DNA from: Ferrovibrio terrae
Lineage (GTDB): Bacteria > Pseudomonadota > Alphaproteobacteria > Ferrovibrionales > Ferrovibrionaceae
NCBI RefSeq assembly: GCF_943371255.1
Contig: NZ_CALRUC010000002.1
Coordinates: 27,086 to 91,085 of the forward strand
DNA length: 64,000 bases
Direction: 5' to 3'
In this document: piece after piece, positions 1 through 64,000 of the stretch
Layout of the letters: each line of letters opens with the position of its first letter
Numbering within the stretch: position 1 is the stretch's first letter
Translations under genes and position numbers: made by a program
The notes under the pieces: model-generated
Databases searched by the model: none
What the model saw: the letters and a program-made list of their open reading frames with translations, nothing else
Told to the model about the DNA's origin: nothing

Positions 1-1230
1 AACAACGAGTTCACGGAAGTGATCGCCGTTGCGCTCGATGATCTCAATGCCGGCGTCACTGCTACGGGCGCTTTCAAGTTCACCGGTTCACCGACGGCCG
101 CAGGTATTGTTGAGCTGATGGCTGGCGGCCGCAAGGTTCGTATCGGTGCAGCCCAGAGCGCGACGGCCGCCGCGATGGCGACGGCCGCGGTTGCTGCGAT
201 CGCCGCCACGCCGGATCTGCCGTTCACTGCGGCGGTGGATGGCGTCGATACCGCGAAGATCAATCTGACGGCGCGGCACAAGGGCACGCTGGGCAATAGC
301 ATCGACCTGCGGCTCAACTACTACGATGGCGAAGTGCTGCCGGCCGGTCTTACCGTCCAGCTGACGGCCTTCTCCGGTGGCACTGGCAATCCCGACCTGC
401 TGCCGGCCTTTGCCGTGCTCGGCGATGAGCATTACCAGGTGATCGCGCATCCCTATACGGATCCGGCCAGTCTGATGGCGATCGAAACCGAGCTGGCGGA
501 TCGCTTCGGTCCGACCCGGCAGATCGATGGCGTCGCCTTCACGATGTTATCGGGCACGCATTCCGCCTGCGGCACGCTCGGCGATACCCGTAACTCGCCG
601 CACAGCTCGATCCTGGGCGTTTACGGTTCGCCGTCGCCGCCGTGGGAATGGGCCGGTGCATATGCGGCCCGCGTTGCCCAGCGCGGCCAGATCGATCCGG
701 CGCGGCCATATCGCGGCCTGCCGCTTAACGGCATCCTGCCGCCCAAGCAGGAAGACCAGTTCACGCTGGCCGAGCGCAACCTGCTCACCTTCGACGGCAT
801 TTCCACCTACACGGTGGATGATGGCGGCATCGTTCGTATCTCTCTGCCGATCACCACCTACAAGACCAACCAGGTGGGCGCCGACGACACGAGTTACCTG
901 CATGTCCGCACCATGCTCACCAACTGCTATCTGCGGTGGGACTGGCGCAACCTCATGCTGCGCAAGTTCGTAGACTTCAAGCTCGCCAAGGACGGCACGG
1001 CTTACGGCGCCGGCCAGGCGATCGTCACGCCGAATGTGGCTTTGGCTGAGTCCTACATGTGGTTCCGCCGCATGGAGGAGCTGGGCCTGGTCGAGGACTT
1101 CGAGCAGTTCAAGCGCGATGCCCAGGCGGAGATCGATGCCCAGAACCCGAACCGCCTGAACATGTACATGCCGCCGAACCTGGTGAACGGCCTGGATGTG
1201 CTGGCCGTGCAAATCGGCTTCCGCAACTGA
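1..1230 (+). CDS. Phage tail sheath protein (Mu gpL-like), 5' truncated by window edge
   Basis: Frame open from base 1; sheath-type motifs (PYTD, DPARP, ERNLL..DGISTY, YKTN..GADD.SYL) immediately upstream of tube gene. Confidence 0.9.
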   Translation, partial: NNEFTEVIAVALDDLNAGVTATGAFKFTGSPTAAGIVELMAGGRKVRIGAAQSATAAAMATAAVAAIAATPDLPFTAAVDGVDTAKINLTARHKGTLGNSIDLRLNYYDGEVLPAGLTVQLTAFSGGTGNPDLLPAFAVLGDEHYQVIAHPYTDPASLMAIETELADRFGPTRQIDGVAFTMLSGTHSACGTLGDTRNSPHSSILGVYGSPSPPWEWAGAYAARVAQRGQIDPARPYRGLPLNGILPPKQEDQFTLAERNLLTFDGISTYTVDDGGIVRISLPITTYKTNQVGADDTSYLHVRTMLTNCYLRWDWRNLMLRKFVDFKLAKDGTAYGAGQAIVTPNVALAESYMWFRRMEELGLVEDFEQFKRDAQAEIDAQNPNRLNMYMPPNLVNGLDVLAVQIGFRN

Positions 1231-1256
1231 CGAACCGCTGACAGCAGGAGAGCAGC

Positions 1257-1622
1257 ATGACCAAGAACCGCCGCGCCGGCCGCATCTATCTCAAAGTGGA
1301 TGGCGTCCGCTACGATGCCAAGGGCAGTTTCTCGTACAACCTTGGCGCACCGAAGCGTACCGCAATCGTCGGCGCCGACAAGGTGCATGGCTTCTCGGAA
1401 GAGGTGCAGGTGCCTTACATCGAGGGCGAGATCACCGACAGCCCCGACTTCGATCTCCGCAAGTTCACGGAGATCGATGGCGCCACCATCACCCTTGAGC
1501 TGGGCAACGGCAAGGTGATCTCCCTGCGCGAGGCCTGGTACGCGGCCGAAGGCAAGGGCGAAACCAAGGAAGCGAATATCGAGGTTCGCTTTGAGGGCCT
1601 GGATGCCGAGGAGGTGCGCTGA
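1257..1622 (+). CDS. Phage tail tube protein (Mu gpM-like)
   Basis: 121 aa, RBS AGGAG; AGRIYLKVDG...G..R..IVG.D.VHGFSE....PYIEGEI pattern; position after sheath. Confidence 0.85.
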   Translation: MTKNRRAGRIYLKVDGVRYDAKGSFSYNLGAPKRTAIVGADKVHGFSEEVQVPYIEGEITDSPDFDLRKFTEIDGATITLELGNGKVISLREAWYAAEGKGETKEANIEVRFEGLDAEEVR

Positions 1623-1888
1623 TGACCAACAGCTACACCCTCAAGGTTCCCGTCAAGCACGGTTCCGATGAGATCACCGCGCTCACCTTCCGCAAGGCCA
1701 AGGCCCGCGACTTTCGCGAGCTGAAGGTTGGCGGCGACGGTGCGATCCCGATCGGCGACCTGCTGGACCTGGCCGCGCGCCTCAGCGACCAGGCGCCGTC
1801 CGTGATCGATGAGCTGGACCCCATCGACATGATGGAGGTGCTCAAGCGCACGGCGGGTTTTACCACGCCTGGCCAGAAGACTGGTTAG
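1622..1888 (+). CDS. Tail assembly chaperone (gp41/GpE-like)
   Basis: 88 aa between tube and TMP; LTFRKAKARD and IDELDPIDM motifs; slippery G GGT TTT near 3' end. Confidence 0.75.
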   Translation: MTNSYTLKVPVKHGSDEITALTFRKAKARDFRELKVGGDGAIPIGDLLDLAARLSDQAPSVIDELDPIDMMEVLKRTAGFTTPGQKTG

Positions 1889-2019
1889 ACGCATTCGACC
1901 TGCTCGCCGGCGAGCCATTCAACATCTCGCCGGCCGAGCTTTGGGAAATGGATGGCCCGGATCTCATGTTCTGGGTTTCGCGCGCCGCGAGCAGACTCAG
2001 CAAACAGAACAAGGGGTAA
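1855..2019 (+). other. Programmed -1 frameshift site and extension (GpE'-like) of the tail chaperone
   Basis: X XXY YYZ heptamer G GGT TTT at 1855-1861 in chaperone frame; -1 frame reads GFYHAWPEDWLDAFDLLAGEPFNISPAELWEMDGPDLMFWVSRAASRLSKQNKG* ending 2019, 3 nt before TMP start. Confidence 0.75.
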
Positions 2020-2022
2020 GCC

Positions 2023-3651
2023 GTGACCGGCTTCTCTCTCTCCATCATCATCAAGGCTGTTGACCAGGCGACCGCGCCGCTGCGCCGGATCGCTGACCAG
2101 CTGAACAATGCAACCGAACCGGTACGCCGGCTCGGTTCATCGTTGCGCGGCTTCAACGATGCCGCGGGCATCCCGCGGCTGACGGCTGGGATCGGCGGCG
2201 TCGCCGGCGCCATGCGTGGCGTTAGCGGTGAGGCGATGCTGCTGGCCGGCCGCATGTCGTCGCTCGCTTCCGGCTTCGGCCTGCTCGGTGCTGGCGGCAT
2301 CTATGCGTTCAAGACGCAGTTCCTTGACGTGTCAGCGCAGTTCGAGCGCTTCGAGACGATCCTGGGCACCGTCGAAGGATCGAGCGATAAGGCGAAGGGT
2401 GCCATGAGCTGGATCTCCGACTTCGCTACCAGCACGCCTTACGAGCTGAACCAGGTGACTGACGCTTATGTGAAGCTGCGCTCCTATGGCCTGAACCCGA
2501 CCAACGGACTGCTGCGGACTCTGGGCGATACCTCTGCTGCAATGGGCAAGCCGCTCATGCAGACGGTCGAAGCGATCGCCGATGCCGTCACCGGTGAAAA
2601 CGAGCGCCTCAAGGAATTCGGTATCCGGGCCAGCAAGGTGGGCAGCCAGATTGTCTACGAATACACGGACGCCGCCGGCAAGACCCAGCGCAAGGCAGTC
2701 GCGGCGAATAACCGCAACCTGATCGAATCGGTGCTCAAGTCGATCTGGAACGATAAGTATGCTGGCTCGATGGACAAGCTGTCGGGCACCTGGGATGGCA
2801 TGATGTCGAACCTTTCCGATCAGTGGACCAGGTTCTCGCGCATGCTGATGGATGGCGGCGCATTCGACTGGCTTAAAACGCAGCTTAAAGAGCTGCTCGA
2901 TACCATCGACAGCATGGCCGCCAGCGGCGAGCTGCAGCAGCTGGCCCAGGATCTGGGCGGCCAGCTGCGCGACGCACTGATTGCCGTGAAGGATGCCGGC
3001 ATCCAGTTCGCCGCCTGGGTCCGGGAGACCTGGCCTCAGATGCAGACCTTTGCCCAGGCTGTCGGCGGCTGGGGCAATGTGCTCAAGGGTGTGGCGTTCA
3101 TCCTGGCCGGCCCGTTCATCGTATCGCTGCTCACGCTCGGCCAGGCTTTCGTTTCCCTGGGTATGGCGATGTGGGCAACACCGATCGGCTGGGTGGTTGC
3201 CGGCATCGCAGCGATCGTCACGGCCGCCGTGCTGCTCTACACGCACTGGGACACCGTCACCGCAAAGCTGCAGCAGGCCTGGGCGATCATCAAGGAGGCC
3301 TTCTGGTCGCTTGTGGAGGGCATCGCCAAGGGCGTCGCGCAGATCGCCGACCTGTTGCCCAAGCAGCTGGGCGGCGAAATGGCGGTCAAGCTGAAGGCCT
3401 TTGCCGAGCTGGCAGCCAGCAACCGCACCGAAGCGCAATCGGCAATGCCTCAGTCGGCCACCGGCGCTGCCACGGTTCGGACCGGCGCTGGCGATGTGAT
3501 GCGCGCCAATGCCGGCGCCGGCGACAACAACAGCAAGACCGAAGTTCTGATCAAGGCCGAGAACCTGCCGCAGGGCATGAGCGTGCGCGTGGGCGAAACC
3601 ACCGCCGATCGTGTGAGCATGGATCTCGGCCGGGCGATGGCCGGCCCATGA
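2023..3651 (+). CDS. Tape measure protein
   Basis: 542 aa, Ala/Gly-rich helical; TMP-type N-terminus (LSIIIKAVDQATAPLR) and core (FATSTPYEL, GTWDGMMSNLSD); position after chaperone. Confidence 0.85.
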   Translation: MTGFSLSIIIKAVDQATAPLRRIADQLNNATEPVRRLGSSLRGFNDAAGIPRLTAGIGGVAGAMRGVSGEAMLLAGRMSSLASGFGLLGAGGIYAFKTQFLDVSAQFERFETILGTVEGSSDKAKGAMSWISDFATSTPYELNQVTDAYVKLRSYGLNPTNGLLRTLGDTSAAMGKPLMQTVEAIADAVTGENERLKEFGIRASKVGSQIVYEYTDAAGKTQRKAVAANNRNLIESVLKSIWNDKYAGSMDKLSGTWDGMMSNLSDQWTRFSRMLMDGGAFDWLKTQLKELLDTIDSMAASGELQQLAQDLGGQLRDALIAVKDAGIQFAAWVRETWPQMQTFAQAVGGWGNVLKGVAFILAGPFIVSLLTLGQAFVSLGMAMWATPIGWVVAGIAAIVTAAVLLYTHWDTVTAKLQQAWAIIKEAFWSLVEGIAKGVAQIADLLPKQLGGEMAVKLKAFAELAASNRTEAQSAMPQSATGAATVRTGAGDVMRANAGAGDNNSKTEVLIKAENLPQGMSVRVGETTADRVSMDLGRAMAGP

Positions 3652-4853
3652 CCGAAGTTCGCGACTATCGCCAGGCGTCATTCCGCGGCGTGCCATTTCA
3701 GGTGGCCGTTGCCGATGACGAATTCGGCCGCCGCGGCGAACACCATGAGTTCCCCGGCCGCGACAAAGGGTTCTTCGAGGATCTGGGCAAGAAGGATCCG
3801 CAGTTCGCGCTCGATGCCTACCTGGTCGGCGACGACTATGCCGATCAGCGCGACAAGCTTCTTGCCGCCTGTGATGAACAGGGCCTTGGCGAGCTGGTGC
3901 ATCCTTACTATGGCGTCAAGCAGGTTGCCTGCATCGGCGTCCGCACCCGACACGACAAGGCGAAGCGGCGGCTGGTTTCATTGTCGCTCACGTTCCTTGA
4001 AACCGGCGCCGCACCACAGGCCGTTGCCCAGCCGATGCGCGGCAGCCAGGTGTTTCGCGCGGCCGACAACGCCCAGGGCGTGGCGATCGAAGATTTCAGC
4101 AAGGCCTTCAATCTGTCCGGTCAGCCCGGTTTTACGGTGCAAGAGCTGACCGACGTTTTGAGCGGCGGCGCGGATCTGATGCAGAATATTTCTTCGCCAG
4201 TGCAGAGTGTGTCGAACCTTGGCAGCGGCATCGGCGGCCGCTCGGCCTTCTCGCGCGGTCTGTCGATGCTGCGCGGCACATCGCTGTATGAGCCGTTTTC
4301 TCTCGGCACCCAGCTGTTTTCCGCCTTCGGCTCGCTGAGTCAGATCGGCGGCTATGGCGCAGGAAGCTATCAGAGCAGCCGGTCGGTCTGGTCCTACGGA
4401 TCATCGGTTACGCCTGTGCCGCTCACCACCGAGACGCGGCGGATCCAGGCGTCTAACCAGTCCGCCCTGGTCAGCCTGTTTGAACGTGCTGCCATCATCG
4501 AGGCCGGCCGCTCGATCCCGACTTACGACTTTGAGAGCTATGACGAAGCCGTTGCAGTCCGCGATGAGTATTCGGAGCGCATCGATCGCGAGCTGGAGTC
4601 GACGCGATCTGATGACGTGTTCCGCACGCTCACCGATCTGCGCGCCGGCGTGACGGGTGACGTTCGTGAGCGCGCCACGGATCTCGCCCGTGTTTCAACC
4701 ATCACGCCGGCGATGACGTTACCCGCGCTAGTCGTGGCCTATGACAGCTTCGAGGACGTATCCAAGGCCGACAGTATCGCCAGGCGCAATAAGATCCGGC
4801 ATCCGGGCTTTGTGCCCGGCGGCCGCCCACTTGAGGTGCTGATCGATGGCTGA
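3648..4853 (+). CDS. DNA circulation/circularization protein (Mu gpN-like)
   Basis: ASFRGVPFQV...GRR...HEFPGRD...EDLG; G.LVHPYYG; C-terminal PALVVAY...RN.IRHPGFVP; ATGA overlap with TMP. Confidence 0.85.
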   Translation: MTEVRDYRQASFRGVPFQVAVADDEFGRRGEHHEFPGRDKGFFEDLGKKDPQFALDAYLVGDDYADQRDKLLAACDEQGLGELVHPYYGVKQVACIGVRTRHDKAKRRLVSLSLTFLETGAAPQAVAQPMRGSQVFRAADNAQGVAIEDFSKAFNLSGQPGFTVQELTDVLSGGADLMQNISSPVQSVSNLGSGIGGRSAFSRGLSMLRGTSLYEPFSLGTQLFSAFGSLSQIGGYGAGSYQSSRSVWSYGSSVTPVPLTTETRRIQASNQSALVSLFERAAIIEAGRSIPTYDFESYDEAVAVRDEYSERIDRELESTRSDDVFRTLTDLRAGVTGDVRERATDLARVSTITPAMTLPALVVAYDSFEDVSKADSIARRNKIRHPGFVPGGRPLEVLIDG

Positions 4854-5943
4854 TGCAGACATTGCCGAGCTGATCGTCGGCGGCAAGGCCTATTCAGGCT
4901 GGAAGGATGTGACCGGCATTCGCCAGATCGATGCCATCGCCGGCGGCTTCGAGCTGGAGCTGTCCGAGCGGTGGGACGGCCAGGCGGTGCGATGGCCGAT
5001 TGATCCGGGCGATCAATGTGAGCTGCGCCTGGCGGGCGAAACCGTAGTAGTGGGGAACGTCGACTCGGCCCAGCGCCAGATCGACAAGCAGAGTCACCGC
5101 GTCACCATCAAGGGCCGCGACAAGACCGGCGACCTGGTCGATTGCTCGGCAATCCACACGCCCGACGAGTTTTCCGGCCTTGACGCCCTGTCGCTTGCCA
5201 AGACGCTGGCGCAGCCCTTTGGTATTTCCGTTTCGGCCGATATCCCGGTTGGGGCTCCTTTCAATCCCTTCAAGCTGCAGCCGGGTGAGTCCTCGTTCGA
5301 GGCGATCGAGCGCGCCTGCCGTATGCGTGCATTGCTGCCGATGTCTGACGGCCGGGGCGGCATGGTTCTGACGCGCGCCGGCAGCGGCCGCGCTGCCTCT
5401 GCAATTGTCGAAGGTGGCAATTTGCTGAGTGGCTCGGCCGAGAATGACTGGTCGCAGCGTTACAGCAGCTACACGGTGAAGGCACAGTCAACCAGTGCGC
5501 TGGCAGAAGATCCCGACGACACAGCCGGCATTGAAGGTTCGTCCGGCGATCGCGGCGTGAACCGCCATCGGCCGCTGCTGATCGTCGCAGAAGGCATTGC
5601 CGACACGGCGGCGGCTCGTGAGCGTGCCCAATGGGAGGCCGGCGTGCGTGCTGGCAGGTCCGTGACAGTTACTACTCTGGTGCAGGGCTGGCGTCAGGCG
5701 GATGGCGCGCTGTGGCCGCTGAACAGCCTTTGCCCGGTGAAGATTCCCAGCCTCGATATCAACGACACGCTGCTGATTACGGCGCTGCGCTTCACCTTCG
5801 GCGCCCAGGGCAGCCGCACCGAGATCAGCATGACCAGGCCGGACGCCTTCCGCCTGATCCCGGAAATACCGAAGGGCAAGAAGAATACCGGCCTGCCCGA
5901 AGGCACCCAGGTGATCACGTCCGAGGGGCAGCTGAAACGATGA
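4846..5943 (+). CDS. Baseplate hub protein (Mu gp44/gpP-like)
   Basis: YSGWKDV, GRDKTGDLVDCSA, QPGESSFEAI, RA.WEA..RAGRS, GWRQ.DG.LW..N motifs. Confidence 0.85.
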   Translation: MADADIAELIVGGKAYSGWKDVTGIRQIDAIAGGFELELSERWDGQAVRWPIDPGDQCELRLAGETVVVGNVDSAQRQIDKQSHRVTIKGRDKTGDLVDCSAIHTPDEFSGLDALSLAKTLAQPFGISVSADIPVGAPFNPFKLQPGESSFEAIERACRMRALLPMSDGRGGMVLTRAGSGRAASAIVEGGNLLSGSAENDWSQRYSSYTVKAQSTSALAEDPDDTAGIEGSSGDRGVNRHRPLLIVAEGIADTAAARERAQWEAGVRAGRSVTVTTLVQGWRQADGALWPLNSLCPVKIPSLDINDTLLITALRFTFGAQGSRTEISMTRPDAFRLIPEIPKGKKNTGLPEGTQVITSEGQLKR

Positions 5944-6473
5944 GTAAACGCCTGTTCGATGCTGCCATGAGGCCGACTGTCAATCGCGTCAAGCTGGCGA
6001 TCGGCCGCGCCGTGCTCCGCCTAGTGTCCGATGCCGGCGTGCTGCAGCGGCTACAGATCGAGGGCCTGAAGGATGAGCTGTTCTGGGCCGACCGGATCCA
6101 GAATTACGGTTTCTATTCCAATCCGCCGCCTGGCGCGGATGTCGCGGTGGTGTTCCAGGGGGGCGACCGTGGCGCCGGCGTCGCGGTTGGTGTCGATCAT
6201 CGCGACTATCGGCCGAAGAACCTCAAGACCGGCGAAGCAATGATGGCCGACATGTTCGGCAAGTTCATCTACATGCAGGACGATGGCACGATTGTGATCA
6301 AGGCCACCAAGATCCGTCTCGAGGCGGCAATGGTCGAGGGCACCGGCGAGATCAAGGACCGCTGCGACAGCGACGGCAAGACGATGTCCGGTATGCGTGC
6401 AAGCCATAACACACATAAACACCCAGAGAACGGCGGCGCCGGGCCGACCGATGTTCCCACCGAACCGATGTAA
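5940..6473 (+). CDS. Baseplate spike protein (Mu gp45/gpV-like)
   Basis: QRLQIEGL.DE...IQNYGF.S.PP.GA; C-terminal HNTHKH metal-binding HxH tip. Confidence 0.85.
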   Translation: MSKRLFDAAMRPTVNRVKLAIGRAVLRLVSDAGVLQRLQIEGLKDELFWADRIQNYGFYSNPPPGADVAVVFQGGDRGAGVAVGVDHRDYRPKNLKTGEAMMADMFGKFIYMQDDGTIVIKATKIRLEAAMVEGTGEIKDRCDSDGKTMSGMRASHNTHKHPENGGAGPTDVPTEPM

Positions 6474-6477
6474 GACG

Positions 6478-6936
6478 ATGGATATCCGCGTCACCTTCGA
6501 TGATGTCACGCTCACCGGTGATCTGGCCGTGGTCGCGGGCCTGCTTGCGCTTGAGCCTGGTCCGAAGTCGTCCATCATCATTTCGCTGTTCAGTGATGCG
6601 CGTGCCGGCGCTGCCGATGAGCTGCCGGACGATGAAACCTCGCGCCGCGGTTATTGGGCCGATGCGCTCAGTGACGATCCCGAAGAAAGCACCGGCTCGC
6701 TGCTCTGGTTGTTGCAGCGTGAGAAGCAGACTGAGAAGACACGGCTTCGCGCGAAGGCATATGCCGAACGCAGCCTGCAATGGATGATCAGAGACGGGGT
6801 GGCGCGCGCCATCACGGTAGTAGCCGAATGGATCGGGCAAGGTCGCCTTGGCCTGGGGATCGCAGTGTCTCGCCCTGACGGGACAACGGAGCGGTATCGC
6901 TTCGAGCAGATCTGGCAAGCAGCCGAAGCAGAATAG
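6478..6936 (+). CDS. Baseplate protein (Mu gp46-like)
   Basis: IIISLFSDARA, RRGYWAD, GSLLWLL.REK, A...L.WM..DGVA motifs. Confidence 0.85.
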   Translation: MDIRVTFDDVTLTGDLAVVAGLLALEPGPKSSIIISLFSDARAGAADELPDDETSRRGYWADALSDDPEESTGSLLWLLQREKQTEKTRLRAKAYAERSLQWMIRDGVARAITVVAEWIGQGRLGLGIAVSRPDGTTERYRFEQIWQAAEAE

Positions 6937-6947
6937 GAAACCGTTCA

Positions 6948-8012
6948 ATGGCGTTTCAGCGTCCATCGCTAACCGATCTTGTCGCGCGGGTCCAGTCGGA
7001 TATCGATGTCCGACTGCCCGGCGCTGACAGCCGGTTGCGGCGTTCGGCGCTGACGGTGCTTGCCTATGTGATCGCCGGCACGGCGCACATGCTCTATGGC
7101 TTCATTGAATGGGTGGCGCGGCAGATCCTGCCCGATACGTCGGATCTCGATATTCTCGCCCGACATGCTAGCATCTGGTCTGTGCTGGCCCGCGCCGCCA
7201 CGTTCGCGACCGGCAATGTAACGCTTGCCGGAATCTCCGACACCGTGATCGCTGCCGGCACCAGGCTGTTGCGGAATGATGGCCTGATTTACCGCACCAC
7301 GGCCGAGGTGACGATCGAGGACGGCGCGGCAACCGCTCCAGTGGAAGCGGAATCGGCAGGCCTGCTGGGCAACGCTGCCGCCGGTGTGGTGCTCAATCTG
7401 ATCACTCCGATCGCCGGCGTGCAGTCTGCGGCCGCAGTGGCAGTCGGCGGCCTGACCGGCGGCGCTGATGACGAAAGCGCGCAGAGCCTTCTGGCGCGTC
7501 TGTTGCAGCGGATCCAGCTGCCACCGCATGGCGGCGCCGATTTTGATTATCCCTACTGGGCCAAGAAGGTCGCTGGCGTGACGCGGGTATGGGTTGCGCC
7601 GCGTGCAATGGGCCTTGGCACGGTGACTGTCCGCTTCATGATGGATGATGCTTATGACGATGGCATTCCGCAGCCTGCTGATGTCACCGCGGTGCAGGCT
7701 TATATCGACCAGCTGAGCATTCGGCCGGTTACGTGTGAAGTGTTCGTCGTGGCGCCGATCGCCGTGCCGCTCAATTTCCAGATCTCCGGCCTGAACCCGT
7801 CAACGACAGCTGTACGAGAGGCAATTAAAGCCTCGTTGAAAGACCTGATCCGACGTGAAGCGGTGCCCGGTGGCACGATCCTGTATTCGCATATCCGCGA
7901 GGCAATCTCCGTTGCCGCCGGCGAGTACAACCACGGCCTGGTTGCACCGGTTGCCGATGTCGCCCACGGCACCGGGCATATCTGCACCCTCGGCGTTGTG
8001 AGTTTCGTCTGA
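6948..8012 (+). CDS. Baseplate J-like wedge protein (Mu gp47-like)
   Basis: MAFQRPSL, GGADDES, PPHGGA..DY..WA..V.GV.R.WV motifs. Confidence 0.9.
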   Translation: MAFQRPSLTDLVARVQSDIDVRLPGADSRLRRSALTVLAYVIAGTAHMLYGFIEWVARQILPDTSDLDILARHASIWSVLARAATFATGNVTLAGISDTVIAAGTRLLRNDGLIYRTTAEVTIEDGAATAPVEAESAGLLGNAAAGVVLNLITPIAGVQSAAAVAVGGLTGGADDESAQSLLARLLQRIQLPPHGGADFDYPYWAKKVAGVTRVWVAPRAMGLGTVTVRFMMDDAYDDGIPQPADVTAVQAYIDQLSIRPVTCEVFVVAPIAVPLNFQISGLNPSTTAVREAIKASLKDLIRREAVPGGTILYSHIREAISVAAGEYNHGLVAPVADVAHGTGHICTLGVVSFV

Positions 8013-8599
8013 TGCGCTCGACCCCGGATCAATACCTTCGCCAGCAACAGGCCCTACTTCCGCCAGGCGCCGCCTGGTCGCGCTCACCTGGCACGATCAT
8101 CACGGCGATCCTTGAGGTGTTCGCCGAGACCTGGGCACGCCTGCATAACCGTGCCGCAGATCTGCTGGAAGAGGCGGATCCGCGCACCACGCTTGAGCTG
8201 TTGCCCGACTGGGAGCGCGTCACTGGTCTGCCCGATCCATGCTTTGGTACGGAACAGACGGTGCAGCAGCGTCGGGCCGCCCTGGTCGCGCAACTGACGG
8301 CCACCGGTGGTCAAGACCGGCAATACTTCATCGATCTGGCCGCGCGCCTTGGCTACGAGATCACCATTCAGGAGTTCCGCCCGTTTCGTGCCGGCAGCCT
8401 GGCCGGCGATCCATGCTGCGATGAACCGTGGTGGTTCGTATGGTACGTGAAAGCACCGCTGGACACTTACCGCGAGTTTTGCGCCGGCATCTCTTGTGCA
8501 GGCGAGCCGATCCGCACCTGGGGCAATGAACCACTCGAATGCACGATCCGGCGTTATGCGCCGGCTCATACTCTCGTCAAGTTCAGTTACGGAGAATAA
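8012..8599 (+). CDS. Baseplate wedge protein (Mu gp48/YmfQ/DUF2313-like)
   Basis: LLPPGAAW, EADPRTT.ELLPDWER..GLPD.C, LEC.IRRYAPAHT motifs. Confidence 0.9.
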   Translation: MRSTPDQYLRQQQALLPPGAAWSRSPGTIITAILEVFAETWARLHNRAADLLEEADPRTTLELLPDWERVTGLPDPCFGTEQTVQQRRAALVAQLTATGGQDRQYFIDLAARLGYEITIQEFRPFRAGSLAGDPCCDEPWWFVWYVKAPLDTYREFCAGISCAGEPIRTWGNEPLECTIRRYAPAHTLVKFSYGE

Positions 8600-8602
8600 G
8601 CC

Positions 8603-9214
8603 ATGTTTTTCCCCGATCGCTTGGCCGCCGAAACGCCGCCCGCCGTACCTGCTGTCGGTACGCCCGGCTTCTTCACACACGGCAATGCCGGGCTTGATGT
8701 CCCTGCCACTCCAGTAGAGAGCTGGTGGCTGAATATGGTGACGCAGGAGTTGGCAGCGGTCGTCGCGGCCGCTGGCCTCACACGGGACAAGACCAATAAT
8801 GCCCAGGTGGTCCAGGCGATCAATGCGCTGATTACCGCCGGCGTGCCTTCGCTAGCGAATGTCGCTTTCCTGAACCAGGTTCAGTCCTTCTCCAAAGCAC
8901 AGGGCAGCACGGCAAAGGTGCTGACTGCCGCGTCGCCCGTGGCGATCGACTTCGCGGACTCAAACCTTTTCACCTTCGCACCGGCGACCAGCTTCACCCT
9001 GGGCAATCCTGGCAGTGTCGTGAACGGGCGCCCGTTCATGATCATTGTGACGCAGCCTGTCGGCGGTAACTGTGCGTGGGGCTTCAATGCCAACTGGGTG
9101 TTCGAGGACAATGAATTGCCCTCACCACTGCTCACCGCGAACGCGCTCAACATCTTCATCGGCACCGGCCTGCCTGCGAGCAAGGCAACCGGCCGCATGA
9201 TCAGCATCGTCTAA
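8603..9214 (+). CDS. Short tail-fibre/adaptor protein with Mu gp49-like N-terminal anchor
   Basis: PGFFT.GN.....PAT.V...WLN.V..EL..VV.AAGL...K....Q anchor motif; only 203 aa. Confidence 0.7.
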   Translation: MFFPDRLAAETPPAVPAVGTPGFFTHGNAGLDVPATPVESWWLNMVTQELAAVVAAAGLTRDKTNNAQVVQAINALITAGVPSLANVAFLNQVQSFSKAQGSTAKVLTAASPVAIDFADSNLFTFAPATSFTLGNPGSVVNGRPFMIIVTQPVGGNCAWGFNANWVFEDNELPSPLLTANALNIFIGTGLPASKATGRMISIV

Positions 9215-9219
9215 TCGCT

Positions 9220-11586
9220 ATGCACCAGACCATTTATCCGCTGCTGATGGGCGGTTGCCAGAAATACCGGGCCAAGCGCTCGGTGATCGTGGATGCCGCC
9301 AACTCGGCAAGTATTTCGTGGGCGCCCGGAGCTGCCGGAAACCTCAAGCAGTGGACCGCCAGCATTGTGTGCAAGCTGGTCAATCCTGTCAGCTATATGC
9401 CGCTGTTCGATGCCGACAACACCGGCAACGATACCATCACGTTCGGCGCAATCAACGGTGGCCAGCTGCGCTGGATCACTAATGCACAGGGCAGCGCCAC
9501 CTCGCTGCTGCAGACCACCTCGCTGTTCACAGACACGTCAGGCTGGCTGCACTTCCTGTTTAATCTCAACACACCCCACGCGACCGCGGCTGAGCGCCAG
9601 CGCATGTTTACTCAGGGCCAGCGGATCAGCCAGTTCGCGTCGGTTTCCTACATCGCCCAGAATGCCGATCTGCGCTGGAACAACACCGGCTTGCACCAGC
9701 TCGGCAAGGAGCGGACGAATTACGGCAGCTTCATTTTCGGTGATTTCAAGTTCATTGACGGGCAGGGCGCGCTGGATCCGACAGACTTCGGCCGCTTCGA
9801 CCCGAAGAGCGGAACCTTTGCGCTTCGGCACTTCATGGGTGGCTATGGCCTGAATGGCCGACACTACCCGTTCGTCGGCGACGCCGGCGACGCCCCTGCG
9901 ACCGCTGCAGAAGGCATGAAAGACCGCGCGCCGATCGATGGCACGCATGTTGCGGCCAACAATGCGACCGCTGCCGGCATCGCTACAACGGACTTCGTAA
10001 AGGACAGCCCGACGAACTTTAAGATCGGCACAGATCTTCGCGGAAACTTCTGCACATGGTCGCCGAACAATCCGGGAGGCAAGGCCGGATATACCGGCCA
10101 GACAGTTTCGGATGGCGGCTTGCGGGTCAGCCCGACAACCTCTCACACCGCGTTTGGCACTATCGCGCTGCCGCGCACCGGCTGGTACTTCTGGTCGAGC
10201 CTCTATGAAAGCGGCTCGTGGCCGATCTTCGGTATCGCCCAGGCACAAGCCGCCGGCAACACACAGTACAACACCGGGCCTTACGGTTGGCAGTACGTCT
10301 GGTATGGCAATGGCGGCAATGGCACGATGCTGCCCGGTAGCGCCGGTGCTGATGCCAATTCGCCGAATACCGTTGGCGATGAAGCCTTGGTCTGCGTTCG
10401 CGTTCAGCAAAACAAGGTCTGGCTCGGCCGGCGTCGCGCCGGCGTCGTCTCGTGGATCGGCGGCGGAGATCCTATAGCTGGCACCAATCCGACCTTTAGT
10501 GGTTCCGGCGGCGGTGGCGTCTATCGCACCGACCTCGATCTTTCCGTTTCCACCTGGTATCCGTTTGTTGCGGGCTCAGCTGGTGGCCCGACCTGGCGCA
10601 CGAATTTCGGCCAGCGTACAGCTGCATACTGGCCAGCCGGATATCTTCCGCTCTGCGTTCCTGCGCTGCCTAAAGCCACGATCGTGCGGCCCGCGGCCGC
10701 GTTCGTCCAGGCGGTGGACACTGGCGCGAATATTTCCTCTGCGCTTGCCACCAAGCGCGCAGCATGGGGCAACTCATATATCGATATTATCCGCAGCACC
10801 GGCGCAGAAGGTTGGCGCTTCCGCTTCGGCGATGATCCGACAAAGTTTCTCGACTCTTCTGACAACGCGAACCCGAAGCAGAACTTTCCGGCGCTCGCTG
10901 GCGGTTCTTACTGGGGCGGCAGCATTCGCACCGGTGCAACCTATGGCGTGGTCTCGGGCGAGGCGGTGCATGTCAATGGCGTGACCACCACGATCACCGA
11001 CAATCTGGGCACCGGCCGTAAGATTGTCATTGTGCGCCGCGCCGATGCCGGTGGCGCCTGGTACACCTACCACCCGGACCTGACTGCCGGGAAACTGATC
11101 TATCTGAATACGTCAGCCGGCGAGACCACGGACGGCTCGATCGGCGCATTCACCTCCAACAGCTTCCAGATTCATAGCGGCCAGCCCAGTGGCACCTACC
11201 GCTATATCGTTCTCGCCGAGACTTCGGGGCTGATCGGGATCGGTTTCTATTGGGGACATGGTTCTGTGCCAGGGCCGATGTGCCAGCTCAATCATTCGTC
11301 GGCGCTAACGTTCTGGAAGCGCACCGACTCTGCTGGCGACTCCTACGTGGTGCCGTCCGCACTCAATTCCAACAATCCGCGCGACTACTGCATGTCGTTC
11401 AATTCGGCCAGTGCAGCCGGGCCGGCGCCCTCACGCGCAGTCGAAGTTACCGCGAACGGCATCCAGCAGCGCGGATCGCCAGCACAGGCCGATGCAAACG
11501 CAAATGGCGGAGTTTATGTGGTCCTGAGCTTCGCGGAGTTTGCCTTTGCAACAGGCGACTGCGCGGCACAGGGCATGGCACGATAG
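9220..11586 (+). CDS. Large multidomain receptor-binding/fibre protein (ConA/LamG-like + SPRY-like beta domains)
   Basis: 788 aa, Gly/Thr/Trp-rich; follows fibre anchor; segments such as AGNLKQWT, DSPTN..GNFCTWSP, AFGTIAL..GWYFW, NFGQR..Y.PAGYL.LC...LP. Confidence 0.65.
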   Translation: MHQTIYPLLMGGCQKYRAKRSVIVDAANSASISWAPGAAGNLKQWTASIVCKLVNPVSYMPLFDADNTGNDTITFGAINGGQLRWITNAQGSATSLLQTTSLFTDTSGWLHFLFNLNTPHATAAERQRMFTQGQRISQFASVSYIAQNADLRWNNTGLHQLGKERTNYGSFIFGDFKFIDGQGALDPTDFGRFDPKSGTFALRHFMGGYGLNGRHYPFVGDAGDAPATAAEGMKDRAPIDGTHVAANNATAAGIATTDFVKDSPTNFKIGTDLRGNFCTWSPNNPGGKAGYTGQTVSDGGLRVSPTTSHTAFGTIALPRTGWYFWSSLYESGSWPIFGIAQAQAAGNTQYNTGPYGWQYVWYGNGGNGTMLPGSAGADANSPNTVGDEALVCVRVQQNKVWLGRRRAGVVSWIGGGDPIAGTNPTFSGSGGGGVYRTDLDLSVSTWYPFVAGSAGGPTWRTNFGQRTAAYWPAGYLPLCVPALPKATIVRPAAAFVQAVDTGANISSALATKRAAWGNSYIDIIRSTGAEGWRFRFGDDPTKFLDSSDNANPKQNFPALAGGSYWGGSIRTGATYGVVSGEAVHVNGVTTTITDNLGTGRKIVIVRRADAGGAWYTYHPDLTAGKLIYLNTSAGETTDGSIGAFTSNSFQIHSGQPSGTYRYIVLAETSGLIGIGFYWGHGSVPGPMCQLNHSSALTFWKRTDSAGDSYVVPSALNSNNPRDYCMSFNSASAAGPAPSRAVEVTANGIQQRGSPAQADANANGGVYVVLSFAEFAFATGDCAAQGMAR

Positions 11587-11596
11587 GGAGATGGCA

Positions 11597-12256
11597 ATGA
11601 GCCAGGTGGCTGAGTTTTATATTCCGAATGTTGGCAACGTGGCCGCGGACCAGGGCTTCACCGGTCCAAATGGCACGCAATACGGCGCGGGCTGGCTTCT
11701 CAATCCGCCGGAAGTCGAAGCCGCCGCGCTCGGCGTCCTTCCGCTGGTTCGCGAGGAGAAGCCTGACCACGACAGCAACACGCAATATCTGCGCGAGCAG
11801 CAGGTCGGGGCAGTGATCTCCTATGTGGTCGAAGACATTCCGAGCGAAGAGATCGAGGCGCGCCTAGCCGGTCTTGCTGTTGCGGCCGCAATGCAGGTGG
11901 ATCTGGCGGCCGAGCAGGCCCGGATGCGTTTCATTACGCCAGGCGCCGGCCAGGCAATGGTGTATCAGACCAAGATCGAAGAGGCCGCGCGGTGGATTGC
12001 TGCGGGTTCCCCGCCGGACCTCTCCGCTTATCCCTTCATCGCGGCCGAAGTCGGTCTCACCGCACCATCTGCTGCTGAGCTGGTTGCGCTGTGGCAGACG
12101 ATGGAGAGCGGCTGGCGCACTGTTGCGGCCCAGATCGAAGCGGTCCGCATGACTGGCAAGAACGCGATCAACGCAGCGGCCGCCGGCGGCGATCCCGCGG
12201 CGATCACTGCCGCGTTGAACGCCGCCCTGGTTACACTGGCGGCCTTCGCGCCTTGA
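11597..12256 (+). CDS. Tail-fibre-associated/assembly protein
   Basis: RBS GGGAG; 219 aa; AAEQARMRFITPG.GQAMVYQ.K.EEA..W...PFIAAE pattern common in proteobacterial phage tail loci. Confidence 0.55.
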   Translation: MSQVAEFYIPNVGNVAADQGFTGPNGTQYGAGWLLNPPEVEAAALGVLPLVREEKPDHDSNTQYLREQQVGAVISYVVEDIPSEEIEARLAGLAVAAAMQVDLAAEQARMRFITPGAGQAMVYQTKIEEAARWIAAGSPPDLSAYPFIAAEVGLTAPSAAELVALWQTMESGWRTVAAQIEAVRMTGKNAINAAAAGGDPAAITAALNAALVTLAAFAP

Positions 12257-12438
12257 TCCCGCAGCGGCCCATCCGCGTCGGTGAAACCGTCAGGATCACC
12301 GACGCGATCTATGGCGAAGTGAAAGAGGTGGTTGCCGATTATTTCGGAACAATCGACCGCCTGATCATCGAAGTGTCTGATACGTGTTTTATCAATCTGT
12401 TTATCGAAGATCTGCCGACGCAGAGGCTTGATTCGTGA
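12253..12438 (+). CDS. Small hypothetical protein (61 aa, KOW/SH3-like start IRVGETVRIT)
   Basis: TTG start overlapping previous stop (TTGA); lower GC; no function assignable. Confidence 0.4.
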   Translation: MIPQRPIRVGETVRITDAIYGEVKEVVADYFGTIDRLIIEVSDTCFINLFIEDLPTQRLDS

Positions 12439-12476
12439 TCGACCATTTTCATCAAGACATTTCCTCAGCTGGCGTC

Positions 12477-12582
12477 GGCCGGCGGGGGTCGGGCTGCGCT
12501 AACAGCCCGAACCGCGAGGTGAGATCTCGCACGACCAAGACCGGCCTATCTGGGCCATCCCGCCACCCCTGCAGGGGCGGGA
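12477..12582 (+). promoter_or_regulatory. Structured leader upstream of com (multiple hairpins)
   Basis: TCGGGCTG-cgctaa-CAGCCCGA (12489-12510), GCGAG-N7-CTCGC (12514-12530), TCCCG..CCCC-tgca-GGGGCGGGA (12558-12582), closing GGCCGG/CCGGCC (12477-82/12541-46). Confidence 0.45.
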
Positions 12583-12603
12583 ATGTCATAGGGATCTCAA
12601 CAG

Positions 12604-12810
12604 GTGGAGTCTATTCGCTGCGGCCGCTGCGAGCGGTTGCTTTTCAAATCGACACCAGGCGCTGTCACAGGACGAATCGAAGTGAAGTGTTCTCGGTGCG
12701 GCAGCATCAATCAGATCAGGGCCGCGAGCCCATCACCGGAACGCCAGCGAGCGTCATTCATAGAGGAAACTATGATGACCAACGCAAACGACTCGGGGAG
12801 CGTAAAGTGA
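12604..12810 (+). CDS. com: Mu Com-family zinc-finger regulator
   Basis: IRCGRCERLLFK...IEVKCSRCGSINQ (CxxC...CxxC); position at Mu com locus. Confidence 0.85.
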   Translation: MESIRCGRCERLLFKSTPGAVTGRIEVKCSRCGSINQIRAASPSPERQRASFIEETMMTNANDSGSVK

Positions 12811-13718
12811 ATGTGGCTTTATCTCCCTTCAACGGCCTTGCGCTCTGTGCCGGCGGCGGCGGCCTCGAACTTGGCATCCATATTGCCGAACCCGAATATC
12901 GAACTGTTTGTTACGTTGAGCGGGAAGCCTACGCTGCAGCCGCTCTCGTGGCACGGATGGAAGACAAGGCGCTATCTGACGCGCCTGTCTGGAGTGACGT
13001 TACCAGCTTCAACGGCCGTCCGTGGCGCGGCGTCGTGGATATCCTCTCTGCGGGTTACCCGTGCCAGCCTTTCAGCTCGGCCGGCAAGAAACTCGGCACG
13101 GCGGATCCGCGCCACCTCTGGCCGCATGTCGCCAGGATCGTCCGTGAGATTGAGCCGGAATGGCTCTTCCTCGAAAATGTCCCGCACCATCTCCGCGTCG
13201 GATTTCCCGTGGTCGCAAACGACCTACGAGAAATGGGCTACCGGTTTGTGGCGGGCCTGTTCTCTGCGCGAGAAGCGGGTGCTGCACATTTCCGGCGGCG
13301 ACTCTTCGTACTGGCCCACGCCGACCGCGAGCAATGCCGGCGATTGGCCTCAAGTGCGTGTGGGCGCCACGATGCAGTTTTGCGATCCGCCGAACGGAAA
13401 CCAATTCGCGCTGCCAATGGCCGCGCGGATCTGGTGTCTGTGGTGGGATATGATCGTCGCAACCGTCGGCGTGCGCGCTATCGCGCAACGTCCGGCGAGC
13501 TGCCTGTCTATGCCCCTGGTCCAGGTGCTCTTGAAGCCTGGGCGCACATCATCGGAAGCGATCCCAGTCTTAAACCCGCGCTTTGGCGAGATGCTGATGG
13601 GCTGGCCGACTGGGTGGACCGCAACCGAGTCGTCGGTAACGGAGTTTCATCGGTGGCTGCGGCTTTCGCGTTCTGTACTCTCAAAGCTGAACTCTTTGCG
13701 GATGGATCTGCATCGTGA
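12807..13718 (+). CDS. DNA (cytosine-5) methyltransferase, alpha chain (lacks motif IX)
   Basis: GTG start overlapping com stop (GTGA), RBS GGGGAG; motifs I LCAGGGG, II VERE, IV GYPCQPFS, VI ENV, VIII HFRRRLFVLA, X GNGV. Confidence 0.88.
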   Translation: MNVALSPFNGLALCAGGGGLELGIHIAEPEYRTVCYVEREAYAAAALVARMEDKALSDAPVWSDVTSFNGRPWRGVVDILSAGYPCQPFSSAGKKLGTADPRHLWPHVARIVREIEPEWLFLENVPHHLRVGFPVVANDLREMGYRFVAGLFSAREAGAAHFRRRLFVLAHADREQCRRLASSACGRHDAVLRSAERKPIRAANGRADLVSVVGYDRRNRRRARYRATSGELPVYAPGPGALEAWAHIIGSDPSLKPALWRDADGLADWVDRNRVVGNGVSSVAAAFAFCTLKAELFADGSAS

Positions 13719-13773
13719 GGGTGAAAACCGCGATGTACCCGGCAATAATGCGGGCATCGAATCGGGGGAATGA
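12811..13773 (+). CDS. Overlapping +1-frame ORF: putative beta chain of the C5-methyltransferase (supplies motif IX)
   Basis: 320 codons open; WPTPTA (from 13312) and LNPRFGEMLMGWPTGWT (13570-13620) resemble TRD/motif IX segments; starts right after com stop and ends right before next ATG. Confidence 0.7.
   Translation: MWLYLPSTALRSVPAAAASNLASILPNPNIELFVTLSGKPTLQPLSWHGWKTRRYLTRLSGVTLPASTAVRGAASWISSLRVTRASLSARPARNSARRIRATSGRMSPGSSVRLSRNGSSSKMSRTISASDFPWSQTTYEKWATGLWRACSLREKRVLHISGGDSSYWPTPTASNAGDWPQVRVGATMQFCDPPNGNQFALPMAARIWCLWWDMIVATVGVRAIAQRPASCLSMPLVQVLLKPGRTSSEAIPVLNPRFGEMLMGWPTGWTATESSVTEFHRWLRLSRSVLSKLNSLRMDLHREGENRDVPGNNAGIESGE
13721..13749 (+). promoter_or_regulatory. Possible sigma70-type promoter for the GNAT-like gene
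   Basis: GTGAAA-N17-AATAAT upstream of RBS GGGGGA and ATG 13774. Confidence 0.3.
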
Positions 13774-14475
13774 ATGAACATCGCGCGCCAGATCGATCGG
13801 CACGCCGCGGCGATTGTTGCGGCGCTTGCCGAAGGCGGGTTCAAGGCTCATTTGAACGATGACCCGAAAGCCTATGCCGACTATGTCGGCACGGTGCCGG
13901 GTTACAGCCTGACCTCTCCGCTCGATCTGGCGTTTGTCGATGTGCGCGAGAAATTCATCTGGCTTCGCGTCACAGATAGCGCCGGCAATCTCGTCGCCAT
14001 CGAGGCTGGCCGTTATCTCAAAGCACCGACGCTCACCGGCGGCCTGAATCGCCTGCTGAAATCCCGGCGCTTCTTCGGTGAGCATCGCCCGACATTGCCT
14101 GTCGTCACGACGCTGCCGGCAATCAACCTCAGCGGCGACCTGGGCTACATGGGTGGCGGCTTCGTTGCCAAGGAGCATCGGGACCGCGGCGTCATGAGCC
14201 TCACGGCGCAGCTGACGATGCTACATCTCATGCGGCTGTTTCCCATCGATCATCTGTTCGGCCTGGTCAAAGCGCAGCACGTTGCGCGATCGCTGCGGCT
14301 GCAGGGTTATGGGTTCACTTCTGCGACTGCAGTGCGTTGGGCTTACTGGGCCGATTCGGCAGCGCCGGAGACCCTCTTCATGGTGCATGTTGACCGTGCG
14401 GCACTCATTGATCGTGTGGATGAACAGCCACATTACGCGCTCAAGAAATCCACGATCGTAGAAGGTAAAGTCTAG
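13774..14475 (+). CDS. Orphan GNAT/acyl-CoA N-acyltransferase-fold protein
   Basis: 233 aa; GGGFVAKEHRDRGVMSL resembles GNAT motif A (V.xxxR..G); FIWLRVTD.AG..VA..AGR and FGLV strands. Confidence 0.5.
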   Translation: MNIARQIDRHAAAIVAALAEGGFKAHLNDDPKAYADYVGTVPGYSLTSPLDLAFVDVREKFIWLRVTDSAGNLVAIEAGRYLKAPTLTGGLNRLLKSRRFFGEHRPTLPVVTTLPAINLSGDLGYMGGGFVAKEHRDRGVMSLTAQLTMLHLMRLFPIDHLFGLVKAQHVARSLRLQGYGFTSATAVRWAYWADSAAPETLFMVHVDRAALIDRVDEQPHYALKKSTIVEGKV

Positions 14476-14510
14476 CTTTCGATTTGCCAGCTCGCCTTAA
14501 GCATGAGTCG

Positions 14511-14538
14511 TTGACAGAGAACCACCACCGAGGATAAT
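14511..14538 (+). promoter_or_regulatory. Near-consensus sigma70 promoter for the HTH/PAS gene
   Basis: TTGACA (14511-16)-N16-GATAAT (14533-38), then RBS-like GAGAGGA and ATG 14569. Confidence 0.6.
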
Positions 14539-14568
14539 TCCGCTCTACCGAGAGGATATATCCGCGCC

Positions 14569-15276
14569 ATGACGACAGGTTGCAGTGGTAGTAGCGATGA
14601 AAGGGACGCCCTGAAGGATTTTGGGGCTCGATTCAAAGCTGCATTCGACCATCGCGTGAGCCTAGCGGGCCTGGATCAGAAGGATGTCGCCGCGGCGATC
14701 AAGAAGCATCCTTCGACGCTTCGGGCACATCGGGCCGGCGAGAACCCGATGAGCTACTTAGATCTGGAAGCCTATGACGACTATTTCGCAGCGATCGGCC
14801 AGCCTGGTCTGATCGATGACGTTCGGCAGCAGCGAAACTGGACTGCCTATGCCGAACAGCTGCAGAGCGTTTCTGAATATGGGCCAGCGCAGCGGCTGAT
14901 GGAATGCGCGCCTGGCCTGCGGTCGGCCGGCGGTGCGATCGAGGAGTTTTTAGCCGAGCAGGGCCTGCTGCCATACGTGCATATCATGGTGGCAGCTGAT
15001 GGTGCCGTGAGGACGAGCGCGATCGGCTCGAAGATGCCGACCGCCAGGGCGCTCGATCCTAGCATCAAGATGCGTGACGTCCGGAACCTCAGCGACCGGG
15101 CGTATGGTCAATTCCTGCACCGCCAGGTGCATGAGCTGCTGCAGGATGGCAGGGACGTTGTGCAGCATATTTCGGCGCCTTCGATGAGCTATTACAGGCT
15201 CGGCGTGCCGGTGGGAAACTTCCTGGTCGCCGTGACGTTCGGCGCCCAGGTCATTCCGTCTTACAAGTTGGGTTGA
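14569..15276 (+). CDS. XRE-type HTH protein with C-terminal PAS-like (PAS_5-like) domain
   Basis: LDQKDVAAAIKKHPSTLRAHRAGENP HTH; C-terminal LLPYVHIM...VRTSAIGS...SYYRLGVPV pattern. Confidence 0.55.
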   Translation: MTTGCSGSSDERDALKDFGARFKAAFDHRVSLAGLDQKDVAAAIKKHPSTLRAHRAGENPMSYLDLEAYDDYFAAIGQPGLIDDVRQQRNWTAYAEQLQSVSEYGPAQRLMECAPGLRSAGGAIEEFLAEQGLLPYVHIMVAADGAVRTSAIGSKMPTARALDPSIKMRDVRNLSDRAYGQFLHRQVHELLQDGRDVVQHISAPSMSYYRLGVPVGNFLVAVTFGAQVIPSYKLG

Positions 15277-15303
15277 GTCAGGCAAGCAAAAGGGGTCGGT
15301 TTA

Positions 15304-15465
15304 ATGGGTAAGGAAGCAGGATTTCAGGCGGGCAGCGACAAGCCGGATCGGGCGACGGCTCTTAAGCCGTCCATGGAGAAGGCAAAGGTGAAGCCCAGAA
15401 CCGAGATCTTAAAGATCAAGCGCGGGCGGCTCTCGGTCGAGCTGCGGATCAGCGGCGAAGATTGA
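15304..15465 (+). CDS. Small basic hypothetical protein (53 aa; not in supplied ORF track)
   Basis: AGGGG RBS 8 nt before ATG; MGKEAGFQAGSDKPDRATALKPSMEKAKVKPRTEILKIKRGRLSVELRISGED*. Confidence 0.4.
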   Translation: MGKEAGFQAGSDKPDRATALKPSMEKAKVKPRTEILKIKRGRLSVELRISGED

Positions 15466-15467
15466 TG

Positions 15468-16007
15468 TCACTGATCGATAAATTCGTCGGCCACGGGCAG
15501 CCGGTTGGGTGTGATCAGAATCCGGCCCAAACCCTTCCGCCTGCACTGCTGGCAGCGCGCTGCCCGCTCGGCGGCGATCAGGGTCATATTGCCCTTGCCG
15601 GCAGCGACCAGGGCGGGCAGGTCAAGCTCGGCCCGGTGACGGCACAGATTGCCGTGCGGCGGCAGGGGCGCGAGGCAGTGAACCGAGGCCTTATCGCCCC
15701 GGCTGTGGTGATAGCCCAGCGTGGGCGCCCTGCGGTCCTTCCGGTAGAAGGTTTCCTCGGGCGTTTCCGGGCGCCTGGTGATGACAAAATCGAGGCCCTT
15801 GGCGTTGCAGGCAGGGCAACGCAGCAGAGGGCCGATTTCCTCCAGCGGCGTCTTGTCGCCGTGCAGGACAGCCAGGCGCAGCGGCTGCAGCTCTCTCTGG
15901 TGCCCGAAACGGCACCGGCCGAAGAGTTTGACGCCGCCGCGGCTGACGCCGATCGGGGTGGTAAGGTCGGGCGGTGGAGAGCGTCGAACGGGCTGCATTT
16001 GTTCCAT
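15468..16007 (-). CDS. Tandem zinc-ribbon protein (two C..H...C..C units)
   Basis: RCRFGH...LRCPACNAKG and HC...CRH...RCQQCRRKG internal duplication; probable start ATG 16007. Confidence 0.55.
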   Translation of the reverse strand: MEQMQPVRRSPPPDLTTPIGVSRGGVKLFGRCRFGHQRELQPLRLAVLHGDKTPLEEIGPLLRCPACNAKGLDFVITRRPETPEETFYRKDRRAPTLGYHHSRGDKASVHCLAPLPPHGNLCRHRAELDLPALVAAGKGNMTLIAAERAARCQQCRRKGLGRILITPNRLPVADEFIDQ

Positions 16008-16082
16008 TGATTCCCGGCTTGAAGCCGGGGCGCAATAGAGCAACCGTTAAAGGCCGTTTGAGGCTTGTGGGTAAATCTGAGG

Positions 16083-16158
16083 AAATGTCTCGGAAATGGG
16101 CGATAAATGGAGTCCGAAATCAAATGTCGCGGAATCCGAAATTTTGCGGCGCGCTACA
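16083..16158. repeat. Mu-like right end with repeated transposase-binding-like sites
   Basis: AAATGTC(T/G)CGGAA at 16083 and 16122; TCCGAAAT at 16113 and 16135 (22-bp spacing); terminal CA at 16157-16158. Confidence 0.7.
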
Positions 16159-17044
16159 TTCAGCCCCTCAACCGCAGCCCGGCCATGATTGGGAAGCGCG
16201 TCTGCCCGCGCCCGACCTGCTGCGCCAGGCCTATGCGCGGGATGGCTATGCGATCATCCGTGGACTGTTTTCCCCGGCCGAGGTGGCCGCCATGGCCGGG
16301 GCCTTCGACCGCCTGCAGGCCTCCGGCCTGGCGCTCGGTCGCAGTTTCCGCCATGGCAATCTGCTGTTCCGGCTGGGCGACGACCCGCATCTGGGCCGCA
16401 TCCTGCGCATGGTGCAGTGGCCGTCCTGGCGCGATGCCCTGCTGGACCGCGTGCGGCTCGATCCCCGTTTCGTGGCCGTGCTGAAACCCCTGATCGGCGA
16501 CAACCTCAAGCAGATCATCAACCAGATGCACTGGAAGCCGCCGGGCGCGGCGAAAGTGGAATTCGCCTATCACCAGGACAGCCGTTTCCGCCGGCCGGCC
16601 GAGGCCTTCCGCGATCTGGCCGGCTCTTATGTGCAGACCGGCATCGCCATCGACGCGCATACAAGGGCCAGCGGCGCCATGAAGGTGATCCCGGGCAGCC
16701 ATCTGCTCGGCAACCTCGATCTCGGCGGCGACGGTCCGATCCTGCAGCAGACGATGCAGGATGCGGCCCTGCAGGCGGTCGGCCTCGATCCGGCCGCGGC
16801 AGTCGATCTCGAACTGGCGCCCGGCGATCTGGCGCTGTGGTCGCCCTTCCTGGTGCATGGTTCGGGGATCAACAGCACGGCTGCCGACCGCCGGCTCTAT
16901 ATCAACGGTTATGTCACAGCTGAAAACTGTGATCGCGGCGAATGGGCTTTTCGCGCCGGCCAGCCGCAACGGCTCGGTGTCGAACCCGTTCTGGTGCATT
17001 ACGAAGCCCTGCACGAAAAGCCCGAGCCGCATTTCGTTGAGTGA
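16124..17044 (+). CDS. Phytanoyl-CoA dioxygenase (PhyH) family Fe/2OG enzyme; 5' end apparently interrupted by prophage
   Basis: AYARDGY, HWKPPG...YHQD, G.MKVIPGSH, PGD...W...LVHGS...R motifs; the only nearby in-frame ATG (16124) lies inside the phage end. Confidence 0.75.
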   Translation: MSRNPKFCGALHSAPQPQPGHDWEARLPAPDLLRQAYARDGYAIIRGLFSPAEVAAMAGAFDRLQASGLALGRSFRHGNLLFRLGDDPHLGRILRMVQWPSWRDALLDRVRLDPRFVAVLKPLIGDNLKQIINQMHWKPPGAAKVEFAYHQDSRFRRPAEAFRDLAGSYVQTGIAIDAHTRASGAMKVIPGSHLLGNLDLGGDGPILQQTMQDAALQAVGLDPAAAVDLELAPGDLALWSPFLVHGSGINSTAADRRLYINGYVTAENCDRGEWAFRAGQPQRLGVEPVLVHYEALHEKPEPHFVE

Positions 17045-17095
17045 TGCCGGCCATCAGTGGTTGATCGCCCGCGCCGAGTTTGTCACGCTCACCCC

Positions 17096-18571
17096 ATGAC
17101 ACATCCCAGCGGCAGCTTTTCCTTCGATCTCGTCATTTTCGGCGCCACTGGCGACCTGTCGCTGCGCAAGCTGGTGCCGGCGCTGTATCACCGCGATGTC
17201 GCCGGCCAGCTCAATGACGATGTCCGGCTGTTTGCCGTCGCCCGCGGCGAAATGCCGGACGAAGAATTCCGCAGCCTCGCACGCGGCGCGCTGGATCGTC
17301 ATCTCGATGCCAAGGATTTCAGCGAGGCCGCCGTCGAGCGTTTCGTGTCCCGTTTCCGCTATCTCAGCCTCGATGCGGAAACCCCTGCCGACTATGCCGC
17401 GCTGGCAAAAGCTCTAAATGGCGGCACGGAGCGCGTGCTGGTGTTCTATCTCGCCATGGCGCCGCGCTTCTTCGGCCCGATCTGTACCCAGCTGGCGGCA
17501 GCCGGCCTGAACCGGCCGCAGGCCCGCGTCGTGCTGGAAAAGCCGATCGGCCATGATCTGGCCTCGGCGCGCGCGGTCAACGGCGCGGTGGCGGCGGCCT
17601 TCTCCGAGGACCGCGTCTTCCGCATCGATCACTATCTGGGCAAGGAAACCGTGCAGAACCTGATGGCGCTGCGCTTTGCCAATGCGCTGTTCGAGCCGGT
17701 CTGGCATCGCGGCGTGATCGACCATGTGCAGGTGACGGTGGCCGAGAAGATCGGCGTCGAGGGCCGCGCCGGCTATTACGACCATGCCGGCGCGCTGCGC
17801 GACATGGTGCAGAATCATCTGCTGCAGTTGCTCTGCCTGGTGGCGATGGAGCCGCCGAATGCCTTTGCCGCCGATGCGGTGCGTGATGAAAAACTGAAGG
17901 TGCTGGAAGCGCTGCGCCCGCTCACCGATGGCACCATCGGTGAAAAGACCGTGCGCGGCCAGTATGCGGCCGGTGCTGTCGATGGCGGCGCCGTGCCCGG
18001 CTATGGCGAGGAAATCGGGCGCGACGACAGCACCACGGAAACCTTTGTCGTGGTCAAGGCCGAGGTCGAGACCTGGCGCTGGGCCGGCGTGCCATTCTAT
18101 CTGCGCACCGGCAAGCGGCTGCCGGTGCGGCGCTCGGAGATCGTCGTGCAGTTCCGCCCGGTGCCGCATCTGATCTTCCCTGCGGCGGCGCGCGACGTGG
18201 TACCCAATCGTCTCGTCATCCGCCTGCAGCCCGACGAGGGCATCTCGCTGCATATGATGAGCAAGGTGCCGGGGCCGGGCGGCATGCGGCTGCGCACCGC
18301 GCCGCTCAATCTCAGCTTCGCCGAAACCTTCCAGGGCCGGCAGCCCGATGCCTATGAACGCCTGTTGATGGATGTGGTGCGCGGCAACCCGATGCTGTTC
18401 ATGCGCAGCGACGAGGTCGATGCGGCCTGGCGCTGGATCGAACCGATCCTGGCCGGCTGGCAGTCGCAAAGCGATCGGCCCAAGCCCTATACGGCCGGCA
18501 GCTGGGGGCCATCGGCGGCGATTGGCCTGATCGAACGCGACGGCCGCACCTGGCACGAAGACATGCGCTGA
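17096..18571 (+). CDS. zwf: Glucose-6-phosphate 1-dehydrogenase
   Basis: FGATGDL, EKP.G.DL.SA, RIDHYLGKETVQN, WAGVPFYLRTGKRL. Confidence 0.97.
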   Translation: MTHPSGSFSFDLVIFGATGDLSLRKLVPALYHRDVAGQLNDDVRLFAVARGEMPDEEFRSLARGALDRHLDAKDFSEAAVERFVSRFRYLSLDAETPADYAALAKALNGGTERVLVFYLAMAPRFFGPICTQLAAAGLNRPQARVVLEKPIGHDLASARAVNGAVAAAFSEDRVFRIDHYLGKETVQNLMALRFANALFEPVWHRGVIDHVQVTVAEKIGVEGRAGYYDHAGALRDMVQNHLLQLLCLVAMEPPNAFAADAVRDEKLKVLEALRPLTDGTIGEKTVRGQYAAGAVDGGAVPGYGEEIGRDDSTTETFVVVKAEVETWRWAGVPFYLRTGKRLPVRRSEIVVQFRPVPHLIFPAAARDVVPNRLVIRLQPDEGISLHMMSKVPGPGGMRLRTAPLNLSFAETFQGRQPDAYERLLMDVVRGNPMLFMRSDEVDAAWRWIEPILAGWQSQSDRPKPYTAGSWGPSAAIGLIERDGRTWHEDMR

Positions 18572-19881
18572 TGGCCGCTCTGCTGGACCGCCTGCGCGAC
18601 CGCCTCGGCCCGCATCTGAGCGCGGCCGATGATCCGGCCGGCCGCGTGCGCCTGCAGACCCTGGTGCTGTTGCGCTGGATCGCCATCATCGGCCAGCTGC
18701 TGGCCATCCTGTTTGTGCATTTCGGGCTGAACTTCAAACTGCCGCTGCTGCCGGCGCTGGCGGTGGTCGGCATTTCCGCACTGCTCAACATCGTCCTCTT
18801 CATCATCTACCCGACCGCCAAGCGACTGAGCGAGAAGGGGGCAGCGGGTTATCTTGCCTTCGACCAGATCCAGCTCTGCATCCTGCTGTTCCTCACCGGC
18901 GGCATCGACAATCCCTTCACCGTGCTGATCCTGGTGCCGGTCACGGTCTCGGCCACCATTCTCACCCTGCGTTCCACGGTGGTGCTGGGGCTGCTGGCCT
19001 TCGTGCTCACCACGCTGATGACGATCTACCACCTGCCGCTGCCCTGGGGCGACCATGCCGAAGTGCTGCAGCCGCCGCTGCTGCAATGGGGCAATCTCAT
19101 CGCCCTGGTGCTGGGCACGCTGTTCATCGCCGCTTATGCCTGGCAGGTGGCGGAGGAAGCCCGGCGCATGTCGGATGCGCTGGCAGCCACGCAGATGGCA
19201 CTGGCGCGCGAGCAGCAGGTCTCGGCGCTGGGCGGTCTGGCCGCCGCGGCGGCCCATGAACTGGGTTCGCCGCTGGGCACCATTGCCGTTGTGGTGAAGG
19301 AAATCGGACGTGAACTGGCGGCTGACAATCCGCTGGCGGAAGATATCGCGCTGCTGCAGAGCCAGGTCGAACGCTGCCGCGACATTCTGGCGCGTCTGTC
19401 GCGCCGTCCCTCGGCCACCTCCGACCCGGAAGCCTTCTCTGATCTCGGTATTGCCAACATGATGGAGGTGGTGGCAATGCCCTGGCGCCGCGAGGGCATT
19501 GCCTTTGCCGTGCAGCTGATCGGCACTGGCACGCCGCCGGTTTTGCCGCGCCGGCCCGAAATCCTGCATGGACTGGGCAACCTGCTGCAAAACGCCATGG
19601 AGTTCGCCCGCGCCAGTGTCGATATCGAGGTGGACTGGGACGACAAAACCATCCGTCTGCGTATTCTTGACGATGGCCCCGGCCTGAACGTGGATATCCT
19701 CTCGGCCTTGGGCGAGCCCTATGTGACCAGCCGGCCTGACAGCGGCGGCATGGGCCTGGGCGTCTTCATCGCCATGAACCTGCTGCGCCGCAGCGGAGCA
19801 TCGGTCGCCTTTGCCAACCGGCCGGGTGGCAGCGGCACCCAGGTGGCGGTCAGCTGGCCACGCGACCTGACGGCAAAATAG
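18571..19881 (+). CDS. regB: RegB/PrrB/ActS redox sensor histidine kinase
   Basis: RLQTLVLLRW.AI.GQ, GGIDNPF quinone-binding motif, AAAAHELGSPL H-box, GMGLG. Confidence 0.92.
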   Translation: MAALLDRLRDRLGPHLSAADDPAGRVRLQTLVLLRWIAIIGQLLAILFVHFGLNFKLPLLPALAVVGISALLNIVLFIIYPTAKRLSEKGAAGYLAFDQIQLCILLFLTGGIDNPFTVLILVPVTVSATILTLRSTVVLGLLAFVLTTLMTIYHLPLPWGDHAEVLQPPLLQWGNLIALVLGTLFIAAYAWQVAEEARRMSDALAATQMALAREQQVSALGGLAAAAAHELGSPLGTIAVVVKEIGRELAADNPLAEDIALLQSQVERCRDILARLSRRPSATSDPEAFSDLGIANMMEVVAMPWRREGIAFAVQLIGTGTPPVLPRRPEILHGLGNLLQNAMEFARASVDIEVDWDDKTIRLRILDDGPGLNVDILSALGEPYVTSRPDSGGMGLGVFIAMNLLRRSGASVAFANRPGGSGTQVAVSWPRDLTAK

Positions 19882-19936
19882 ACCGGAAACCGTGCGGGGG
19901 TTGCGCAGTGCCCCCGCTGCGGTACATTCTGCCGCC

Positions 19937-20464
19937 ATGACCGATATGTCCCTGCTGATCGTCGATGACGATGAACCGCTGCGCATGCGTCTGGCGCGTG
20001 CGATGGAAAAGCGTGGTTATGTGGTGCAGACCGCTGAGTCTGTCGCAATTGGCATCCAGATGGCGCGGGCCAAGCCACCGGCCTATGCGGTCGTCGACCT
20101 CAAATTGGGCGATGGCAATGGCCTGGATGTTGTCACCGCGATCCGCCAGGTGCGCCAGGATGCGCGCGTGGTGATGCTCACCGGCTATGGCAATATCGCC
20201 ACCGCGGTTGCTGCCGTGAAGGCGGGGGCGGCCGACTATCTGCCCAAACCGGCCGATGCCGATGATGTCGATCGCGCGCTGCGCGTCGGCAATGCGGCAC
20301 ATCCGGCACCGCCGGACGAGCCGATGTCGGCCGAGCGCGTGCGCTGGGAACATATCCAGCGCGTCTTCGAACTTTGCGACCGCAATGTGTCGGAGACGGC
20401 GCGCCGGCTGAAGATGCATCGCCGCACTCTGCAGCGCATCCTCGCCAAGCGTTCGCCGCAGTAG
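19937..20464 (+). CDS. regA: RegA/PrrA/ActR response regulator
   Basis: LTGYGNIATAV.AVK.GA.DYL.KPADADD; RWEHIQRVFELCDRNVSETARRLKMHRRTLQRILAKRSP. Confidence 0.95.
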   Translation: MTDMSLLIVDDDEPLRMRLARAMEKRGYVVQTAESVAIGIQMARAKPPAYAVVDLKLGDGNGLDVVTAIRQVRQDARVVMLTGYGNIATAVAAVKAGAADYLPKPADADDVDRALRVGNAAHPAPPDEPMSAERVRWEHIQRVFELCDRNVSETARRLKMHRRTLQRILAKRSPQ

Positions 20465-20483
20465 GCGTCATGCTGATCGGGCC

Positions 20484-21215
20484 ATGCTGATCGAAGAGGC
20501 GAGGCTGCCGCCGGGGCTCCGCGTTTACGCCATTGGCGATATTCATGGCCGGGTCGACCTGCTCGACCAGCTGCATGCCAAGATCGAAACCGATCTCGCG
20601 CCTTCTTCGGAATATGGCGCCCCTGAAAAAACCGTCATTGTCTATCTGGGCGACTATATCGACCGCGGGCCGGATTCCCATGCGGTGATCGAGCGACTGA
20701 CCCGCCCGCGCTTTCCCGGCGTCGAGATCGTCACGCTGCTCGGCAATCATGAAGCGATGCTGCTGGAATTCCTTGAGGCGCCCTATGGTGCCGCGCTGTG
20801 GCTGGCCAATGGCGGCGATGCCACCTTGCGCAGCTACAAGGTCAAGATTCCCGGCTCCTTCGATGAATTTCTGCTGACCCAGCGCGCCCTGCTGGGCGTG
20901 CTGCCGCGCCACCACAAGCAGTTCCTGCTCGGTCTGCCGGTCCAGGTGCAGTATGGCGACTATCTGTTCGTACATGCCGGCATCAAGCCGGGCCTGCCGC
21001 TGGATCGCCAGAGTCGCGAAAATATGATCTGGATTCGCGGTGTCTTCCTCGATTCGGAAATCGACCACGGCATGATCGTGGTGCATGGCCATACCATCGT
21101 TCATGAGGTGGAGTGGCGACCCAATCGCATCGGTGTCGATACCGGGGCCTATACCACCGGCCGGCTGACCGCCCTGGTGCTGGACGGGGCCGGACGGCGC
21201 CTGCTGCACACCTGA
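20484..21215 (+). CDS. Ser/Thr phosphatase-like metallophosphoesterase
   Basis: GDIHG, GDYIDRG, GNHE, HAG, HGHT, DTG motifs. Confidence 0.9.
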   Translation: MLIEEARLPPGLRVYAIGDIHGRVDLLDQLHAKIETDLAPSSEYGAPEKTVIVYLGDYIDRGPDSHAVIERLTRPRFPGVEIVTLLGNHEAMLLEFLEAPYGAALWLANGGDATLRSYKVKIPGSFDEFLLTQRALLGVLPRHHKQFLLGLPVQVQYGDYLFVHAGIKPGLPLDRQSRENMIWIRGVFLDSEIDHGMIVVHGHTIVHEVEWRPNRIGVDTGAYTTGRLTALVLDGAGRRLLHT

Positions 21216-21276
21216 AACGCCGGGGGATAAACAGGGCGGGGCTGGCATTTGGGCCCTCGCCGGTGTATCGAAAGCC

Positions 21277-22731
21277 ATGTCCGATTTCGCCGCCGATCCT
21301 GCCGATTTCGCTGCTGCCCGCGTGCTGGTGGTGGGCGATGTGATGCTCGACCGCTTCGTCTATGGCGGCGTCGAGCGCATCTCGCCGGAAGCACCGATTC
21401 CGGTGATGCAGATCGAGCGCGAGATCGCCATGCCCGGCGGCGCCGGCAACGTGGCGCGCAACCTGGCGGCGCTGGGCGCCCGGGTCGCCCTGTTCGGCCT
21501 GGTCGGCGATGACGTGGCGGCCGACCAGCTGAACGAGGTGCTGGCGCTGGAGCCCGGCATCGAGGCGCAGCTGGTGGTCGACGAGACCTGGCACACCATC
21601 GAGAAGACCCGTTTCATCGGCAGCCGGCAGCAACTGCTGCGCGTCGATCGCGAAAGCCGCGGCAAGCCTTCCGACGATGCCGTCGATGCCCTGATCAAGG
21701 CTGCGCTTGAGGCGCTGGCCGACAATGCCGTTCTGGTGCTGTCGGATTACGCCAAGGGCGCCGTCAGCGACCGCGTGATCGCCAAGCTGATCAAGGCCGC
21801 CACCAAGGCCGGCAAGCCTGTGCTGGTGGACCCCAAGGGCAGCGATTATCGCCGCTATAAGGGCGCCACGCTGGTGACGCCCAATCGCGCCGAAGCCGCG
21901 TTGGCAACCGGAGAAAGCTGCGCCGATGATGCCAGCGCCGTTGCCGCCGCCCGCAAGCTGGTGACCGAGGCCGGCATCGCCAATGTGCTGGTCACGCGTG
22001 GCGCGGCCGGCATGACGCTGGTGCAGGGGCAGGAGCCGCCGCTGCATTTACAGGCCGAGGCGCGCGAAGTCTTTGATGTATCCGGCGCGGGCGATACCGT
22101 GGTGGCAACGATTGCCGCCGCCCTGGCCGTCGGCCGTTCGCTGCCGCAGGCGGCGCGGCTCGCCAATGCCGCCGCCGGCATTGTCGTCGCCAAGATCGGC
22201 ACCGCCGTGGTGCATCCCGCTGAGCTGCGCCTTGCCCTGCATATGCCTGATCCGCATGGCATCGAGATCAAGATCGCTGCGCCGCAGCAGGCAGTCGAAC
22301 GCGTGGCCCTGTGGCGCAGCCGCGGCGAACGCGTCGGTTTCACCAATGGCGTGTTCGACCTGCTGCATCCGGGCCATCTGGCGCTGCTGTCGGAAGTGCG
22401 CGCGCAATGCGACCGGCTGATCGTTGCGATCAATTCCGATGCCTCGGTGAAGAAACTGAAGGGTGACGCCCGTCCGGTGCAGGATGAACGCCATCGCGCC
22501 CAGGTTCTGGCGGCGCTGAGCCTGGTGGATATGGTAATCGTGTTTGCCGATGATACGCCGATCCCGCTGCTGGGCCTGCTGAAGCCCGACCTTCTGGTCA
22601 AGGGCGGCGACTATTCGGTGGATCAGGTGGTGGGTGCCGATGTGGTGCGTGCCTATGGCGGCGAGGTAAAGGTCTCACGCCATGTCGCCGGCCAGAGCAC
22701 CACGGCAACCATCAAGAAGCTGCAAAGCTGA
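21277..22731 (+). CDS. hldE: Bifunctional heptose-7-phosphate kinase / heptose-1-phosphate adenylyltransferase
   Basis: GDVMLD..V.G.V.RISPEAPIPV, PGGAGNVA, DVSGAGDTV, FTNGVFDLLHPGH, VKGGDY. Confidence 0.95.
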   Translation: MSDFAADPADFAAARVLVVGDVMLDRFVYGGVERISPEAPIPVMQIEREIAMPGGAGNVARNLAALGARVALFGLVGDDVAADQLNEVLALEPGIEAQLVVDETWHTIEKTRFIGSRQQLLRVDRESRGKPSDDAVDALIKAALEALADNAVLVLSDYAKGAVSDRVIAKLIKAATKAGKPVLVDPKGSDYRRYKGATLVTPNRAEAALATGESCADDASAVAAARKLVTEAGIANVLVTRGAAGMTLVQGQEPPLHLQAEAREVFDVSGAGDTVVATIAAALAVGRSLPQAARLANAAAGIVVAKIGTAVVHPAELRLALHMPDPHGIEIKIAAPQQAVERVALWRSRGERVGFTNGVFDLLHPGHLALLSEVRAQCDRLIVAINSDASVKKLKGDARPVQDERHRAQVLAALSLVDMVIVFADDTPIPLLGLLKPDLLVKGGDYSVDQVVGADVVRAYGGEVKVSRHVAGQSTTATIKKLQS

Positions 22732-22735
22732 AGCC

Positions 22736-23896
22736 ATGACCAGCCAGCCTGATGTCGACGTCGCGATCCTCGGCGGCGGCATTGCCGGCCTCTGGCTGCT
22801 GGCGCGTCTCAGGCGCGCCGGTTACAGCGCCCTGCTGCTGGAAAATCATGCACTCGGCGCCGGCCAGACGCTTGCCTCGCAGGGCATCATCCATGGCGGC
22901 CTGAAATACGCCATCGACCTCAAGCTGAATGCCGACAGTGCCGCACTGGCCGACATGCCGGCACGCTGGCGCGCCTGTCTGGATGGCAGTGGCGAGATCG
23001 ACCTGCGCGCGGCCAAACTGGCCGCCGAGCGGCATCTGTTCTGGGCGCGCCGCACGCTGACCAGCCGCATCGCCGGATTCTTCGGCAGCAAGCTGGTGCG
23101 TGGCCGGGTCGATGCGCTGGCGCAAAACCAGTGGCCAGCAGTGCTGCAGGATGCCGATCATGTCGGTGCAGTCTACGCGCTGGATGAATGCGTGCTCGAT
23201 GTGCCCGCGCTGCTGGCCGCGCTGGCGGCACTGGGCGAGGGCTGCATCAAGGCCGGGCAGGCAACGATTGCGCCGCAGGACAATCATGTGGCGCTGCAGG
23301 TCGCTGGCCGCCGCATCACCGCCGGCACACTGGTCTCCACCGCCGGCGCCGGCAACGAGGCGCTGCTGCCACAGCTCGGCCTGCCGCCGCAGTCGGCGCA
23401 GCGCCGGCCCCTGCAGATGCTGCTGGTCGATAACGCACCCGGTCTGCTCTGGGCCCATTGCTTCGACACCAGCGACAAGCCGCGCGTCACCATCACCACG
23501 CATAGGAAGAATGATGGCGCGCTGGTCTGGTATGTCGGCGGGCTGCTGGCGGAAAACGGCGTGGCCCAGAGCGAGGCAGACCTGATCGCCGCCGCCCGAC
23601 AGGAATTCGCCACCCTGCTGCCGAAGCTCGATTTTTCGCGCAGCCGCTTCGCAGGTTTCCGCGTCGATCGCGCCGAGGGCGCCACCGATGACGGCCGCAA
23701 GCCGGAAGGTCCGGTGCTCAAGCGCGTCGGCAACATCATGCTGTCCTGGCCGACCAAGCTGGCGCTGGCGCCGCAACTGGCCGATCTGGTGCTGGCCGCC
23801 TTGCCGCCGGCGTCGGGCCGGGTGCAGCCGGCCTTCGGTGACTGGGCCGCGCCGCAGATTGCGCCGGCGCCCTGGGAGGTTGCGACATGGAGATGA
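22736..23896 (+). CDS. FAD-dependent oxidoreductase (DAO-like)
   Basis: GGGIAGLW Rossmann motif; GQTLASQGIIHGGLKY; WPTKLALAP. Confidence 0.85.
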   Translation: MTSQPDVDVAILGGGIAGLWLLARLRRAGYSALLLENHALGAGQTLASQGIIHGGLKYAIDLKLNADSAALADMPARWRACLDGSGEIDLRAAKLAAERHLFWARRTLTSRIAGFFGSKLVRGRVDALAQNQWPAVLQDADHVGAVYALDECVLDVPALLAALAALGEGCIKAGQATIAPQDNHVALQVAGRRITAGTLVSTAGAGNEALLPQLGLPPQSAQRRPLQMLLVDNAPGLLWAHCFDTSDKPRVTITTHRKNDGALVWYVGGLLAENGVAQSEADLIAAARQEFATLLPKLDFSRSRFAGFRVDRAEGATDDGRKPEGPVLKRVGNIMLSWPTKLALAPQLADLVLAALPPASGRVQPAFGDWAAPQIAPAPWEVATWR

Positions 23897-24651
23897 GATC
23901 GCTTGGCGCGACCGGCATCCAGGTCAGCCTGCTCGGGCTTGGCACGGTGAAGCTCGGCCGCAATGAAGGCGTGAAATATCCGCAGGGCTTCGACCTGCCC
24001 GATGATGCGGCGGTGACGGCCCTGCTCGAAACCGCGCGCGAGCTTGGCATCAATCTGGTCGACACCGCGCCAGCCTATGGCCTGAGCGAACAGCGGCTCG
24101 GCCAGTTGCTGCCCGGCCCGCGCAGCGACTGGGTGATCGTCAGCAAGGCCGGCGAATATTTCGAACAGGGCGCCTCGCGGTTTGATTTCTCAGCCTCGGC
24201 CATCCGCGCTTCGGTGGAAAACAGCCTGCGGCTCCTGCGCACCGATTACCTCGATGCCGTGCTGCTGCATTCCGATGGCATCGACGAGGCCGGCGAGCGC
24301 TTCCTGCCGGCGGCCGAGATGCTGGCTGGGCTGAAGGCCAGGGGCCTGATCCGGGCTGGCGGCTTTTCCGGCAAGACCGTGGCCGGCGGCAACAGGATGC
24401 TGCCTCACATCGATATCCTGATGGCAACCTATAACCCGGGCTATACCGCCGAAGTGCCGCTGATCGCCGCCGCTGCCGGGCAGGGCAAAGGCGTGCTGGT
24501 GAAAAAGGCACTGGCCAGCGGCCATGCCGCCGACCCGGCCGCCGCGCTGAAGGCAGCCGCGACTTTGCCTGGTGTTTGCAGTATCGTGGTGGGCACGCTG
24601 TCGCCGGCGAATTTGCGCGCCAATGCTGCAGCCGTGGGGAGCCTAGCGTGA
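23887..24651 (+). CDS. Aldo/keto reductase
   Basis: LGLGTVKLGR, DTAPAYG.SE, SL..L.TDYLD..LLH; start 23887 or 23893. Confidence 0.9.
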   Translation: MEMRSLGATGIQVSLLGLGTVKLGRNEGVKYPQGFDLPDDAAVTALLETARELGINLVDTAPAYGLSEQRLGQLLPGPRSDWVIVSKAGEYFEQGASRFDFSASAIRASVENSLRLLRTDYLDAVLLHSDGIDEAGERFLPAAEMLAGLKARGLIRAGGFSGKTVAGGNRMLPHIDILMATYNPGYTAEVPLIAAAAGQGKGVLVKKALASGHAADPAAALKAAATLPGVCSIVVGTLSPANLRANAAAVGSLA

Positions 24652-25094
24652 GCGATACAGACCAGCCGTCACAGCAGGATATGGCCGCCGCCGCCGAAGG
24701 GGAGTTCCTGGCCTTTGGCTGGGAGGCCGCGCAGATCGAGTTGCCCGGTGCCGAACCCGGTGCGCCGCCGCGGGCGGGGTTCCGGCATGGCGATTTCGCC
24801 GCCATCGCCCTGCAGACCGGCTGGCTGGTGATCGCGCTGCCGGCCAGGCTTGTGCTCGGCACACTGCCATCAGCCTCGGCGGTGCGGCGTTTCGTGTCGA
24901 AATGCGTCAGCTTCCCGGCCCATCCCAATGGCGCTATCATCGGCGCCGCGCGTCAGGCCATGCTGCAGGCGGTGGAAGAGGAACTGAGCCTGGCACGCCA
25001 GGCGGCCGATCTGCTCGAAGCCAAGATCGAAGACCTGATGGGCAGCATCGACGATATCCGCGCCAAGTCGATCCTATTCGGCCGCGACGATTAA
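24648..25094 (+). CDS. Hypothetical protein (148 aa)
   Basis: GTG start overlapping AKR stop; host-like codon usage; C-terminal coiled coil. Confidence 0.55.
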   Translation: MSDTDQPSQQDMAAAAEGEFLAFGWEAAQIELPGAEPGAPPRAGFRHGDFAAIALQTGWLVIALPARLVLGTLPSASAVRRFVSKCVSFPAHPNGAIIGAARQAMLQAVEEELSLARQAADLLEAKIEDLMGSIDDIRAKSILFGRDD

Positions 25095-25126
25095 GATCGC
25101 GCCGCGCCTGCTCAGGAACGCCGTGC

Positions 25127-25621
25127 CTATGAACGGGGCGGCGGCCGCAGTGGCACTTCCTGCAGCGAGCGCACATAAACGCCCACCACCTGCGGCCCCT
25201 GCAGCTGGCGATTGATCTGGTAGACCAGGCGGCGCTTCAGCTGCTCGATATCCTGGTCAAACAGCCGGCCGTCTTTTCCCAGCGGTTCGCGGTTCAGCTC
25301 GATGATGATGGCGTTGTAGACGCGCGGCATCAGGTCATCGACCTTGCGCGCATTCTCCACCGAGCCGCAGTCGACATTGAGCGTCATGATGACCTTGGAA
25401 CCCGGCGGGCCGGCAATCGGCGCCGTCACCGCATCGACCACCAGGATCGGGTTGTTGATCGGCGGCTTCTCGACCGGGGTATCGCTTTTCTTCTTCTTCT
25501 CTTTTTCCTGCGCATACGCGGCCACAGGCAGCAACAGGCTGCCGGCGGCCAGCAGGCCGAGCAGGCGGCGCCTCGGCAGCGAGGGTCGGTCGAGAGGGTT
25601 AATGGCGTTCCCGCGTGGCAT
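25127..25621 (-). CDS. Exported FliL-like protein with twin-arginine-type signal
   Basis: RRRLLGLLAAG...AYA signal; LNVD...MPRVYNA...LK..L..QIN..L.G..V..V pattern; start uncertain, overlaps prfC end. Confidence 0.5.
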   Translation of the reverse strand: MPRGNAINPLDRPSLPRRRLLGLLAAGSLLLPVAAYAQEKEKKKKSDTPVEKPPINNPILVVDAVTAPIAGPPGSKVIMTLNVDCGSVENARKVDDLMPRVYNAIIIELNREPLGKDGRLFDQDIEQLKRRLVYQINRQLQGPQVVGVYVRSLQEVPLRPPPRS

Positions 25622-27206
25622 GGAAACGGATCTTATCCCATTTTTTCTCGATATAGGAGAGTTCCCATGTGTTGCGGGCCATGAAGACCGGATTGCCCTC
25701 GCGGTCGTCGGCGATGGTGCCCCGGTTCTGCTCCACGAACAGGTCGAGATCGCGCTTGTCCTCGGCATCGACCCAGCGGGCGGTCTCGTAGGGCGCCTGC
25801 TCGAACCCGACCTCAAGGTTGTATTCCTCGCCCAGTCGGGCGGCGAGCACATCAAGCTGCAGCGGCCCGACCAGGCCGACGATCCAGTCGGCGCCGATCC
25901 GCGGACGGAACACCTGGGTGACGCCCTCTTCGGCCAGATCCTCCAGCGCGCGCTGCAGGTGCTTGGCCTTCATCGGATCGCCCAGCCGCACGCGGCGCAG
26001 GATTTCCGGCGCGAAGTTGGGAATGCCGGTGAAGCGCAGGTCTTCGCTCTCGGTCAGCGTATCGCCGACGCGCAGCACGCCGTGATTGGGAATGCCGATG
26101 ATGTCGCCGGGCCAGGCTTCGTCGGCCAGCGAGCGGTCGCGGGCAAAGAACAGCGTCGGGTTGCTCACCGTAATCGGCTTGCCGGTGCTGACCTGCTTCA
26201 GCTTCATGCCGCGCTTGAAATGGCCCGAGCACAGCCGCAGGAAGGCAATGCGATCGCGATGGTTCTTGTCCATGTTGGCCTGGACCTTGAACACGAAACC
26301 GGTGACGGCCTTTTCGGTCGGCTGGATCACGCGCTTATCGGTCGGCTGCGGGCGCGGCGAGGGCGCGAATTCGCCCAGGCCCTTCAGCAGTTCGTCGACG
26401 CCGAAATTCTTCAGCGCCGAGCCGAAATACACCGGCGTCATATGGCCCTGGCGATAGGCTTCGGGATCGAAGGGCGGGCAGGCGCCCTCGATCAGCGCGA
26501 TATCTTCCAGAAGCTTGGCGCGCTGTGCCTCGGGCACGTATTCGGCCACGCGCGGATCGTCCAGGCTGTCGAGGATGATGACCTCGGGTTCGAGATTCTT
26601 GTTTTCCTTGCCGACCAGCAGCAGGCGCTTGCCGAACAGGTCGTAGCAGCCACGGAAATCATGGCCCATACCGATCGGCCAGTTCGCCGGCACGCATTCC
26701 AGCGCCAGCGTGGAGGCGACTTCGTCCAGCAGCGCGAACGGGTCCTGCGACTCGCGATCGATCTTGTTCACAAAAGTGGCGATCGGCACGTCGCGCAGGC
26801 GGCAGACCTCGAACAGCTTGCGCGTCTGGGTTTCGATGCCCTTGGCGGCATCGAGCACCATGACCGCGCTGTCGACGGCGGTCAGCGTGCGGTAGGTATC
26901 CTCGCTGAAGTCTTCATGGCCCGGCGTGTCCAGCAGGTTGAAGGTCCAGCCCTGGTATTCGAAATTCATCACCGAGGTGGAGACCGAAATGCCGCGCTGC
27001 TGTTCGATCTTCAGGAAGTCAGACCGCGCGCGGCGGTTCTCGCCACGTGCCTTCACGGCGCCGGCCAGATGGATGGCGCCGCCGAACAGCAGCAGCTTTT
27101 CGGTCAGGGTCGTCTTGCCCGCGTCAGGATGCGCGATGATGGCAAAGGTGCGCCGGGCGCCGATGGGGTCGGCGCCCGGAATGGAAACGGCAGCGGGTTC
27201 GGACAT
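25599..27206 (-). CDS. prfC: Peptide chain release factor 3
   Basis: RRTFAIIAHPDAGKTTLTEKLLL, RGIS, DTPGHEDF, NKID, VFKVQANMD..HRDR. Confidence 0.97.
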   Translation of the reverse strand: MSEPAAVSIPGADPIGARRTFAIIAHPDAGKTTLTEKLLLFGGAIHLAGAVKARGENRRARSDFLKIEQQRGISVSTSVMNFEYQGWTFNLLDTPGHEDFSEDTYRTLTAVDSAVMVLDAAKGIETQTRKLFEVCRLRDVPIATFVNKIDRESQDPFALLDEVASTLALECVPANWPIGMGHDFRGCYDLFGKRLLLVGKENKNLEPEVIILDSLDDPRVAEYVPEAQRAKLLEDIALIEGACPPFDPEAYRQGHMTPVYFGSALKNFGVDELLKGLGEFAPSPRPQPTDKRVIQPTEKAVTGFVFKVQANMDKNHRDRIAFLRLCSGHFKRGMKLKQVSTGKPITVSNPTLFFARDRSLADEAWPGDIIGIPNHGVLRVGDTLTESEDLRFTGIPNFAPEILRRVRLGDPMKAKHLQRALEDLAEEGVTQVFRPRIGADWIVGLVGPLQLDVLAARLGEEYNLEVGFEQAPYETARWVDAEDKRDLDLFVEQNRGTIADDREGNPVFMARNTWELSYIEKKWDKIRFHATRERH

Positions 27207-27244
27207 CGTACTCTAACGCACCCTCTGAAAAGGAATTCGGGCCT

Positions 27245-29329
27245 TCAGCGGCCGCTCCACCCCTTGCCGGCCTCGGCCCGTTCGACCAGCAGCTTGGCCG
27301 GTTCCCAGAACTTGCCGTGGATCTTGTGGAAGCCGCGGATCGTGGCGAGCACCTTGTCGAGGCCGATCTGTTCGGCCCAGAACATCGGCCCGCCCCGATA
27401 AACGGGGAAGCCATAGCCGAAAAGGTAGGTGATGTCGATATCGCCCGACCGGATGGCGATGCCTTCCTCCAGGATCTTGGCGCCCTCGTTGACCAGCGGA
27501 TACATGCAGCGCTGGACGATTTCCTCGTCGGAAATCTCCCGCCGTTCAATACCTTGCTCCCTGGATGCGGCCAGGATGATGTCCTTGACCACCGGATCGG
27601 GCACCGCATCGCGGCCCTCATACTTGTAGAAACCGGCACCAGTCTTCTGGCCGAAGCGGCCCAGTTCGCACAGCTGGTCGGCCACCTTGGAATAGCGCTC
27701 GTCCTTGGGGCGCAGATGCGCCTTGCCCTTGCGGATGCGCCAGCCGACATCCAGGCCGGCGAGATCGCTCATCCTGAACGGCCCCATGGCGAGGCCGAAG
27801 TCTTCCAGCGCGCGGTCGATCTGCTCAGGGCTGCAGCCTTCTTCGAGCAGGAAATTCGCCTCGCGTAAGTACCCATGCAGCATGCGGTTGCCGATGAAGC
27901 CATCGCAGTTTCCGGCCAGCACCGCCACCTTCTTCAGCGTCTTGCCCATCGCCATCACGGTAGCGATGGTCTCGGGTGAGGATTTGGCGCCGCGCACGTT
28001 TTCCAGCAGCTTCATCACATTCGCCGGGCTGAAGAAATGCGTGCCGATCACATCCTGCGGCCGCTTGGTGCTGGCCGCGATCTCGTCGATATCCAGCGTC
28101 GAGGTGTTGGTGGCGAGGATGGCACCCTGTTTCATCACCTTGTCGAGCTTGCCGAACACCTCTTTCTTGACACCCATCTCCTCGAACACGGCTTCCACCA
28201 CGATATCGGCGTCGCCGATATCCTCAAAGCGCTGGGTGCCGGTGATCAGCTTCATCGCCCGGTCCATCGCCTCCTGCTTCATGCTGCCGCGTGCCACGGA
28301 TGTGGCATAGTTCTTCTCGATCACGCCAAGGCCGCGGCTGAGGGCTTCCTGCGACACGTCCAGCAGCTTCACCGCGATACCGGCATTGGCGAAATTCATC
28401 GCGATGCCGCCACCCATGGTGCCGGCGCCCAGCACGGCAGCCGATTTGATCGGCTTGGCCTGCACATCCTCGGGCAGGCCGGGAATCTTGGCCGCCTCGC
28501 GTTCGGCGAAGAAGGCATGGATCTGCGCCGCGCGCTGCGGACTGCCCATGCATTCGAAGAAGTATTCGCGCTCTTTCAGTAGGCCTTCATCCATCGGCAG
28601 CTTGGTGGCGACCTCTACTGCATCGATGCAGCGCCACGGGCCGAGGAAGCCCCTGGCCTTGCGCTCGATACTCTTGCGGTAGTCGCTGAACACGGCAGGG
28701 TCGACATTGCTGACCTTGTCGTTCATGTCGCGCACCAGCCGCAGCGGGCGCTGCTCGGCCACCACCCGTCTGGCATAGGCGAGTGCGCCCTCCAGCAGAT
28801 CGCCGGTCACGATTTCGTCAATCGCGCCAAGCTCGGCGGCCTTCTTCGCCGGGATCGGATTGCCGGAAACAATCATGTCGAGCGCCAGCTTCGGGCCAAT
28901 CAGGCGCGGCAGGCGCTGGGTGCCGCCGGACCCGGGCAGCAGGCCAAGCTTCACCTCCGGCAGGCCGACCTGGCCGCTCTCCAGCGCTACACGCCAGTGG
29001 CAGGTCAGCGCCACTTCGAAACCGCCGCCCAGCGCCGTGCCATGCAGGGCAGCCACCACCGGCTTGGTCATCGCCTCGATGCGCTTCAGCACATCCGGCA
29101 GATAGGGCTGCAGCGGGGTCTTGCCGAATTCCTTGATATCGGCACCGGCAATGAAGGTGCGGCCACCGCCAATGATCACCGCGGCACTGACGCCGGCATC
29201 GGCGTCGGCCTTGTCCAGCCCGGCAATGATACCGGCCCGTACACCCTGGCTCAGCGCGTTGACGGGGGGATTCTCGATAGTGAGGATGGCGATGCCGTCT
29301 TTGACGGCATAGGCAACGGGTTCGGTCAC
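27245..29329 (-). CDS. 3-hydroxyacyl-CoA dehydrogenase / enoyl-CoA hydratase fusion
   Basis: NPPVNAL, F.AGADI, PEV.LGLLPG.GGTQRLPR; GAGTMGGGIA, HFFSPA; GTG start with GGAGAG RBS. Confidence 0.93.
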   Translation of the reverse strand: MTEPVAYAVKDGIAILTIENPPVNALSQGVRAGIIAGLDKADADAGVSAAVIIGGGRTFIAGADIKEFGKTPLQPYLPDVLKRIEAMTKPVVAALHGTALGGGFEVALTCHWRVALESGQVGLPEVKLGLLPGSGGTQRLPRLIGPKLALDMIVSGNPIPAKKAAELGAIDEIVTGDLLEGALAYARRVVAEQRPLRLVRDMNDKVSNVDPAVFSDYRKSIERKARGFLGPWRCIDAVEVATKLPMDEGLLKEREYFFECMGSPQRAAQIHAFFAEREAAKIPGLPEDVQAKPIKSAAVLGAGTMGGGIAMNFANAGIAVKLLDVSQEALSRGLGVIEKNYATSVARGSMKQEAMDRAMKLITGTQRFEDIGDADIVVEAVFEEMGVKKEVFGKLDKVMKQGAILATNTSTLDIDEIAASTKRPQDVIGTHFFSPANVMKLLENVRGAKSSPETIATVMAMGKTLKKVAVLAGNCDGFIGNRMLHGYLREANFLLEEGCSPEQIDRALEDFGLAMGPFRMSDLAGLDVGWRIRKGKAHLRPKDERYSKVADQLCELGRFGQKTGAGFYKYEGRDAVPDPVVKDIILAASREQGIERREISDEEIVQRCMYPLVNEGAKILEEGIAIRSGDIDITYLFGYGFPVYRGGPMFWAEQIGLDKVLATIRGFHKIHGKFWEPAKLLVERAEAGKGWSGR

Positions 29330-29435
29330 GTTTCTCTCCGGTGTCTTCTCGATTGTCGGACAATCGGTTATAGCCGAGGCATTCAGCCCGGGCAAAAGCC
29401 TTGGCCTGCCGCTACGTCAGCGCTAAGTGTTTGTG

Positions 29436-30326
29436 ATGGCCACCTTTTTGGAATATCGCGCGCAGGACTGGGATAATCGCCGCCTTTGGCTGGGCGTTGC
29501 GATGTCGCTGCTGCTGCATGGCCTGATCGTGCTGCTGCTGCTGGTCGAACCCTGGACCTGGCGAATCCAGCCCGAGCCGCCGCCGATCCTGGCCGAATTC
29601 GTGATGCCGGAGCCGCCCAAACCGACCCCGACCCCGGCACCACCCCCGGCACCGCAGCCGGCTCCGACCCAGGCGCAGGCCCCGCCGGCACAGCAGCAGA
29701 CGATGACGCCTGAGCCATCCCGCCCGGTACCGCCGCCCAGCATCCCGCAATTGCAGCGCGCGCCGGTTACCGAGGCACCATCGAAGGCACCGCCCAGCGC
29801 CGGCGAACGTGCCCGGCCGCAGGCCGCCGAAAAGCCGCAGCCGGCACCGGTACCCGATCGCGCCGGCCCCTCGACCGTGACTGCGCCGCCGGCGCAGCGC
29901 CAGCAGCAGTCACCGCCGCGTCCCACCGGCAACCGCGACGCTGGCGCGCCGGGTGCTGCGGGTGCGACCGGCGAAACCATGACGCAGTCGGAAAGCGATT
30001 ACTTCCTCAGCCAGGTGGTCAGCGCCTGGGTGATCGATTTCGACGCGCCGCAGTTTGCCGATATCCGGATTTTCGGCCGCTATCGCGTGCTGCCCAATGG
30101 CATGCTGGCGCCGCCATTTGGCAAGAACGATCCGTGGGACATGCGGGCGATGGTGGAGAACTGGGACCAGATCGCCGTTGACCGCCGGCCGCAGGCCGCT
30201 GCCTTCCGCACGGCAATCGAAACTTTCCTGCGTGCCATGCGGCTGGCGCAGCCGATGCGCATGCCGCCCAATCCGGAAGGCTACCCCAAGGTGCTGGAAC
30301 TGAATTTCCGTATTGGCGATCTGTAA
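29436..30326 (+). CDS. TonB/TolA-like protein (TM anchor, Pro-rich linker, C-terminal domain)
   Basis: SLLLHGL anchor (SxxxH), long Pro/Ala/Gln linker, folded C-terminal domain. Confidence 0.55.
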   Translation: MATFLEYRAQDWDNRRLWLGVAMSLLLHGLIVLLLLVEPWTWRIQPEPPPILAEFVMPEPPKPTPTPAPPPAPQPAPTQAQAPPAQQQTMTPEPSRPVPPPSIPQLQRAPVTEAPSKAPPSAGERARPQAAEKPQPAPVPDRAGPSTVTAPPAQRQQQSPPRPTGNRDAGAPGAAGATGETMTQSESDYFLSQVVSAWVIDFDAPQFADIRIFGRYRVLPNGMLAPPFGKNDPWDMRAMVENWDQIAVDRRPQAAAFRTAIETFLRAMRLAQPMRMPPNPEGYPKVLELNFRIGDL

Positions 30327-30329
30327 GCG

Positions 30330-31544
30330 TCAGCGCGCCGGAATGCCACGACGCGCGATCACCATGCACAGCGCGCCGATCAGGGTGACGAAGGCCATCA
30401 GCAGATAGCCGTCGGCATAGCTCAGGCCCAGCTCGTCATGCATCAAGGCGAAGCTGGATGGGCCGATCACCACGCCGGCAAAGGTGATGCTCAGCGTGGC
30501 GCCGGTGGCCAGGCCGATGCTTTGCGGCGGTGCCTGGCGCGCGATCACCGCCATGAACACACCGTTCCAGCCAATGGCGCAGAATCCGAACAGCATCACG
30601 GTGGCACCGGTCAGGCTGAGTGGCCAGTTGGTATCGATCAATGCCGTGAGAATGGCGGCCAGCATCGCCACCACGCCGTTCAGGATCAGCACCTTCGATC
30701 CCGATTTCAGGCGGTCGGCGAGCCAGCCCCAGGCGAGACGGCCGAACGCGCCGGCGGTCTGTGCCAGCGCCAGCATCGTGCCGGCCAGCACCAGATGCAG
30801 TCCGACTTCGGTGACCAGATAGGTGACCAGCAGGCCGGTCAGGCTGAGCTGCACGGCGGAATAGGCAAACGAACACAGGGCCAGCCAGCGCAGGATCGGA
30901 TGCCGCCACACCACGCGCAGGCCTGCCAGCGGCGAGAGCAGCAGCGGCGCATCAGGCAGCCGGTCGATATCCCATGACCGCCGTGCCCGCTGCAGCAGCA
31001 GGCTGAGGCCAAAGCCGAGCAGGGCACAGAAGGCCAGTCCGATCTGCCAGTTGAGTGCCAGCGTGATCGGTGGAATCAGCAGGCCGGCCAGCATGCCGCC
31101 AATCGGCACGCCGCATTGCTTGATCGAAAAGATCAGGTTCATATGCGCGCCGCTGCGTGTGCGCGACAGCAGATGCGAGGCGGCCGGATTGGTGCAGCCA
31201 TAGCCCAGGCCGATCACCAGGGCGCCCAGCACCAGGGCCTGCAGGGTGCCCCAGGCCGAGATCAGGCAGCCGAAAGCGGCGAGCCACAGTGCCATCTGGC
31301 TGGTGCGCCCGGCGCCGAGGCGACGCACAAAACCGCCGCCGATCAGCGATGTCACCACGGCACCGGCATAGACCAGGCTGACCTGATAGCCGGCCAGGCC
31401 GGGGCCGGTGCCCAGTTCGGCAGCGGCTTTCGGCGCCACGGCTGATAATGCCAGTGCGCATAATGTGGTGATCGACTGCGTACCGGTGGTGGCTGCCAGC
31501 ACCGGCCAGACCGGCAGGGTCGGCGGGCTGGCCGGATCGCTCAC
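30330..31544 (-). CDS. MFS transporter
   Basis: About 12 hydrophobic segments, G.LADR motif; GTG start overlapping GST stop. Confidence 0.88.
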   Translation of the reverse strand: MSDPASPPTLPVWPVLAATTGTQSITTLCALALSAVAPKAAAELGTGPGLAGYQVSLVYAGAVVTSLIGGGFVRRLGAGRTSQMALWLAAFGCLISAWGTLQALVLGALVIGLGYGCTNPAASHLLSRTRSGAHMNLIFSIKQCGVPIGGMLAGLLIPPITLALNWQIGLAFCALLGFGLSLLLQRARRSWDIDRLPDAPLLLSPLAGLRVVWRHPILRWLALCSFAYSAVQLSLTGLLVTYLVTEVGLHLVLAGTMLALAQTAGAFGRLAWGWLADRLKSGSKVLILNGVVAMLAAILTALIDTNWPLSLTGATVMLFGFCAIGWNGVFMAVIARQAPPQSIGLATGATLSITFAGVVIGPSSFALMHDELGLSYADGYLLMAFVTLIGALCMVIARRGIPAR

Positions 31545-32188
31545 TGCGTCGCCTGAAACTTCTGCTGATAGGACCGCCAACTGGCGCGGACTTCATCCAG
31601 CACCGGGGCTGCAGTCGGATGCGCCTTGATGCGTTGCCAGTAGGCGCTGAGCATCGGTCGCTTTTCCAGCAGGTTCTGACCGATCAGGCCGGGCAGCACT
31701 TCATCGACATAGAACAGCATGGGGCTTAGCGCGCAATCGGCCTGGCTGAACCGTGCCTCGGCGGCGCAGCCATCCTTTGCCACGTAGATGTCGAGGAATT
31801 TCAGCCCGCGCGCGAAAGCCGGGGTCAGGGCCTCGAGCGCCTCACGATTGCCCGGGTCGGTGAACAGCAGCACGAAGAAATCATGCAGCGGCGGTGCCAG
31901 ATAAAGGTCGGACAGCCGCACCATCAGTGTGACGCGGGCGCGCGCTTCCGGCGTGTCGAGATACAGCGACGGGCCGCCCAGGACGGCATCGAGATAGCCG
32001 CAGATCACTTCCGATTCCGGCAGCAATGTGCCGTCATCCAGCAGCAACGCGGGAATCTTGCCGATGGGAGCCATGCTGCGGAAATCGGCACCGGGCTTCA
32101 CCAGTTCGATCTGCGCACCGCCTTTGGCGCGCAACAGCATGCGCACACGGGCAGCGAAAGGCGAGCCATCGTTATTGTAGAGCTTCAT
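31541..32188 (-). CDS. Glutathione S-transferase family protein
   Basis: SPFAARVR, GKIPAL, ESEVICGYLD, F.QADC. Confidence 0.9.
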   Translation of the reverse strand: MKLYNNDGSPFAARVRMLLRAKGGAQIELVKPGADFRSMAPIGKIPALLLDDGTLLPESEVICGYLDAVLGGPSLYLDTPEARARVTLMVRLSDLYLAPPLHDFFVLLFTDPGNREALEALTPAFARGLKFLDIYVAKDGCAAEARFSQADCALSPMLFYVDEVLPGLIGQNLLEKRPMLSAYWQRIKAHPTAAPVLDEVRASWRSYQQKFQATQ

Positions 32189-32189
32189 G

Positions 32190-33455
32190 CTAGCGGTGCT
32201 TCCGCAGGTCTTCCCAGGCGGCCAGTTTGGCACGCGGGCTGCCCGGTGTCGCGGCGGTGGTTTCCGCCGCCTCGATGCGCTTCCAGCAGGTCCAGTCCAT
32301 CACAGGCACGCCACGGCTTTGCAGCCAGGCATCCAGTGCCGCCGAACCTTCCTTGGCCGGTGTAGAGTCGGTGGCGTAATCGGCGAGCAGCAGATCGGCC
32401 ACGGTCTTTGCCTCAGCGCGGTTGGTCGGGATGGTGCCCGAAGGCCCGCGCTTGGCCCAGCCCACCACATAAAGGCCCGGCGCGATGCGGCCATCGGTAT
32501 TGGCGATCACGCCGCGCTCATCGCTCTGCGGCAGGTCGCCGTCGGCTGCCGTGCGATAGCCAATCGCGCTGATGACGGTGCCGACATCGAGCGTCGGACC
32601 GTTCTTGATCTGCAGGCCCTCGACGCGGCTGCTGCCGGTGATGGCTTCAGGGATGGCGTTAAACAGGAAATGCAGCCTGATCGGCTTGTCGTCCTCGCGC
32701 GCGGCGAATTCATGCAGGATCGACAGATTCTTTTCCTTCACCCGGGCCTCGTTCGGATCGAGGCCGGCCGGCAGTGCCGCAGGCAGATCGCTCTTCTGAA
32801 CGATCGGGCGCAGGCGTTCCAGCCGGCCGAGTTCCGCCAGTTCGGCACTGGTGAAACTGGCCTCCACCGGGCCGCGCCGGCCGAGGATGTAAAGATCGGT
32901 CAGCGGTGCCGCCGCGATCATGTCTGCGGCATGGGCGGTCAGGTCGCTGCTTGCCATCTCTGCTTTGGTCTTGCCCAGCACGCGCACGATGTCGATGGCG
33001 ACATTGCCCATGCCGATCACGGCCGCGCCGGGTTTGTCCAGCAGCGGTTCGAGCGCGCGGAAATCGGGATGGCCGTTATACCAGCCGACAAAGGCCATCG
33101 AGCCATAGCGGCCGGGCAGATCCTCGCCGGGAATGCCCAGCGGCCGGTCGGCATGGGCACCCAGCGCCAGCACCACGGCATCGTAATGGCTGCGCAGGTC
33201 GGCCAGCGGCAGGTCGGTGCCGACCTGGACATGGCCGAGGAAGCGCACATTGCCACCGGCGAACAGGCGGTCGAACTGCCGGGTCACCGCCTTGGTGCCC
33301 TGGTGGTCGGGGGCGACGCCGAACCGCACCAGCCCGTAGGGCGTCGGCAGGCGATCGAAGACATCGATTTTCAGCTCCGGCTTCTGGCGGAGCAGGGCAT
33401 CGGCGCAGAACAGTCCGGAAGGACCGCTGCCAACAATGGCGATATGGTGCAGCAC
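32190..33455 (-). CDS. Adrenodoxin-reductase-type ferredoxin--NADP+ reductase
   Basis: GSGPSG, PTPYGLVRFGVAPDH, G.GNVA.D..R.L, GRRGP, GW.KRGP.G.I.TN; start 33455 (GTG) or 33482. Confidence 0.88.
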   Translation of the reverse strand: MLHHIAIVGSGPSGLFCADALLRQKPELKIDVFDRLPTPYGLVRFGVAPDHQGTKAVTRQFDRLFAGGNVRFLGHVQVGTDLPLADLRSHYDAVVLALGAHADRPLGIPGEDLPGRYGSMAFVGWYNGHPDFRALEPLLDKPGAAVIGMGNVAIDIVRVLGKTKAEMASSDLTAHAADMIAAAPLTDLYILGRRGPVEASFTSAELAELGRLERLRPIVQKSDLPAALPAGLDPNEARVKEKNLSILHEFAAREDDKPIRLHFLFNAIPEAITGSSRVEGLQIKNGPTLDVGTVISAIGYRTAADGDLPQSDERGVIANTDGRIAPGLYVVGWAKRGPSGTIPTNRAEAKTVADLLLADYATDSTPAKEGSAALDAWLQSRGVPVMDWTCWKRIEAAETTAATPGSPRAKLAAWEDLRKHR

Positions 33456-33586
33456 GGCTTCGTTTCGGTTATGATTGGTCAAAATGTCGCCGCAACCTTA
33501 GTGCAGCCTGCCTTGGTTATGCAAACCCGCCACCCCGATTTCCGCACCGGTTTCGCCGGCTGTTTCATATCCGAACCCGCCGATTC

Positions 33587-34375
33587 ATGACCGAAGCCGC
33601 CGAACCCCCGAGTTTCCGTGTCCTCAATCCGCTGGGCCGCGCACCCGCGGTGCTGATCTGCGACCATGCCAGCCGCATCGTGCCGCCGGCCTTGCGCAAT
33701 CTCGGCCTGCCTGACGACGAACTGCTGCGGCATATCGGCTGGGACCCCGGCACCGCGGCGATCACCGAGCAGCTGGCGCGCGCGCTGGATGCGCCGGCAG
33801 TGCTGTCGGGTGTGTCGCGGCTGGTGATCGACTGCAATCGCCGGCCCGATGATCCGACCCTGATCTGCGAGGTCAGCGACGGCACGGTGGTGCCCGGCAA
33901 CCGCGACCTGGGCGAGGCGGAGCGCGAACGCCGCATGGCGCGCTATTTCCGCCCCTATCATGCCGCCATCGCCGACACGCTGGACACTGCGCGCCAGCGC
34001 AGCGCGCAGCCGGCCTTGCTCTCCATCCACAGCTTCACGCCGGCGTTGCGCGCCCGCGAGGAGCCGCGGCCCTGGCATATCGGCGTGGTCTGGGACCGCG
34101 ACGGCCGGCTGGCCCAGCCGCTGCTGCAGGCCCTGCGCGACGAAGGCGACCTGCTGGTGGGCGATAACCTGCCCTATAGCGGTCGCGACCATTCCGGCTA
34201 TTCGATCTTCGAGCACGGCCAGAACCGCGGCCTGCATCATGTGATGATCGAGGTGCGACAGGATCTGGTCGCCAGCGAGGCCGGGATCGCGGAATGGGCC
34301 GGACGGCTGGAACGCTGCTTCCGCCGCATGCTCACCGAGGCCGGCATTCTGGCCCCCAGCGTCAGCGCCGCGTGA
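33587..34375 (+). CDS. N-formylglutamate amidohydrolase family
   Basis: LICDHAS, HIGWD.G, SRLVIDCNR, YFRPYH, SIHSFTP, IEVRQDL. Confidence 0.9.
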   Translation: MTEAAEPPSFRVLNPLGRAPAVLICDHASRIVPPALRNLGLPDDELLRHIGWDPGTAAITEQLARALDAPAVLSGVSRLVIDCNRRPDDPTLICEVSDGTVVPGNRDLGEAERERRMARYFRPYHAAIADTLDTARQRSAQPALLSIHSFTPALRAREEPRPWHIGVVWDRDGRLAQPLLQALRDEGDLLVGDNLPYSGRDHSGYSIFEHGQNRGLHHVMIEVRQDLVASEAGIAEWAGRLERCFRRMLTEAGILAPSVSAA

Positions 34376-34378
34376 TGC

Positions 34379-35515
34379 ATGGCTGAAGATTTCACCATCG
34401 GTATCGAGGAAGAGCATCTGCTGGTCGAGCGCGGCAGCGGCGTGCTGGCGGTCGAACCGCCGGCGGCTTTGCTGGAGGAATGCGAGGCGCTGGCCGGCGG
34501 CCAGATCAATCCCGAATTCCTCAAATGCCAGATCGAGATCGTCACCAAGGTCTGTCGCGACATGGGCGAGGCGCGTGCCGACCTGGTGCGCCTGCGTTCC
34601 GCCATTGCCGGGGTCGCGGCCAAGCACAATCTCGCGCCGATTGCGGCATCCACGCATCCGTTTGCCAAATGGAGCGAGCAGAAGCATACCGACCGCGCCC
34701 GTTACGATCGCCTGGCGCATGACCTGGCCGGCGTGGCGCGGCGGCTGATCATCTGCGGCCTGCATGTGCATGTCGGCATTGCCGATGAAGACCTGCGCAT
34801 CGATCTGATGAACCAGGTCAGCTATTTCCTGCCGCATCTGCTGGCGTTGTCGGCCTCCTCGCCTTTCTGGCAGGGCGAGGAAACCGGCCTGCAATCCTAT
34901 CGGCTGTCGGTGTTCGACAGTCTGCCGCGCACCGGATTGCCCGAGCGCCTGGAAACCTGGGGCGAATACCAGCGGCTGGTGAACCGCCTGATGCAGGCCG
35001 GGCTGATCGAGGATGCGACCAAGCTGTGGTGGGATATCCGCCCCTCGGCGCGCTATCCCACGCTGGAGCTGCGCATCACCGATGTCTGCACCCGGCTGGA
35101 TGACGGCATCAGCATCGCCGCCCTGTTCCGCTGCCTGCTCGCGGCACTCCTGCGGCTGAAACAGAAGAACCAGCGCTGGCGCATCTATGCCAACACCCTG
35201 ATCGACGAGAACCGCTGGCTGGCCCAGCGCTATGGTGTCGCCGGCAATCTGGTCGATTTCGGCAAGGGGCAGGCGATGCCCTATGGCGCACTGCTGGACG
35301 AACTGATCGACCTGGTGCGCGAGGAGGCCGTCGCGCTCGGCTGTCTGGCCGAGGTGGAGCGGGCGCGCGGCATTCTCCGCCGCGGCACATCGGCCCAGCG
35401 GCAGTTGCAAGTCTACCGCGATGCGCTACATGCTGGCATGGACAAAGCGGCGGCATTGCGCGCCGTGGTCGACTGGCTGATCGCAGAGACCGTGAATTTC
35501 CAGATCCCCGACTAG
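34379..35515 (+). CDS. Carboxylate-amine ligase (YbdK/GCS2 family)
   Basis: FTIGIEEE, ICGLHVHVG, LALSASSPFW.G, WWDIRPS...PTLELR..D. Confidence 0.92.
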   Translation: MAEDFTIGIEEEHLLVERGSGVLAVEPPAALLEECEALAGGQINPEFLKCQIEIVTKVCRDMGEARADLVRLRSAIAGVAAKHNLAPIAASTHPFAKWSEQKHTDRARYDRLAHDLAGVARRLIICGLHVHVGIADEDLRIDLMNQVSYFLPHLLALSASSPFWQGEETGLQSYRLSVFDSLPRTGLPERLETWGEYQRLVNRLMQAGLIEDATKLWWDIRPSARYPTLELRITDVCTRLDDGISIAALFRCLLAALLRLKQKNQRWRIYANTLIDENRWLAQRYGVAGNLVDFGKGQAMPYGALLDELIDLVREEAVALGCLAEVERARGILRRGTSAQRQLQVYRDALHAGMDKAAALRAVVDWLIAETVNFQIPD

Positions 35516-35524
35516 GAGGCAGAG

Positions 35525-35839
35525 ATGGCCGACCCAATCGACGACAAGACGCAGACCGAACTCGAGGCCGCCGCTTTCCGCCGGTTGCTCGAGCATCTGC
35601 GCAGCCGCACCGATGTGCAGAATATCGACCTGATGAATCTGGCCGGCTTCTGCCGCAACTGCCTGTCGAACTGGTATCAGGATGCGGCGAAGGACAAGGG
35701 AATCGCCATCGAGAAGATGGCGGCGCGCGAGATCGTCTATGGCATGCCCTATGCCGACTGGCAGGCGAAATACCAGAAGGAAGCCTCGCCGGAGCAGCAG
35801 AAGGCCTTTGCCGAGTCGCAGAAAACCCACAAACACTAG
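35525..35839 (+). CDS. DUF1244 family protein
   Basis: ELEAAAFRRL..HL..RTDVQNIDLMNLAGFCRNCL..WY. Confidence 0.88.
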   Translation: MADPIDDKTQTELEAAAFRRLLEHLRSRTDVQNIDLMNLAGFCRNCLSNWYQDAAKDKGIAIEKMAAREIVYGMPYADWQAKYQKEASPEQQKAFAESQKTHKH

Positions 35840-35970
35840 ATTTCCACAGCAGGCGCATTCCTGTGGATAACTGTGGGCGAGGGGAGCTTCGGGCATAGGC
35901 GCGCCGGCCGTGCTGGCTATAATCCGCGCCAACCCCAGTCTCTCATTCTGTTTTGCAAAGGTCGCCTCCC

Positions 35971-36255
35971 ATGGCCAAACTCAAGTCCGGCAACTTCTCG
36001 ACCGATCAGCTCAACCAGCTGGTTGCGCGCATCGAGCGTCTGGAAGAAGAGAAGAAGGCGCTGGCCGACGACATCAAGGAAGTCTATGCCGAGGCCAAGG
36101 CGCATGGCTTCGACGTGAAGATCCTTCGCCAGGTGATCCGTCTGCGCAAGATGGACAAGGCCGAGCTGGACGAGCAGGAGACGCTGCTGCAGGTCTATAT
36201 GGATGCATTGGGCATGACCGACAGCCGCGGCGCCGACGAAGCGGCGGCGGAGTAA
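35971..36255 (+). CDS. gapR: GapR/DUF2312 nucleoid-associated protein
   Basis: L...VARIERLEEEKK.LADDIKEVYAEAK..GFD.KILRQVIRLRK. Confidence 0.9.
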   Translation: MAKLKSGNFSTDQLNQLVARIERLEEEKKALADDIKEVYAEAKAHGFDVKILRQVIRLRKMDKAELDEQETLLQVYMDALGMTDSRGADEAAAE

Positions 36256-36257
36256 GC

Positions 36258-36662
36258 ATGCGCAGCGGCCCTGCCGGCGGTATCGCAGGCCTGGCCGCAT
36301 TGCTGCTCTGTGGTGTGGCAGCCATCAGTACGGCGGTTGCGCAGCCGCAACGCCCCGTCACCGATGACAGCCAGGCCTGTGTCACGGTTGCCAATCTCAC
36401 CGAATACAACTGGCCGATCGGCGTCCGCCGCGAGGGCCGGGTCAACTCGACCCTGATCGCCAAGCCGCGCGAGGTGAACCGCTATTGCGCGCCCGACCGG
36501 CTCGGGCCGAACGAGTTCATCATCGTGCAGGTGAAATCCAGCTGGTTTCCGGTCGGCGAATGCCGTCTGAAGAATCGCGGCACCATGGAAATCTACCGCG
36601 AGAAAAGCACCGAGACCGACAGTGGCGAAGTCACCCGCGTGAAATGCTACGAGGGGCGCTAG
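36258..36662 (+). CDS. Secreted hypothetical protein
   Basis: Signal-peptide-like N-terminus, Cys-containing beta-rich domain. Confidence 0.6.
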   Translation: MRSGPAGGIAGLAALLLCGVAAISTAVAQPQRPVTDDSQACVTVANLTEYNWPIGVRREGRVNSTLIAKPREVNRYCAPDRLGPNEFIIVQVKSSWFPVGECRLKNRGTMEIYREKSTETDSGEVTRVKCYEGR

Positions 36663-36671
36663 CCCCGCAGC

Positions 36672-37160
36672 TCACGGGCGCAGCAGCGCCCAGCGCCAGA
36701 TCGGGCCGTCGTCAGGGTCGTCCACCGCTTCCACCAGATCGAAGCCACGCTTGCGCAGGATCGTCGTCGAGGCGTTTTCCTCCGGAAGGGTATGCGCCAG
36801 CACGGCCTGGATCTCGTATTCGTTGAAGGCGATCTTCAGCAGCTCGCGCGCCATCACGCTGGCAACGCCCTGGCCTTCGTTCCCCGGAAAGGTGAAATAG
36901 GCGATCTCGATCAGACCCTGCACCGGCGGCGATTTGAAGCTGCAGATGCCGAGCAGGGCATTGTCGGCCTCGCGGAGCGCGAAATAGCTCAGCCAGGGAT
37001 CGGTGGCACCGGTCTGCTCATAGAGATCGAGCGTGGCCGTCGCCACCTCGGCGGCGAGGTCCGCCACCGCGGCATGGTTCGGATGCTCGGCCAGGACCGC
37101 CGCCGGATTGGCGGACAGGCTTTCCAGATACGGCGTGTAGAGCGGTTTCAGCGTCAGCAT
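36672..37160 (-). CDS. GNAT (RimJ/RimL-like) acetyltransferase
   Basis: IEIAY.TFP..EGQGVA, A.TLPEENAS..IL.K.GF. Confidence 0.85.
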   Translation of the reverse strand: MLTLKPLYTPYLESLSANPAAVLAEHPNHAAVADLAAEVATATLDLYEQTGATDPWLSYFALREADNALLGICSFKSPPVQGLIEIAYFTFPGNEGQGVASVMARELLKIAFNEYEIQAVLAHTLPEENASTTILRKRGFDLVEAVDDPDDGPIWRWALLRP

Positions 37161-37200
37161 GAATGCGGTTCTGGCTGATCCGCGCCCGCCCCGCAAGCCT

Positions 37201-38049
37201 TCATCGGCGTTTCAGCCAGTCCAGCACGGTGGGCAGCACCACCTGCGGCTTGCGCACCCAGCGGAAATGGTCGATGCCCTCGAAGCCCAGTGCTTTCGGG
37301 TCGAGATGATGGCGGGAGACTTCCGCCTTGGGGAAGCGCCGCACGATATCGTTCAGCGCATGCTTGGGTGCGAAGAAATCGCCCTGCAGCGAGATCGCCA
37401 GCACCGGCAGGGTCATGGTCGCCAGCACGGCATCGTGATCCACCTTGTGTGGCTTGCCGAAATAGAAGCGCCCGGTGCGCGCCTGCCGGCCCCAGTCGGC
37501 GATCACGCTGCGCGCCTCGCGGCCGGCGAATTTGAATGTCGCACCCGGGAAATGCCCCAGCAGTCTGGCGGCCAGCACCGCCGCCTGGCTGTAGGGCCAG
37601 AAGGGCAGCGGCCAGAGTTTCCAGTGTACCGAACTGACAGCGGTGAGGATCAGGCCGTCCAGCTGATCGGGATGATGCGCGGCATAGATGGCGCTGACCT
37701 GGCCGCCGAGCGAATGGCCGTAGAGATAGAAGGGCGTGCCGGGGAAACGCGCCTTCACGGCGGCAATCGCCTGCGGCCAGTCCTCGGTCAGCATGTCGTG
37801 ATAGCCGAAATCGTAATCGCGTCCCGGCCGCCGGCCGCCGCTCTCTTCATGGCCGCGCAGCTCGGCGACGGCCACGTTATGCCCGGCTTCGCACAAAGCC
37901 GTGGCGAGCGGCGTGTAATAGCCCGCTTTCACCCCCATCGCCGGCTGGATCAGGATCGCCGGTGCGGCGGGATCGGCAGCGGGGTAGAGATGCAGCGCGA
38001 AGCTGGTGCCTTCACTGCGCTGTAAACGGATTGTTTCTGGCGTCGTCAT
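37201..38049 (-). CDS. Alpha/beta hydrolase
   Basis: PAMGV.A.YY, GHSLGGQ nucleophile elbow, D.FAP, DHF.W. Confidence 0.88.
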   Translation of the reverse strand: MTTPETIRLQRSEGTSFALHLYPAADPAAPAILIQPAMGVKAGYYTPLATALCEAGHNVAVAELRGHEESGGRRPGRDYDFGYHDMLTEDWPQAIAAVKARFPGTPFYLYGHSLGGQVSAIYAAHHPDQLDGLILTAVSSVHWKLWPLPFWPYSQAAVLAARLLGHFPGATFKFAGREARSVIADWGRQARTGRFYFGKPHKVDHDAVLATMTLPVLAISLQGDFFAPKHALNDIVRRFPKAEVSRHHLDPKALGFEGIDHFRWVRKPQVVLPTVLDWLKRR

Positions 38050-38131
38050 GGCGCGATCAAGCCACGACACGCGCCGCCCTGCAATTACCAATCAGGTCGT
38101 AACGTCGCGGCATGCCGTTGCGGAAGTAAGA

Positions 38132-38162
38132 CGTGGATGGCCGGGACAAGCCCGGCCATGAC
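38132..38162. repeat. Half REP-like palindrome
   Basis: GTGGATGGCCGGG-ACAAG-CCCGGCCATGAC; matches right arm of 93-bp elements at 58230 and 63852. Confidence 0.75.
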
Positions 38163-38172
38163 ACGCGCTCCT

Positions 38173-41100
38173 TTACTCCGCCGCCGTCGCCAGCGGTGTC
38201 GGGCTGCGGAAGCTGGCCAGCAGCTTGGCTTCCTTGGCCTTGGCATCCTTCAGGTGCTTCACCTTCACATGGCCATAGCCGCGGATGTCTTCCGGGATCT
38301 TCGCCAGCTGCACGGCAAGGCCATGATTGTCCGGCGTCATCTTGGCGCAGAGTTCCTCGATCAGGGTGACGTAATCGGCGATCAGCTGGCGTTCGGTCTG
38401 CCGCTCATGGCTATAGCCGAACACATCCAGTTTCGTACCGCGCAGGCCCTTCAGCCTGGCGAGCAGCTTGAAGGCGCGCATCATCCAGGGGCCGAACTGC
38501 TGCTTCTGCGCGATGCCGGTTTCCGGATCGGGCGGGTTGAGCAGCGGCGGCGACAGATGGAAGGAGAGCGAGAAGTCGCCCTCGAACTGCGCATTCAGCT
38601 TCTTGAGGAATTCGCCATCGGTGTAGAGTCGGGCGACCTCGTATTCGTCCTTGTAGGCCATCAGCTTGTAGCCATAGCGTGCCACCGCTTCGGCAAAGCC
38701 GGTCATGCCCTTGGCCTTGGCGGCCTCGGCAATGCGGGCCTTGTCCACCAGCGCCTTGTAGCGCTGCGCGTAAGCCTCGTTCTGGTAAGCGACAAGGCGC
38801 GGCATGCGGTCGGCCAGCAGTTCGTCCACCGTCCGGGCAAACGCCTTGGGTTCCATCGCCATCACGGTGGGGCGGGCGATGTCATCCACCACCTTGGCAT
38901 CCTGGGCATAGAGCCGGCCCCAGTTCAGCGCCCGCTTGTTGGCGTCGATCGCCGTACCGTTCAGCTCGATGGCCTGCAGCAGGGCATCGAGCGACACCGG
39001 CAGCAGGCCGCGCTGCACGGCATAGCCCAGCATGAACATGTTGGTGGCGATGGCATCGCCCATCAGCGCCGTGGCGATGCGGGTGGCCTCGACGAATTCC
39101 GACAGGTTCTCGCCGGCGGCATTGCGGATCGCCTGCGCCATCTGCTGGTCGTCCAGCACCAGGTTCGGATTGAGCTGGAAGGCCGCCGTGGGCGTCAGAT
39201 GCGTGTTGATCAGCGCCCGTGTGGCGCCGCGCTGCATCTTTTCCAGTGCAGCGTCTCCTGCGGCCACCACCATGTCGCAGCCCAGCACCAGGTTGGCGCC
39301 GCCGGCCGCCACGCGCACGGCATGGATGTCCTCCGGCGTCTTGGCGATGCGAACATGGCTCAGCACGGCGCCGTTCTTCTGCGCCAGGCCGGTGAAATCC
39401 AGCACGCTGGTGCCATAGCCCTGGATATGCGCGGCCATGCCGAGAATCTGGCCAATCGTCACCACGCCGGTGCCGCCGATGCCGGTGATCAGGATGTTGT
39501 AGGGCTGGTCCAGCGGCGCCACTTCCGGCGTCTTCAGGTTGCCGAACAGGTCATCCGCCAGGCCATCGGGATTCTTCTTCACCTGCACCTTGGCACGCTT
39601 CACCTTGCCGCCATGCACGGTGACGAAGCTGGGGCAGAAGCCCTTCACGCAGGAGAAGTCCTTGTTGCAGGACGACTGGTTGATCTTGCGCTTGCGGCCC
39701 AGTTCGGTTTCCTGCGGCTCGACCGAGACGCAGTTGGATTTCACCGAACAGTCGCCGCAGCCCTCGCAGACCGCCTCGTTGATGAAGACGCGGCGATCCG
39801 GATCGGGGAAGGTGCCGCGCTTGCGGCGGCGGCGCTTTTCGGCGGCGCAGGTCTGGTCATAGACCAGCACGGTGCAGCCGGCGATGTCGCGCAGTTCCTT
39901 CTGCACGGCATCCAGTTCGTCGCGATTGTGGATCGTGGTGCCCGGCGCCCATTCGGTGCCGACCGGATATTTGTCAGGCTCGTCGGTCACCACGGCGATG
40001 CGGCGCACGCCCTCGCCATAAACCTGGAGCGTAATCTGCGGCGGGGTCAGCTGGCCGTCATGCGGCTGGCCGCCGGTCATCGCCACCGCGTCGTTGAACA
40101 GGATCTTGTAGGTGATGTTCACCTTGGCGGCGACACTGGCGCGCAGCGCCAGCAGACCGGAATGGAAATAGGTGCCATCGCCCAGATTGGCGAAGATATG
40201 GTTTTCCTCGGTGAACGGCGCCTGGCCGATCCACGGCGTGCCTTCGCCGCCCATCTGCGTAAACGTTGCGGTCGACCGGTCCATCCACAGCGACATGAAG
40301 TGGCAGCCGATGCCGGCCACTGCGCGGCTGCCTTCGGGCACGCGGGTCGAGGTGTTGTGCGGGCAGCCCGAGCAGAAATACGGCGTGCGCTGGGTCTTGC
40401 CGATGCTGCTGGCAGCCGACTCGCGCTCCTTCTGCTCGATGAAGGCAATGCGCTCCTCGATGCGGGCATTGGTGCCATAGCGCTTGAGCCAAGTATACAG
40501 CGCCTTGGCGACGATGGCGGGCGAGATTTCCCCCGCCGACGGCAGCAGCCAGTTGCCTTGCGCATCGAACTTGCCGATCACGCGCGGCCGCACATCCTCG
40601 CGCCAGTTATACAGCTGCTCTTTCAGCTGGTTCTCGATGATCGCACGCTTTTCCTCGACGACGATCACTTCTTCAAGGCCTTCGGCGAAATGCCGCGCGC
40701 CTTCGCGCTCCAGCGGCCACACCATGCCCACCTTGTAGAGGCGGATGCCCATATCGGCGGCCATTTCCTCGCTGATGCCGAGGTCTTCCATCGCCTGGCG
40801 CACATCGAGATACGACTTGCCGGTGGTGATGATGCCCAGCCGCGGGCGCGGGCTGTCGATCACCACGCGGTCGATCTTGTTGGCGCGGGCAAAGGCCAGA
40901 GCGGCATAGGCCTTGTGCCGCTGCACGCGATCTTCCTGTTCCAGGATGGCATCGGGCCAGCGGATGTTCAGCCCGCCGGGCGGCATCTGGAAATCGGTGG
41001 GATAGGCGATCTGCAGGCGGTCAGGATCGATCGACACGCTGGCCGAGCTTTCCACCGTCTCGGTCTGGCACTTGAAACCGACCCAGACGCCGGCATAGCG

Positions 41101-41667
41101 CGACATCGCCCAGCCCAGCAGGCCGTAATCGATGAATTCCTGCACATTGGCCGGATGCAGCATCGGCATCATCGCGGCCATCATCATATGTTCGGACTGA
41201 TGCGCCACGGTGGAGGAGGCGGCGCCATGATCGTCGCCGCACAGCGCCAGCACACCGCCATGCGGCGAGGTGCCGGCGGCATTGGCATGCTTGAACACGT
41301 CCATCGAGCGGTCGACGCCGGGGCCCTTGCCATACCAGATCGAGAAGATGCCGTCGTATTTCGCCTTGGGGAACAGGTTGAGCTGCTGGCTGCCCCAGAC
41401 GGCGGTGGCGGCCAGATCCTCGTTCACGCCGGGCTGGAACTCGATATGGTTCGCTTTAAGGAACTTGCGGGCTTTCCAGAGCTGCTGGTCGAACAGGCCG
41501 AGCGGCGAGCCGCGATAGCCGGAGATGAAGGAGGCGGTGTTGAGCCCGGCGGCCAGATCGCGCTTTCGCTGCAGCATCGGCAGGCGCACGAGCGCCTGGG
41601 TGCCGGTCAGGAAAACCCGGCCGCGCTCGAGGGTGTACTTGTCGTCCAGCGTTACATTCGCCAGCAT
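38173..41667 (-). CDS. Indolepyruvate ferredoxin oxidoreductase family (fused subunits)
   Basis: SGYRGSPLG, NEDLAATAV.GSQ, FCSGCPHN, GDGT..HSG, CAAEKRR, CEGCGDC, GLAQK.G.V.S. Confidence 0.93.
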   Translation of the reverse strand: MLANVTLDDKYTLERGRVFLTGTQALVRLPMLQRKRDLAAGLNTASFISGYRGSPLGLFDQQLWKARKFLKANHIEFQPGVNEDLAATAVWGSQQLNLFPKAKYDGIFSIWYGKGPGVDRSMDVFKHANAAGTSPHGGVLALCGDDHGAASSTVAHQSEHMMMAAMMPMLHPANVQEFIDYGLLGWAMSRYAGVWVGFKCQTETVESSASVSIDPDRLQIAYPTDFQMPPGGLNIRWPDAILEQEDRVQRHKAYAALAFARANKIDRVVIDSPRPRLGIITTGKSYLDVRQAMEDLGISEEMAADMGIRLYKVGMVWPLEREGARHFAEGLEEVIVVEEKRAIIENQLKEQLYNWREDVRPRVIGKFDAQGNWLLPSAGEISPAIVAKALYTWLKRYGTNARIEERIAFIEQKERESAASSIGKTQRTPYFCSGCPHNTSTRVPEGSRAVAGIGCHFMSLWMDRSTATFTQMGGEGTPWIGQAPFTEENHIFANLGDGTYFHSGLLALRASVAAKVNITYKILFNDAVAMTGGQPHDGQLTPPQITLQVYGEGVRRIAVVTDEPDKYPVGTEWAPGTTIHNRDELDAVQKELRDIAGCTVLVYDQTCAAEKRRRRKRGTFPDPDRRVFINEAVCEGCGDCSVKSNCVSVEPQETELGRKRKINQSSCNKDFSCVKGFCPSFVTVHGGKVKRAKVQVKKNPDGLADDLFGNLKTPEVAPLDQPYNILITGIGGTGVVTIGQILGMAAHIQGYGTSVLDFTGLAQKNGAVLSHVRIAKTPEDIHAVRVAAGGANLVLGCDMVVAAGDAALEKMQRGATRALINTHLTPTAAFQLNPNLVLDDQQMAQAIRNAAGENLSEFVEATRIATALMGDAIATNMFMLGYAVQRGLLPVSLDALLQAIELNGTAIDANKRALNWGRLYAQDAKVVDDIARPTVMAMEPKAFARTVDELLADRMPRLVAYQNEAYAQRYKALVDKARIAEAAKAKGMTGFAEAVARYGYKLMAYKDEYEVARLYTDGEFLKKLNAQFEGDFSLSFHLSPPLLNPPDPETGIAQKQQFGPWMMRAFKLLARLKGLRGTKLDVFGYSHERQTERQLIADYVTLIEELCAKMTPDNHGLAVQLAKIPEDIRGYGHVKVKHLKDAKAKEAKLLASFRSPTPLATAAE

Positions 41668-41716
41668 CCGGTGCTCCTCCCGCTACCGTAGTCGCCGATC
41701 CGGTTCGGCCGCTGCC

Positions 41717-41743
41717 AATTAGGTCAGCATTACTTACCTAATT
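41717..41743. promoter_or_regulatory. Inverted-repeat operator candidate upstream of IOR gene
   Basis: AATTAGGT-N11-ACCTAATT, AT-rich, contains T-N11-A core. Confidence 0.5.
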
Positions 41744-41876
41744 ATAGGACGGTCCATCCGCTCGGTCGAGGGAAAACCGCTGCCATGCGCCGCATCCGGG
41801 GCCGGTTGCTCTTTCAAGTGATTCTGGTAGATAGCCCGAGGTAGTCAATCACACCGCAGCCCGTATCGGACGTTTT

Positions 41877-42857
41877 ATGGCCATTCTGCTCACCGGCGCC
41901 GCTGGTTTTATCGGCTTTCATGTCGCGCAGGTTTTGCTGCAGCGCGGCGAAGAAGTGATCGGTCTCGATAATCTGAACGATTATTACGATCCGCGCCTCA
42001 AGCACGCACGACTCGAGCAGTTGCAGGGCAAAAAAGGCTTCAAATTTTTCCAGGTCGATATCGCCGAACCTGATGCAGTGCGGGATGCGGCCAAAGGCGC
42101 TGATATCACGAAAGTGATCCATCTCGCCGCCCAGGCCGGTGTGCGCTATTCGCTGGTCAATCCATACGCGTATATCCGCGCCAATGTGCTCGGCCATACC
42201 GTGATGCTGGAATTCTGCCGCAGCCTGAAAAACTGCGAGCATATGGTCTACGCCTCCTCTTCGTCGGTGTATGGCGGCAATACCAAGCTGCCTTTCGCTG
42301 TGGAAGACCGCGTCGATTCGCCGATCTCGCTCTATGCCGCCACCAAGAAGGCCGACGAACTGATCAGCCATGCCTATGCGCATCTGTTCGGCTTCCCGCA
42401 GACCGGGCTGCGTTTCTTCACCGTCTATGGTCCCTGGGGCCGGCCCGACATGGCGATGTTCATCTTCACCAAGGCGATCTTCGAGGGCCGCCCGATCCAG
42501 GTGTTCAATCACGGCAACATGCAGCGCGATTTCACCTATATCGATGATATCGTCAGCGGCATCATCAAGACGCTGGATCATCCGCCGCCGCCCAACGAAC
42601 AGGGCCGGCCCTATCGCGTCTACAATATCGGCAACAGTAAGTCCGAGCCGCTGCTGCGCATGATCGAACTGATCGAGCAGGCCACCGGCCGCAAGGCCGA
42701 GAAGCAGCTGCTGCCGATGCAGGAAGGCGATGTGCCGGCCACCTACGCCGATATCTCGGCTATCCAGCGCGACACCGGCTTTGCGCCCACCACGCCGATC
42801 GATGTCGGCATCCCGCGCTTCGTCGACTGGTATCGCCGCTACCACAACATGATCTGA
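41877..42857 (+). CDS. NAD-dependent epimerase (UDP-glucuronate 4-epimerase-like)
   Basis: TGAAGFIG, HLAAQAGVRYS, YAATK, FFTVYGPWGRPDMA. Confidence 0.92.
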   Translation: MAILLTGAAGFIGFHVAQVLLQRGEEVIGLDNLNDYYDPRLKHARLEQLQGKKGFKFFQVDIAEPDAVRDAAKGADITKVIHLAAQAGVRYSLVNPYAYIRANVLGHTVMLEFCRSLKNCEHMVYASSSSVYGGNTKLPFAVEDRVDSPISLYAATKKADELISHAYAHLFGFPQTGLRFFTVYGPWGRPDMAMFIFTKAIFEGRPIQVFNHGNMQRDFTYIDDIVSGIIKTLDHPPPPNEQGRPYRVYNIGNSKSEPLLRMIELIEQATGRKAEKQLLPMQEGDVPATYADISAIQRDTGFAPTTPIDVGIPRFVDWYRRYHNMI

Positions 42858-43357
42858 TGAGTGAAATCCCCCAGCTGAGCGCCGATGGCATCGACCCCAA
42901 GATGGTCGAGGCCATGATCCGTCAGGGGATTCCCTATTGCGCCGCGCTGGGCGTCGAAGTGATCGAGGTCAAGCGCAGCCATGTCACGCTGTCGCTGCCC
43001 TACAATTCCGATCTGGTCGGCGATCCGGCCAATGGCATCCTGCATGGCGGCGCCATCACCTCGCTGGTCGATAGCGTCGCCGGCATGGCGGTGTTCGCCG
43101 CGATGCAGAAGCTGCAGGCGGTCGCCACGCTCGATCTGCGCATCGACTATCTGAAGCCGGCACTGGCGCACAAGGCGGTCTATGCCACGGCGGAATGCTA
43201 CAAACTGACCCGTTCGATTGCCTTTGTGCGCGCCCGTGCCTATCACCCCGATACGCCGGACGATCTGGTGGCCAATTGCGTCGCCACCTTCATGATCGGT
43301 TCGTCCGACAAGCCGCCGTTGCCCAAAGGCACCAAAATTCCCGGGGTGCAGGCATGA
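42857..43357 (+). CDS. PaaI-family thioesterase
   Basis: G.LHGGAI.SLVD, ATLDLRIDYLKPA. Confidence 0.88.
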   Translation: MSEIPQLSADGIDPKMVEAMIRQGIPYCAALGVEVIEVKRSHVTLSLPYNSDLVGDPANGILHGGAITSLVDSVAGMAVFAAMQKLQAVATLDLRIDYLKPALAHKAVYATAECYKLTRSIAFVRARAYHPDTPDDLVANCVATFMIGSSDKPPLPKGTKIPGVQA

Positions 43358-43794
43358 GTGATTTCGCCACCCTGATCGCCGAAGCCCGGACCAAGCGCGA
43401 CTTCGCGCCGTTCCTTGCTGCCGTGCCGTATTTCCGCTTCCTCGGCCTCACTGTGAAAGCGGGCGAGAGCGAGGGCGAGCTGATCTGCGTGCTGCCGGCC
43501 GATCCCAAGCTGATCGGCAATGCGCGCCTGCCGGCCCTGCATGGCGGCGTGGTTGGGGCGCTGCTGGAATCGGTCGCCATCGTGCAGCTGATCTGGTCGG
43601 CCGAGACCGATCGGATTCCGAAAATCATCGACCTGCAGGTGGATTACCTGCGTTCGGCGCGGCCGGTGGAAACCTTTGCCCGCGCCATCATCACCAAGCA
43701 TGGCCGTCGTGTCGCCAATGTGCGCGCCGAGGCCTGGCAGGACGACCCGGCCCGCCCGGTCGCCGCCGCCCACGCGCATTTCCTGCTGGCCTGA
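43354..43794 (+). CDS. PaaI-family thioesterase
   Basis: LIGN...ALHGGVVGALLE, VDYLRSA, GRRVANV. Confidence 0.88.
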   Translation: MSDFATLIAEARTKRDFAPFLAAVPYFRFLGLTVKAGESEGELICVLPADPKLIGNARLPALHGGVVGALLESVAIVQLIWSAETDRIPKIIDLQVDYLRSARPVETFARAIITKHGRRVANVRAEAWQDDPARPVAAAHAHFLLA

Positions 43795-43880
43795 TTACAG
43801 GTCTGTTATGACGGACGGGCTGGTCAAACCGGCCGGCGATGCCCATATACTGGAGCGATTATAAAACAAAGGGTCTTCCC

Positions 43881-45689
43881 ATGGCTTCTCCCGCCGTTTC
43901 CGCTGCCCCCGCCACGCCGGCCAATGATCTCGGCGCCCTGCCGGTCTGGGATCTGAACGATCTCTATCCCGGCCTGGAATCCGCCGAGCTGAAGCGTGAC
44001 CTGGCCGCCGTTGCCGCGCGCTGCGCCAAGCTGGAGCAGGACTGGAAGGGCAGGATCGCCACCGCTTCGGGCGATGATCTGGCTGGCGTGATCGCCGAGT
44101 ATGAATCCCTGCAGGATCTGATCGGTCGCATGTATTCCTACGCCTCGCTGGCCTATGCCGGCGATATGGCCGACCCCAAGGTCGCCGGCTTCTACCAGGA
44201 CATGCAGGAGAAGCTGAACGACATCACCACCAAGCTGCTGTTCCTGACTCTGGAGCTGAACCGCATCGAGGAAGCGGCGCTGGAGAAGAAGTATCTGGAA
44301 TCGCCGAAGCTGGCGCATTACGGCCCCTGGCTGCGCGACCTGCGGCTGTTCCGCGAGCATCAGCTGGATGACGAGCTGGAACGGCTGCTGCATGAAAAAG
44401 CAGTGGCTGGCCGCGCAGCCTGGAACCGCCTGTTCGACGAAACCATGGCCGGCCTGCGCTTCCCCTATGGCAAGGAGCAGCTCACCGCCGAGCAGGTGCT
44501 GCACAAGCTGTCGGACAAGGATGCCAAGACGCGCAAGTTGGCCGGCAAGACGCTGGCCAAGGTGTTCAAGCAGAATGTGCGACTGTTCGCGCTGATCACC
44601 AACACGCTGATCAAGGACAAGGAGGTCGAGGACCGCTGGCGCAAGTATCCGACGCCGGAGGCCTATCGCCATTTGTCCAACTGCGTCGAGCCGGAAGTGG
44701 TCAATGCGCTGACCGATGCGGTGACGGCGGCCTATCCGAAACTCTCGCACCGCTATTACAAGCTGAAAGCGAAGTGGATGGGCGCCAGCAAGCTCAACTG
44801 GTGGGACCGCAACGCGCCGCTGCCCGAAGACAATGACCGCGTGATCGCCTGGGACGAGGCGCGCGATATCGTGCTCAAGGCCTATGGCTGCTTTTCGCCG
44901 GAGCTGGCCGATCTGGGCCGGAAATTCTTCGACAATGCCTGGATCGATGCCCCCGCCCGGCCGGGCAAGGCATCCGGTGCCTTCGCGCATCCCACCGTGC
45001 CGAGCGCGCATCCCTATCTGCTGCTGAACTATCAGGGCCGCACGCGCGACGTGATGACGCTGGCGCATGAGTTGGGCCATGGCGTGCACCAGCTGCTCGC
45101 CGCCGAGCAGGGCCCGCTCATGTCGGACACGCCGCTGACCCTGGCGGAAACCGCATCGGTGTTCGGCGAACAGCTCACCTTCCGCGCGCTGCTCGATGCC
45201 GCCGGGCCGGAGCGGCGCAAGATCATGCTGGCCTCCAAGGTCGAGGACATGATCAACACCGTGGTGCGCCAGACCGCCTTCTTCAAATTCGAGCGTAACC
45301 TGCATGCGGCGCGGCGCGAGGGCGAGCTGACGCCGGACCGCATCGGTGAAATCTGGATGGGCGTGCAGAAGGAAAGCCTTGGGCCGGCGCTGAAGCTGGA
45401 CCAGGATTACAGCACCTTCTGGTGCTACATCCCGCATTTCGTGCATTCGCCGTTTTATGTCTACGCCTATGCCTTCGGCGACTGCCTGGTGAATGCGCTC
45501 TATGCGCGCTACCAGGATGCCGAGGCCGGCTTCCAGGACAAATACTTCGCCATGCTCAAGGCCGGCGGCACCCTGCGGCACCAGGAGCTGCTCAAGCCCT
45601 TCGGTCTCGATGCCTCCGACCCCGCCTTCTGGTCGAAGGGGCTTGGCGTGATCTCCGGCTTCATCGACGAGCTTGAGCAGCTCTCCTAA
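43881..45689 (+). CDS. M3 family oligoendopeptidase F
   Basis: WDL.DLY, GK.SGAF, TLAHELGHG.H, AE.ASVFGE, FY.YAY.FG. Confidence 0.93.
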   Translation: MASPAVSAAPATPANDLGALPVWDLNDLYPGLESAELKRDLAAVAARCAKLEQDWKGRIATASGDDLAGVIAEYESLQDLIGRMYSYASLAYAGDMADPKVAGFYQDMQEKLNDITTKLLFLTLELNRIEEAALEKKYLESPKLAHYGPWLRDLRLFREHQLDDELERLLHEKAVAGRAAWNRLFDETMAGLRFPYGKEQLTAEQVLHKLSDKDAKTRKLAGKTLAKVFKQNVRLFALITNTLIKDKEVEDRWRKYPTPEAYRHLSNCVEPEVVNALTDAVTAAYPKLSHRYYKLKAKWMGASKLNWWDRNAPLPEDNDRVIAWDEARDIVLKAYGCFSPELADLGRKFFDNAWIDAPARPGKASGAFAHPTVPSAHPYLLLNYQGRTRDVMTLAHELGHGVHQLLAAEQGPLMSDTPLTLAETASVFGEQLTFRALLDAAGPERRKIMLASKVEDMINTVVRQTAFFKFERNLHAARREGELTPDRIGEIWMGVQKESLGPALKLDQDYSTFWCYIPHFVHSPFYVYAYAFGDCLVNALYARYQDAEAGFQDKYFAMLKAGGTLRHQELLKPFGLDASDPAFWSKGLGVISGFIDELEQLS

Positions 45690-47033
45690 ATGACAGAGCG
45701 CGACAGCACGCTGGGCCGCGTCCGCCGCTACGCCAGGGTCGGCGCCTCCGTCGGCGGCCTGGCGGCACGGCTGGGTGCCGAACGCGTGCTCGGCGTCAAG
45801 ATGGACCGCGCCCAGCATGCGGTCGATCTGCGCAATGCGCTCGGCGGGCTGAAAGGCCCGCTGATGAAGGTGGCGCAGATCATGTCCACCATCCCCGATG
45901 CGCTGCCGAAAGAATATGTGCAGGAACTGGCGCAGCTGCAGGCCAACGCGCCGGCCATGGGCCAGGCTTTCGTCAAGCGCCGCATGCAGGCCGAGCTTGG
46001 GCCGCAATGGCAGACCAAGTTCAAGAGCTTCGATCTCACCGCTGCGGCTGCCGCCAGCCTCGGCCAGGTGCATCGCGCCACCGCGCTGGATGGCCGCGAT
46101 CTTGCCGTGAAGCTGCAATACCCTGACATGGCTTCCGCGGTGGAGGCCGACCTGCGCCAGCTCAGCCTGATTTTCGGCATCTACCGCCGCTATGATGCCG
46201 CCATCGACACCACGCATATCCATGACGAGATCGCCGCGCGCTTACGCGAGGAACTGGATTACGAGCTGGAAAGCCGCCATATGCGGCTCTACAGCGCCAT
46301 GCTGGCTGATGAAACCGGCGTGCATGTGCCCGCCGTGGTGCCCGAGCTGACCACCAAACGCCTGCTGGCGATGGGCTGGCTCGAGGGCCGGCGGCTGATG
46401 GAGTTCAAGGACGCGCCGCAGGAAACGCGCAACAGCATCGCCTTCAACCTGTTCCGCGCCTGGTATGTGCCGTTCTACCGCTGCGGCGTGATCCATGGCG
46501 ACCCGCATCTGGGCAATTACACGGTGCGCGACGATCTCGGCATCAACCTGCTCGATTTCGGCTGTGTGCGCATCTTCCCGTCGAAATTCGTCGGCGGCGT
46601 GATCGATCTCTATCGCGCCATCTCCACCGGCGACCGCGCGCTCGCCGTGCATGCCTACGAAACCTGGGGCTTCACCGGTTTGAGCAACGAGGTGATCGAC
46701 ACGCTCAATCTCTGGGCCGAATTCGTCTATGCGCCGCTGCTGGAAGACCGTCCGCGCCGCATCCAGGAAATGGAGGCCAGCGGCGTCTATGGCCGCGAGG
46801 TGGCCGAGAAGGTGCACCACCAGCTCAAGTCCCTCGGCGGTGTCACGCCGCCGCGCGAATTCGTCTTCATGGATCGTGCCGCGATTGGCCTGGGCGGAGT
46901 GTTCCTGCACCTGAAGGCCGAGATCAACTGGCACCGCATGTTCCACGACCTGATCGCCGGTTTCGATGTGAAGGCGCTGGAACAGCGCCAGAAGGCGGCA
47001 CTGAAGACGGCCGGGCTCGACGCCCCGGCTTGA
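45690..47033 (+). CDS. ABC1/AarF (UbiB-like) atypical kinase
   Basis: G.LMK..Q, AAASLGQVH.A, AVK.QYP, HGDPH.GN, LLDFG. Confidence 0.9.
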   Translation: MTERDSTLGRVRRYARVGASVGGLAARLGAERVLGVKMDRAQHAVDLRNALGGLKGPLMKVAQIMSTIPDALPKEYVQELAQLQANAPAMGQAFVKRRMQAELGPQWQTKFKSFDLTAAAAASLGQVHRATALDGRDLAVKLQYPDMASAVEADLRQLSLIFGIYRRYDAAIDTTHIHDEIAARLREELDYELESRHMRLYSAMLADETGVHVPAVVPELTTKRLLAMGWLEGRRLMEFKDAPQETRNSIAFNLFRAWYVPFYRCGVIHGDPHLGNYTVRDDLGINLLDFGCVRIFPSKFVGGVIDLYRAISTGDRALAVHAYETWGFTGLSNEVIDTLNLWAEFVYAPLLEDRPRRIQEMEASGVYGREVAEKVHHQLKSLGGVTPPREFVFMDRAAIGLGGVFLHLKAEINWHRMFHDLIAGFDVKALEQRQKAALKTAGLDAPA

Positions 47034-47050
47034 GGCTGGCGCGGGCCTTG

Positions 47051-48580
47051 CTAGCGCGGGACCGTATCGAACAGGCTGCGCAGTTTCGCGGCCAGCTCGG
47101 CCCGACGATAGGGCTTGTTGAGGAAGTCGACCGCCGCCGGAAAATCATCGCTATTCTGCACCACGCCCTTGGCGAAGCCCGATGTCAACAGCAGCTTGAT
47201 GCCGGGGCGTAGCCCCCGGGCCAGCATCGCCAGCTTGGCGCCGCTGATGCCACCGGGCATCACCATGTCGCTGAACACCAGGTCGATCGTGTCGTTGTGC
47301 TTCAGGATATTGAAGGCCATCTGGCCATTCTCGGCTTCGATGACCTGGTAGCCGAGCTGGTTCAGCTGTGCCACCGCCATCTTGCGCACCTGGACATTGT
47401 CTTCCACCACCAGAATGCATTCGCCACCGCGCGGTTCCGGCTGTGTCGTCACGCCGGCTTGCGGCAGCGCGGCGCCGCTTTCGGTCGCGCGCGGCAGGTA
47501 CAGGCGCACCGTGGTGCCATGATCCAGCTCGCTGTAAACCTTGATATGGCCGCGGGACTGGCGTGCGAAGCCGTAGACCATGCTGAGGCCCAGACCGGTG
47601 CCCTTGCCGACCGGCTTGGTGGTGAAGAACGGCTCGAAAACCCGCGCCATAATGTCGGCTGTCATGCCGGTGCCGGTATCGGAAACCGCCGTCATCACGT
47701 AATCGCCAGGCTGCACCTCGGTATTGGCGCGGCAGTAATCCTCATCAAGCGTGACATCGTGTGTTTCGATGGTCAGGCGACCACCGCTGAGCATTGCATC
47801 GCGTGCATTGATCGTCAGGTTGACCAGGGCCGCCTCGAATTGCGCCGGATCGGCCAGGACCGGATGCAGTGCATCGTCGAACACGGTGACGATCTCGATA
47901 TTCTCGCCGAGGGTCCGGCGCAGGAGCGCGATGGTGCCGGCAATGCGTTCATTGAGATCGAAGCGTTGTGCAATCAACGACTGGCGCCGTGCGAAGGCCA
48001 GCAGCTGTTGGGTCAGCTCGGCGCCACGCAGCGAGGCCTGCAGGGCATTTTCGAGGTATTCATGGGCCTGCTTGTCCAATGTCGGTTGGGTCGACAGCAG
48101 GTCCAGATTGCCGATCACCACTGACAGCAGATTGTTGAAGTCATGGGCAATGCCGCCGGTCAGCTGGCCAATCGCCTCAAGCCGCTGCGACCGGTTCAGG
48201 CGCTCTTCCTGCGCATTGTGCTCGGTCATGTCGCGACCGATGAAGAAATGCTGCTGCTCGGGTTCCGACCACACGCCGGTCCAGACCAGCGGCACCACAC
48301 GGCCGTCGCGATGCACATAGCGGCACTTGAAATTGCGGGTCTGCCGGCCCTTGCGGGCCAGGCGCATTTCATTGCGGGTGTTTTCCAGATCCTCGGGATA
48401 CAGGAAGTCGATGGCGCTGCGGCCGTTCATCTCCTCGCAAGGATAGCCGAGGATGACGAGCGAGCTGGGGCTGACGCGGATCAGGTTGCCAGTGCGGTCG
48501 ACCACCAGAATCAGGTCGACCGAGGTGTCGAAAATACGCTGGTTGATCGCGGCATCGATGCTGCGCGGTTCAAATGCCAT
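47051..48580 (-). CDS. PAS-domain hybrid histidine kinase (PAS-HisKA-HATPase-REC)
   Basis: GQLTGGIAHDFNNLL, NL.INARDAM, D.GTGM, FEPFFTTK..GKGTGLGL, C-terminal receiver. Confidence 0.93.
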   Translation of the reverse strand: MAFEPRSIDAAINQRIFDTSVDLILVVDRTGNLIRVSPSSLVILGYPCEEMNGRSAIDFLYPEDLENTRNEMRLARKGRQTRNFKCRYVHRDGRVVPLVWTGVWSEPEQQHFFIGRDMTEHNAQEERLNRSQRLEAIGQLTGGIAHDFNNLLSVVIGNLDLLSTQPTLDKQAHEYLENALQASLRGAELTQQLLAFARRQSLIAQRFDLNERIAGTIALLRRTLGENIEIVTVFDDALHPVLADPAQFEAALVNLTINARDAMLSGGRLTIETHDVTLDEDYCRANTEVQPGDYVMTAVSDTGTGMTADIMARVFEPFFTTKPVGKGTGLGLSMVYGFARQSRGHIKVYSELDHGTTVRLYLPRATESGAALPQAGVTTQPEPRGGECILVVEDNVQVRKMAVAQLNQLGYQVIEAENGQMAFNILKHNDTIDLVFSDMVMPGGISGAKLAMLARGLRPGIKLLLTSGFAKGVVQNSDDFPAAVDFLNKPYRRAELAAKLRSLFDTVPR

Positions 48581-48896
48581 CAGCTGGTTCCCGGTTTGGC
48601 CGTTGTTCAGTGATGTGCTTCGGTGCGGAATTCCGTTGCGGGCGCCGACGGCGCCATTGTTTCAGTCTCGCGGAAACATTCTCCGGCTTTTCCGCGCCCT
48701 TGAGAACTGCAATTCGTGACCAGCCACCCTGTATCTTTGCAGGCGCAATGAAATTACGGGTGGCCTGATGCCCTGACCGGATGACAGAATACGGAGGCCA
48801 GGCATGACGGTTGTAAAAGTTGCCGTTTGCCAGGGAACTTTGTTCGCCCGGACCTGTTACCAGCGATCGGGGTGCAATCGACAGGGAGCCGTGCCC

Positions 48897-49100
48897 ATGC
48901 CGCCGCAGAAACCGATGCCGCCTGCGTCGCCGCTCACCGGCCATGAGCCGCAGGCCTTTGAAAGCGATCTCGAGCGCCATCGCGCCAGCGACGACGAGGT
49001 CTATGGCGCCCATGGCGTGCAGCCCGATACGGGCGACACACCGGTTCCGCCGGGCGCTGCCACCAGGCTGACCCGGGTGGGCCAGCGCCGCAGGCATTAA
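48897..49100 (+). CDS. Small hypothetical protein (67 aa)
   Basis: AGGGAG RBS 8 nt upstream; no recognisable motif. Confidence 0.35.
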   Translation: MPPQKPMPPASPLTGHEPQAFESDLERHRASDDEVYGAHGVQPDTGDTPVPPGAATRLTRVGQRRRH

Positions 49101-49189
49101 GCAGCGCCGCCGGCACTGAAATCCGGGTTGCCGCGGCCGGCTTTTGCGCCGAAAATAAAGCCTCGTAACAACATTTCACGGCAGCGCGC

Positions 49190-50095
49190 ATGATCGGCAG
49201 CCTGTCGCTTTTCTCGCCGGGCGCAATTCAGGGCTACGGCAGTGCGACGACCACGCCGCAGAGCCTGGCCAGTGACGGCAGCGCTGTCTGCGCGTCGCTG
49301 GATTGCGGCGAGCATGGCGCGCTCAATCGCGCCAATCTGCAGGCCCAGTTCCCCGGCCTGTCCCTGTCTGCCGCCAGCGCTGCCCAGCAGCAACAGGGCC
49401 AGCAACAACAGAGCCAGCAACAACAGGGCCAGCAACAACAGAGCCAGCAGCAGACCGGTTTCGCGCCGCGCCGCGGTTCTGGCTCTGCCTCTGTATCCGG
49501 CGGTGCTGTCGCCACCGGCGGCGGGCGTCTGGCCGGCACCACCCTGCTGACCGCGCAGGAGGCCGGGCAATCCGGTGGCGGTGATGCTGCCTCATCCGGC
49601 GAGTTGAGCGAAGAGGAACAGGCGCAGGTCGCCAAGCTCAAGCAGATCGATGCCAAGGTGCGCGCCCATGAGCGCGCCCATGCCGCGGCCGGCGGCGCCC
49701 ATGCCGGGGCGCCGAGCTACAGCTACACCCGTGGACCGGATGGCCAGATGTATGCCACGTCCGGCGAGGTCGCCATCGATATCGGCCCCGAGAACGACCC
49801 CGAAGCCACGCTGCAAAAGGCCACCCAGATCGCGGCTGCCGCGCTGGCCCCGGCCGATCCTTCGGGCCAGGATCGCGCAGTGGCTGCCGCCGCCGCGCAA
49901 CTGCGGCTGCAGGCGCTGGCCCAGATCCGCGAGGAAAAGCGGGCCGAACAGGAGCAGCAGGAGGCCGAGGCGGACGCAGCCGCAGCCGAAACCGCCGGGC
50001 AGGCGGGCTCTGCGGCCCCGGCCGATCCCGCCGGACAGGCGCGCATCACGGCTGCCAACCGCCGGATCGGCCAGCTGGTCGGGCTGATTGCCTGA
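49190..50095 (+). CDS. SprA-related family protein
   Basis: L...D..VRAHE.AH...GG..AG..SY.Y..GPDG..YA..GEV.ID; AALAPA.PSGQD..VAA.A. Confidence 0.8.
   Translation: MIGSLSLFSPGAIQGYGSATTTPQSLASDGSAVCASLDCGEHGALNRANLQAQFPGLSLSAASAAQQQQGQQQQSQQQQGQQQQSQQQTGFAPRRGSGSASVSGGAVATGGGRLAGTTLLTAQEAGQSGGGDAASSGELSEEEQAQVAKLKQIDAKVRAHERAHAAAGGAHAGAPSYSYTRGPDGQMYATSGEVAIDIGPENDPEATLQKATQIAAAALAPADPSGQDRAVAAAAAQLRLQALAQIREEKRAEQEQQEAEADAAAAETAGQAGSAAPADPAGQARITAANRRIGQLVGLIA
49384..49453 (+). repeat. 15-bp tandem repeat (about 4.7 copies) encoding QQQGQ/QQQSQ
   Basis: CCAGCA(A/G)CAACAG(G/A)G units alternating, giving a 30-bp higher-order unit. Confidence 0.85.
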
Positions 50096-50237
50096 AATGA
50101 CGGGTGAAACCGGCCCCGGACCGGCCCGCTCCCATGCGGGTGAAGGGTTGTGCGGCCTTCGGACGCCAGCGTAATATCCCGTCCGATTCAAGCGTCTAGC
50201 GACGTCAATCCCTAAACCGACCGATCAAGAGGATACT

Positions 50238-50375
50238 ATGGCCGAAGAGCACAAGATGGGCAGCATGGACATCAGCCATCACAAGGCATCCTGGGATGGC
50301 TTCATGGCGATGACCAAATGGGGCAGCATCGCTGTCATCATCCTTCTGGTTCTGCTGGCGATCTTCGTGGTCTGA
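50238..50375 (+). CDS. aa3-type cytochrome c oxidase subunit IV (not in ORF track)
   Basis: MAEEHKMGSMDISHHKASWDGFMAMTKWGSIAVIILLVLLAIFVV; GSMDI.. H...W.GF + single TM; RBS GAGGA. Confidence 0.8.
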   Translation: MAEEHKMGSMDISHHKASWDGFMAMTKWGSIAVIILLVLLAIFVV

Positions 50376-50447
50376 TCCATCCGGCGGCGCCCTGGCAGGT
50401 GCCGCCGTTTTTGCGCCATCTTGGTAAGTACGGCGGGGGGAGCTGTC

Positions 50448-51599
50448 ATGAAAATCGGAATACCGAAGGAACGTCGCGCCGGCGAAAAGCGCGTCGCGGC
50501 CTCGCCTGAAACGGTGAAGAAATTCGTTGGCCTGGGCTGCACGGTCGTTGTCGAGACCGGTGCCGGCATGGCGGCCGATATCCCCGACGATCAATACACC
50601 GCCATGGGCGCGCAGATCGGCGCTGATGCGAAGACCACGCTCGGCGATGCCGATCTGGTGCTGAAGGTGCAGCGCCCGATGACGGCGGCCGAGGGCAATG
50701 ACGAACTGGCGTTGCTGAAAAAAGGCGCCGTGCTGGTCGCGGCCCTGCAGCCGCTGCAGCAGCGCGACCAGGTCAAGGCTTATGCCGCTGCCGGCATCTC
50801 GGCCTATGCCATGGAACTGATGCCGCGCATCACCCGTGCGCAGTCGATGGATATTCTCTCCTCGCAGTCCAATCTCGCCGGCTACAAGTCGGTGCTCGAT
50901 GCCGCAGGGCATTTCGGCCGCGCCTTCCCGATGATGATGACCTCCGCCGGCACCATCGCGCCGGCGCGCGTTTTCATCATGGGCGTCGGCGTTGCCGGCC
51001 TGCAGGCGATTGCCACCGCCAAGCGCCTCGGCGCCGTGGTCTCGGCCACCGATGTGCGCCCGGCCACCAAGGAACAGGTCGAAAGCCTCGGCGGCAAGTT
51101 CGTCTGGGTCGATGACGAGGAAGCCCGCAGCTCGCAGACCGCCGGCGGCTATGCCAAGGAAATGTCGGCCGAGTACAAGGCCAAGCAGGCGACCCTGATC
51201 GCCGAAACGGTGAAGAAGCAGGACATCATCATCACCACCGCGCTGATCCCCGGCCGTCCCGCGCCGGTTCTGGTGACCGAGGAGATGGTGCGCTCCATGC
51301 GTCCGGGTTCGGTTATCATCGATCTGGCGGTTGAGTCCGGCGGCAATTGCCCGCTGTCGAAGACCGACCAGGTGGTGGATGTGAACGGCGTCAAGGTTGT
51401 CGGCTACAGCAACTATCCCAGCCGCGTGCCGGTCGATGCCTCCAACCTCTATGCCAAGAACCTGTGGAACTTCCTCAGCCCGCATTGGGACAAGGACAGC
51501 AAGACCATCAAGTTCAATCTCGAGGACGAAACCGTGACGGGCACCTGCGTGGTGCGCGACGGCCAGATTGTCCATCCGCAGCTGAAAGAGGGGAACTGA
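50448..51599 (+). CDS. pntA: NAD(P) transhydrogenase subunit alpha, part 1
   Basis: [42 protein letters not shown]. Confidence 0.95.
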
Positions 51600-51601
51600 C
51601 C

Positions 51602-51901
51602 ATGGGTGAGGTATATTCCTTCTTCTCGCTGCTCACGGTCTTCGCGCTGGCCTGCTTCGTCGGCTATTACGTGGTCTGGAGCGTGACGCCGGCCCTGCAT
51701 ACGCCGCTGATGAGCGTCACCAACGCGATCTCGTCGGTCATCATTGTCGGTGCGCTGATCGCCGCCGGTGCCTCGGCCACCTTCGATGCGTCCAAGATTT
51801 TCGGCCTGCTTGCCATCGCGCTGGCCGCCGTGAATATCTTCGGCGGCTTCCTCGTCACGCAGCGCATGCTGGCGATGTACAAGAAAAAAGAAAAGAAGTG
51901 A
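51602..51901 (+). CDS. pntA: NAD(P) transhydrogenase subunit alpha, part 2 (membrane)
   Basis: [31 protein letters not shown]. Confidence 0.93.
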
Positions 51902-51911
51902 GGGCCGCGCC

Positions 51912-53309
51912 ATGCCGATCCAACTGACTGCGCTGCTCTATCTCGTCAGCTCCATCCTGTTCATCCTGGCGCTGCGCGGGCTTTCCTCGCCCGAGACCAG
52001 CCGCAAGGGCAACTTCTACGGCATGACCGGCATGGCCATCGCCGTGGTCACCACGATTGCCAATCTCGGCGACCTGTCGGGCTCCATCGTCTGGGTGCTG
52101 GTCGCGCTCGTGATCGGTGGCGGCGTCGGCACCGTGCTGGCGCGGCGCATCCAGATGACGGCGATGCCGCAGCTGGTTGCCGCCATGCACAGCCTGGTCG
52201 GCCTCGCCGCCGTGCTGGTGGCGGCGGCCGCCTTCTACAATCCCGCGCCCTACGGCATCCTCAATGCCGCCGGCCAGCTCACGGTGGCGGCGCGCATCGA
52301 AATGTCGCTTGGCGTGGTGATCGGTATCATCACCTTCTCCGGTTCGCTGGTGGCCTTTGCCAAGCTGCAGGGCCTGGTTTCGGGCAGCCCGGTGATCTTC
52401 AAGGGCCAGCATTTCCTCAATGCCCTGATCGGTCTCGCCATCCTCGCTCTGGTCGTCGCCTTCTGCATGGCGCCCAGCCGCGAACTGTTCTGGGCTGTCA
52501 CCGTGCTGGCGCTGATCGTCGGCTTCACCATCATCATCCCGATTGGCGGCGCCGACATGCCCGTCGTCGTGTCGATGCTGAACAGCTATTCCGGCTGGGC
52601 CGCGGCCGGCATCGGCTTCACCCTGCAGAACCCGGCACTGATCGTCACCGGCGCGCTGGTCGGTTCGTCCGGCGCGATCCTGTCCTACATCATGTGCAAG
52701 GGCATGAACCGCTCGCTGTTCAACGTCATCCTCGGCGGCTTCGGTGGCGACACCTCGGCTGCCGCCGGTGGCGAAAAGGTGGATCGTCCCTACAAGAAGG
52801 GCTCGGCCGACGACGCGGCCTTCATCATGAAGAATGCCGGCAAGGTCATCATCGTGCCGGGCTACGGCATGGCGGTGTCGCAGGCCCAGCATGCGCTGCG
52901 TGAAATGGGCGACCGGCTGAAGGAAGAGGGCGTCGAGGTCAAATACGCCATCCATCCGGTGGCTGGCCGTATGCCCGGCCATATGAACGTGCTGCTGGCC
53001 GAAGCCAATGTCTCCTATGACGAGGTGTTCGAGCTGGAGGAGATCAACTCCGAATTCCAGACCGCCGATGTCGCTTTCGTCATCGGCGCCAACGACGTCA
53101 CCAACCCCGCCGCGCGCGACGACCCCAAGAGCCCGATCTACGGCATGCCGATTCTCGATGTCGACAAGGCCAAGACCGTGCTGTTCGTGAAGCGCTCGAT
53201 GGCGTCGGGTTACGCGGGTATCGACAACGGGCTGTTCTACAAGGACAACACGATGATGTTATTGGCCGACGCCAAGAAGATGGTCGAGGACATCGTCAAG
53301 GGGCTCTGA
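51912..53309 (+). CDS. pntB: NAD(P) transhydrogenase subunit beta
   Basis: MPQLVA..HSLVG, GGADMPVVVSMLNSYSGWAA, HPVAGRMPGHMNVLLAEA, GANDV.NP. Confidence 0.97.
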   Translation: MPIQLTALLYLVSSILFILALRGLSSPETSRKGNFYGMTGMAIAVVTTIANLGDLSGSIVWVLVALVIGGGVGTVLARRIQMTAMPQLVAAMHSLVGLAAVLVAAAAFYNPAPYGILNAAGQLTVAARIEMSLGVVIGIITFSGSLVAFAKLQGLVSGSPVIFKGQHFLNALIGLAILALVVAFCMAPSRELFWAVTVLALIVGFTIIIPIGGADMPVVVSMLNSYSGWAAAGIGFTLQNPALIVTGALVGSSGAILSYIMCKGMNRSLFNVILGGFGGDTSAAAGGEKVDRPYKKGSADDAAFIMKNAGKVIIVPGYGMAVSQAQHALREMGDRLKEEGVEVKYAIHPVAGRMPGHMNVLLAEANVSYDEVFELEEINSEFQTADVAFVIGANDVTNPAARDDPKSPIYGMPILDVDKAKTVLFVKRSMASGYAGIDNGLFYKDNTMMLLADAKKMVEDIVKGL

Positions 53310-53356
53310 CCCCAAAGCGCTGTAGCGCCCTGCGAAAATTGTATTCAGACAATCCC

Positions 53357-53396
53357 AACCGGCCCGGATCTCACGATTCGGGCCGGTTTCATTTTT
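53357..53396 (+). terminator. Probable intrinsic terminator after pntB
   Basis: AACCGGCCC...GGGCCGGTT hairpin followed by T-rich tract. Confidence 0.6.
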
Positions 53397-53470
53397 GAAC
53401 CGCTATAAAAGAGAATCCTTTGTATGCGAACGGGATGTGGTAAACAGGCGCCCGCAAAAATCGCAATGCC

Positions 53471-54670
53471 ATGAACACCGCTACCCATAATCGCATCCCG
53501 CTCGCCTCCCATGATCCTCTGACATGGGATCCGGGCAGCCTTGCGGCCGGTATTCTCGATCTGGCGCATCGCGACCTCGAAAACGCCAATTTCGAGGGCC
53601 GCGCCATGCAGCGCGCCAGGCTGGCCGGCAGCAACCTGCGTTCGGCCCGGCTGTCGCGCGCCGATCTGGCCGAGGCCGACCTGTTCGGCGCCGACCTGGC
53701 CCAGGCCGACCTGCGGAGCGCCAACCTGACACGCGCGATCCTGCGCGGCACCACGCTGCGCGGCGCCAATCTCAACAACACCGTGCTGGTCGAGGCCGAT
53801 TTCCGCGGTGGCGTGATGATGCGGCCCAGCCAGCATCGGGACGGCGCAGAGGCCGGCTCCCAGATTCGCGCCGGCATCGATGTGTCCGATCTCAGCAACT
53901 GCCTGCTGGAATATGCCACCGCCTCGCGCGCCCAGTTTTCCGGCGTCGATCTCAGCGGTGCCTCGCTGGTCGGCGCCGATCTGTCGGGCGCGAATTTCTT
54001 CGGCAGTAACCTGCGCGATGCGGATCTGTCCTACGCCAATCTGAGCGGCGCGAATTTAAGCGATTCCAAGCTGGTCGGCACGCGGCTGACCGGCGCGAAT
54101 CTGAGCGGCGCGCAGATCGTCAATGCCACGGTGGAGCAGGTGAGTGCTGCCGGCGCCGATTTCACCGATACGGTGATTCGCGGCACCGATGCGGCTGGCT
54201 TCCAGACCACCGAACGGCTGGTCACGACGCTGGATTTCGCGCCGGATCTGGCGGCGGCGATTGCGCAGCATCGCGCCTGGATGCAGTCCGATGGTGCCTC
54301 CGGCCGCCAGCTCAGCCTGGCCGGTCAGGGCTTCCCCTATCATGACTTCTCCGGCCTGGAGCTGGATGGCGCCGATTTCAGCGACTGCGACCTGCGCGGC
54401 TGCCGCTTCGACCGCGCCAGCCTGCTGCTCGCCAGTTTCCTGCGCGCCAATCTTGCCGGCGCCAGCTTCGCCGAGGCCCGTATCGCCGGCCTGCGTTTCA
54501 TCGAGGCCAATCTGCGCTGGGCCGATCTGCGCGGCGCCAATCCTGGCCGCCTGCCGATCTATCATGGCAACGGCGATTTCAGCGGCCGGCATCTCGCCAC
54601 CGATTTCACCGGCGCTGCGCTCGATGGCGCCCGGCTGGATGGCTTCGACCTCGCCGCCTGCCGGCGCTAG
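53471..54670 (+). CDS. Pentapeptide-repeat protein
   Basis: Multiple blocks of A(D/N)Lxx repeats separated by non-repeat inserts. Confidence 0.9.
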   Translation: MNTATHNRIPLASHDPLTWDPGSLAAGILDLAHRDLENANFEGRAMQRARLAGSNLRSARLSRADLAEADLFGADLAQADLRSANLTRAILRGTTLRGANLNNTVLVEADFRGGVMMRPSQHRDGAEAGSQIRAGIDVSDLSNCLLEYATASRAQFSGVDLSGASLVGADLSGANFFGSNLRDADLSYANLSGANLSDSKLVGTRLTGANLSGAQIVNATVEQVSAAGADFTDTVIRGTDAAGFQTTERLVTTLDFAPDLAAAIAQHRAWMQSDGASGRQLSLAGQGFPYHDFSGLELDGADFSDCDLRGCRFDRASLLLASFLRANLAGASFAEARIAGLRFIEANLRWADLRGANPGRLPIYHGNGDFSGRHLATDFTGAALDGARLDGFDLAACRR

Positions 54671-55764
54671 CGGGTGTCCAGATCGGCGTGCTGCAGCCCG
54701 CAGTAATAGGGCTCGCCCTGTTCGGCAAAGGCGTTGAGCTTGGCATTGTAGCAGCCATGCTCGAAGCCATGCTTGTCGGTGATGCGGATCAGCATCGGCA
54801 GATGGCGGCCATCGCTCTCGCGCGGACCGGTGAGGTAGAAGCTGATGCGGTCGATGCGATAGCCCAGCACGCGCAGGTCTTTCAGGTTCGCCAGCCGCTC
54901 GCTCACCGCGCTCAGGAAGGTCTCGGTGTTGCAGCTCTTGTGGCCCAGGCCCAGCGGGCGCTCGAAATCGCCGATCAGCATCTGATCCGGTGCCGCGGTG
55001 CCGATCAGGCGCGCCACCTTGATGGTGACATCGCCGACGATGAAGGCGCCGCCATCGCTGCCGTCCTTGCGCGGCTGGTGGTAGAGGAAATGGCTGCCGA
55101 TACTCAGGACCAGCCGCAGCACCGGCACGGTGGCGGCCGTGGTGGCGGTGCGCCGCAGCGCGGCGAACAGGATCTGGAAAATCGCCACTGCGCAGAAGAA
55201 GTCGATATCGGCGCGCAGGCCTGAGCGCTCGTTCCAGACATAGAAGCCGTCGCCGGTGGTGGTGCGGCCGAAGCTGACGCCCAGGCCATGGCCGCGCGCC
55301 ATCTCCTCGGCCAGGTTGAGCGAGAATTCCAGCGTGGTGAGCTGGGCGGCCTGCTCCTCCGGGCCCGCCTTGGAGAAGCCGACGATATCCAGCAGCAGCA
55401 CGGCGCGATGCAGCGTCTTGGTCACGGTGAACAGCCGGAACATGCGCTCGACCAGCGCCGGAGCGATCTCGCCGGGCCCGGACCCGATCGGCGTCTCCAG
55501 CCGCAGCTCGACCGGCTGCACCTCCAGCAGGCGGGCGGCCTCGTCCAGCTTGCCGCCCTCCATCAGGCTGCCCTCGGCAAATACCGGCAGATGCCGGCCA
55601 TGATCGGTGAACAGCCGCACCTTGGGCAGGGTGATGATCTCGATGCCGAGCCGCGACGGCCGCCAGCCGACCAGCGCGTTGCTGCCGAAGCGCCAGAGGT
55701 CGAACAGGATCGTATGCAGCTGCCGCAGGGCGGCGCTCTCGGGTTGGGGCAGGTCGGCGGTCAT
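54667..55764 (-). CDS. Divergent class III nucleotidyl-cyclase-like protein
   Basis: VLLLDIVGFSK and TTGDGF metal-binding aspartates; GDVTIKVARL in place of GDxVNxAxRL. Confidence 0.6.
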   Translation of the reverse strand: MTADLPQPESAALRQLHTILFDLWRFGSNALVGWRPSRLGIEIITLPKVRLFTDHGRHLPVFAEGSLMEGGKLDEAARLLEVQPVELRLETPIGSGPGEIAPALVERMFRLFTVTKTLHRAVLLLDIVGFSKAGPEEQAAQLTTLEFSLNLAEEMARGHGLGVSFGRTTTGDGFYVWNERSGLRADIDFFCAVAIFQILFAALRRTATTAATVPVLRLVLSIGSHFLYHQPRKDGSDGGAFIVGDVTIKVARLIGTAAPDQMLIGDFERPLGLGHKSCNTETFLSAVSERLANLKDLRVLGYRIDRISFYLTGPRESDGRHLPMLIRITDKHGFEHGCYNAKLNAFAEQGEPYYCGLQHADLDTR

Positions 55765-56110
55765 TTTTGCTTGGTCTTCCGCTCCGGAGCCGCCTGATTA
55801 CCCCCGGGTCCGGTGTGAATCAATCGCAATCGGGATGAAATCCGTCTGTGTCAGGGTCGCAGCCGGGGAACCGGGAGGGCAGTTTTGCGTTATACTTGGT
55901 CGACTTATGCCAGGGCTGCGGCGTCTTTCCGACCCGCCGGCCTTGCAGGAATGGCAAAACTCCCTATGTTAGGGGCGTCATTCTACTACGGACTGCCGGC
56001 CTGTTACCCCTTCGTCTTCGATGGGTGTCCAGACCACAAGCCCCTGGACATAGTCTGATGCGTCGCACATGAGTGCGTCGCTGCTACCATCTGAGACGAG
56101 GAATACACAC

Positions 56111-56320
56111 ATGGCCAACGGCACTGTGAAGTGGTTTAACGGCACCAAGGGTTACGGTTTCATCCAGCCGGAAGCTGGCGGCGCGGACGTTTTCGTCCAC
56201 ATCTCCGCTGTCGAGCGCGCTGGTCTGAGCACCCTGAATGAAGGCCAGAAGGTCTCCTTCGAGGAACAGCGCGACCCGAAGCGCGGCAAGACCTCGGCGG
56301 TGAACCTGAAGGCTCTCTGA
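56111..56320 (+). CDS. Cold-shock protein (CspA family)
   Basis: [21 protein letters not shown]. Confidence 0.96.
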
Positions 56321-56341
56321 GCCAACAGGCCGCAAGGTATC

Positions 56342-56376
56342 GGGGGGCGTCCGGCAACGGGCGCCCCTTCGTTTTT
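56342..56376 (+). terminator. Intrinsic terminator after csp
   Basis: GGGGCGTCC-ggcaac-GGGCGCCCC stem followed by TTCGTTTTT. Confidence 0.75.
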
Positions 56377-56412
56377 ATCTAGACCCCCTCAGATCGGGGT
56401 CAGGAGGGCGCC

Positions 56413-56580
56413 ATGGCGTTCAAGCCGAATTACAACCAGCAGCGCGCCGAACGCACCCGCGCCAAGGAACAGAAGAAGCAGGAAAAGCTGCAGCGCCGGC
56501 AGGAGGAATCCGAACGCCGCAAGGCCGCCGGCCTGCCGCCGGAAGATGGCGACATCGTTGACGAGCCGGACCAGAGCTAG
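56413..56580 (+). CDS. Small charged protein (55 aa; not in ORF track)
   Basis: RBS AGGAGG; MAFKPNYNQQRAERTRAKEQKKQEKLQRRQEE... Confidence 0.65.
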   Translation: MAFKPNYNQQRAERTRAKEQKKQEKLQRRQEESERRKAAGLPPEDGDIVDEPDQS

Positions 56581-56616
56581 AGTCGGTTTCGCGTAAAAGC
56601 CCCGGAGTGCCTCCCC

Positions 56617-56841
56617 ATGGCCAAGAAAAAATTCAATCCCAATTCCGCCTTCGCGATGTTCAACGTCACCTACCAGGATGGCGCCCAGACCTCGAACCGC
56701 AAGGTGCCGGTCGACAAGTTCGGCCAGTTCGATGACGAGCAGGATGTCGCCCGCGCCTTCATCGAGGCGCAGGACCGCGACATCGCCGAGAAGTCGGGCC
56801 GCCCGCGCGGGCCGATCAAGTCGCTGGAGCGCGTCGGCTAA
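56617..56841 (+). CDS. Hypothetical protein (74 aa)
   Basis: F..FNVTY.DG.Q.SNRKVP...A...IEAQDR.IAEKSG.PRG.IK; host-like codon usage. Confidence 0.7.
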
Positions 56842-57296
56842 GCCCGTTTCAGCCTGAGCACGGCGTCATGCAGCGCCTGCAGGAAGGCCGAGCGGTCCTT
56901 CGGTGAAAACGGCTTCGGCCCGCCACCAACACGCCCGGTCGGATTGGCATCGCGCAGCTCGGTCATCAGGTTGCGCGTCGCCAGGTCCATGCCGATCGAG
57001 GCGGCGGAAAACGCCCGGCCATTGGGCCCCAGCACCAGCGCGCCGGCCTTCACGCAGCGCGCCGCCAGCGGCACATCGGCGGTGACCACCACATCGGCCG
57101 GCGTGGCATGCTCGGCGATCCAGTCATCGGCCTTGTCCAGCCCCTCGGCCACCACCTCCAGCCGCACCAGGTCGCTGCGCGGGATGCGGATATAGCTGTT
57201 GGCCACCACCACCACGGCCACGCCATGGCGCTCGGCCACGCGATAGACCTCGTCCTTGACCGGACAGGCATCGGCATCCACGTAAACGCTCGTCAT
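56838..57296 (-). CDS. YaiI/YqxD (UPF0178) family protein
   Basis: [28 protein letters not shown]. Confidence 0.92.
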
Positions 57297-57330
57297 GGCC
57301 GCTTTATGCCATGCATGCTAAAAGGACGCC

Positions 57331-57900
57331 ATGAGCAAGGCCTTCACCAAAGAGTCGGATGCCCCCGAGGTCGAGGACGACCTGGAAGACGCCGCGCCGC
57401 CGATTCCGGCCGGGGCGAAAAACTACATCACGCCGGCCGGCCTGCGCCGCCTGCAGGACGAGCTGCGCCAGCTCAAATCCGTCGAGCGGCCCAAGGTGGT
57501 CGAGATCGTGTCCTGGGCGGCCGGCAACGGCGACCGCTCGGAGAATGGCGACTATCTCTATGGCAAGAAGCGCCTGCGCGAGATCGACCGCCGCGTCCGC
57601 TTCCTGCTGAAAAGGCTGGAGATCGCCGAACCGGTCGATCCCAAATTGCAGAAAAACCGCGCGCAGGTGTTTTTCGGCGCCACGGTGACCTATGAGCATA
57701 ACGGCCAGGAGCGCACCGTGCGCATCGTCGGCATCGACGAGGCGCGGCTGGAGCAGGGCGAGGTGAGCTGGATCGCGCCGGTGGCGCGCGCGCTGATGAA
57801 GGCGCGCGTGGGCGATATCGTCGAGCTGCGCACGCCGCACGGGCCGGAACAGATCGAAGTGCTGGAGATCAGCTACAGCGACGAGGATGCCGCGCCATGA
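57331..57900 (+). CDS. greB: Transcription elongation factor GreB
   Basis: NYITP.G, ERP.VV..VSWAA.NGDRSENGDY.YGKKRLREIDRR, SW..P.ARAL. Confidence 0.93.
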   Translation: MSKAFTKESDAPEVEDDLEDAAPPIPAGAKNYITPAGLRRLQDELRQLKSVERPKVVEIVSWAAGNGDRSENGDYLYGKKRLREIDRRVRFLLKRLEIAEPVDPKLQKNRAQVFFGATVTYEHNGQERTVRIVGIDEARLEQGEVSWIAPVARALMKARVGDIVELRTPHGPEQIEVLEISYSDEDAAP

Positions 57901-58154
57901 TGAAACCCATACCGGTCAAGCTGGCCGAGATTTACGTGCCGGCGAAATTCAAGGGCACGCTGGATGCGGCCAAGGTGGCGGCGCTGGCCGATGAGATCGT
58001 CGGCGATGGCGGGCTGAAAATCCCGATCCAGGTGCGCAAGGACGAGAAGGAAAAGCGCTATGTGCTGATCGCCGGCCTGCACCGGCTGGAGGCGATGCGG
58101 TCCCTGGGCGAGACCAGCATCGACGCGCTGATCGTGGCGGCGCGGAAGTTTTAA
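57897..58154 (+). CDS. Stand-alone ParB/Srx N-terminal-domain protein (85 aa)
   Basis: PIQVR...YVLIAGLHRLEA; ATGA overlap with greB. Confidence 0.8.
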   Translation: MMKPIPVKLAEIYVPAKFKGTLDAAKVAALADEIVGDGGLKIPIQVRKDEKEKRYVLIAGLHRLEAMRSLGETSIDALIVAARKF

Positions 58155-58229
58155 GCGCCGCCCGCTTGCCCACATTTCACCGCCCCACCATCGTCACTTC
58201 AGAAACCGTCATCCTAGCCACTCCAAAAA

Positions 58230-58322
58230 CCGTCACCCTCGGGCTTGTCCCGAGGGTCCATCCCAACCCTCCGTGTATCGGAACGCGCAGATGGATCCCC
58301 GGGACAAGCCCGGGGATGACGG
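58230..58322. repeat. 93-bp REP/MITE-like palindromic element
   Basis: CCGTCACCCTCGGGCTTGTCCCGAGGGTCCATC...GATGGATCCCCGGGACAAGCCCGGGGATGACGG; near copy at 63852. Confidence 0.85.
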
Positions 58323-58358
58323 TATGAATAGAACCAGTGCCTCCGTTATAACCACCCC

Positions 58359-59552
58359 ATGACCTCTCCCCCTTATGACGCGATCATCCTGGGCGCCGGC
58401 GGCGCCGGGCTGTTCTGCGCCGGCATCGCAGCAGGGCGCGGCAAGCGCGTGCTGGTGCTGGATCACGCAGCAAACCCCGGCGAGAAGATCCGCATCTCCG
58501 GCGGCGGGCGCTGCAACTTCACCAACCTGCATGTCACCTCGGCCGACTTCCTCTCGGCCAACCCGCATTTCGCCAAATCGGCGCTGAAACGCTACACTTG
58601 CCACGATTTCATCACCCTGGTGGAGAAACACGGCATCGCCTGGCATGAGAAAACGCTGGGCCAGCTGTTCTGCGACGGCTCGTCGCGCCAGATCGTGCAG
58701 CTGCTGCTGGACGAGGCAAAAGACGCCACCATCCAGCTCGACACCAAAATCACCGCGGTGGAGAAAACCGCCAGCGGCTTCCGCGTCAGCACCGACCGGG
58801 GCGCGTATGACTCCGCCCGCCTGGTGCTCGCCACCGGCGGGCCCAGCATCCCGAAAATGGGCGCCACCGGCTTTGCCTATGATCTGGCGCAGCAGTTCGG
58901 CCTCAGCGTGATCGCGCCCAAGCCGGCGCTGGTGCCGCTCACCTTTTCCGGATCGGATGCGGCGCGCTATGCCGATCTCGCCGGCGTGGCGGTGCCCGAT
59001 GCCATCGTGAGCTATGGCAAGCAGCGCTTCCGCGAGGCGGTGCTGTTCACCCATCGCGGCCTCAGCGGCCCGGCGATCCTGCAGATCTCCAGCTACTGGG
59101 AGCAGGGCGCGCGGGAGAAGCCCATCATGCTCAACCTCTGCCCGGGCCTCGACGATCTGTTCCTGGCGCTCAAGGCGGCAAAGGCGGCGCATCCGAAGCA
59201 GGACATCGCCACGCAGCTCTCGCTGCACCTGCCGACGCGGCTGGCAAAACGGCTCAGTGAAATCGGCTTTGCCGAAGGCCGGCTGGCCGACCTGCCCGAT
59301 GCGCGGCTGCGCAACGTGGCCGATCTGGCGCAGCGCTGGGCGCTGACGCCCATGGGCAGCGAAGGCTATGCCAAGGCCGAAGTCACGCTCGGCGGCATCG
59401 ACACGGCGGGCCTGTCGTCGCAGACCATGGAGGCCAAGGCCGTGCCCAGGCTCCATGTGATCGGCGAGGCGGTGGATGTCACCGGCCATCTCGGCGGCTT
59501 CAATTTCCAGTGGGCGTGGAGTTCAGGCTTCGCGGCGGGGCAGGCGCTGTAG
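58359..59552 (+). CDS. HI0933/YhiN-family flavoprotein
   Basis: GAGGAGL, KI.ISGGGRCNFTN, FTHRGLSGPA.L, AEVT.GGI, GGFNFQWAWSSG. Confidence 0.93.
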   Translation: MTSPPYDAIILGAGGAGLFCAGIAAGRGKRVLVLDHAANPGEKIRISGGGRCNFTNLHVTSADFLSANPHFAKSALKRYTCHDFITLVEKHGIAWHEKTLGQLFCDGSSRQIVQLLLDEAKDATIQLDTKITAVEKTASGFRVSTDRGAYDSARLVLATGGPSIPKMGATGFAYDLAQQFGLSVIAPKPALVPLTFSGSDAARYADLAGVAVPDAIVSYGKQRFREAVLFTHRGLSGPAILQISSYWEQGAREKPIMLNLCPGLDDLFLALKAAKAAHPKQDIATQLSLHLPTRLAKRLSEIGFAEGRLADLPDARLRNVADLAQRWALTPMGSEGYAKAEVTLGGIDTAGLSSQTMEAKAVPRLHVIGEAVDVTGHLGGFNFQWAWSSGFAAGQAL

Positions 59553-59676
59553 CGCTCTTCGACTGCGCCCGATTACACAAGCATGCAGTGCGTGGGCAGG
59601 GCACCAGATTGCACTGGTGGCGCCCGGGCCGATGGGCGTAGTCTTGCCAGCCGTGGCGGCCATGTGGGGGCAGGGC

Positions 59677-60408
59677 ATGTCGAGGACAACACTCATCATC
59701 GTTGGGTTGCTGACACTGCTGGCGCTGCTGGCAGTCTGGCTGGCGCCGCAGCTGGCGCTGAAACTCGAGCGCGCCTCTCCGGCACCGGTGGGCGCGGCGG
59801 CGCCTGCGCCGCCGCCGGCCACGCCGGCCGAGATCGCCTATCAGGCATTGCGTGCCGAGGCTGGCCGCATGACAGAGGGGCGCATCGCCTACAATCCGCC
59901 GGCGAAAATGCGCGTGGGCGTGGAGGAAGCCATCACCATCCGGATCGGTCGCGACGAGGTGGCGCAGCATCTGGCCGACCGCATGGCCGGGCGCGGTCAG
60001 CCGATCACCGAAACGATCCAGGTCGGCGATTTCATGCGCGTGCAGCTCGATGGTGGCGAGGCCTTCCGCATTACGCCCGATGAGCCGCAGGACCGCGCGA
60101 TTCCGCCGGGCGGTATGGGTGAATGGCTGTTCCGCGTTTTGCCGCTACAGGCCGGCGAGAAGCAGATGCTGTGGCTGCAGGTGTTTGTGCGCGTGCAGAC
60201 AGCCGGGCGCGAAGAGCTGATCTCGCAGCCGGTGCTGCGCCGGGAAATCACCGTCGAGGTGAATTACTGGTGGGACCTGCTCGAACTGTGGCGGGCGGAA
60301 TGGAAATGGTTTCTCGGCGGCCTTGGTGGCGTCCTTGCCGGGATCGGCGGCTATCTGCTCAAGCGCTGGTGGGAAGCCCGCCACGGCCCGGCAGGGGAAG
60401 ACGACTAG
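59677..60408 (+). CDS. Hypothetical membrane protein
   Basis: N- and C-terminal hydrophobic helices flanking a beta-rich domain (IAYNPP..M.VG). Confidence 0.6.
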   Translation: MSRTTLIIVGLLTLLALLAVWLAPQLALKLERASPAPVGAAAPAPPPATPAEIAYQALRAEAGRMTEGRIAYNPPAKMRVGVEEAITIRIGRDEVAQHLADRMAGRGQPITETIQVGDFMRVQLDGGEAFRITPDEPQDRAIPPGGMGEWLFRVLPLQAGEKQMLWLQVFVRVQTAGREELISQPVLRREITVEVNYWWDLLELWRAEWKWFLGGLGGVLAGIGGYLLKRWWEARHGPAGEDD

Positions 60409-60410
60409 TC

Positions 60411-60740
60411 TTAAGCCGTCGCCGCCTTTTGCTTCGCCAGTTCGGCATCCAGGCTGCCGGGCACCAGTTCGGGCACGATCTGCCGGCTCTCGAAAATCTC
60501 CACGCTGGCAAAGATCGCTTCGCGGAAATACGGATCGCGCGCCATATGCGCGTCCAGCGCGCCACGATCCGGCAGGTCCAGCACCATGATGCTGCCCACC
60601 ACCGCGCCACTCGCGTCGATCAGCGGCCCGCCGTATTTGAAAACCTCGCGACAGGTGGTGACAAACTCCAGATGCGCCGCGCGCCATTGGGCACGCAGGC
60701 TGCTGCCGGGTTTGTCCTTGGCGTAGACGATGAAGGGCAT
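60411..60740 (-). CDS. YciI family protein
   Basis: DKPG...R...RAAHL, GGPL, GS..V, DPY. Confidence 0.88.
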   Translation of the reverse strand: MPFIVYAKDKPGSSLRAQWRAAHLEFVTTCREVFKYGGPLIDASGAVVGSIMVLDLPDRGALDAHMARDPYFREAIFASVEIFESRQIVPELVPGSLDAELAKQKAATA

Positions 60741-60921
60741 GGCGAACTCCAGGAGTGTGAGGCCCGAGAGTGCTAGCATGACTGGGTAGAATCGTCAGCA
60801 AGCTGACACAGATGTGATGAGAACAGCGATGTACTAGACGTTATTGGCCATCTCGACGGATACGATTTCTAGTGGACGCTGAGTTCTGAGTATGCAGTCG
60901 CGCTGAATAATTAATTATAGC

Positions 60922-62115
60922 TTATTTAAAGCGATCAGCATTTTCACTGCAGAACAAGCGAACTCTTTCAAGCCAGTTTTCATACCACCACCAGTCTTTG
61001 TCTCGCAAAAATACGCCATATGCGTGTTTTGCATTGCGAGCGCCCAATTCTTGCCAGAGCTCGGTGTGGTCTTGCATTGAGAATTTCTTGTAACCATCAC
61101 TTCGAATAATTTTTATTATCTCTTTGGGTTTGTATTTTTTCTTCTCGGTTTCTTTAAGAAGAATTCTCTGAATGTCCTGCCCCTCTGTGGTGTCAGCTTT
61201 AACAAACTCTACCAATTGATCGGCTTTACCTCTTGTATTCGCGGTTTTCTGGATTAAGGCAACTCTGTATGAGTATCTGCTATCACTAAGAATAGAATCT
61301 TGAATTCTGTCTTCAAACGCCTGTTGGGCCGCCAAGAAATTTTTTGGAAGGTTAGTTTCCTTTAGGAGGAGATTGCGTTGTTCTGTCTCGATGGCGGAAA
61401 ACTGTAAGGCGACGCCGAAATCTGATTCTAATCCATATCGGTCGCCAACAAGATTCTTGTAGTAAGTGTTGAAGTTCAAGCAGCACGCTTGCAGTTTTGC
61501 ACTAATTGAAGAATCAATCCTTTGAGTCATTTGATGTTCGATTTCATGCCTAACTTCAATAATAAACTTTAAATTTGAACTTGTAGCTTCATCTAAAGGG
61601 CACTTGTCAGAGCTCAAGCAGGCTTCTAATTCCCAATGTTTGTCTGCTCCGTGTTTTGTCTTGAGGGGCTCATTGGTGCCCTTCTTCATGTGCCTATAGT
61701 CAATACCAATTTGCTTGTAATGCCAGTGAAGTAAGTAGGTCCATGCAATTACGGCGGTGACAATAAAGATTTCAGATTTGAAGTATGTTTTTGGACTGTT
61801 ATAGCTCTGGACTGCGTGAAGCATCGCTTCTCGTGATTTAATGAGGAGTTCATCTCCCCGGATATGTAATCCCGTGGAAAAGTCTATTTGAGGCCAAGAT
61901 GCGCGGAAATTTTCCAGCTCTTCCGAGCTGGCGGCAGCCACATTCTTGTGCTTCTCGCCTGATCTAATTTCCTTTATCCGCCCGTGATTGATAGAACGTG
62001 TTGGGCGTGTAAAGTAAGCAAGTATGTCTTGGTCGTTTAGGTTGTTCTCATCAATCATCGCCTTGATGATCGAAACTTCCCACCGTTCTAGTTTGTTTTG
62101 TTTGTTTCTTTTCAT
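60922..62115 (-). CDS. DUF3644/HEPN-like protein on a low-GC insert (candidate defence gene)
   Basis: Markedly AT-rich versus flanks; KSREAML.A...YN.P...FKSE.F...AWTYLLH; RHEIEH (Rx4H) motif. Confidence 0.7.
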   Translation of the reverse strand: MKRNKQNKLERWEVSIIKAMIDENNLNDQDILAYFTRPTRSINHGRIKEIRSGEKHKNVAAASSEELENFRASWPQIDFSTGLHIRGDELLIKSREAMLHAVQSYNSPKTYFKSEIFIVTAVIAWTYLLHWHYKQIGIDYRHMKKGTNEPLKTKHGADKHWELEACLSSDKCPLDEATSSNLKFIIEVRHEIEHQMTQRIDSSISAKLQACCLNFNTYYKNLVGDRYGLESDFGVALQFSAIETEQRNLLLKETNLPKNFLAAQQAFEDRIQDSILSDSRYSYRVALIQKTANTRGKADQLVEFVKADTTEGQDIQRILLKETEKKKYKPKEIIKIIRSDGYKKFSMQDHTELWQELGARNAKHAYGVFLRDKDWWWYENWLERVRLFCSENADRFK

Positions 62116-62201
62116 TGAAAATGACCTGGCTATAAAAGCTTGCTGGTAGCTATTGCCATTTTTAACTTGCAGCGTAAGTTCCCAAATTACGGGGGAAGCG
62201 C

Positions 62202-63827
62202 ATGCCTGAGTCAATAAACAATATTAAACCTGCCGGCCAGTTCGACTACATCATCGTCGGCGGCGGCACTGCCGGGTCGCTGCTCGCCAACCGGCTCTCG
62301 GCCAATCCCGCCACCCGCGTCCTGCTGCTGGAGGCCGGCGGCAAGGATGACTGGATCTGGTTTCACATTCCCATCGGCTATCTGTTCGCCATCGGCAATC
62401 CGCGCGCTGACTGGTGCTACAAAACCGAGCCGGTGCCGGGGCTGAACGGGCGCAGCATCGGCTATGCGCGCGGCAAGGTGATCGGCGGCTGCACCGCGAT
62501 CAACGCCATGGTCTACATGCGCGGCCAGGTGCAGGATTACGACACCTGGGCGCAGATGGGCCTCACCGGCTGGGGCTGGGATGATGTGCTGCCGTATTTC
62601 CTGCGCCACGAGGATCATGAGCAGGGCAAATCCGAGCTGCATAATGCCGGCGGCGAATGGCGGGTGGAAAATGCCCGCGTGCGCTGGGACCTGATCGATG
62701 CGGTCGCCGCTGCCGGTGCCGAGATCGGCATTCCGCGTGTCGCCGATTTCAATCTCGGCACCAACGAAGGCTCGGGCTATTTCCAGGTCAACCAGAAGCG
62801 CGGCAAACGCTGGTCGGCCGCCACCGGCTTCCTCAAGCCCGTGCTGCATCGCCCCAATCTTGAGCTGCGCACGCAGGTTCATGTTGAACGGGTCTCGCTC
62901 GAAGGCCGCAAGGCCACCGGCGTGGTCTACAGCCAGGGCGGCGAGACATTCCTGGCCGAAGCGCGCGGCGAGGTGATCCTCGCCGCCGGCGCCATCGGCT
63001 CGCCGCAGATTCTGCAGCTCAGCGGCATCGGTCCCGCCGCGCTGCTGCGCGACCATGGCATCGCTCTGGTGCATGACCTGCCCGGCGTGGGCGAGAACCT
63101 GCAGGATCACCTGCAGCTGCGCCTGATCTACAAGGTCAACGGCGTGCGCACCATCAACGATGCCGGCTGGTTCGGCCGCGCGCTGATGGGCGCGGATTAC
63201 ATGCTGCGCCGGCGCGGCGCGCTCACCATGGCGCCCTCCACCTTCGGGATGTTCACGCGATCCTCGGATGAGCATGCCACGCCGAATGTCGAATTCCATA
63301 TCCAGCCGCTGTCGCTGGACAAGTTCGGCGATCCGCTGCATCCCTTCCCGGCCTTTACCGCCAGCATCTGCAACCTGCGCCCCACATCGCGTGGCTCTGT
63401 GCGGATCAAATCGGCCAATGCCAAGGATGCGCCGGCGATCCAGCCGAACTATCTCAGCACCGAAGCCGACATGCAGGTGGCGATTGACAGCTTGAAGCTG
63501 ACCCGCCGGCTGGCGCAGGCACCGGCCCTGGCGCGCTACCGGCCGGAGGAATACCTGCCGGGCGCCGAGGTGCGCACCGAAGCCGACATGCGCGTGGCGG
63601 CGGGCCAGATCGGCGCCACCATTTTCCATCCGGTCAGCACGGCGAAGATGGGCATCGACAGCGACCCGATGGCGGTGCTGGATGGGCGGCTCCGCGTGCG
63701 CGGCATTGAAGGCCTGCGCGTGATCGATGCGTCGGCCATGCCGCTGATCACCTCGGGGAACACCGCCTCGCCGACGCTGATGATCGCCGAAAAAGGCGCC
63801 GAGATGCTGCTGCAGGATGCGCGCTGA
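62202..63827 (+). CDS. GMC oxidoreductase (choline dehydrogenase-like)
   Basis: GGGTAG, RGKVIGG...[45 protein letters not shown]. Confidence 0.94.
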
Positions 63828-63851
63828 CGCGCGTTCCGCCGTTTGTTTCCA

Positions 63852-63944
63852 CCGTCACCCTCGGACTTGTTCCGAGGGTCCATCCCCACCATCCGCGCAT
63901 CGGACCGCGCAGATGGATCACCGGGACAAGCCCGGTGATGACGG
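63852..63944. repeat. 93-bp REP/MITE-like palindromic element (second copy)
   Basis: Same length and arms as 58230-58322 with paired substitutions. Confidence 0.85.
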
Positions 63945-63987
63945 CTTTTTATCAGGATGCCGCACTGCGCCCTGCGGTCTGTTCCCA

Positions 63988-64000
63988 TCGTCACCCTTGG
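63988..64000. repeat. Start of a probable further REP copy (cut by window edge)
   Basis: TCGTCACCCTTGG resembles element start CCGTCACCCTCGG. Confidence 0.45.

What the first reader, a model, noticed from the sequence alone, without database searches (positions are those of the whole stretch)
12477..16007. Candidate new com-controlled accessory system replacing Mu mom
Established: in Mu the right-end locus is com-mom; Com is a zinc-finger translational activator and Mom a GNAT-fold adenine-modifying anti-restriction enzyme. Seen here: structured leader - com - two-chain C5-MTase - orphan GNAT-fold protein - HTH/PAS-like regulator - small ORF - convergent tandem zinc-ribbon gene - phage end. 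Inference 1: late, Com-gated DNA modification in which cytosine methylation, possibly combined with an acylation by the GNAT, protects progeny DNA. Inference 2: two separate modules, com/MTase for anti-restriction and GNAT + HTH-PAS for signalling. I do not recognise this gene combination as a described system.
Basis: inference. Interest (0 to 1): 0.8.

Follow-up and report, generated by a model that had tools for sequence, protein, structure and literature searches.

The report
Stacked cargo modules at Mu-like prophage end
The last 3.7 kb of a Mu-like prophage holds two separable cargo modules: a Com-gated two-chain DNA cytosine methyltransferase of a known kind, and an unannotated cassette built around an acyltransferase-fold enzyme and its sensor-regulator, whose function is unknown.

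Summary
It is two stacked modules, not one com-controlled system.

**Module 1** is a conserved structured leader, com, and a C5 methyltransferase. [quoted passage not shown] This is the known com-plus-methyltransferase replacement of mom, combined with the M.EcoHK31I-type two-chain layout. This scan has already found both on other DNA.

**Module 2** runs GNAT-fold enzyme, conserved sigma-70 promoter, XRE-HTH/PAS-like protein, small basic ORF, then usually a zinc-ribbon gene. It matches no Pfam, NCBIfam, PHROG or PADLOC family. It recurs in eight distinct prophage loci, always directly behind a DNA methyltransferase, but that enzyme comes from three unrelated families and com is present in only two loci.

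The GNAT is not Mom-like. Distant chromosomal paralogues of it sit next to proteins carrying the same PAS-like domain, mostly tail-to-tail, with no methyltransferase seen beside the three inspected. The enzyme-sensor pair is therefore the conserved unit.

The function is unknown. My preferred reading, at about 0.3, is a producer and receptor of a small molecule. Toxin-antitoxin and anti-defence readings remain open.

The parts
12478..12603 (+). Structured non-coding leader upstream of com (about four hairpins)
   Evidence: Conserved in window, L001 and L009 with compensatory pair changes. MFE -70.8 kcal/mol, z -2.07. No Rfam family.
12604..12810 (+). com: Mu-type zinc-finger translational activator homologue (68 aa)
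   Evidence: Pfam PF10122 E 5.3e-13. phrog_6417 and phrog_13819. 47% identity to the N-terminus of Mu Com. Its TGA stop overlaps the alpha start (GTGA) and abuts the beta ATG.
12795..12828 (+). Predicted hairpin hiding the Shine-Dalgarno (GGGGAG) and holding the overlapping beta AUG and alpha GUG in its loop (TIS-like)
   Evidence: RNA fold. An equivalent hairpin is predicted in L009, and the start lies in a stem in L001 and L008. Prediction only.
12807..13718 (+). C5 methyltransferase alpha chain (303 aa; motifs I-VIII and X)
   Evidence: Pfam DNA_methylase E 2e-29 on the N-terminal half. phrog_363 full length, E 1.3e-51. 46% identical to a Desulfovibrio homologue over residues 2-297.
12811..13773 (+). 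Beta chain: 320-codon +1 frame covering the whole alpha gene (WPTPT TRD-like segment and NPxFxExLMGWPTGWT motif IX-like segment)
   Evidence: 49 database homologues of 260-550 aa (most 280-330), none of the ten long ones scanned hitting Pfam. Open in 7 of 7 related loci with GC 0.50-0.67. The longest +1 open run exceeds synonymous-codon permutations, P 0.0001-0.02 per locus. More conserved than alpha at codons 166-180 and 256-270.
13774..14475 (+). GNAT-fold acyltransferase-like protein (233 aa); its ATG directly follows the beta stop
   Evidence: AlphaFold pLDDT 94.2. 160 PDB hits, the top 50 listed all GNAT-fold or LuxI/FeeM-type, at E <= 1e-3, top NatF, BjaI, AANAT and FeeM. 12 of 74 family members weakly hit Pfam Acetyltransf_1. 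Not Mom-like.
14511..14538 (+). Sigma-70-type promoter of the partner gene (TTGACA-16-GATAAT)
   Evidence: 11 of 12 consensus matches. A TTGAC[AT]-N17-(G)ATAAT-like sequence stands at the same place in all 8 cassette loci.
14569..15276 (+). Partner: XRE/C-protein-like HTH fused to a PAS-like sensor domain (235 aa)
   Evidence: Model pLDDT 79.5. Foldseek hits C.BclI, C.AhdI and ClgR for the HTH (probability 1.0) and PAS domains 3fc7 and 3fg8. The C-terminal domain is homologous to the neighbours of the chromosomal GNAT paralogues: hhalign probability 91%, E 1.2e-6. Two of 8 of those neighbours weakly hit Pfam PAS_5.
15304..15465 (+). Small basic protein (53 aa) ending in a V.VKV..G.V.I.IS-like segment
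   Evidence: A counterpart follows the partner in every cassette locus; the profile matches window, L001 and L005, and the others were matched by eye.
15468..16007 (-). Convergent tandem zinc-ribbon-like protein (179 aa from the ATG at 16007; a TTG at 16043 is an alternative start)
   Evidence: The first unit is 40% and 36% identical to 86- and 81-aa proteins at the same place in L001 and L003. HMM hits in L001 and L003, and weakly in L005. The second unit resembles the L046 protein. No Pfam, NCBIfam or PADLOC hit.
16060..16158 (+). Mu-type right end (repeated GAAAT-containing sites, terminal ...GCGCTACA)
   Evidence: Sequence. Host flank and empty sites in relatives. An almost identical end in L006. 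MuA, MuB and GemA at the other end of the prophage.

Best explanation
The right end of this 39.7-kb Mu-like prophage carries two independent cargo modules placed one behind the other.

**Module 1 (12478-13773): a late, Com-gated DNA cytosine methyltransferase that takes the place of mom.**
- Shown: the com homologue is present.
- Shown: its stop overlaps the start region of the methyltransferase.
- Shown: the methyltransferase DNA is read in two frames over its whole length. Alpha carries motifs I-VIII and X. Beta, in the +1 frame, carries the TRD-like and motif IX-like parts.
- Inferred: a predicted hairpin hides the ribosome-binding site and the overlapping AUG (beta) and GUG (alpha) starts. 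Com opens it, as in Mu. Alpha and beta assemble into one enzyme, as in M.EcoHK31I. The enzyme methylates progeny DNA against restriction.

**Module 2 (13774-16007): a conserved cassette whose core is an enzyme-sensor pair.**
- The GNAT-fold enzyme is abutted to the end of the late operon.
- The XRE-HTH/PAS-like partner and a small basic protein have their own conserved sigma-70 promoter, so they are probably made in the lysogen.
- A zinc-ribbon gene reads back from the phage end.
- Shown: GNAT, partner and small ORF co-occur in 8 loci; the zinc-ribbon gene was found in 4, plus a weak match in a fifth.
- Shown: the pairing of this GNAT family with this PAS-like domain persists in distant chromosomal paralogues.
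- Inferred, about 0.3 and the most likely single mechanism: the GNAT makes an acylated small molecule late in lytic growth, and the partner is its ligand-sensing DNA-binding receptor in lysogens. This is LuxI/LuxR-like in logic, not in ancestry.

The confidence figure below is for the two-module architecture, not for the signalling mechanism.
For: **Separability**
- com plus the alpha/beta methyltransferase occurs without the cassette in L008-L012; L049 has the alpha/beta gene without the cassette, com not checked there.
- The cassette occurs behind N6_N4 or D12 methyltransferases, and without com in 5 loci.

**Module 1**
- com family membership.
- Alpha/beta conservation and the permutation test.
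- M.EcoHK31I as precedent (PMC2836561).
- The com-methyltransferase precedent (PMC3299994).
- Predicted start-hiding hairpin and conserved leader.

**Module 2**
- GNAT fold.
- Partner fold.
- Partner promoter in 8 of 8 loci.
- The partner is found only beside the phage-clade GNAT.
- Chromosomal GNAT paralogues occur in 24 of 401 genomes of the window's own class, with 4 copies in this genome.
- A neighbour homologous to the partner's C-terminal domain (hhalign probability 91%) is present in 13 of 19 paralogue loci, 11 of them convergent. It is also present beside three own-genome paralogues, with an XRE-HTH gene beside one (Pfam HTH_3) and an HTH-like gene, read by eye, beside another.
- Convergent, overlapping synthase-receptor pairs are a known LuxI/LuxR topology (PMC3386692).
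Against: - There are no expression or biochemical data.
- The GNAT is always directly behind a methyltransferase in the phage loci, with a gap of -4 to +52 nt. A functional link to DNA methylation therefore cannot be excluded.
- No member of the GNAT family hits the LuxI (Autoind_synth) or N-acyl amino acid synthase Pfam models.
- Fold matches to BjaI have low TM-scores (0.35). They are no better than matches to ordinary acetyltransferases.
- The PAS-like assignment rests on modest scores: Foldseek E about 0.1 and Pfam PAS_5 E 3e-4 in 2 of 8 relatives.
- The motif IX assignment of beta is by pattern only. The beta profile finds no solved methyltransferase.
- The patchy, multi-copy distribution fits mobile toxin-antitoxin or defence genes as well.
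Confidence: 0.62

Rival explanations
1. One integrated, Com-gated DNA hypermodification system. Cytosine methylation by alpha/beta and acylation by the GNAT act together on progeny DNA, with the GNAT as a functional analogue of Mom.
For: The GNAT ATG directly follows the beta stop in the com-gated operon. In 7 of the 8 cassette loci where the upstream gene is on the contig, the GNAT lies -4 to +52 nt behind a DNA methyltransferase. Mom itself has a GNAT-like fold and appears among the viral fold matches at rank 19.
Against: There is no specific similarity to Mom (hhalign probability 1.2%). The methyltransferase partner switches between three unrelated families with different target bases. com is absent from 5 cassette loci. 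The GNAT's conserved evolutionary partner is the PAS-like protein. No methyltransferase was seen beside the three chromosomal paralogues inspected.
Confidence: 0.08
2. The GNAT and the HTH/PAS-like protein are a toxin-antitoxin or abortive-infection pair. The GNAT is a toxic acetyltransferase, for example of charged tRNA or another translation component. The partner neutralises it and represses transcription.
For: The pair is a tightly conserved two-gene unit. Its distribution is patchy, with several copies per genome (4 in this genome) and copies inside prophages. An XRE HTH fused to a second domain is a common antitoxin layout, and GNAT toxins are known (own knowledge). The partner has a constitutive-looking promoter.
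Against: There is no similarity to known GNAT toxins or to DUF1778/RHH antitoxins. In the phage, the putative toxin sits in the late operon and would not be made in the lysogen, which defeats an addiction role. The chromosomal pairs are mostly convergent (11 of 13) rather than one operon.
Confidence: 0.2
3. An anti-defence island. The methyltransferase protects DNA from restriction. The GNAT acylates and disables a host defence protein, as the acetyltransferase anti-CRISPR AcrVA5 does. The HTH partner is an Aca-like regulator of the island.
For: The cassette sits in the mom position, directly behind anti-restriction-type orphan methyltransferases in all phage loci, and is abutted to them. An HTH regulator follows immediately. 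The acetyltransferase anti-CRISPR and Aca regulators are precedents from my own knowledge.
Against: The paralogue pairs on ordinary chromosomal backgrounds, next to a transporter, chemoreceptor and hslVU, are hard to explain as anti-defence genes. Aca genes normally share the promoter of their acr gene, whereas this partner has its own. There is no PADLOC or PHROG annotation to lean on.
Confidence: 0.15

Closest known systems
Phage Mu com-mom operon
   Same: The module sits at the right end of a Mu-type transposable prophage. It has a Com zinc-finger homologue (47% identical at the N-terminus). The 3' end of com overlaps the start of the DNA-modification gene. A predicted hairpin hides that start.
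   Different: The modification enzyme is a C5 methyltransferase, not Mom. The GNAT-fold protein downstream is not a Mom relative. The leader upstream of com is a multi-hairpin element not known from Mu. Com dependence is untested.
com-methyltransferase operons of FluMu, Pnme1 and Hia5 (Drozdz et al. 2012, PMC3299994)
   Same: com is followed by a conventional DNA methyltransferase at the mom position of a Mu-like prophage.
   Different: Those enzymes are single-chain N6-adenine methyltransferases. This one is a two-chain cytosine-5 enzyme, and further cargo follows it.
M.EcoHK31I, a two-polypeptide C5 methyltransferase (Lee, Kam and Shaw 1995, as described in PMC2836561)
   Same: The alpha chain carries motifs I-VIII and X. 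A beta chain with a motif IX-like part is encoded in another frame of the same DNA.
   Different: Here beta spans the whole alpha gene (320 codons against 176), and its AUG overlaps the alpha GUG (ATGTG). It also seems to carry the TRD-like part. The gene is phage-borne and sits behind com. Sequence homology to M.EcoHK31I itself was not tested.
LuxI/LuxR acyl-homoserine-lactone circuits, convergent R2 topology (PMC3386692)
   Same: Both pair a GNAT-related-fold enzyme with a protein that joins an alpha/beta ligand-binding-type domain to an HTH. Chromosomal pairs are mostly tail-to-tail with overlapping 3' ends. The distribution is patchy and multi-copy in Alphaproteobacteria.
   Different: There is no sequence match to the LuxI or LuxR families. 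The HTH is XRE-type and N-terminal, or is a separate gene. No product is known. This is a resemblance of logic only.
GNAT/RHH type II toxin-antitoxin pairs (TacAT, AtaRT, KacAT; own knowledge)
   Same: A GNAT-fold enzyme is paired with a DNA-binding partner on mobile elements.
   Different: The GNAT here is larger (233 aa) and unrelated in sequence. The partner is XRE-HTH plus PAS-like, not RHH/DUF1778. Gene order and transcription units also differ.

Membership tests
Mu-type com-gated DNA-modification operon | Com zinc-finger protein encoded directly upstream | tested here: met
   Pfam PF10122 E 5.3e-13. BLASTP to Mu Com: 47% identity over 32 aa, E 2e-8.
Mu-type com-gated DNA-modification operon | The 3' end of com overlaps or abuts the start of the modification gene, and the start is sequestered in an RNA hairpin | tested here: inconclusive
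   The overlap is seen directly (GTGA). The hairpin is a thermodynamic prediction with some conservation in L009. The z-scores are not significant.
Mu-type com-gated DNA-modification operon | Translation of the modification gene depends on Com | not testable with these tools
   This needs reporter fusions with and without Com.
Mom (acetamido-adenine DNA modification enzyme) | Sequence or profile similarity to Mu Mom | tested here: not met
   hhalign of the GNAT family profile against Mu Mom gives probability 1.2%. No PHROG or Pfam hit. Mom ranks only 19th in the viral fold search, E 2e-3.
M.EcoHK31I-type two-polypeptide C5 methyltransferase | Alpha chain with motifs I-VIII and X in one frame | tested here: met
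   Pfam DNA_methylase model positions 2-165. phrog_363 full length. The GNGV motif X segment is conserved across loci.
M.EcoHK31I-type two-polypeptide C5 methyltransferase | Second polypeptide encoded in an alternative frame inside alpha | tested here: met
   The +1 frame is open in 7 of 7 loci. Permutation P is 0.0001-0.02 per locus. There are 49 homologous predicted proteins. Translation itself has not been shown.
M.EcoHK31I-type two-polypeptide C5 methyltransferase | Beta carries motif IX | tested here: inconclusive
   The NPxFxExLMGWPTGWT pattern resembles motif IX, and it is the most conserved part of beta. No profile or solved structure confirms this.
M.EcoHK31I-type two-polypeptide C5 methyltransferase | Both chains are required for methylation | not testable with these tools
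   This needs expression of alpha, of beta, and of both together, with methylation read-out.
GNAT superfamily | GNAT fold | tested here: met
   The model has pLDDT 94.2. There are 160 PDB hits at E <= 1e-3, the top 50 listed all GNAT-fold or LuxI/FeeM-type.
GNAT superfamily | Motif A (Q/R-x-x-G-x-G/A) for acyl-CoA binding | tested here: inconclusive
   The window has R-D-R-G-V-M. The wider family has R-G-x-G-L. The last position deviates, and CoA binding is untested.
LuxI/LuxR quorum-sensing pair | Synthase belongs to the LuxI family (Pfam Autoind_synth) | tested here: not met
   None of 74 family members hits that model at E <= 0.01.
LuxI/LuxR quorum-sensing pair | Receptor with an N-terminal autoinducer-binding domain and a C-terminal LuxR-type HTH | tested here: not met
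   The partner has an N-terminal XRE-type HTH and a C-terminal PAS-like domain. No Pfam hit.
GNAT/RHH type II toxin-antitoxin | DUF1778/RHH antitoxin adjacent to a TacT/AtaT-like GNAT | tested here: not met
   No Pfam or NCBIfam hit for either protein. The partner fold is XRE-HTH plus PAS-like.
Known anti-phage defence systems (PADLOC) | Any component matches a PADLOC model | tested here: not met
   No hit at E <= 0.1 for the GNAT, partner, zinc-ribbon protein, beta or small ORF.

The most novel reading that the evidence does not exclude
The GNAT and the HTH/PAS-like protein would be a previously unrecognised family of small-molecule signal synthase and receptor. In the phage version, cells in late lytic growth would make and release the signal, and lysogens, which express the receptor from its own promoter, would sense it. 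That would be a small-molecule counterpart of peptide-based phage communication. Chromosomal tail-to-tail copies in Alphaproteobacteria would be the cellular version.
Probability: 0.25. Interest if true: 0.9.

Novelty: new variant of a known kind. Interest (0 to 1): 0.55.

Why it matters
**Module 1.** It shows that the Mu com switch is used to gate a two-frame, two-chain cytosine methyltransferase. Standard annotation sees only one of the two genes. The overlapping AUG and GUG starts inside one regulated hairpin suggest how a single translational switch could release both subunits together.

**Module 2.** This is the part with real upside. It is a conserved enzyme-sensor pair without any family annotation. 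It is present in temperate phages of at least two tail types. It is also found in about 6% of sampled genomes of the window's class.

If the pair is a signalling, toxin-antitoxin or anti-defence system, it would define a new family. Its fixed position behind swappable methyltransferases marks the right end of these phages as a cargo slot worth mining.

Tried and rejected
**Searches that found little**
- Close relatives of the methyltransferase in 60 related genomes: none. In viral contigs: none.
- With the narrow alignment it returned only copies of L001, plus L036 and L037.

**Family and structure look-ups**
- Rfam for the leader: nothing.
- NCBIfam and PADLOC for the cassette proteins: nothing.
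- The beta profile against the PDB gave only chance hits to MS2 coat protein.
- The GNAT and partner profiles against PDB sequences gave nothing significant.
- The Mom-like reading of the GNAT was rejected.

**Prophage ends**
- Searching for the left end with the reverse complement of the right terminus failed. It was located instead through empty sites in relatives.

**Unavailable or failed**
- The 1995 M.EcoHK31I paper is not held.

**A caution**
- I considered that the conserved 'MW.Y.P' start of beta proves translation from that AUG. I rejected it as proof, because the same bases also encode the C-terminus of com in some loci and form the predicted hairpin.

Full report
**1. What is there**

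ORF listing and family scans give this order on the + strand:
- a 126-nt untranslated leader (12478-12603);
- com (12604-12810; Pfam Zn_ribbon_Com E 5.3e-13);
- a C5 methyltransferase (12807-13718);
- a 320-codon +1 frame laid over it (12811-13773);
- a 233-aa protein (13774-14475) and a 235-aa protein (14569-15276), neither with any family hit;
- a 53-aa ORF (15304-15465).

A zinc-ribbon-like gene (15468-16007) lies on the other strand.

The element is a genuine Mu-type transposable prophage. At the far end of a 39.7-kb stretch (contig C2:3510-43243) lie a cI-like repressor, a MuA-type transposase (HTH_Tnp_Mu_1, rve, Mu-transpos_C), a MuB-like ATPase, DUF3164 and GemA. The right terminus is ...GCGCTACA at window position 16158. 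Every gene in the finding therefore lies inside the prophage.

**2. Module 1: leader, com and a two-frame methyltransferase**

*com.* The window Com is 47% identical to Mu Com over its first 32 residues. Its TGA stop overlaps the alpha start (GTGA) and is directly followed by the beta ATG. The beta ATG and an alpha GTG overlap as ATGTG.

*Alpha.* It matches the phage family phrog_363 over its full length (E 1.3e-51) and a Desulfovibrio homologue over residues 2-297. It is a complete chain with motifs I-VIII and the GNGV motif X.

*Beta.*
- The +1 frame carries WPTPT and NPRFGEMLMGWPTGWT. In single-chain enzymes (from my own knowledge of the motifs) these mark the start of the target-recognition region and motif IX.
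- In L008-L012 and in a Shinella replicon (L049) both frames are open over about 280-320 codons, at GC from 0.50 to 0.67. The third frame has 8-20 stops.
- I permuted synonymous alpha codons, keeping the protein and the gene's own codon use. The observed +1 open run was reached with P of 0.0001 to 0.02 per locus.
- Conservation swaps between frames. Alpha dominates codons 16-165 and 271-285. Beta is the better conserved frame at codons 166-180 and 256-270.
- 49 predicted proteins in public data are homologues of beta. None of the ten longer ones scanned hits a Pfam domain. In the four fetched loci (L009-L012) the gene caller chose the beta frame and missed the methyltransferase.

*Precedent.* This is the layout of M.EcoHK31I, whose beta chain lies entirely in another frame of alpha and carries motif IX (PMC2836561). 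Here it extends over the whole gene. Earlier agents of this scan reached the same conclusion on many other phages, so this part is not new to the scan.

*com linkage.* com stands upstream of the alpha/beta gene in 5 of 6 loci, and upstream of an N6_N4 methyltransferase in L001.

*Leader and hairpin.*
- The leader upstream of com is conserved between window, L001 and L009, with compensatory changes in at least two hairpins. It has no Rfam family.
- A predicted hairpin (12795-12828) pairs the GGGGAG ribosome-binding site and holds both start codons in its loop. L009 has an equivalent.
- Com-dependent opening is inferred from Mu, not shown.

*Prior literature.* The replacement of mom by a methyltransferase behind com is published for FluMu, Pnme1 and Hia5 (PMC3299994). 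This scan has seen it repeatedly.

**3. Module 2: what the proteins are**

*The 233-aa protein.*
- It has only six homologues in the 5.8-billion-protein index.
- A profile search of 1.84 billion representatives gives 108 hits at E <= 1e-3, of which 14 are below 1e-10.
- With that alignment, AlphaFold gives a confident model (pLDDT 94.2).
- Foldseek finds 160 PDB chains at E <= 1e-3; the 50 listed are all GNAT-fold or LuxI/FeeM-type enzymes. The top ones are NatF, the CoA-dependent AHL synthase BjaI, arylalkylamine N-acetyltransferases, SpeG and FeeM.
- Twelve of 74 family members weakly hit Pfam Acetyltransf_1.
- It is not Mom-like. Mom is rank 19 in the viral library, and the profile comparison with Mu Mom gives 1.2% probability.

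*The 235-aa partner.*
- The model (pLDDT 79.5) has an N-terminal helical domain. It matches restriction-modification controller proteins and other XRE-type HTH proteins at probability 1.0.
- Its C-terminal alpha/beta domain matches PAS domains at modest scores.

**4. Module 2: where else it occurs**

Eight distinct loci carry the cassette:

| Locus | Source | Methyltransferase |
|---|---|---|
| window | this genome | C5 alpha/beta, with com |
| L001 | alphaproteobacterial MAG, also in IMG/VR | N6_N4, with com |
| L003 | Ferrovibrio | D12 (Dam-type) |
| L005 | phage with a lambda-type gpJ tail | D12 |
| L006 | metagenome assembly (Logan, ERR3281036) | D12 |
| L036 | metagenome contig | D12 |
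| L045 | Rhodocyclaceae MAG with Mu-type baseplate genes | D12 |
| L046 | short contig (1.7 kb) | upstream region not on contig |

In every locus the order is the same:
- tail-fibre genes (where the contig reaches that far);
- a DNA methyltransferase;
- the GNAT, 4 nt overlapping to 52 nt behind it;
- the partner;
- a small basic ORF.

In L046 the contig starts inside the GNAT, so only the downstream part is seen.

A zinc-ribbon gene follows in four loci, with a weak match in a fifth.

Between the GNAT and the partner, all eight loci keep a TTGAC[AT]-N17-(G)ATAAT-like promoter and a GGAGG ribosome-binding site. The partner and the small ORF are therefore a separate transcription unit, probably active in the lysogen. 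The GNAT rides on the late operon.

None of the alpha/beta methyltransferase loci other than the window has the cassette. The modules are therefore separable.

The methyltransferase slot in front of the cassette is always filled. A looser functional link, such as a shared anti-restriction role, cannot be excluded.

**5. The enzyme-sensor pair is older than the phage cassette**

- A profile of the phage-clade GNATs finds distant paralogues in 24 of 401 sampled genomes of the window's own class. Four copies are in this genome.
- The fused HTH/PAS partner is absent from those loci.
- In this genome each paralogue has a convergent neighbour. One (C89) has a Pfam-supported XRE-HTH gene upstream; another (C1) has an HTH-like gene upstream, read by eye.
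- The neighbour family (alignment A9) is present in 13 of 19 paralogue loci fetched with only 1.5-kb flanks. Eleven of those are tail-to-tail, and several of those overlap at the 3' ends.
- The C-terminal domain of A9 is homologous to the C-terminal domain of the phage partner: hhalign probability 91%, E 1.2e-6.
- Two of its 8 members weakly hit Pfam PAS_5.

The conserved functional unit is thus GNAT plus PAS-like protein, with an HTH either fused (phage) or encoded beside it. No methyltransferase was seen near the three chromosomal copies inspected in this genome. This is the strongest argument against the GNAT being a DNA-modification partner of the methyltransferase.

**6. How it most likely works**

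*Module 1* (confidence about 0.8 that it is a Com-gated anti-restriction methyltransferase). Late transcription yields one mRNA. Com relieves a start-hiding hairpin. Ribosomes start at the AUG (beta) or the overlapping GUG (alpha). The two chains assemble and methylate progeny DNA.

*Module 2.* The function is unknown. These facts have to be explained:
- the enzyme is expressed late, while the sensor-regulator is expressed on its own;
- the enzyme-sensor pairing is deeply conserved;
- the chromosomal topology is convergent;
- the distribution is patchy and multi-copy.

A synthase-receptor pair fits all four. Its topology has a precedent in LuxI/LuxR (PMC3386692). But there is no sequence link to LuxI or N-acyl synthases, and the fold ranking does not discriminate.

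| Reading | Probability | Main difficulty |
|---|---|---|
| Signal synthase and receptor | about 0.3 | no sequence link to known synthases |
| Toxin-antitoxin | about 0.2 | transcription layout does not suit it |
| Anti-defence effector plus regulator | about 0.15 | chromosomal copies are hard to explain |
| Integrated DNA hypermodification | under 0.1 | GNAT is not Mom-like; methyltransferase family varies |

The remaining probability goes to functions I have not thought of.

**7. Verdict**

- two modules, not one system;
- com-methyltransferase is a known kind in a two-frame variant;
- the GNAT cassette is real, conserved and unannotated, and its function is open.

Noticed in passing
window 16159-16189 and contig C2:3479-3509 (left flank of the prophage; outside the window): The prophage is flanked by an imperfect 31-nt direct repeat (3 mismatches) from the 5' end of the host PhyH-type dioxygenase gene. 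This can also be read as a 5-bp CATGA duplication plus 26 host-like bases at one phage end. The native ATG and 17 codons of the gene lie on the far side of the prophage.
   Followed up: partly
L006:3560-3660: A related prophage in another genome ends with almost the same terminus (…GCCGGCGCGCTACA) 5 nt upstream of the ATG of the orthologous PhyH gene (74% identical protein). That is within about 30 nt of the insertion point here. This is unexpected for near-random Mu transposition.
   Followed up: partly
window 12455-12468 and 16077-16090: A perfect 14-nt inverted repeat (AGACATTTCCTCAG) brackets exactly the cargo region. The right arm lies among the GAAAT-type repeats of the Mu right end. There are no other copies in the 64-kb window, and 0.01 are expected by chance. 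It may be a relic internal end involved in cargo capture.
   Followed up: partly
window 12604-14475: com, beta and the GNAT gene are in the same reading frame. They are separated only by single TGA codons, each directly followed by ATG (TGAATG twice). This suits termination-reinitiation coupling. Nothing indicates readthrough.
   Followed up: partly
own genome contigs C82:18695-20074, C1:51692-52853, C89:5063-7555: Three further GNAT paralogues lie in the same genome, each with a convergent PAS-like neighbour. The C1 copy lies among phage-type genes (by eye, a RecT-like and a Gp37/Gp68-like gene), so a second prophage may carry a version of the pair.
   Followed up: partly
L009-L012: In these public assemblies the gene caller annotated the beta frame, which has no Pfam domain, and omitted the methyltransferase alpha frame altogether. 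This illustrates how the two-frame gene is mis-annotated either way.
   Followed up: yes
window 61001-62000: There is a sharp drop in G+C to 0.42 against a background of about 0.64. It was not examined.
   Followed up: no
phage records KP296791, NC_028788 and relatives: Paenibacillus larvae phage cytosine methyltransferase matches lie under two annotated methyltransferase features ('x2'). This may be another split or two-gene arrangement.
   Followed up: no

Follow-up and report, generated by a model that had tools for sequence, protein, structure and literature searches.

Two-subunit C5 DNA methyltransferases in which the two chains are encoded by different frames of one gene have been shown experimentally for one E. 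coli enzyme, M.EcoHK31I, which, with its isoschizomer M.EaeI, recognizes YGGCCR (Lee, Kam and Shaw 1995, PMC306636; described in PMC2836561 and PMC3404938). In M.EcoHK31I, the alpha chain carries motifs I-VIII and X, while the beta chain, encoded in another frame inside the alpha gene, carries motif IX, and both chains are needed for methylation. The alpha chain is 309 aa in length, the beta chain about 176 aa and internal, and the target recognition domain is assigned to alpha (PMC3404938). M.AquI is likewise assembled from two polypeptides split within the variable region, in this case with motifs IX and X both on the small subunit (PMC3404938). The two M.AquI genes are separate rather than overlaid. 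A third relevant system is the com-mom pair of phage Mu, in which a small zinc-ribbon protein, Com, controls translation of a DNA-modification gene from an RNA hairpin that masks the translation start region.

Here we describe a 0.96-kb stretch of a prophage in Ferrovibrio terrae (GCF_943371255.1, contig NZ_CALRUC010000002.1, positions 27,086 to 91,085; this whole 64,000-nucleotide stretch is referred to as the window) that is kept open and conserved in two reading frames, both on the + strand. The original prediction held that a C5 methyltransferase is split here across two almost completely overlapping frames, and its observation is confirmed to the base. The alpha frame runs from GTG 12807 (303 aa), or from a second in-frame GTG at 12813 (301 aa), to a stop at 13716-13718. 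The beta frame, shifted by +1, runs from ATG 12811 to a stop at 13771-13773 (320 aa) and is open over all 908 shared bases (12811-13718). WPTPTA (13312-13329) and LNPRFGEMLMGWPTGWT (13570-13620) lie in the +1 frame, GNGV (13635-13646) in alpha, and the Shine-Dalgarno sequence GGGGAG at 12795-12800.

Alpha is a PF00145 cytosine-5 methyltransferase. Residues 9-175, with motifs I (AdoMet binding), IV (PC), VI (ENV) and VIII, match profile positions 2-165 of 324 (E 8.9e-30; 104.6 bits against a curated cut-off of 22), where the match stops, and nothing matches the motif IX region. The protein belongs to a very large family, with more than 3,900 hits covering 95-98% of its length at 50-64% identity, mostly from alphaproteobacteria; no source name pointing to M.EcoHK31I appeared among the homologs listed for either chain. 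In an alignment of 41 members, residues 1-172 and 233-295 are conserved, including the invariant G277, N278, G279 and V280 of motif X, while residues 173-232 (13323-13502) are not and look like low-complexity filler. An AlphaFold2 model is confident for residues 8-172 and for a C-terminal helix at 282-300 (pLDDT about 90), but falls below pLDDT 50 for 177-228. Foldseek superposes the model on M.HaeIII (1dct) and M.HhaI (E about 1e-12) over only about 176 of about 325 template columns, corresponding to the large catalytic domain, and a profile-profile alignment with nine canonical single-chain enzymes from related genomes places motifs I-VIII and X, with GNGV aligned to the GNAv of those enzymes. 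Alpha is therefore a catalytic core plus motif X, without a recognizable small domain (target recognition plus motif IX) in the same chain.

To determine whether the +1 frame is open by more than chance, 80 homologous loci from distinct species, with alpha identities of 42-57%, were examined. The +1 frame has no stop across the whole alpha match in 71 loci and 1-2 stops in the rest, those inspected (for example the window's own) lying at the ends, while the +2 frame has 5-24. Shuffling synonymous codons within each gene leaves the +2 count unchanged (mean 9.7 observed, 10.1 shuffled) but raises the +1 count from 0.12 to 2.4. The cause is visible at dicodons that would create a stop: Leu is coded NTG before an A-starting codon in 6/130 cases against 962/2387 elsewhere, Val in 3/97 against 498/1589, and Met followed by an A-starting codon occurs 4 times in 242, although 11% of codons start with A.

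Synonymous variation in alpha was then analyzed column by column. Of 90 alpha columns that are conserved and degenerate, 45 use one synonymous codon far more than family-wide usage predicts, and each choice fixes a beta residue. V46 is GTG in 100% (expected 28%), giving beta Trp; A152 is GCG in 100%, giving the invariant beta Arg; and G263 is GGG in 100% (expected 17%), giving the Gly of MGWP. Many of these columns lie in the N-terminal half, so that the part of beta overlying the catalytic domain is constrained at the amino-acid level too. An earlier, cruder whole-region test was not decisive, since beta amino-acid identity in the N-terminal half exceeded synonymous shuffles (0.388 vs 0.288) only a little more than the +2 frame did (0.346 vs 0.269), and it was replaced by the dicodon and column-wise tests. 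The 52-80 sequences used are related, so the P values overstate independence, but the direction and size of the effects are unambiguous. These data also bear on the possibility that the +1 frame is untranslated and open only because of GC-rich composition, codon bias or RNA structure. The window is about 60% G+C, which lengthens chance ORFs, and shuffling that keeps each gene's own codons leaves a mean probability of zero stops of 0.17 per gene. However, the +2 frame of the same genes has as many stops as the shuffles, beta-specific residues are conserved where alpha is not, and the arrangement also holds in phages whose hosts are not G+C-rich (Acinetobacter, Paenibacillus, Salmonella; the G+C content of those loci was not measured), where alternative frames of 200-300 codons are unlikely to stay open by chance. 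We regard this explanation as contradicted by the comparative data and very improbable.

In nearly every locus, a beta start codon sits one or two codons before a conserved Trp-Leu-Tyr-(Ile/Leu)-Pro, and the conserved MWLY[IL]P start lies 2-4 nt from the alpha start. The latter takes one of two positions, either a GTG 2 nt downstream (NTGTGG) or an ATG or GTG 4 nt upstream (RTGNATG); the window has both options. The bases vary at beta third positions while alpha changes amino acid there, pointing to selection in the beta frame. The two starts share one ribosome-binding site, as originally inferred, although the 1:1 stoichiometry that this was suggested to set was not measured.

The sequence context of the starts resembles the com-mom arrangement. 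Upstream lie tail sheath, tape measure, baseplate and fibre genes, the pair sits at the end of a contractile-tail prophage, and no restriction enzyme was seen next to it. Directly before the pair is a 68-aa com-like zinc-ribbon ORF (12604-12810, +) in the same frame as beta, matching phrog_6417 ('translational regulator', E 1.6e-14) and phrog_13819 ('gpCom control of modification', E 8.8e-07); its TGA stop (12808-12810) overlaps alpha GTG 12807 and abuts beta ATG 12811. Bases 12795-12828 are predicted to fold into an RNA hairpin, GGGGAG.GUAAAGU[GAAUGUG]GCUUUAUCUCCC, with a minimum free energy of −15.2 kcal/mol (z −3.12; 0 of 200 shuffles as stable). The Shine-Dalgarno sequence lies in the stem, and the 7-nt loop holds ATG 12811 whole plus the last base of GUG 12807 and the first two of GUG 12813. 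Both a Com-like gene just upstream and a start-masking structure are thus present, suggesting joint, Com-dependent translation of both chains, although binding of Com to this RNA and activation were not assayed and the controlled gene is a two-frame cytosine methyltransferase instead of mom. The hairpin is not general in the family (median z 0.25 over 79 loci), and com-like ORFs precede the pair in about 14 of the 79. Downstream, a 233-aa ORF (13774-14475, +) with no PHROG or NCBIfam hit begins with an ATG that directly follows the beta stop (TGAATG), and may belong to the same operon.

An alignment of 52 betas revealed four regions: a conserved N-terminal half (..SGKP..RPLSWRGW.TRPW..LSGT..PSTA..GA..FISSLP.IPAS..ATSG..); WPTPTA, with W168, P169 and T170 at 90% or more; a middle part of variable length; and LNP.F.E.LMGWP.GWT..VT....WLRRMR..LS. 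The middle part is either a short form with G..F..Q..AAR.W or carries extra WPTP/W.TP.ARD.KD modules, giving totals of 287-448 aa. Where beta gains modules, alpha simply gains filler. In the window, the unconserved alpha spacer is a passenger of the beta frame, which encodes there the conserved WPTPTA..G..F..Q..AAR.W module (including W208). The AlphaFold2 model of beta is poor overall (pLDDT 58.7, pTM 0.28): residues 1-128 are mostly disordered, followed by a helix at 136-156, a module at 176-250 (pLDDT about 80), a short helix at 256-263 and a long helix at 278-306. Foldseek found no match to this model in the PDB.

The original prediction assigned the segment at 13570-13620 to motif IX. The same bases read LKPALWRDADGLADWVDR in alpha, and both readings are conserved: the segment is present in the +1 frame of nearly all 80 loci, and alpha codons are fixed here (P255 CCC 98%, G263 GGG 100%, A265 GCC 98%). 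The identification of LNPRF..MGWPTGW as motif IX is plausible but rests on pattern only. The best local hhalign match of the beta C-terminal profile to the nine canonical enzymes falls exactly on motif IX, LMGWPTGW against LQGFPxxY, but at E 0.095, a score too weak to decide the matter either way. HMM searches of full-length beta and of its C-terminal 54 residues against PDB sequences gave only chance hits, and Pfam and NCBIfam have no family for beta. The order of modules along the DNA, with I-VIII in alpha, WPTP and the IX-like segment in beta, and X in alpha, is that of a canonical enzyme, raising the possibility that a single polypeptide is made by programmed frameshifting. This would need two shifts in opposite directions; no slippery heptamer was seen when the alpha-to-beta junction (13290-13330) was read by eye, without a systematic search, and the model does not explain the conserved beta start codon and N-terminus, the absence of stops, or the site-specific codon choice in the N-terminal half. 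In M.EcoHK31I, two separate chains were purified (PMC2836561). We consider a doubly frameshifted chain very unlikely.

To assess the breadth of this layout, phage records and protein collections were searched. A tblastn search of beta against phage records found nothing at E 1e-5, but profile comparison matched beta to phrog_1008 (E 2.2e-13; residues 78-177, which overlie alpha motifs IV-VIII, against profile positions 36-144 of 329) and alpha to phrog_363 (E 1.3e-51), both phage 'DNA methyltransferase' families. Phage examples were reached instead through the alpha protein and through one beta relative, P0125, that first appeared to stand alone but proved to lie in the +1 frame of another C5 methyltransferase gene; in the fetched loci and phage records examined, beta-like ORFs lay over an alpha gene, and no truly stand-alone beta was found. 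The pair occurs with starts 4 nt apart in Salmonella phage S9-5 (244 and 247 aa), Pseudomonas phage phPA-G (239 and 242 aa) and Acinetobacter phage ABMM1 (304 and 298 aa), and with an internal beta start near alpha motif IV in Paenibacillus phage Diva and Mycobacterium phage SG4. Diva gp50 is a beta homolog annotated inside the methyltransferase gene as 'g49 internal gene', and window beta aligns to it at E 1e-7 over residues 81-270. No functional description of the pair was found in two Paenibacillus phage genomics papers (PMC6070908, PMC5056774), nor was any discussion of overlapping phage methyltransferase genes found in the overlapping-gene and Paenibacillus phage literature. A profile of beta finds about 27,750 clusters at 50% identity (2,867 at E of 1e-30 or better) among 1.84 billion representatives. 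The 120 best listed carry no Pfam domain and no subunit name, being unnamed or 'hypothetical protein' apart from one that JGI labels 'DNA (cytosine-5)-methyltransferase 1'. The original claim that annotation pipelines would normally call only alpha is thus only partly true: pipelines often call beta but never name it as a subunit, although in this genome only alpha appears among the predicted proteins returned by the searches.

Taken together, the comparative evidence supports the core of the original interpretation, a second protein in the +1 frame that spans essentially the whole alpha gene and starts next to the alpha start, in the manner of M.EcoHK31I. We propose, with reasonable though not full confidence, that the locus encodes a two-subunit C5 methyltransferase in which alpha is the large domain and beta, through its C-terminal half, most likely supplies the small, DNA-recognition domain including motif IX that alpha lacks, binding alpha to form the active enzyme, as the beta chain of M.EcoHK31I does. 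In this model, beta consists of a mostly disordered N-terminal half overprinted on the catalytic domain, a WPTP module, and an LNPxFxExLMGWPxGW helix followed by a C-terminal helix, and translation of both subunits is probably switched on together late in infection, as Com does for mom in phage Mu. Our analysis shows that both frames are under purifying selection, that the starts are coupled and that alpha lacks a folded and conserved small domain, whereas the translation of beta, its assembly with alpha, its role in recognition and control by Com are inferred; transcripts, methylation activity and the complex were not examined here, either experimentally or by modelling of the complex. An alternative is that beta is a real protein but not a methyltransferase subunit, having an independent function (for example DNA binding, anti-defence or regulation) overprinted on the gene, with alpha working alone or with another partner. 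Beta has no significant sequence or fold match to any methyltransferase part, its N-terminal half is predicted to be disordered, as is common for overprinted proteins, and alpha keeps a conserved segment (residues 233-276) before motif X that might serve in place of motif IX. However, alpha has no folded or conserved domain between motifs VIII and X, so it lacks the part that reads DNA in every solved C5 methyltransferase, beta-like ORFs lay over an alpha gene in the fetched loci and phage records examined, and the M.EcoHK31I precedent shows that such a beta chain is required (PMC2836561). We consider this alternative unlikely.

The locus fits the M.EcoHK31I scheme in having a beta chain encoded in an alternative frame within the alpha gene and in its similar alpha length. 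It differs in that the overlap is complete, the starts are adjacent, and the conserved module between motifs VIII and X lies in beta while the alpha spacer is filler, so that beta seems to carry more than motif IX; it is also a com-linked prophage gene. Sequence homology to the M.EcoHK31I chains was not examined. A further reading, which we consider slightly more likely than not, is that the whole of beta, including the roughly 165 residues overprinted on the catalytic domain, is a functional protein. This clade would then be a family of roughly 240-450-codon, fully dual-coding gene pairs (about 300 codons here) kept across proteobacterial, firmicute and actinobacterial phages, in which the adjacent start codons would act as a built-in device coupling synthesis of the two subunits and here placing both under one Com-controlled hairpin. 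That would make it one of the longest and most widespread same-strand overlapping gene pairs known in DNA phages and bacteria.

Long same-strand overlapping genes are thought to be rare outside small viruses, and annotation pipelines discard them, yet here a pair of about 300 codons is under selection in both frames and recurs in thousands of phage and prophage loci. The system is a natural test bed for how two proteins share codons and for how adjacent start codons set subunit ratios, and since split methyltransferases of this kind have been used as scaffolds for targeted methylation (PMC2836561), a large natural family of them is of practical interest. Half of a common phage methyltransferase is missing or unnamed in databases, and predictions of methylation specificity from the annotated alpha gene alone would miss the part that probably reads the DNA.

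The first 12,256 nucleotides of the window carry a contractile-tail prophage module, comprising tail sheath, tape measure, a baseplate hub with a match to phrog_17109 ("DNA circularization"), baseplate wedge and fibres, an organization consistent with a Mu-like prophage whose right end carries com plus a modification gene. The alpha frame remains open upstream of GTG 12807, as far as 12435 (12435-12806), and the public protein P0001 (340 aa) starts upstream of the conserved start; this is probably an over-extended gene call running across the com-like ORF.

A strong local hairpin at 12795-12828 (−15.2 kcal/mol, z −3.1) pairs the Shine-Dalgarno sequence GGGGAG with CUCCC of beta codons 5-6, while its 7-nt loop holds the beta ATG whole and part of each alpha GUG. 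Together with the com-like ORF ending at 12810, this element looks like a translation-inhibition structure of the Mu mom type. Across 12604-14475, the com-like ORF, beta and the 233-aa downstream ORF lie in one frame and are separated only by TGA-ATG junctions (12808-12813 and 13771-13776), suggesting that their translation is coupled through termination and reinitiation. The 233-aa protein has no PHROG or NCBIfam match.

In L030, a locus from a Hoeflea MAG, the alpha frame is cut by a stop (ORF 1438-1836) while beta is intact at 311 aa, and in L062 beta ends early (223 aa) while alpha is intact; these may be assembly errors or decaying copies. In Paenibacillus phage Diva (NC_028788; gp49 31248-32300, gp50 31432-32136), annotators had already recorded the beta-type ORF as "g49 internal gene" and named it DNA methyltransferase, and the two P. 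larvae phage genomics papers list two cytosine methyltransferases without comment.

The association with a com-like gene is not confined to the window. Com-like ORFs with a CxxC...CxxC pattern precede the alpha/beta pair, upstream of the beta start, in about 14 of 79 homologous loci, namely the window and 13 others (L004, L013, L017, L018, L025, L027, L038, L040, L041, L042, L062, L064 and L071). A module of com plus a two-frame methyltransferase therefore recurs. In several sphingomonad loci, a different hairpin pairs the start-codon region.

Follow-up and report, generated by a model that had tools for sequence, protein, structure and literature searches.

A divergent GNAT-fold protein encoded between a DNA methyltransferase and a PAS-like regulator near the right end of a Mu-like Ferrovibrio terrae prophage

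What is a small GNAT-like protein doing directly behind a DNA methyltransferase near the end of a prophage? The question is raised by a 233-aa open reading frame in the window, that is, the whole stretch of 64,000 nucleotides of the Ferrovibrio terrae contig analysed in this work. A sequence-only reading had described it as an orphan GNAT-fold enzyme in the position of the phage Mu gene mom, and had proposed that it is either a DNA- or nucleotide-modifying enzyme or an N-acyl amide synthase. The reading we prefer, tentatively and at somewhat short of even confidence, is that of an acyltransferase, expressed late together with the methyltransferase, which would set the state of a PAS-like partner protein encoded just downstream. 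The features of the locus are collected in the table.

Table. Features of the GNAT locus in the window, and related genes elsewhere in the same genome (contig given before the colon)
Feature	Position	Strand	Basis
com, Mu-type Com zinc-ribbon translational activator, first gene of the putative right-end operon	12604-12810	+	PF10122 (Zn_ribbon_Com)
C5 cytosine DNA methyltransferase, GTG start	12807-13718	+	PF00145, phrog_363, PADLOC cytosine methylase models
Promoter-like GTGAAA-N17-AATAAT 5' of the GNAT gene, probably a chance match	13721-13749	+	9/12 consensus matches
Gene for a divergent protein of predicted GNAT fold, putative acyltransferase, 233 aa	13774-14475	+	AF2 model, Foldseek, homologues
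Motif-A-like segment GGFVAKEHRDRGVMSL, residues 127-142	14152-14199	+	Family profile, AF2 model
Strong sigma-70-type promoter of ORF235, TTGACA-16-GATAAT	14511-14538	+	11/12 consensus matches
ORF235, XRE-type HTH fused to a PAS_5-like putative sensor domain, 235 aa	14569-15276	+	AF2, hhalign
Small ORF after ORF235, 53 aa	15304-15465	+	No family match
Cys-rich ORF, 191 aa, convergent on the module	15468-16043	-	tblastn
GNAT paralogues in the same genome	C82:18695-19402; C1:52140-52829; C89:5862-6503		

The open reading frame is a genuine gene. An in-frame TGA directly 5' of it (13771-13773) closes the frame, so that its ATG at 13774 is the earliest usable start, and a Shine-Dalgarno-like GGGGGA is found 4 nt upstream. 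The GC content at the three codon positions (GC1/GC2/GC3 of 0.67/0.44/0.70) follows the same coding pattern as that of ORF235 and of the host gene zwf. Homologues of 42-60% identity align from residue 1, with 56 invariant positions. The 233-aa frame is thereby confirmed with its exact coordinates. The promoter which had been suggested for it fared differently: the sequence is present as described, but as a functional element it does not rise above chance, since a promoter scan found two sites as good as this one where 1.4 were expected from shuffled sequences. The methyltransferase and GNAT genes are 55 nt apart in the window and -4, 1, 5, 23 and 52 nt apart in homologous loci, which in most of these is too short for a promoter, and the element is therefore not conserved. 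We rejected it as a working promoter and consider it probably a chance match.

The gene lies near the right end of a prophage which is, by its gene content, Mu-like. A contractile tail of Mu type is encoded at positions 1-9200 of the window, with genes for sheath, tube, tape measure, a gpN/gpP-type hub and a gp45-48-type baseplate; the tail-fibre genes come next, and a Mu transposase C-terminal domain is found on the same contig about 20 kb 5' of the window start (C2:6772-6960). A second match to this domain (C16:44269-44445) indicates a second Mu-like element. Downstream of the tail fibres is com, whose product matches the PF10122 model with 48.7 bits (E 5.3e-13, cut-off 22.9). The end of com and the beginning of the C5 methyltransferase gene (PF00145 E 2e-29, phrog_363 E 1e-51), which starts with GTG, overlap by 4 nt. 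In phage Mu it is mom that com overlaps, while B3, FluMu and Pnm1 carry com and a methyltransferase instead of mom (PMC3299994). As the methyltransferase follows com directly, it is this gene, and not the GNAT gene, which is syntenic with mom; the "Mom position" assigned earlier to the GNAT gene is thus occupied, and the GNAT gene is an additional one farther downstream. From their arrangement, com, the methyltransferase and the GNAT gene appear to constitute one com-led operon with the GNAT gene third. This operon resembles those of B3, FluMu and Pnm1 in the overlap of com with the methyltransferase start and in its location at the prophage right end; it differs in that the GNAT gene comes next, and after it an HTH/PAS gene with a promoter of its own, neither of which is mentioned in PMC3299994.

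Two further observations concern this region. The GC pattern in the frame of the C5 methyltransferase is unusual, GC1 (0.71) being higher than GC3 (0.60), and a 320-aa ORF (12811-13773) is open in the +1 frame across nearly the whole gene. The ORF 12435-13718 has 427 aa, of which phrog_363 covers residues 119-416 and so nearly the full methyltransferase frame; the overlapping 320-aa ORF may therefore be a shadow. The second observation regards the host junction: the related prophage of locus L006, whose GNAT protein is 53% identical to that of the window, abuts the same host genes in a related bacterium (L006 3651-6446 compared to window 15974-20464), with identities of 74% for PhyH, 78% for a sensor kinase and 91% for a response regulator; zwf, between PhyH and the sensor kinase, is extra in the window. 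Mu-type phages that transpose at random would not be expected to share a junction, and the finding suggests either an old inherited insertion or a site preference.

The GNAT fold itself, which had been inferred from the letters only, is clearly supported by structure prediction, and a predicted fold other than GNAT, named beforehand as an outcome that would speak against the sequence-only reading, did not result. An AlphaFold2 (AF2) model built from seven sequences reached a pLDDT of 77 and a pTM of 0.81, and Foldseek returned 99 PDB matches at E≤1e-3, of which the best 50 are all GNATs with probability 1.00. Best placed are Naa60, the dopamine and serotonin N-acetyltransferases and PA4866, and RimL-like proteins are also among the best 50; the E values of the best matches range from 4e-6 to 1e-4, with target-normalised TM scores of 0.5-0.65 and identities below 16%. 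FeeM (2g0b) has rank 25. The viral structure library BFVD also returns GNATs, including a phage AHL synthase at rank 17 and Mom at rank 31 (E 6e-3). The modelled order of secondary structure fits the GNAT core (beta1-alpha1-alpha2-beta2-beta3-beta4-alpha3-beta5-alpha4-beta6-beta7), to which are added an N-terminal helix (residues 3-20) and, between beta3 and beta4, an insertion of 35 residues bearing a conserved GGL motif.

Motif A of the GNATs, Q/R-x-x-G-x-G/A, lies on beta4-alpha3 and forms the loop that holds the CoA pyrophosphate. The segment singled out by the sequence-only reading as resembling it, GGFVAKEHRDRGVMSL, is well placed, since it covers the end of beta4 and the start of alpha3 in the model, and a profile of 28 family members aligns it with motif A of the solved GNATs 2ozh and Naa10. 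It comprises G127 at the beta4 bulge followed by R136-x-x-G139-x-M141-S142, which in the window reads R136-D-R-G139-V-M141. Among the 28 members G127 is invariant, R136 nearly so, and the motif G is common. Distant and chromosomal relatives carry the form R-x-x-G-x-[A/S], and the phage clade R-x-x-G-x-M-S. As the final residue of the motif is a Met in the phage clade, CoA binding by the window protein is not certain. The usual Tyr of alpha4 is apparently not conserved in the family, as judged by eye from the alignment. Dependence on an acyl-CoA would be the most likely case. With the acetyl-CoA N-acetyltransferases Naa60, arylalkylamine/dopamine N-acetyltransferase and PA4866, its best structural matches, the window protein shares the R-x-x-G of its motif-A-like segment on beta4-alpha3; it is unlike them in its additional N-terminal helix, in the GGL-bearing insertion and in matching no Pfam GNAT model.

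Sequence models place the protein outside all families searched. It matches no Pfam family even at E≤1, including the models of the GNAT clan, and no NCBIfam, PHROG or PADLOC model (searches at E≤1 or 0.1), and phmmer against PDB sequences gave nothing meaningful. Acetyltransf_1 is matched, below threshold, by 9 of the 28 relatives (best E 2.7e-4), and the FeeM-type models (PF21926/PF13444) weakly, by two relatives at E 0.052 and by one at E 0.15. The window protein has no match to PF21926, nor does it match Autoind_synth (PF00765), which is also not among the 13 families reached by the 28 relatives.

"Orphan" is nevertheless too strong a term, since a rare family exists. Its close clade counts seven proteins in a set of 5.8 billion, and an exhaustive HMMER scan of 1.84 billion representatives gave 27 clusters at E≤1e-3. 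Searches by tblastn found no homologues in 50,697 deposited phage genomes and 72,556 plasmids, and in 400 other alphaproteobacterial genomes no member of the phage clade was detected, only distant relatives in nine of them. The relatives are uncharacterised alphaproteobacterial proteins, in agreement with the sequence-only reading. As far as the libraries and literature searched show, the sequences would thus define a rare, alphaproteobacterial and undescribed family.

The genome of the window carries three paralogues (loci L013, L014 and L015). L013 sits among transporter genes, L014 in the early region of a second prophage, and L015 between an MCP gene and hslVU, adjoining an HTH_3 gene. In the search output, one TGA falls within the match on contig C82. 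The copy on C1, in the second prophage, is near genes for RecT, Gp157, DUF5131 and another C5 methyltransferase. Locus L019 belongs to an unrelated prophage and has two very divergent GNAT copies in tandem (5171-5923 and 6001-6696) in its early region; genes for MT-A70 and C5 methyltransferases are found at a distance of 4-5 kb.

Is the protein then a Mom? Like Mom of phage Mu (PF25680; 8bv8) it has a GNAT fold and about 230 aa; in both cases the gene is part of an operon which begins with com and marks the right end of a Mu-type prophage, and is probably expressed late. Unlike mom, its gene does not directly follow com, the overlapping gene there being the C5 methyltransferase. A conserved PAS-like partner and relatives on chromosomes, as found for the window protein, have not been reported for Mom. 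Membership of the Mom family was rejected on three grounds. The PF25680 model, which scores 253 bits with Mu Mom itself, does not match the window protein at E≤1, and comparison of the family profile with Mom gave an hhalign probability of 0.2% (BLASTP E 1.9), in line with the earlier remark that no Mom-specific motifs were seen; neither comparison yielded a reliable alignment on which the catalytic residues of Mom could be placed. The third ground is structural. Mom moves glycine from Gly-tRNA(Gly) onto adenine N6 and for this needs an HTH-like insertion (residues ~175-209, DNA cleft) together with R111, S124, D149 and R151 (PMC13219725). In the window protein this insertion is missing from the model, a short beta6-beta7 hairpin (beta6 183-191, beta7 199-207, with a 7-residue loop) being in its place, and the only large insertion is that between beta3 and beta4.

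A modifier analogous to Mom, which late in infection would acylate or aminoacylate phage DNA or a nucleotide and so help the methyltransferase against restriction, is a separate matter. The substrates of Mom were not predictable from its structure (PMC13219725), so that a protein outside the Mom family may still do a Mom-like job. [quoted passage not shown] What speaks against it, besides the missing PF25680 match, the hhalign result and the lack of the insertion essential to Mom, is that 8bv8, although present in the PDB library searched, lies outside the best 50 of the 99 fold matches, and that Mom ranks low also in BFVD. We consider such a modifier rather unlikely, with two further points, one on each side, given by the gene neighbourhood.

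The first of these is the coupling to methyltransferases. A trio of genes for a DNA methyltransferase, the GNAT protein and an XRE-HTH/PAS-like protein, in this order, is found at a prophage end in seven independent loci: the window, L001 (the same element as L002, L008 and L030), L003/L004, L005, L006, L007 and L031. The tail modules of these prophages vary: some are of Mu type, a lambda-J-like fibre is encoded in L005, and a GP38-type protein in L003. Three methyltransferase families, unrelated to one another, are represented. Five loci (L003, L005, L006, L007 and L031) have a D12 Dam-like enzyme; those of the first four are mutually 63-82% identical, and the L031 enzyme shares 60-62% identity with those of L005 and L007. 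The two com-associated enzymes are the C5 methyltransferase of the window and, in L001, an unrelated N6_N4 methyltransferase preceded by a homologous com (7041-7220). In a maximum-likelihood tree a branch with 100/100 support sets the trio GNATs apart, and those of the two com-type loci are sisters. Taken together, the tree and the three families indicate that the methyltransferase was exchanged at least twice, with the GNAT gene staying directly behind it. This tight coupling, kept in 7/7 loci through the exchanges among D12, C5 and N6_N4 enzymes, argues for the Mom-like modifier. A purely regulatory role does not account for it, which makes it the main fact not covered by the reading we prefer, and a function related to DNA or restriction would fit it at least as well.

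The third gene of the trio is equally constant: a homologue of ORF235 follows the GNAT gene in 7/7 independent prophage loci. The AF2 model of ORF235 (pLDDT 83) has an N-terminal HTH, which matches C-protein/XRE HTH folds, and a C-terminal PAS-like alpha/beta domain. The latter aligns with the profile of the PAS_5-like partners described below (hhalign probability 69%, E 4e-5, 118 columns), a link of moderate strength, and PF07310 (PAS_5) itself does not match ORF235. It thus resembles the single-domain PAS_5 proteins of alphaproteobacteria in this domain, and differs from them in being fused to an XRE HTH and in falling below the PF07310 cut-off. The gaps between the GNAT and partner genes are 50-93 nt long and contain the only conserved promoter of the module, with TTGAC and the -10 region kept in 6/6 aligned loci, whose hosts include a Rhodocyclaceae MAG. 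Homology of the ORF235 HTH to the 160-aa HTH_3 neighbours of chromosomal GNAT copies was considered and rejected (hhalign probability 1.2%).

Beyond ORF235 the order of genes is also partly preserved. ORFs similar to the 53-aa ORF, in position and size only, are found at the equivalent place in L001, L005 and L007. The Cys-rich 191-aa ORF matches no Pfam family above cut-off and apparently consists of two repeats of about 80 aa, which looks like a tandem duplication; single-repeat homologues (tblastn, 40-42% identity) occupy the same place in L001, L003 and L031.

A PAS_5-like gene is also found next to the distant relatives of the GNAT gene. Those with about 20-28% identity, located on chromosomes and in the second prophage, nearly always adjoin a PAS_5 or PAS_5-like gene (L014, L015, L017, L018, L022, L023, L024/L025, L026 and L027/L028), often in convergent orientation. 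Two of these are paralogues in the window's own genome, near which the partner profile matches with E 1e-6 (L015) and E 2.5e-4 (L014). The same profile search detected no PAS_5-like partner in L013, L019 and L029. PAS_5 genes count only 0-23 per genome of 4-6 Mb in five other genomes of the class, and are expanded to 50 matches above cut-off in the 4.4-Mb genome of the window, often in tandem clusters (for example on C31, C161 and C93). By a rough estimate, chance would place a PAS_5 gene beside a GNAT relative in about 1% of loci. Judged from these neighbourhoods, the PAS_5-like partner is the older association of the GNAT family. Literature searches on PAS_5/PF07310/DUF1457 and on GNAT-PAS gene pairs gave nothing relevant, and no published function of PAS_5 was found.

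The chromosomal relatives provide the second point on the Mom-like modifier, in this case against it, as they are found in ordinary neighbourhoods without methyltransferases and paired with PAS_5-like genes. The presence of a PAS-like partner both in phages and in these methyltransferase-free contexts is the strongest of the new findings. It suggests that the enzyme works with the sensor, and makes DNA modification less likely than a small-molecule or regulatory role.

The acyltransferase reading which we prefer can be put as a sequence of steps. There is no conserved promoter before the GNAT gene, and the enzyme would therefore probably be made late, together with the anti-restriction methyltransferase. 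ORF235, transcribed from its own strong conserved promoter, would already be present when the late operon fires. The GNAT-fold enzyme would then acylate either a small molecule bound by the PAS-like domain of ORF235 or ORF235 itself, and the acylation would switch this DNA-binding regulator upon firing of the late operon. We infer the donor, the acceptor, the direction from enzyme to sensor and the timing from the arrangement of the genes and the predicted structures. The two roles proposed by the sequence-only reading, DNA or nucleotide modification and N-acyl amide synthesis, may both still apply.

The same pair of genes could also serve communication between phages, the GNAT protein making a diffusible signal of N-acyl amide or lactone type during lytic growth and the HTH-PAS protein, expressed constitutively in lysogens, being its receptor. 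FeeM and the LuxI-type AHL synthases have a GNAT-derived fold and are of similar size, the GNAT gene is paired with that of a regulator of ligand-binding type, and the fold of the window protein resembles both FeeM and the phage AHL synthase at the ranks given above. Weak matches of two relatives to FeeM Pfam models point in this direction as well. So does ORF235, which joins a domain of ligand-binding type to an HTH under its own conserved promoter. Convergent synthase and receptor genes occur in some LuxI/LuxR-type pairs, and enzyme and partner are convergent at many of the chromosomal loci. On the other side, both fold and profile comparison place the protein closest to acetyl-CoA N-acetyltransferases and not to LuxI or FeeM, to which the fold matches are weaker; the window protein matches neither PF21926 nor PF00765, no family member matches Autoind_synth, and nothing points to export or diffusion. 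This signalling role appears unlikely to us, though not to be neglected.

A toxin-antitoxin or abortive infection system, in which the GNAT protein would poison translation like TacT or AtaT and ORF235 would neutralise the toxin and repress its gene, was also weighed. Accessory genes at a prophage end would suit such a system. The reverse gene order, with a self-promoted HTH gene downstream, resembles that of higBA and mqsRA, and the XRE-HTH gene is placed in this way. The protein is nevertheless unlike the TacT/AtaT-type toxins, having no canonical Acetyltransf_1 match, no PADLOC match and a methyltransferase gene upstream, and it has 233 aa with the 35-residue beta3-beta4 insertion and no RHH/DUF1778 partner. 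The GNAT gene is co-transcribed, as far as gene order tells, with the methyltransferase and not with the putative antitoxin, chromosomal pairs are often convergent and hence not co-transcribed, and the L013 paralogue of the same genome has no detectable partner. Convergent pairs and the partner-less paralogue led us to reject toxin-antitoxin as the main reading, and we regard it as very improbable.

Part of what is found here was known already, namely the GNAT fold and the arrangement of com with a methyltransferase. The family, its beta3-beta4 insertion, the PAS_5-like partner and the trio of methyltransferase, GNAT and HTH/PAS genes are undescribed as far as the libraries and the literature searched show, and the gene founds a family without a model in Pfam, NCBIfam, PHROGs or PADLOC. 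GNATs at the accessory ends of phages have twice given unexpected chemistry, most recently with Mom and its glycyl-tRNA-dependent DNA modification. Should the present one modify DNA alongside methylation, the GNAT fold would have been recruited for anti-restriction a second time, in a lineage independent of Mom, which would be equally novel. With a probability that we put as low, though not negligible, the locus encodes a phage enzyme-receptor system, in which an acylated small molecule made late is sensed by a constitutive HTH/PAS regulator in the same cell or in neighbouring lysogens; if the communication reading is true, it would be a small-molecule counterpart of the phage communication or anti-repressor switches. 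If, as we prefer, the enzyme sets the state of the PAS sensor, the pair would provide the first functional handle on the PAS_5 family and a new regulatory switch tied to a phage late operon.

Follow-up and report, generated by a model that had tools for sequence, protein, structure and literature searches.

A candidate autoregulated HTH and PAS_5-like regulator beside a GNAT-fold gene at the right end of a Mu-like prophage of Ferrovibrio terrae

Introduction

At the right end of a Mu-like prophage of Ferrovibrio terrae, a regulator-like gene stands behind its own promoter and directly after a gene for an acyltransferase-like protein. What does such a regulator respond to, what does it control, and is its neighbour part of the answer? 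The locus lies in a stretch of 64,000 nucleotides, here called the window, which covers positions 27,086 to 91,085 of contig NZ_CALRUC010000002.1 (assembly GCF_943371255.1), or G000:C2:27086-91085, where G000 is the host genome and C2 coordinates are those of the contig; other positions are counted within the window. A preliminary description of this DNA had read the protein as an XRE-type HTH fused to a PAS-like sensor and had suggested a phage small-molecule receptor, which together with the GNAT-like gene upstream could form a synthase-receptor pair in a circuit for phage communication or for sensing host metabolites.

The putative sensor belongs to a poorly charted neighbourhood of protein families. 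PAS_5 (PF07310), formerly DUF1457, is a large family of single-domain proteins of Alphaproteobacteria. To our knowledge it has no assigned ligand or function; a literature search on PF07310, PAS_5 and DUF1457 found nothing functional, and a sequence comparison of PAS_5 with the PDB found no solved structure. We propose that the target gene encodes an autoregulated one-component regulator with a GNAT-linked, PAS_5-like input, expressed independently of the com-methyltransferase-GNAT string that precedes it, and we give this reading a probability of roughly 0.55.

Results

Prophage context

The ends of the prophage were mapped from the empty site of a close relative and lie at C2:3510 (TGTAGGG...) and at window position 16158 (...GCGCTACA), with host sequence resuming at 16159. 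A Mu-type transposase at C2:5296-7446 marks the left end, and baseplate genes of the Mu gp43-48 type lie together with a DUF7483 tail fibre gene within positions 1-12400 of the window. Beyond these the gene order is com, C5 methyltransferase, a 233-aa GNAT, the target, a 53-codon ORF and a 191-aa minus-strand ORF:

12604 to 12810, plus strand: com homologue (Mu translational activator), head of the com-methyltransferase-GNAT string; PF10122, E 5e-13
12811 to 13773, plus strand: C5 cytosine DNA methyltransferase region; PF00145, E 2e-29, on ORF 12435-13718
13774 to 14475, plus strand: partner gene for a 233-aa GNAT-fold acyltransferase-like protein; AF2, Foldseek and adjacency
14569 to 15276, plus strand: target gene T, 235 aa, XRE-HTH with a PAS_5-like domain; first-start-to-stop ORF
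15304 to 15465, plus strand: 53-codon ORF, unannotatable; no homologue in other loci
15468 to 16043, minus strand: 191-aa ORF, unannotatable, with CxxC pairs; ORF call
16083 to 16158, plus strand: right end of the Mu-like prophage, ...GCGCGCTACA at 16158; empty-site comparison

The com homologue matches Mu Com by BLASTP (2e-8), and prophage L026, a relative, has a homologue of the 191-aa ORF in the same position (41% over 72 aa). From the target gene it is about 0.9 kb to the right end of the prophage and about 37 kb to the transposase and early region at its left end. Given the mapped ends and com, the target is cargo of the prophage and occupies the place where Mu has com-mom. Mu keeps its repressor in the left-end early region, and a CI or Mu c-type lysogeny repressor was rejected as an identity for the target given its right-end position; such repressors lie in the immunity/early region and control early promoters, and the box pair described below occurs only before the target itself.

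The prophage is flanked by an imperfect direct host repeat of about 30 bp (28/31 identical; 16159-16189 and G000:C2:3479-3509), which is present once in the empty site of the close relative L045 and differs from the 5-bp duplication expected of Mu. The related prophage of L002 likewise ends in ...CCGGCGCGCTACA and borders on the corresponding site, at the 5' end of a PhyH gene; the PhyH of the L002 host is only 74% identical. Together, the repeat and the L002 end suggest a site preference or an unusual insertion mechanism.

An HTH fused to a divergent PAS_5-like domain

Scanned alone, the target gave nothing significant in Pfam, NCBIfam, PHROGs or PADLOC, and its domains emerged from comparisons at the level of the family:

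14626 to 14793, plus strand: N-terminal XRE/CI-type HTH, about residues 20-75; family HTH profile matches and PDB profile matches
14887 to 15213, plus strand: C-terminal PAS_5-like domain, about residues 107-215; profile-profile comparison, controls and bridging sequences

The Pfam match of the window copy to HTH_3 (PF01381) is sub-threshold (E 0.14). In a 30-sequence family alignment, HTH_3 matches 11 members (best E 6.6e-5) and HTH_31 (PF13560) matches nine, and the family profile recovers lambda CI and other XRE chains from the PDB (E 0.005-0.03). These profile matches assign the N-terminus, at the family level, to the XRE/CI-type HTH that the preliminary description had recognized, the same class as in lambda CI, other XRE repressors and the controller (C) proteins of restriction-modification systems. 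A conserved GxPGLIDE linker motif follows directly after the HTH, at residues 77-85.

The C-terminal segment had been likened to PAS_5-type domains through three short stretches, LLPYVHIM, VRTSAIGS and SYYRLGVPV. Pfam finds no PF07310 match at E <= 1 in the target or its family, and the target is not among the 57 PAS_5 matches at E <= 10 in a scan of its own genome. We compared the C-terminal columns of the family with an alignment of 39 PAS_5 paralogues from the same genome; hhalign joins the two with 94.1% probability (E 1.2e-7, 107 columns), and all three stretches lie inside the alignment. No control exceeds 0.5%: neither the PAS_5 profile in reverse, nor any of ten queries with shuffled columns, nor the N-terminal half, nor the profile of the GNAT. 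An HMM built from the PAS_5 proteins of the genome directly matches family members L021 and L024 (E 2.8e-5 and 2.5e-4), and a bona fide PAS_5 protein (E 4e-12) from another genome also matches the family C-terminal profile. On the strength of the hhalign score, its controls, the direct HMM matches and this bridging protein, we regard the domain call as correct: by profile comparison, the C-terminus of the target is a remote homologue of PAS_5, too divergent for Pfam's threshold. The target differs from the PAS_5 proteins, which are single-domain, in falling below every Pfam threshold and in its fused N-terminal HTH, while its C-terminal domain is homologous to them by profile-profile comparison and bridging sequences.

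Structure prediction adds little here. The AF2 model of the target, built from 4 aligned sequences with PAS_5 paralogues kept out as circular, is too poor (pLDDT 59, residues 142-185 below 50) for any pocket to be judged. In Foldseek this low-confidence model matches XRE folds at probability 0.97-0.99 and, for the PAS fold of a five-stranded sheet flanked by helices, gives a partial match only (3fg8, 46 columns, probability 0.82).

A promoter and a unique pair of boxes before the target gene

The 93 bp between the GNAT gene and the target, which do not overlap, contain the target's promoter and, between promoter and start codon, two GGAWWWWTCC boxes 22 bp apart:

14511 to 14538, plus strand: sigma-70-type promoter TTGACA-N16-GATAAT of the target gene; 11/12 consensus positions
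14532 to 14541, plus strand: box 1, GGATAATTCC, overlapping the -10 hexamer, candidate operator half; box-pair search
14554 to 14563, plus strand: box 2, GGATATATCC, a perfect 10-bp palindrome overlapping the RBS, candidate operator half; upstream-region comparison

The promoter hexamers (TTGACA, 14511-14516; GATAAT, 14533-14538) are separated by a 16-nt spacer, and the RBS, GAGAGGA, lies at 14550-14556. Sites that match the consensus at 11 or more of the 12 positions number only 12 on both strands of the whole 4.4-Mb, 64% GC genome, so the promoter, which had already been noted directly upstream of the gene, is not a chance-level feature. It is kept in the prophage-borne orthologues L001, L002 and L026.

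The box pair is rarer still. The genome contains 71 perfect single GGAWWWWTCC boxes, a count from which about 0.008 pairs would be estimated to arise by chance in 4.4 Mb, and one pair spaced 17-23 bp apart, that of the target; a search for pairs at this spacing elsewhere in the genome found none. Loose single boxes are common in the genome (79 matches) and uninformative for a regulon. Across the family, 8 of 19 upstream regions have a box with at most one mismatch, and these 8 come from roughly four or five independent lineages; among background windows of 240 nt the share is about 1%. The two-box layout, at a spacing of 18-22 bp, recurs before family genes whose proteins are only about 30% identical. 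No boxes were found upstream of GNAT genes.

Because the pair is unique in the genome and recurs before divergent paralogues, it is likely an autoregulatory operator for the target. An RNA structure is unlikely, since transcription is expected to start downstream of box 1. Against the autoregulatory reading, 10 bp make a short palindrome for an XRE dimer, and the boxes could serve a different protein. Operator boxes that overlap the gene's own promoter are known from autoregulated C proteins and phage repressors, and the target likewise has two operator-like boxes on its own promoter. In other respects it departs from both: C proteins are roughly 80 aa and the target 235 aa, the target is conserved without a methyltransferase in chromosomal loci, and where lambda CI has an S24 peptidase C-terminus the target has a PAS_5-like one.

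A family confined to Ferrovibrio

A word-index search of 5.8 billion proteins returned only 4 target relatives and, for the GNAT protein, 7; a profile re-search added three, and 26 target relatives came from an exhaustive search of cluster representatives at 50% identity. The named family members are all Ferrovibrio entries annotated 'hypothetical protein'. Among 61 related genomes, a profile search placed the target family in 12 of the 23 that belong to the genus, at no more than 3 copies per genome, and gave only fragmentary matches outside the genus. A collection of 50,697 phage genomes contains no homologue of either the target or the GNAT protein, a pattern scan of IMG/VR recovered no family relative, and the only relative in a genome-contig collection was a MAG contig already known. 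By these searches the family is confined to Ferrovibrio and is multi-copy and chromosomal; in the tree, prophage copies form a clade nested among chromosomal copies. A Ferrovibrio-only, multi-copy family without phage homologues argues that the cassette is a host invention carried by the phage lineage as cargo.

The host genome also has about 50 PAS_5 (PF07310) genes above the Pfam cut-off in its 4.4 Mb, which is a large family expansion. Several of these genes lie in tandem clusters, for example at C31:31149-35005 and, just past the window end, at C2:91445-92337.

The GNAT partner and its linkage to the regulator

The 233-aa partner gave no match in the Pfam, NCBIfam, PHROGs or PADLOC scans. 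Its AF2 model (pLDDT 77, pTM 0.81) has 99 PDB matches in Foldseek at E <= 0.001, and all those listed are GNATs, many at probability 1.00; the protein therefore has a GNAT fold, as had been suspected. Its best structural matches are Naa60 and arylalkylamine N-acetyltransferases, with FeeM at rank 25, and its motif-A-like RxxGxM differs from the canonical Q/RxxGxG/A.

The position of the partner raises the question of Mom. As in Mu com-mom, the right end of the prophage carries a com homologue followed by a GNAT-fold gene of Mom-like size (233 aa, near the 231 aa of Mom), and a methyltransferase adjoins the GNAT in all four prophage copies. The partner could on these grounds replace Mom in DNA or protein modification, with the regulator repressing or timing it. 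We consider this very unlikely and, as it stands, a fit of position only: the partner has no sequence similarity to Mom and was rejected as a Mom homologue (hhalign probability 0.1%), boxes are absent before GNAT genes, and the same pair is found in 7 loci without Mu-type tail genes or a methyltransferase nearby. The window also adds to the Mu arrangement a methyltransferase and a separately promoted regulator without Mu counterpart.

The preliminary description had proposed co-occurrence with the GNAT gene in other genomes as a test of its own reading, and we ran that test. A GNAT gene lies directly upstream, on the same strand, at 11 of 18 target-family loci, and all nine strong GNAT-family matches in 61 genomes adjoin a target homologue. 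Pairwise identities of the GNAT and regulator proteins correlate with r = 0.92, a value that marks co-inheritance and is no statistical test, since the pairs are non-independent. The other 7 of the 18 loci carry the regulator but no GNAT partner, so a partner is not essential for the regulator to work. Three further genomes have remote GNAT paralogues in convergent orientation to a neighbour less than 130 bp away; these neighbours are PAS_5 proteins, likewise match the family C-terminal profile, and indicate that the GNAT-PAS_5 association is older than the HTH fusion.

The prophage-borne loci are four (the window, L001, L002 and L026) and share the order methyltransferase, GNAT, regulator, with a methyltransferase class that varies from C5 in the window to D12 in L001 and L002. 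A D12-class N6-adenine methyltransferase without com occupies L001 8364-9188 and L002 1010-1834, where the window has com and C5 (12435-13773); the GNAT-regulator pair is kept downstream despite this methyltransferase swap in related prophages. In chromosomal copies a second XRE regulator often lies directly downstream, and six loci have an XRE (HTH_3) gene of 144-182 aa after the regulator, usually overlapping the regulator's stop codon. A Pfam scan of the L025 neighbours gave no matches; ORF calls there were greedy, in high-GC DNA, and possibly wrong.

Two Ferrovibrio genomes carry the cassette as a tandem duplication (L020:9135-12671 and L019:7657-11037), in the order regulator, XRE, GNAT, regulator, XRE, with a box pair of its own for each regulator copy. 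A possible very distant analogue lies at G000:C1:50964-52883, where all regulator-side matches are weak. There, a GGATTAATCC box stands 1 nt upstream of an HTH ORF of 189 aa whose match to the family profile is weak; next come an ORF of 184 aa that matches PAS_5 weakly and, in convergent orientation, a distant GNAT paralogue (E 1.8e-14).

A two-gene cassette in a prophage accessory region, many-copied and patchy in distribution, also invites comparison with toxin-antitoxin or anti-phage defence systems, in which the GNAT would be a toxic or effector acyltransferase and the HTH-PAS_5-like protein would neutralise it, repress it or do both. Pairs of a GNAT toxin and a DNA-binding antitoxin, of the TacT/AtaT type, form an established class; TacT/TacA and AtaT/AtaR likewise combine a GNAT-fold enzyme with a DNA-binding protein on mobile DNA, and the HTH protein here is apparently autoregulated via palindromic boxes. 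In GNAT toxin-antitoxin pairs, however, the antitoxin gene lies upstream and overlaps a toxin gene of roughly 160-175 aa. Here the order is reversed, GNAT then HTH, with 93 bp and a promoter between genes that do not overlap; the GNAT protein has 233 aa against toxins of roughly 170 aa, and the regulator has an XRE rather than an RHH fold. PADLOC matches neither protein, and membership of this class was rejected on order, spacer, size and the missing PADLOC match. The boxes, moreover, do not control the GNAT gene, and the regulator stands alone in conserved chromosomal loci. On balance, an explanation of this kind is improbable.

The linkage also bears on a synthase-receptor pair, in which the GNAT would make a diffusible acylated small molecule, the PAS_5-like domain would bind it and the regulator would use it to tune prophage or host behaviour, as a form of phage communication or metabolite sensing. 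In favour of such a pair, the two genes are tightly linked and co-diverge, GNAT and PAS_5 genes are also neighbours at greater evolutionary depth, a promoter of its own serves the regulator, and N-acyl amino acid synthases such as FeeM, the rank-25 match, share the GNAT fold. The top structural matches, on the other hand, are ordinary N-acetyltransferases (Naa60, arylalkylamine) and not LuxI/FeeM types, and no autoinduction loop is visible because the receptor box is absent before GNAT genes. The prophage GNAT is strung behind com and the methyltransferase like a late gene, with the regulator separate, and nothing ties the pair to the left-end transposase/early region or to a lysis-lysogeny switch. 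Given also that homologues are absent from sequenced phages and that seven loci hold the regulator without the GNAT gene, we regard a synthase-receptor pair as unlikely.

Discussion

Here, we describe a candidate one-component transcription factor that combines an XRE/CI-type HTH, a conserved GxPGLIDE linker and a divergent PAS_5-type domain. Members of its family travel together with a GNAT-fold acyltransferase gene immediately upstream, forming a cassette, and a Mu-like transposable phage has taken up the GNAT and regulator pair as right-end accessory cargo. The regulator may be transcribed apart from the com-methyltransferase-GNAT string, from its own near-consensus sigma-70 promoter, which makes it a plausible lysogen-expressed 'moron', the expression in the lysogen being what we would predict from the promoter. 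We infer from the uniqueness and recurrence of the two GGAWWWWTCC boxes, which cover the -10 hexamer and the RBS, that the protein binds them and probably represses its own gene. The PAS_5-like domain would serve as the input module, responding either to a small molecule linked to the GNAT reaction or to contact with the GNAT protein itself.

Much of the preliminary description has held up, including the prophage location, now mapped to its ends and empty site, the near-consensus promoter, both domain assignments, the GNAT-like neighbour and its co-occurrence in other genomes. Its proposal of a phage small-molecule receptor and communication circuit is so far not supported: the protein belongs to a multi-copy Ferrovibrio family that is absent from 50,697 phage genomes, the early region lies about 37 kb away, and the box pair stands only before the target gene. 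The model invoked for that proposal also differs from the target. Phage quorum-sensing receptors of the VqmA type bind an autoinducer and switch on a lysis-triggering gene, and VqmA has an N-terminal PAS ligand domain and a C-terminal HTH, a domain order opposite to that of the target, in which the HTH is N-terminal and the PAS_5-like domain C-terminal; a Pfam scan gave no sign of VqmA homology, and no VqmA chain was among the PDB profile matches. VqmA-Phage of vibriophage VP882 is a quorum-sensing receptor with PAS and HTH domains (bioRxiv 10.1101/2021.04.15.439952, PMC12802170). Like the target, it is a phage-carried, host-derived transcription factor with a PAS-type domain and an HTH; unlike VqmA-Phage, the target has no adjacent lysis-triggering gene. 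On present evidence, the target is an uncharacterised one-component regulator and not a demonstrated communication system.

The box pair, the Ferrovibrio-confined, host-derived family and the architecture of an XRE HTH with a PAS_5-like domain are new. A PAS_5 version with a DNA-binding domain offers a tractable way into the PAS_5 family, with a readable candidate operator and an obligate enzyme neighbour, and the locus is a clear case of a Mu-like phage filling the com/mom accessory slot with a host regulator-enzyme cassette. Beyond this, it is conceivable, at long odds, that the GNAT and the HTH-PAS_5-like protein form a new acyl-metabolite signalling or sensing cassette captured by the Mu-like phage. 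If so, the cassette would provide the first function for any PAS_5 domain, and the prophage would make and/or read a small molecule, adjusting its own or its host's behaviour.
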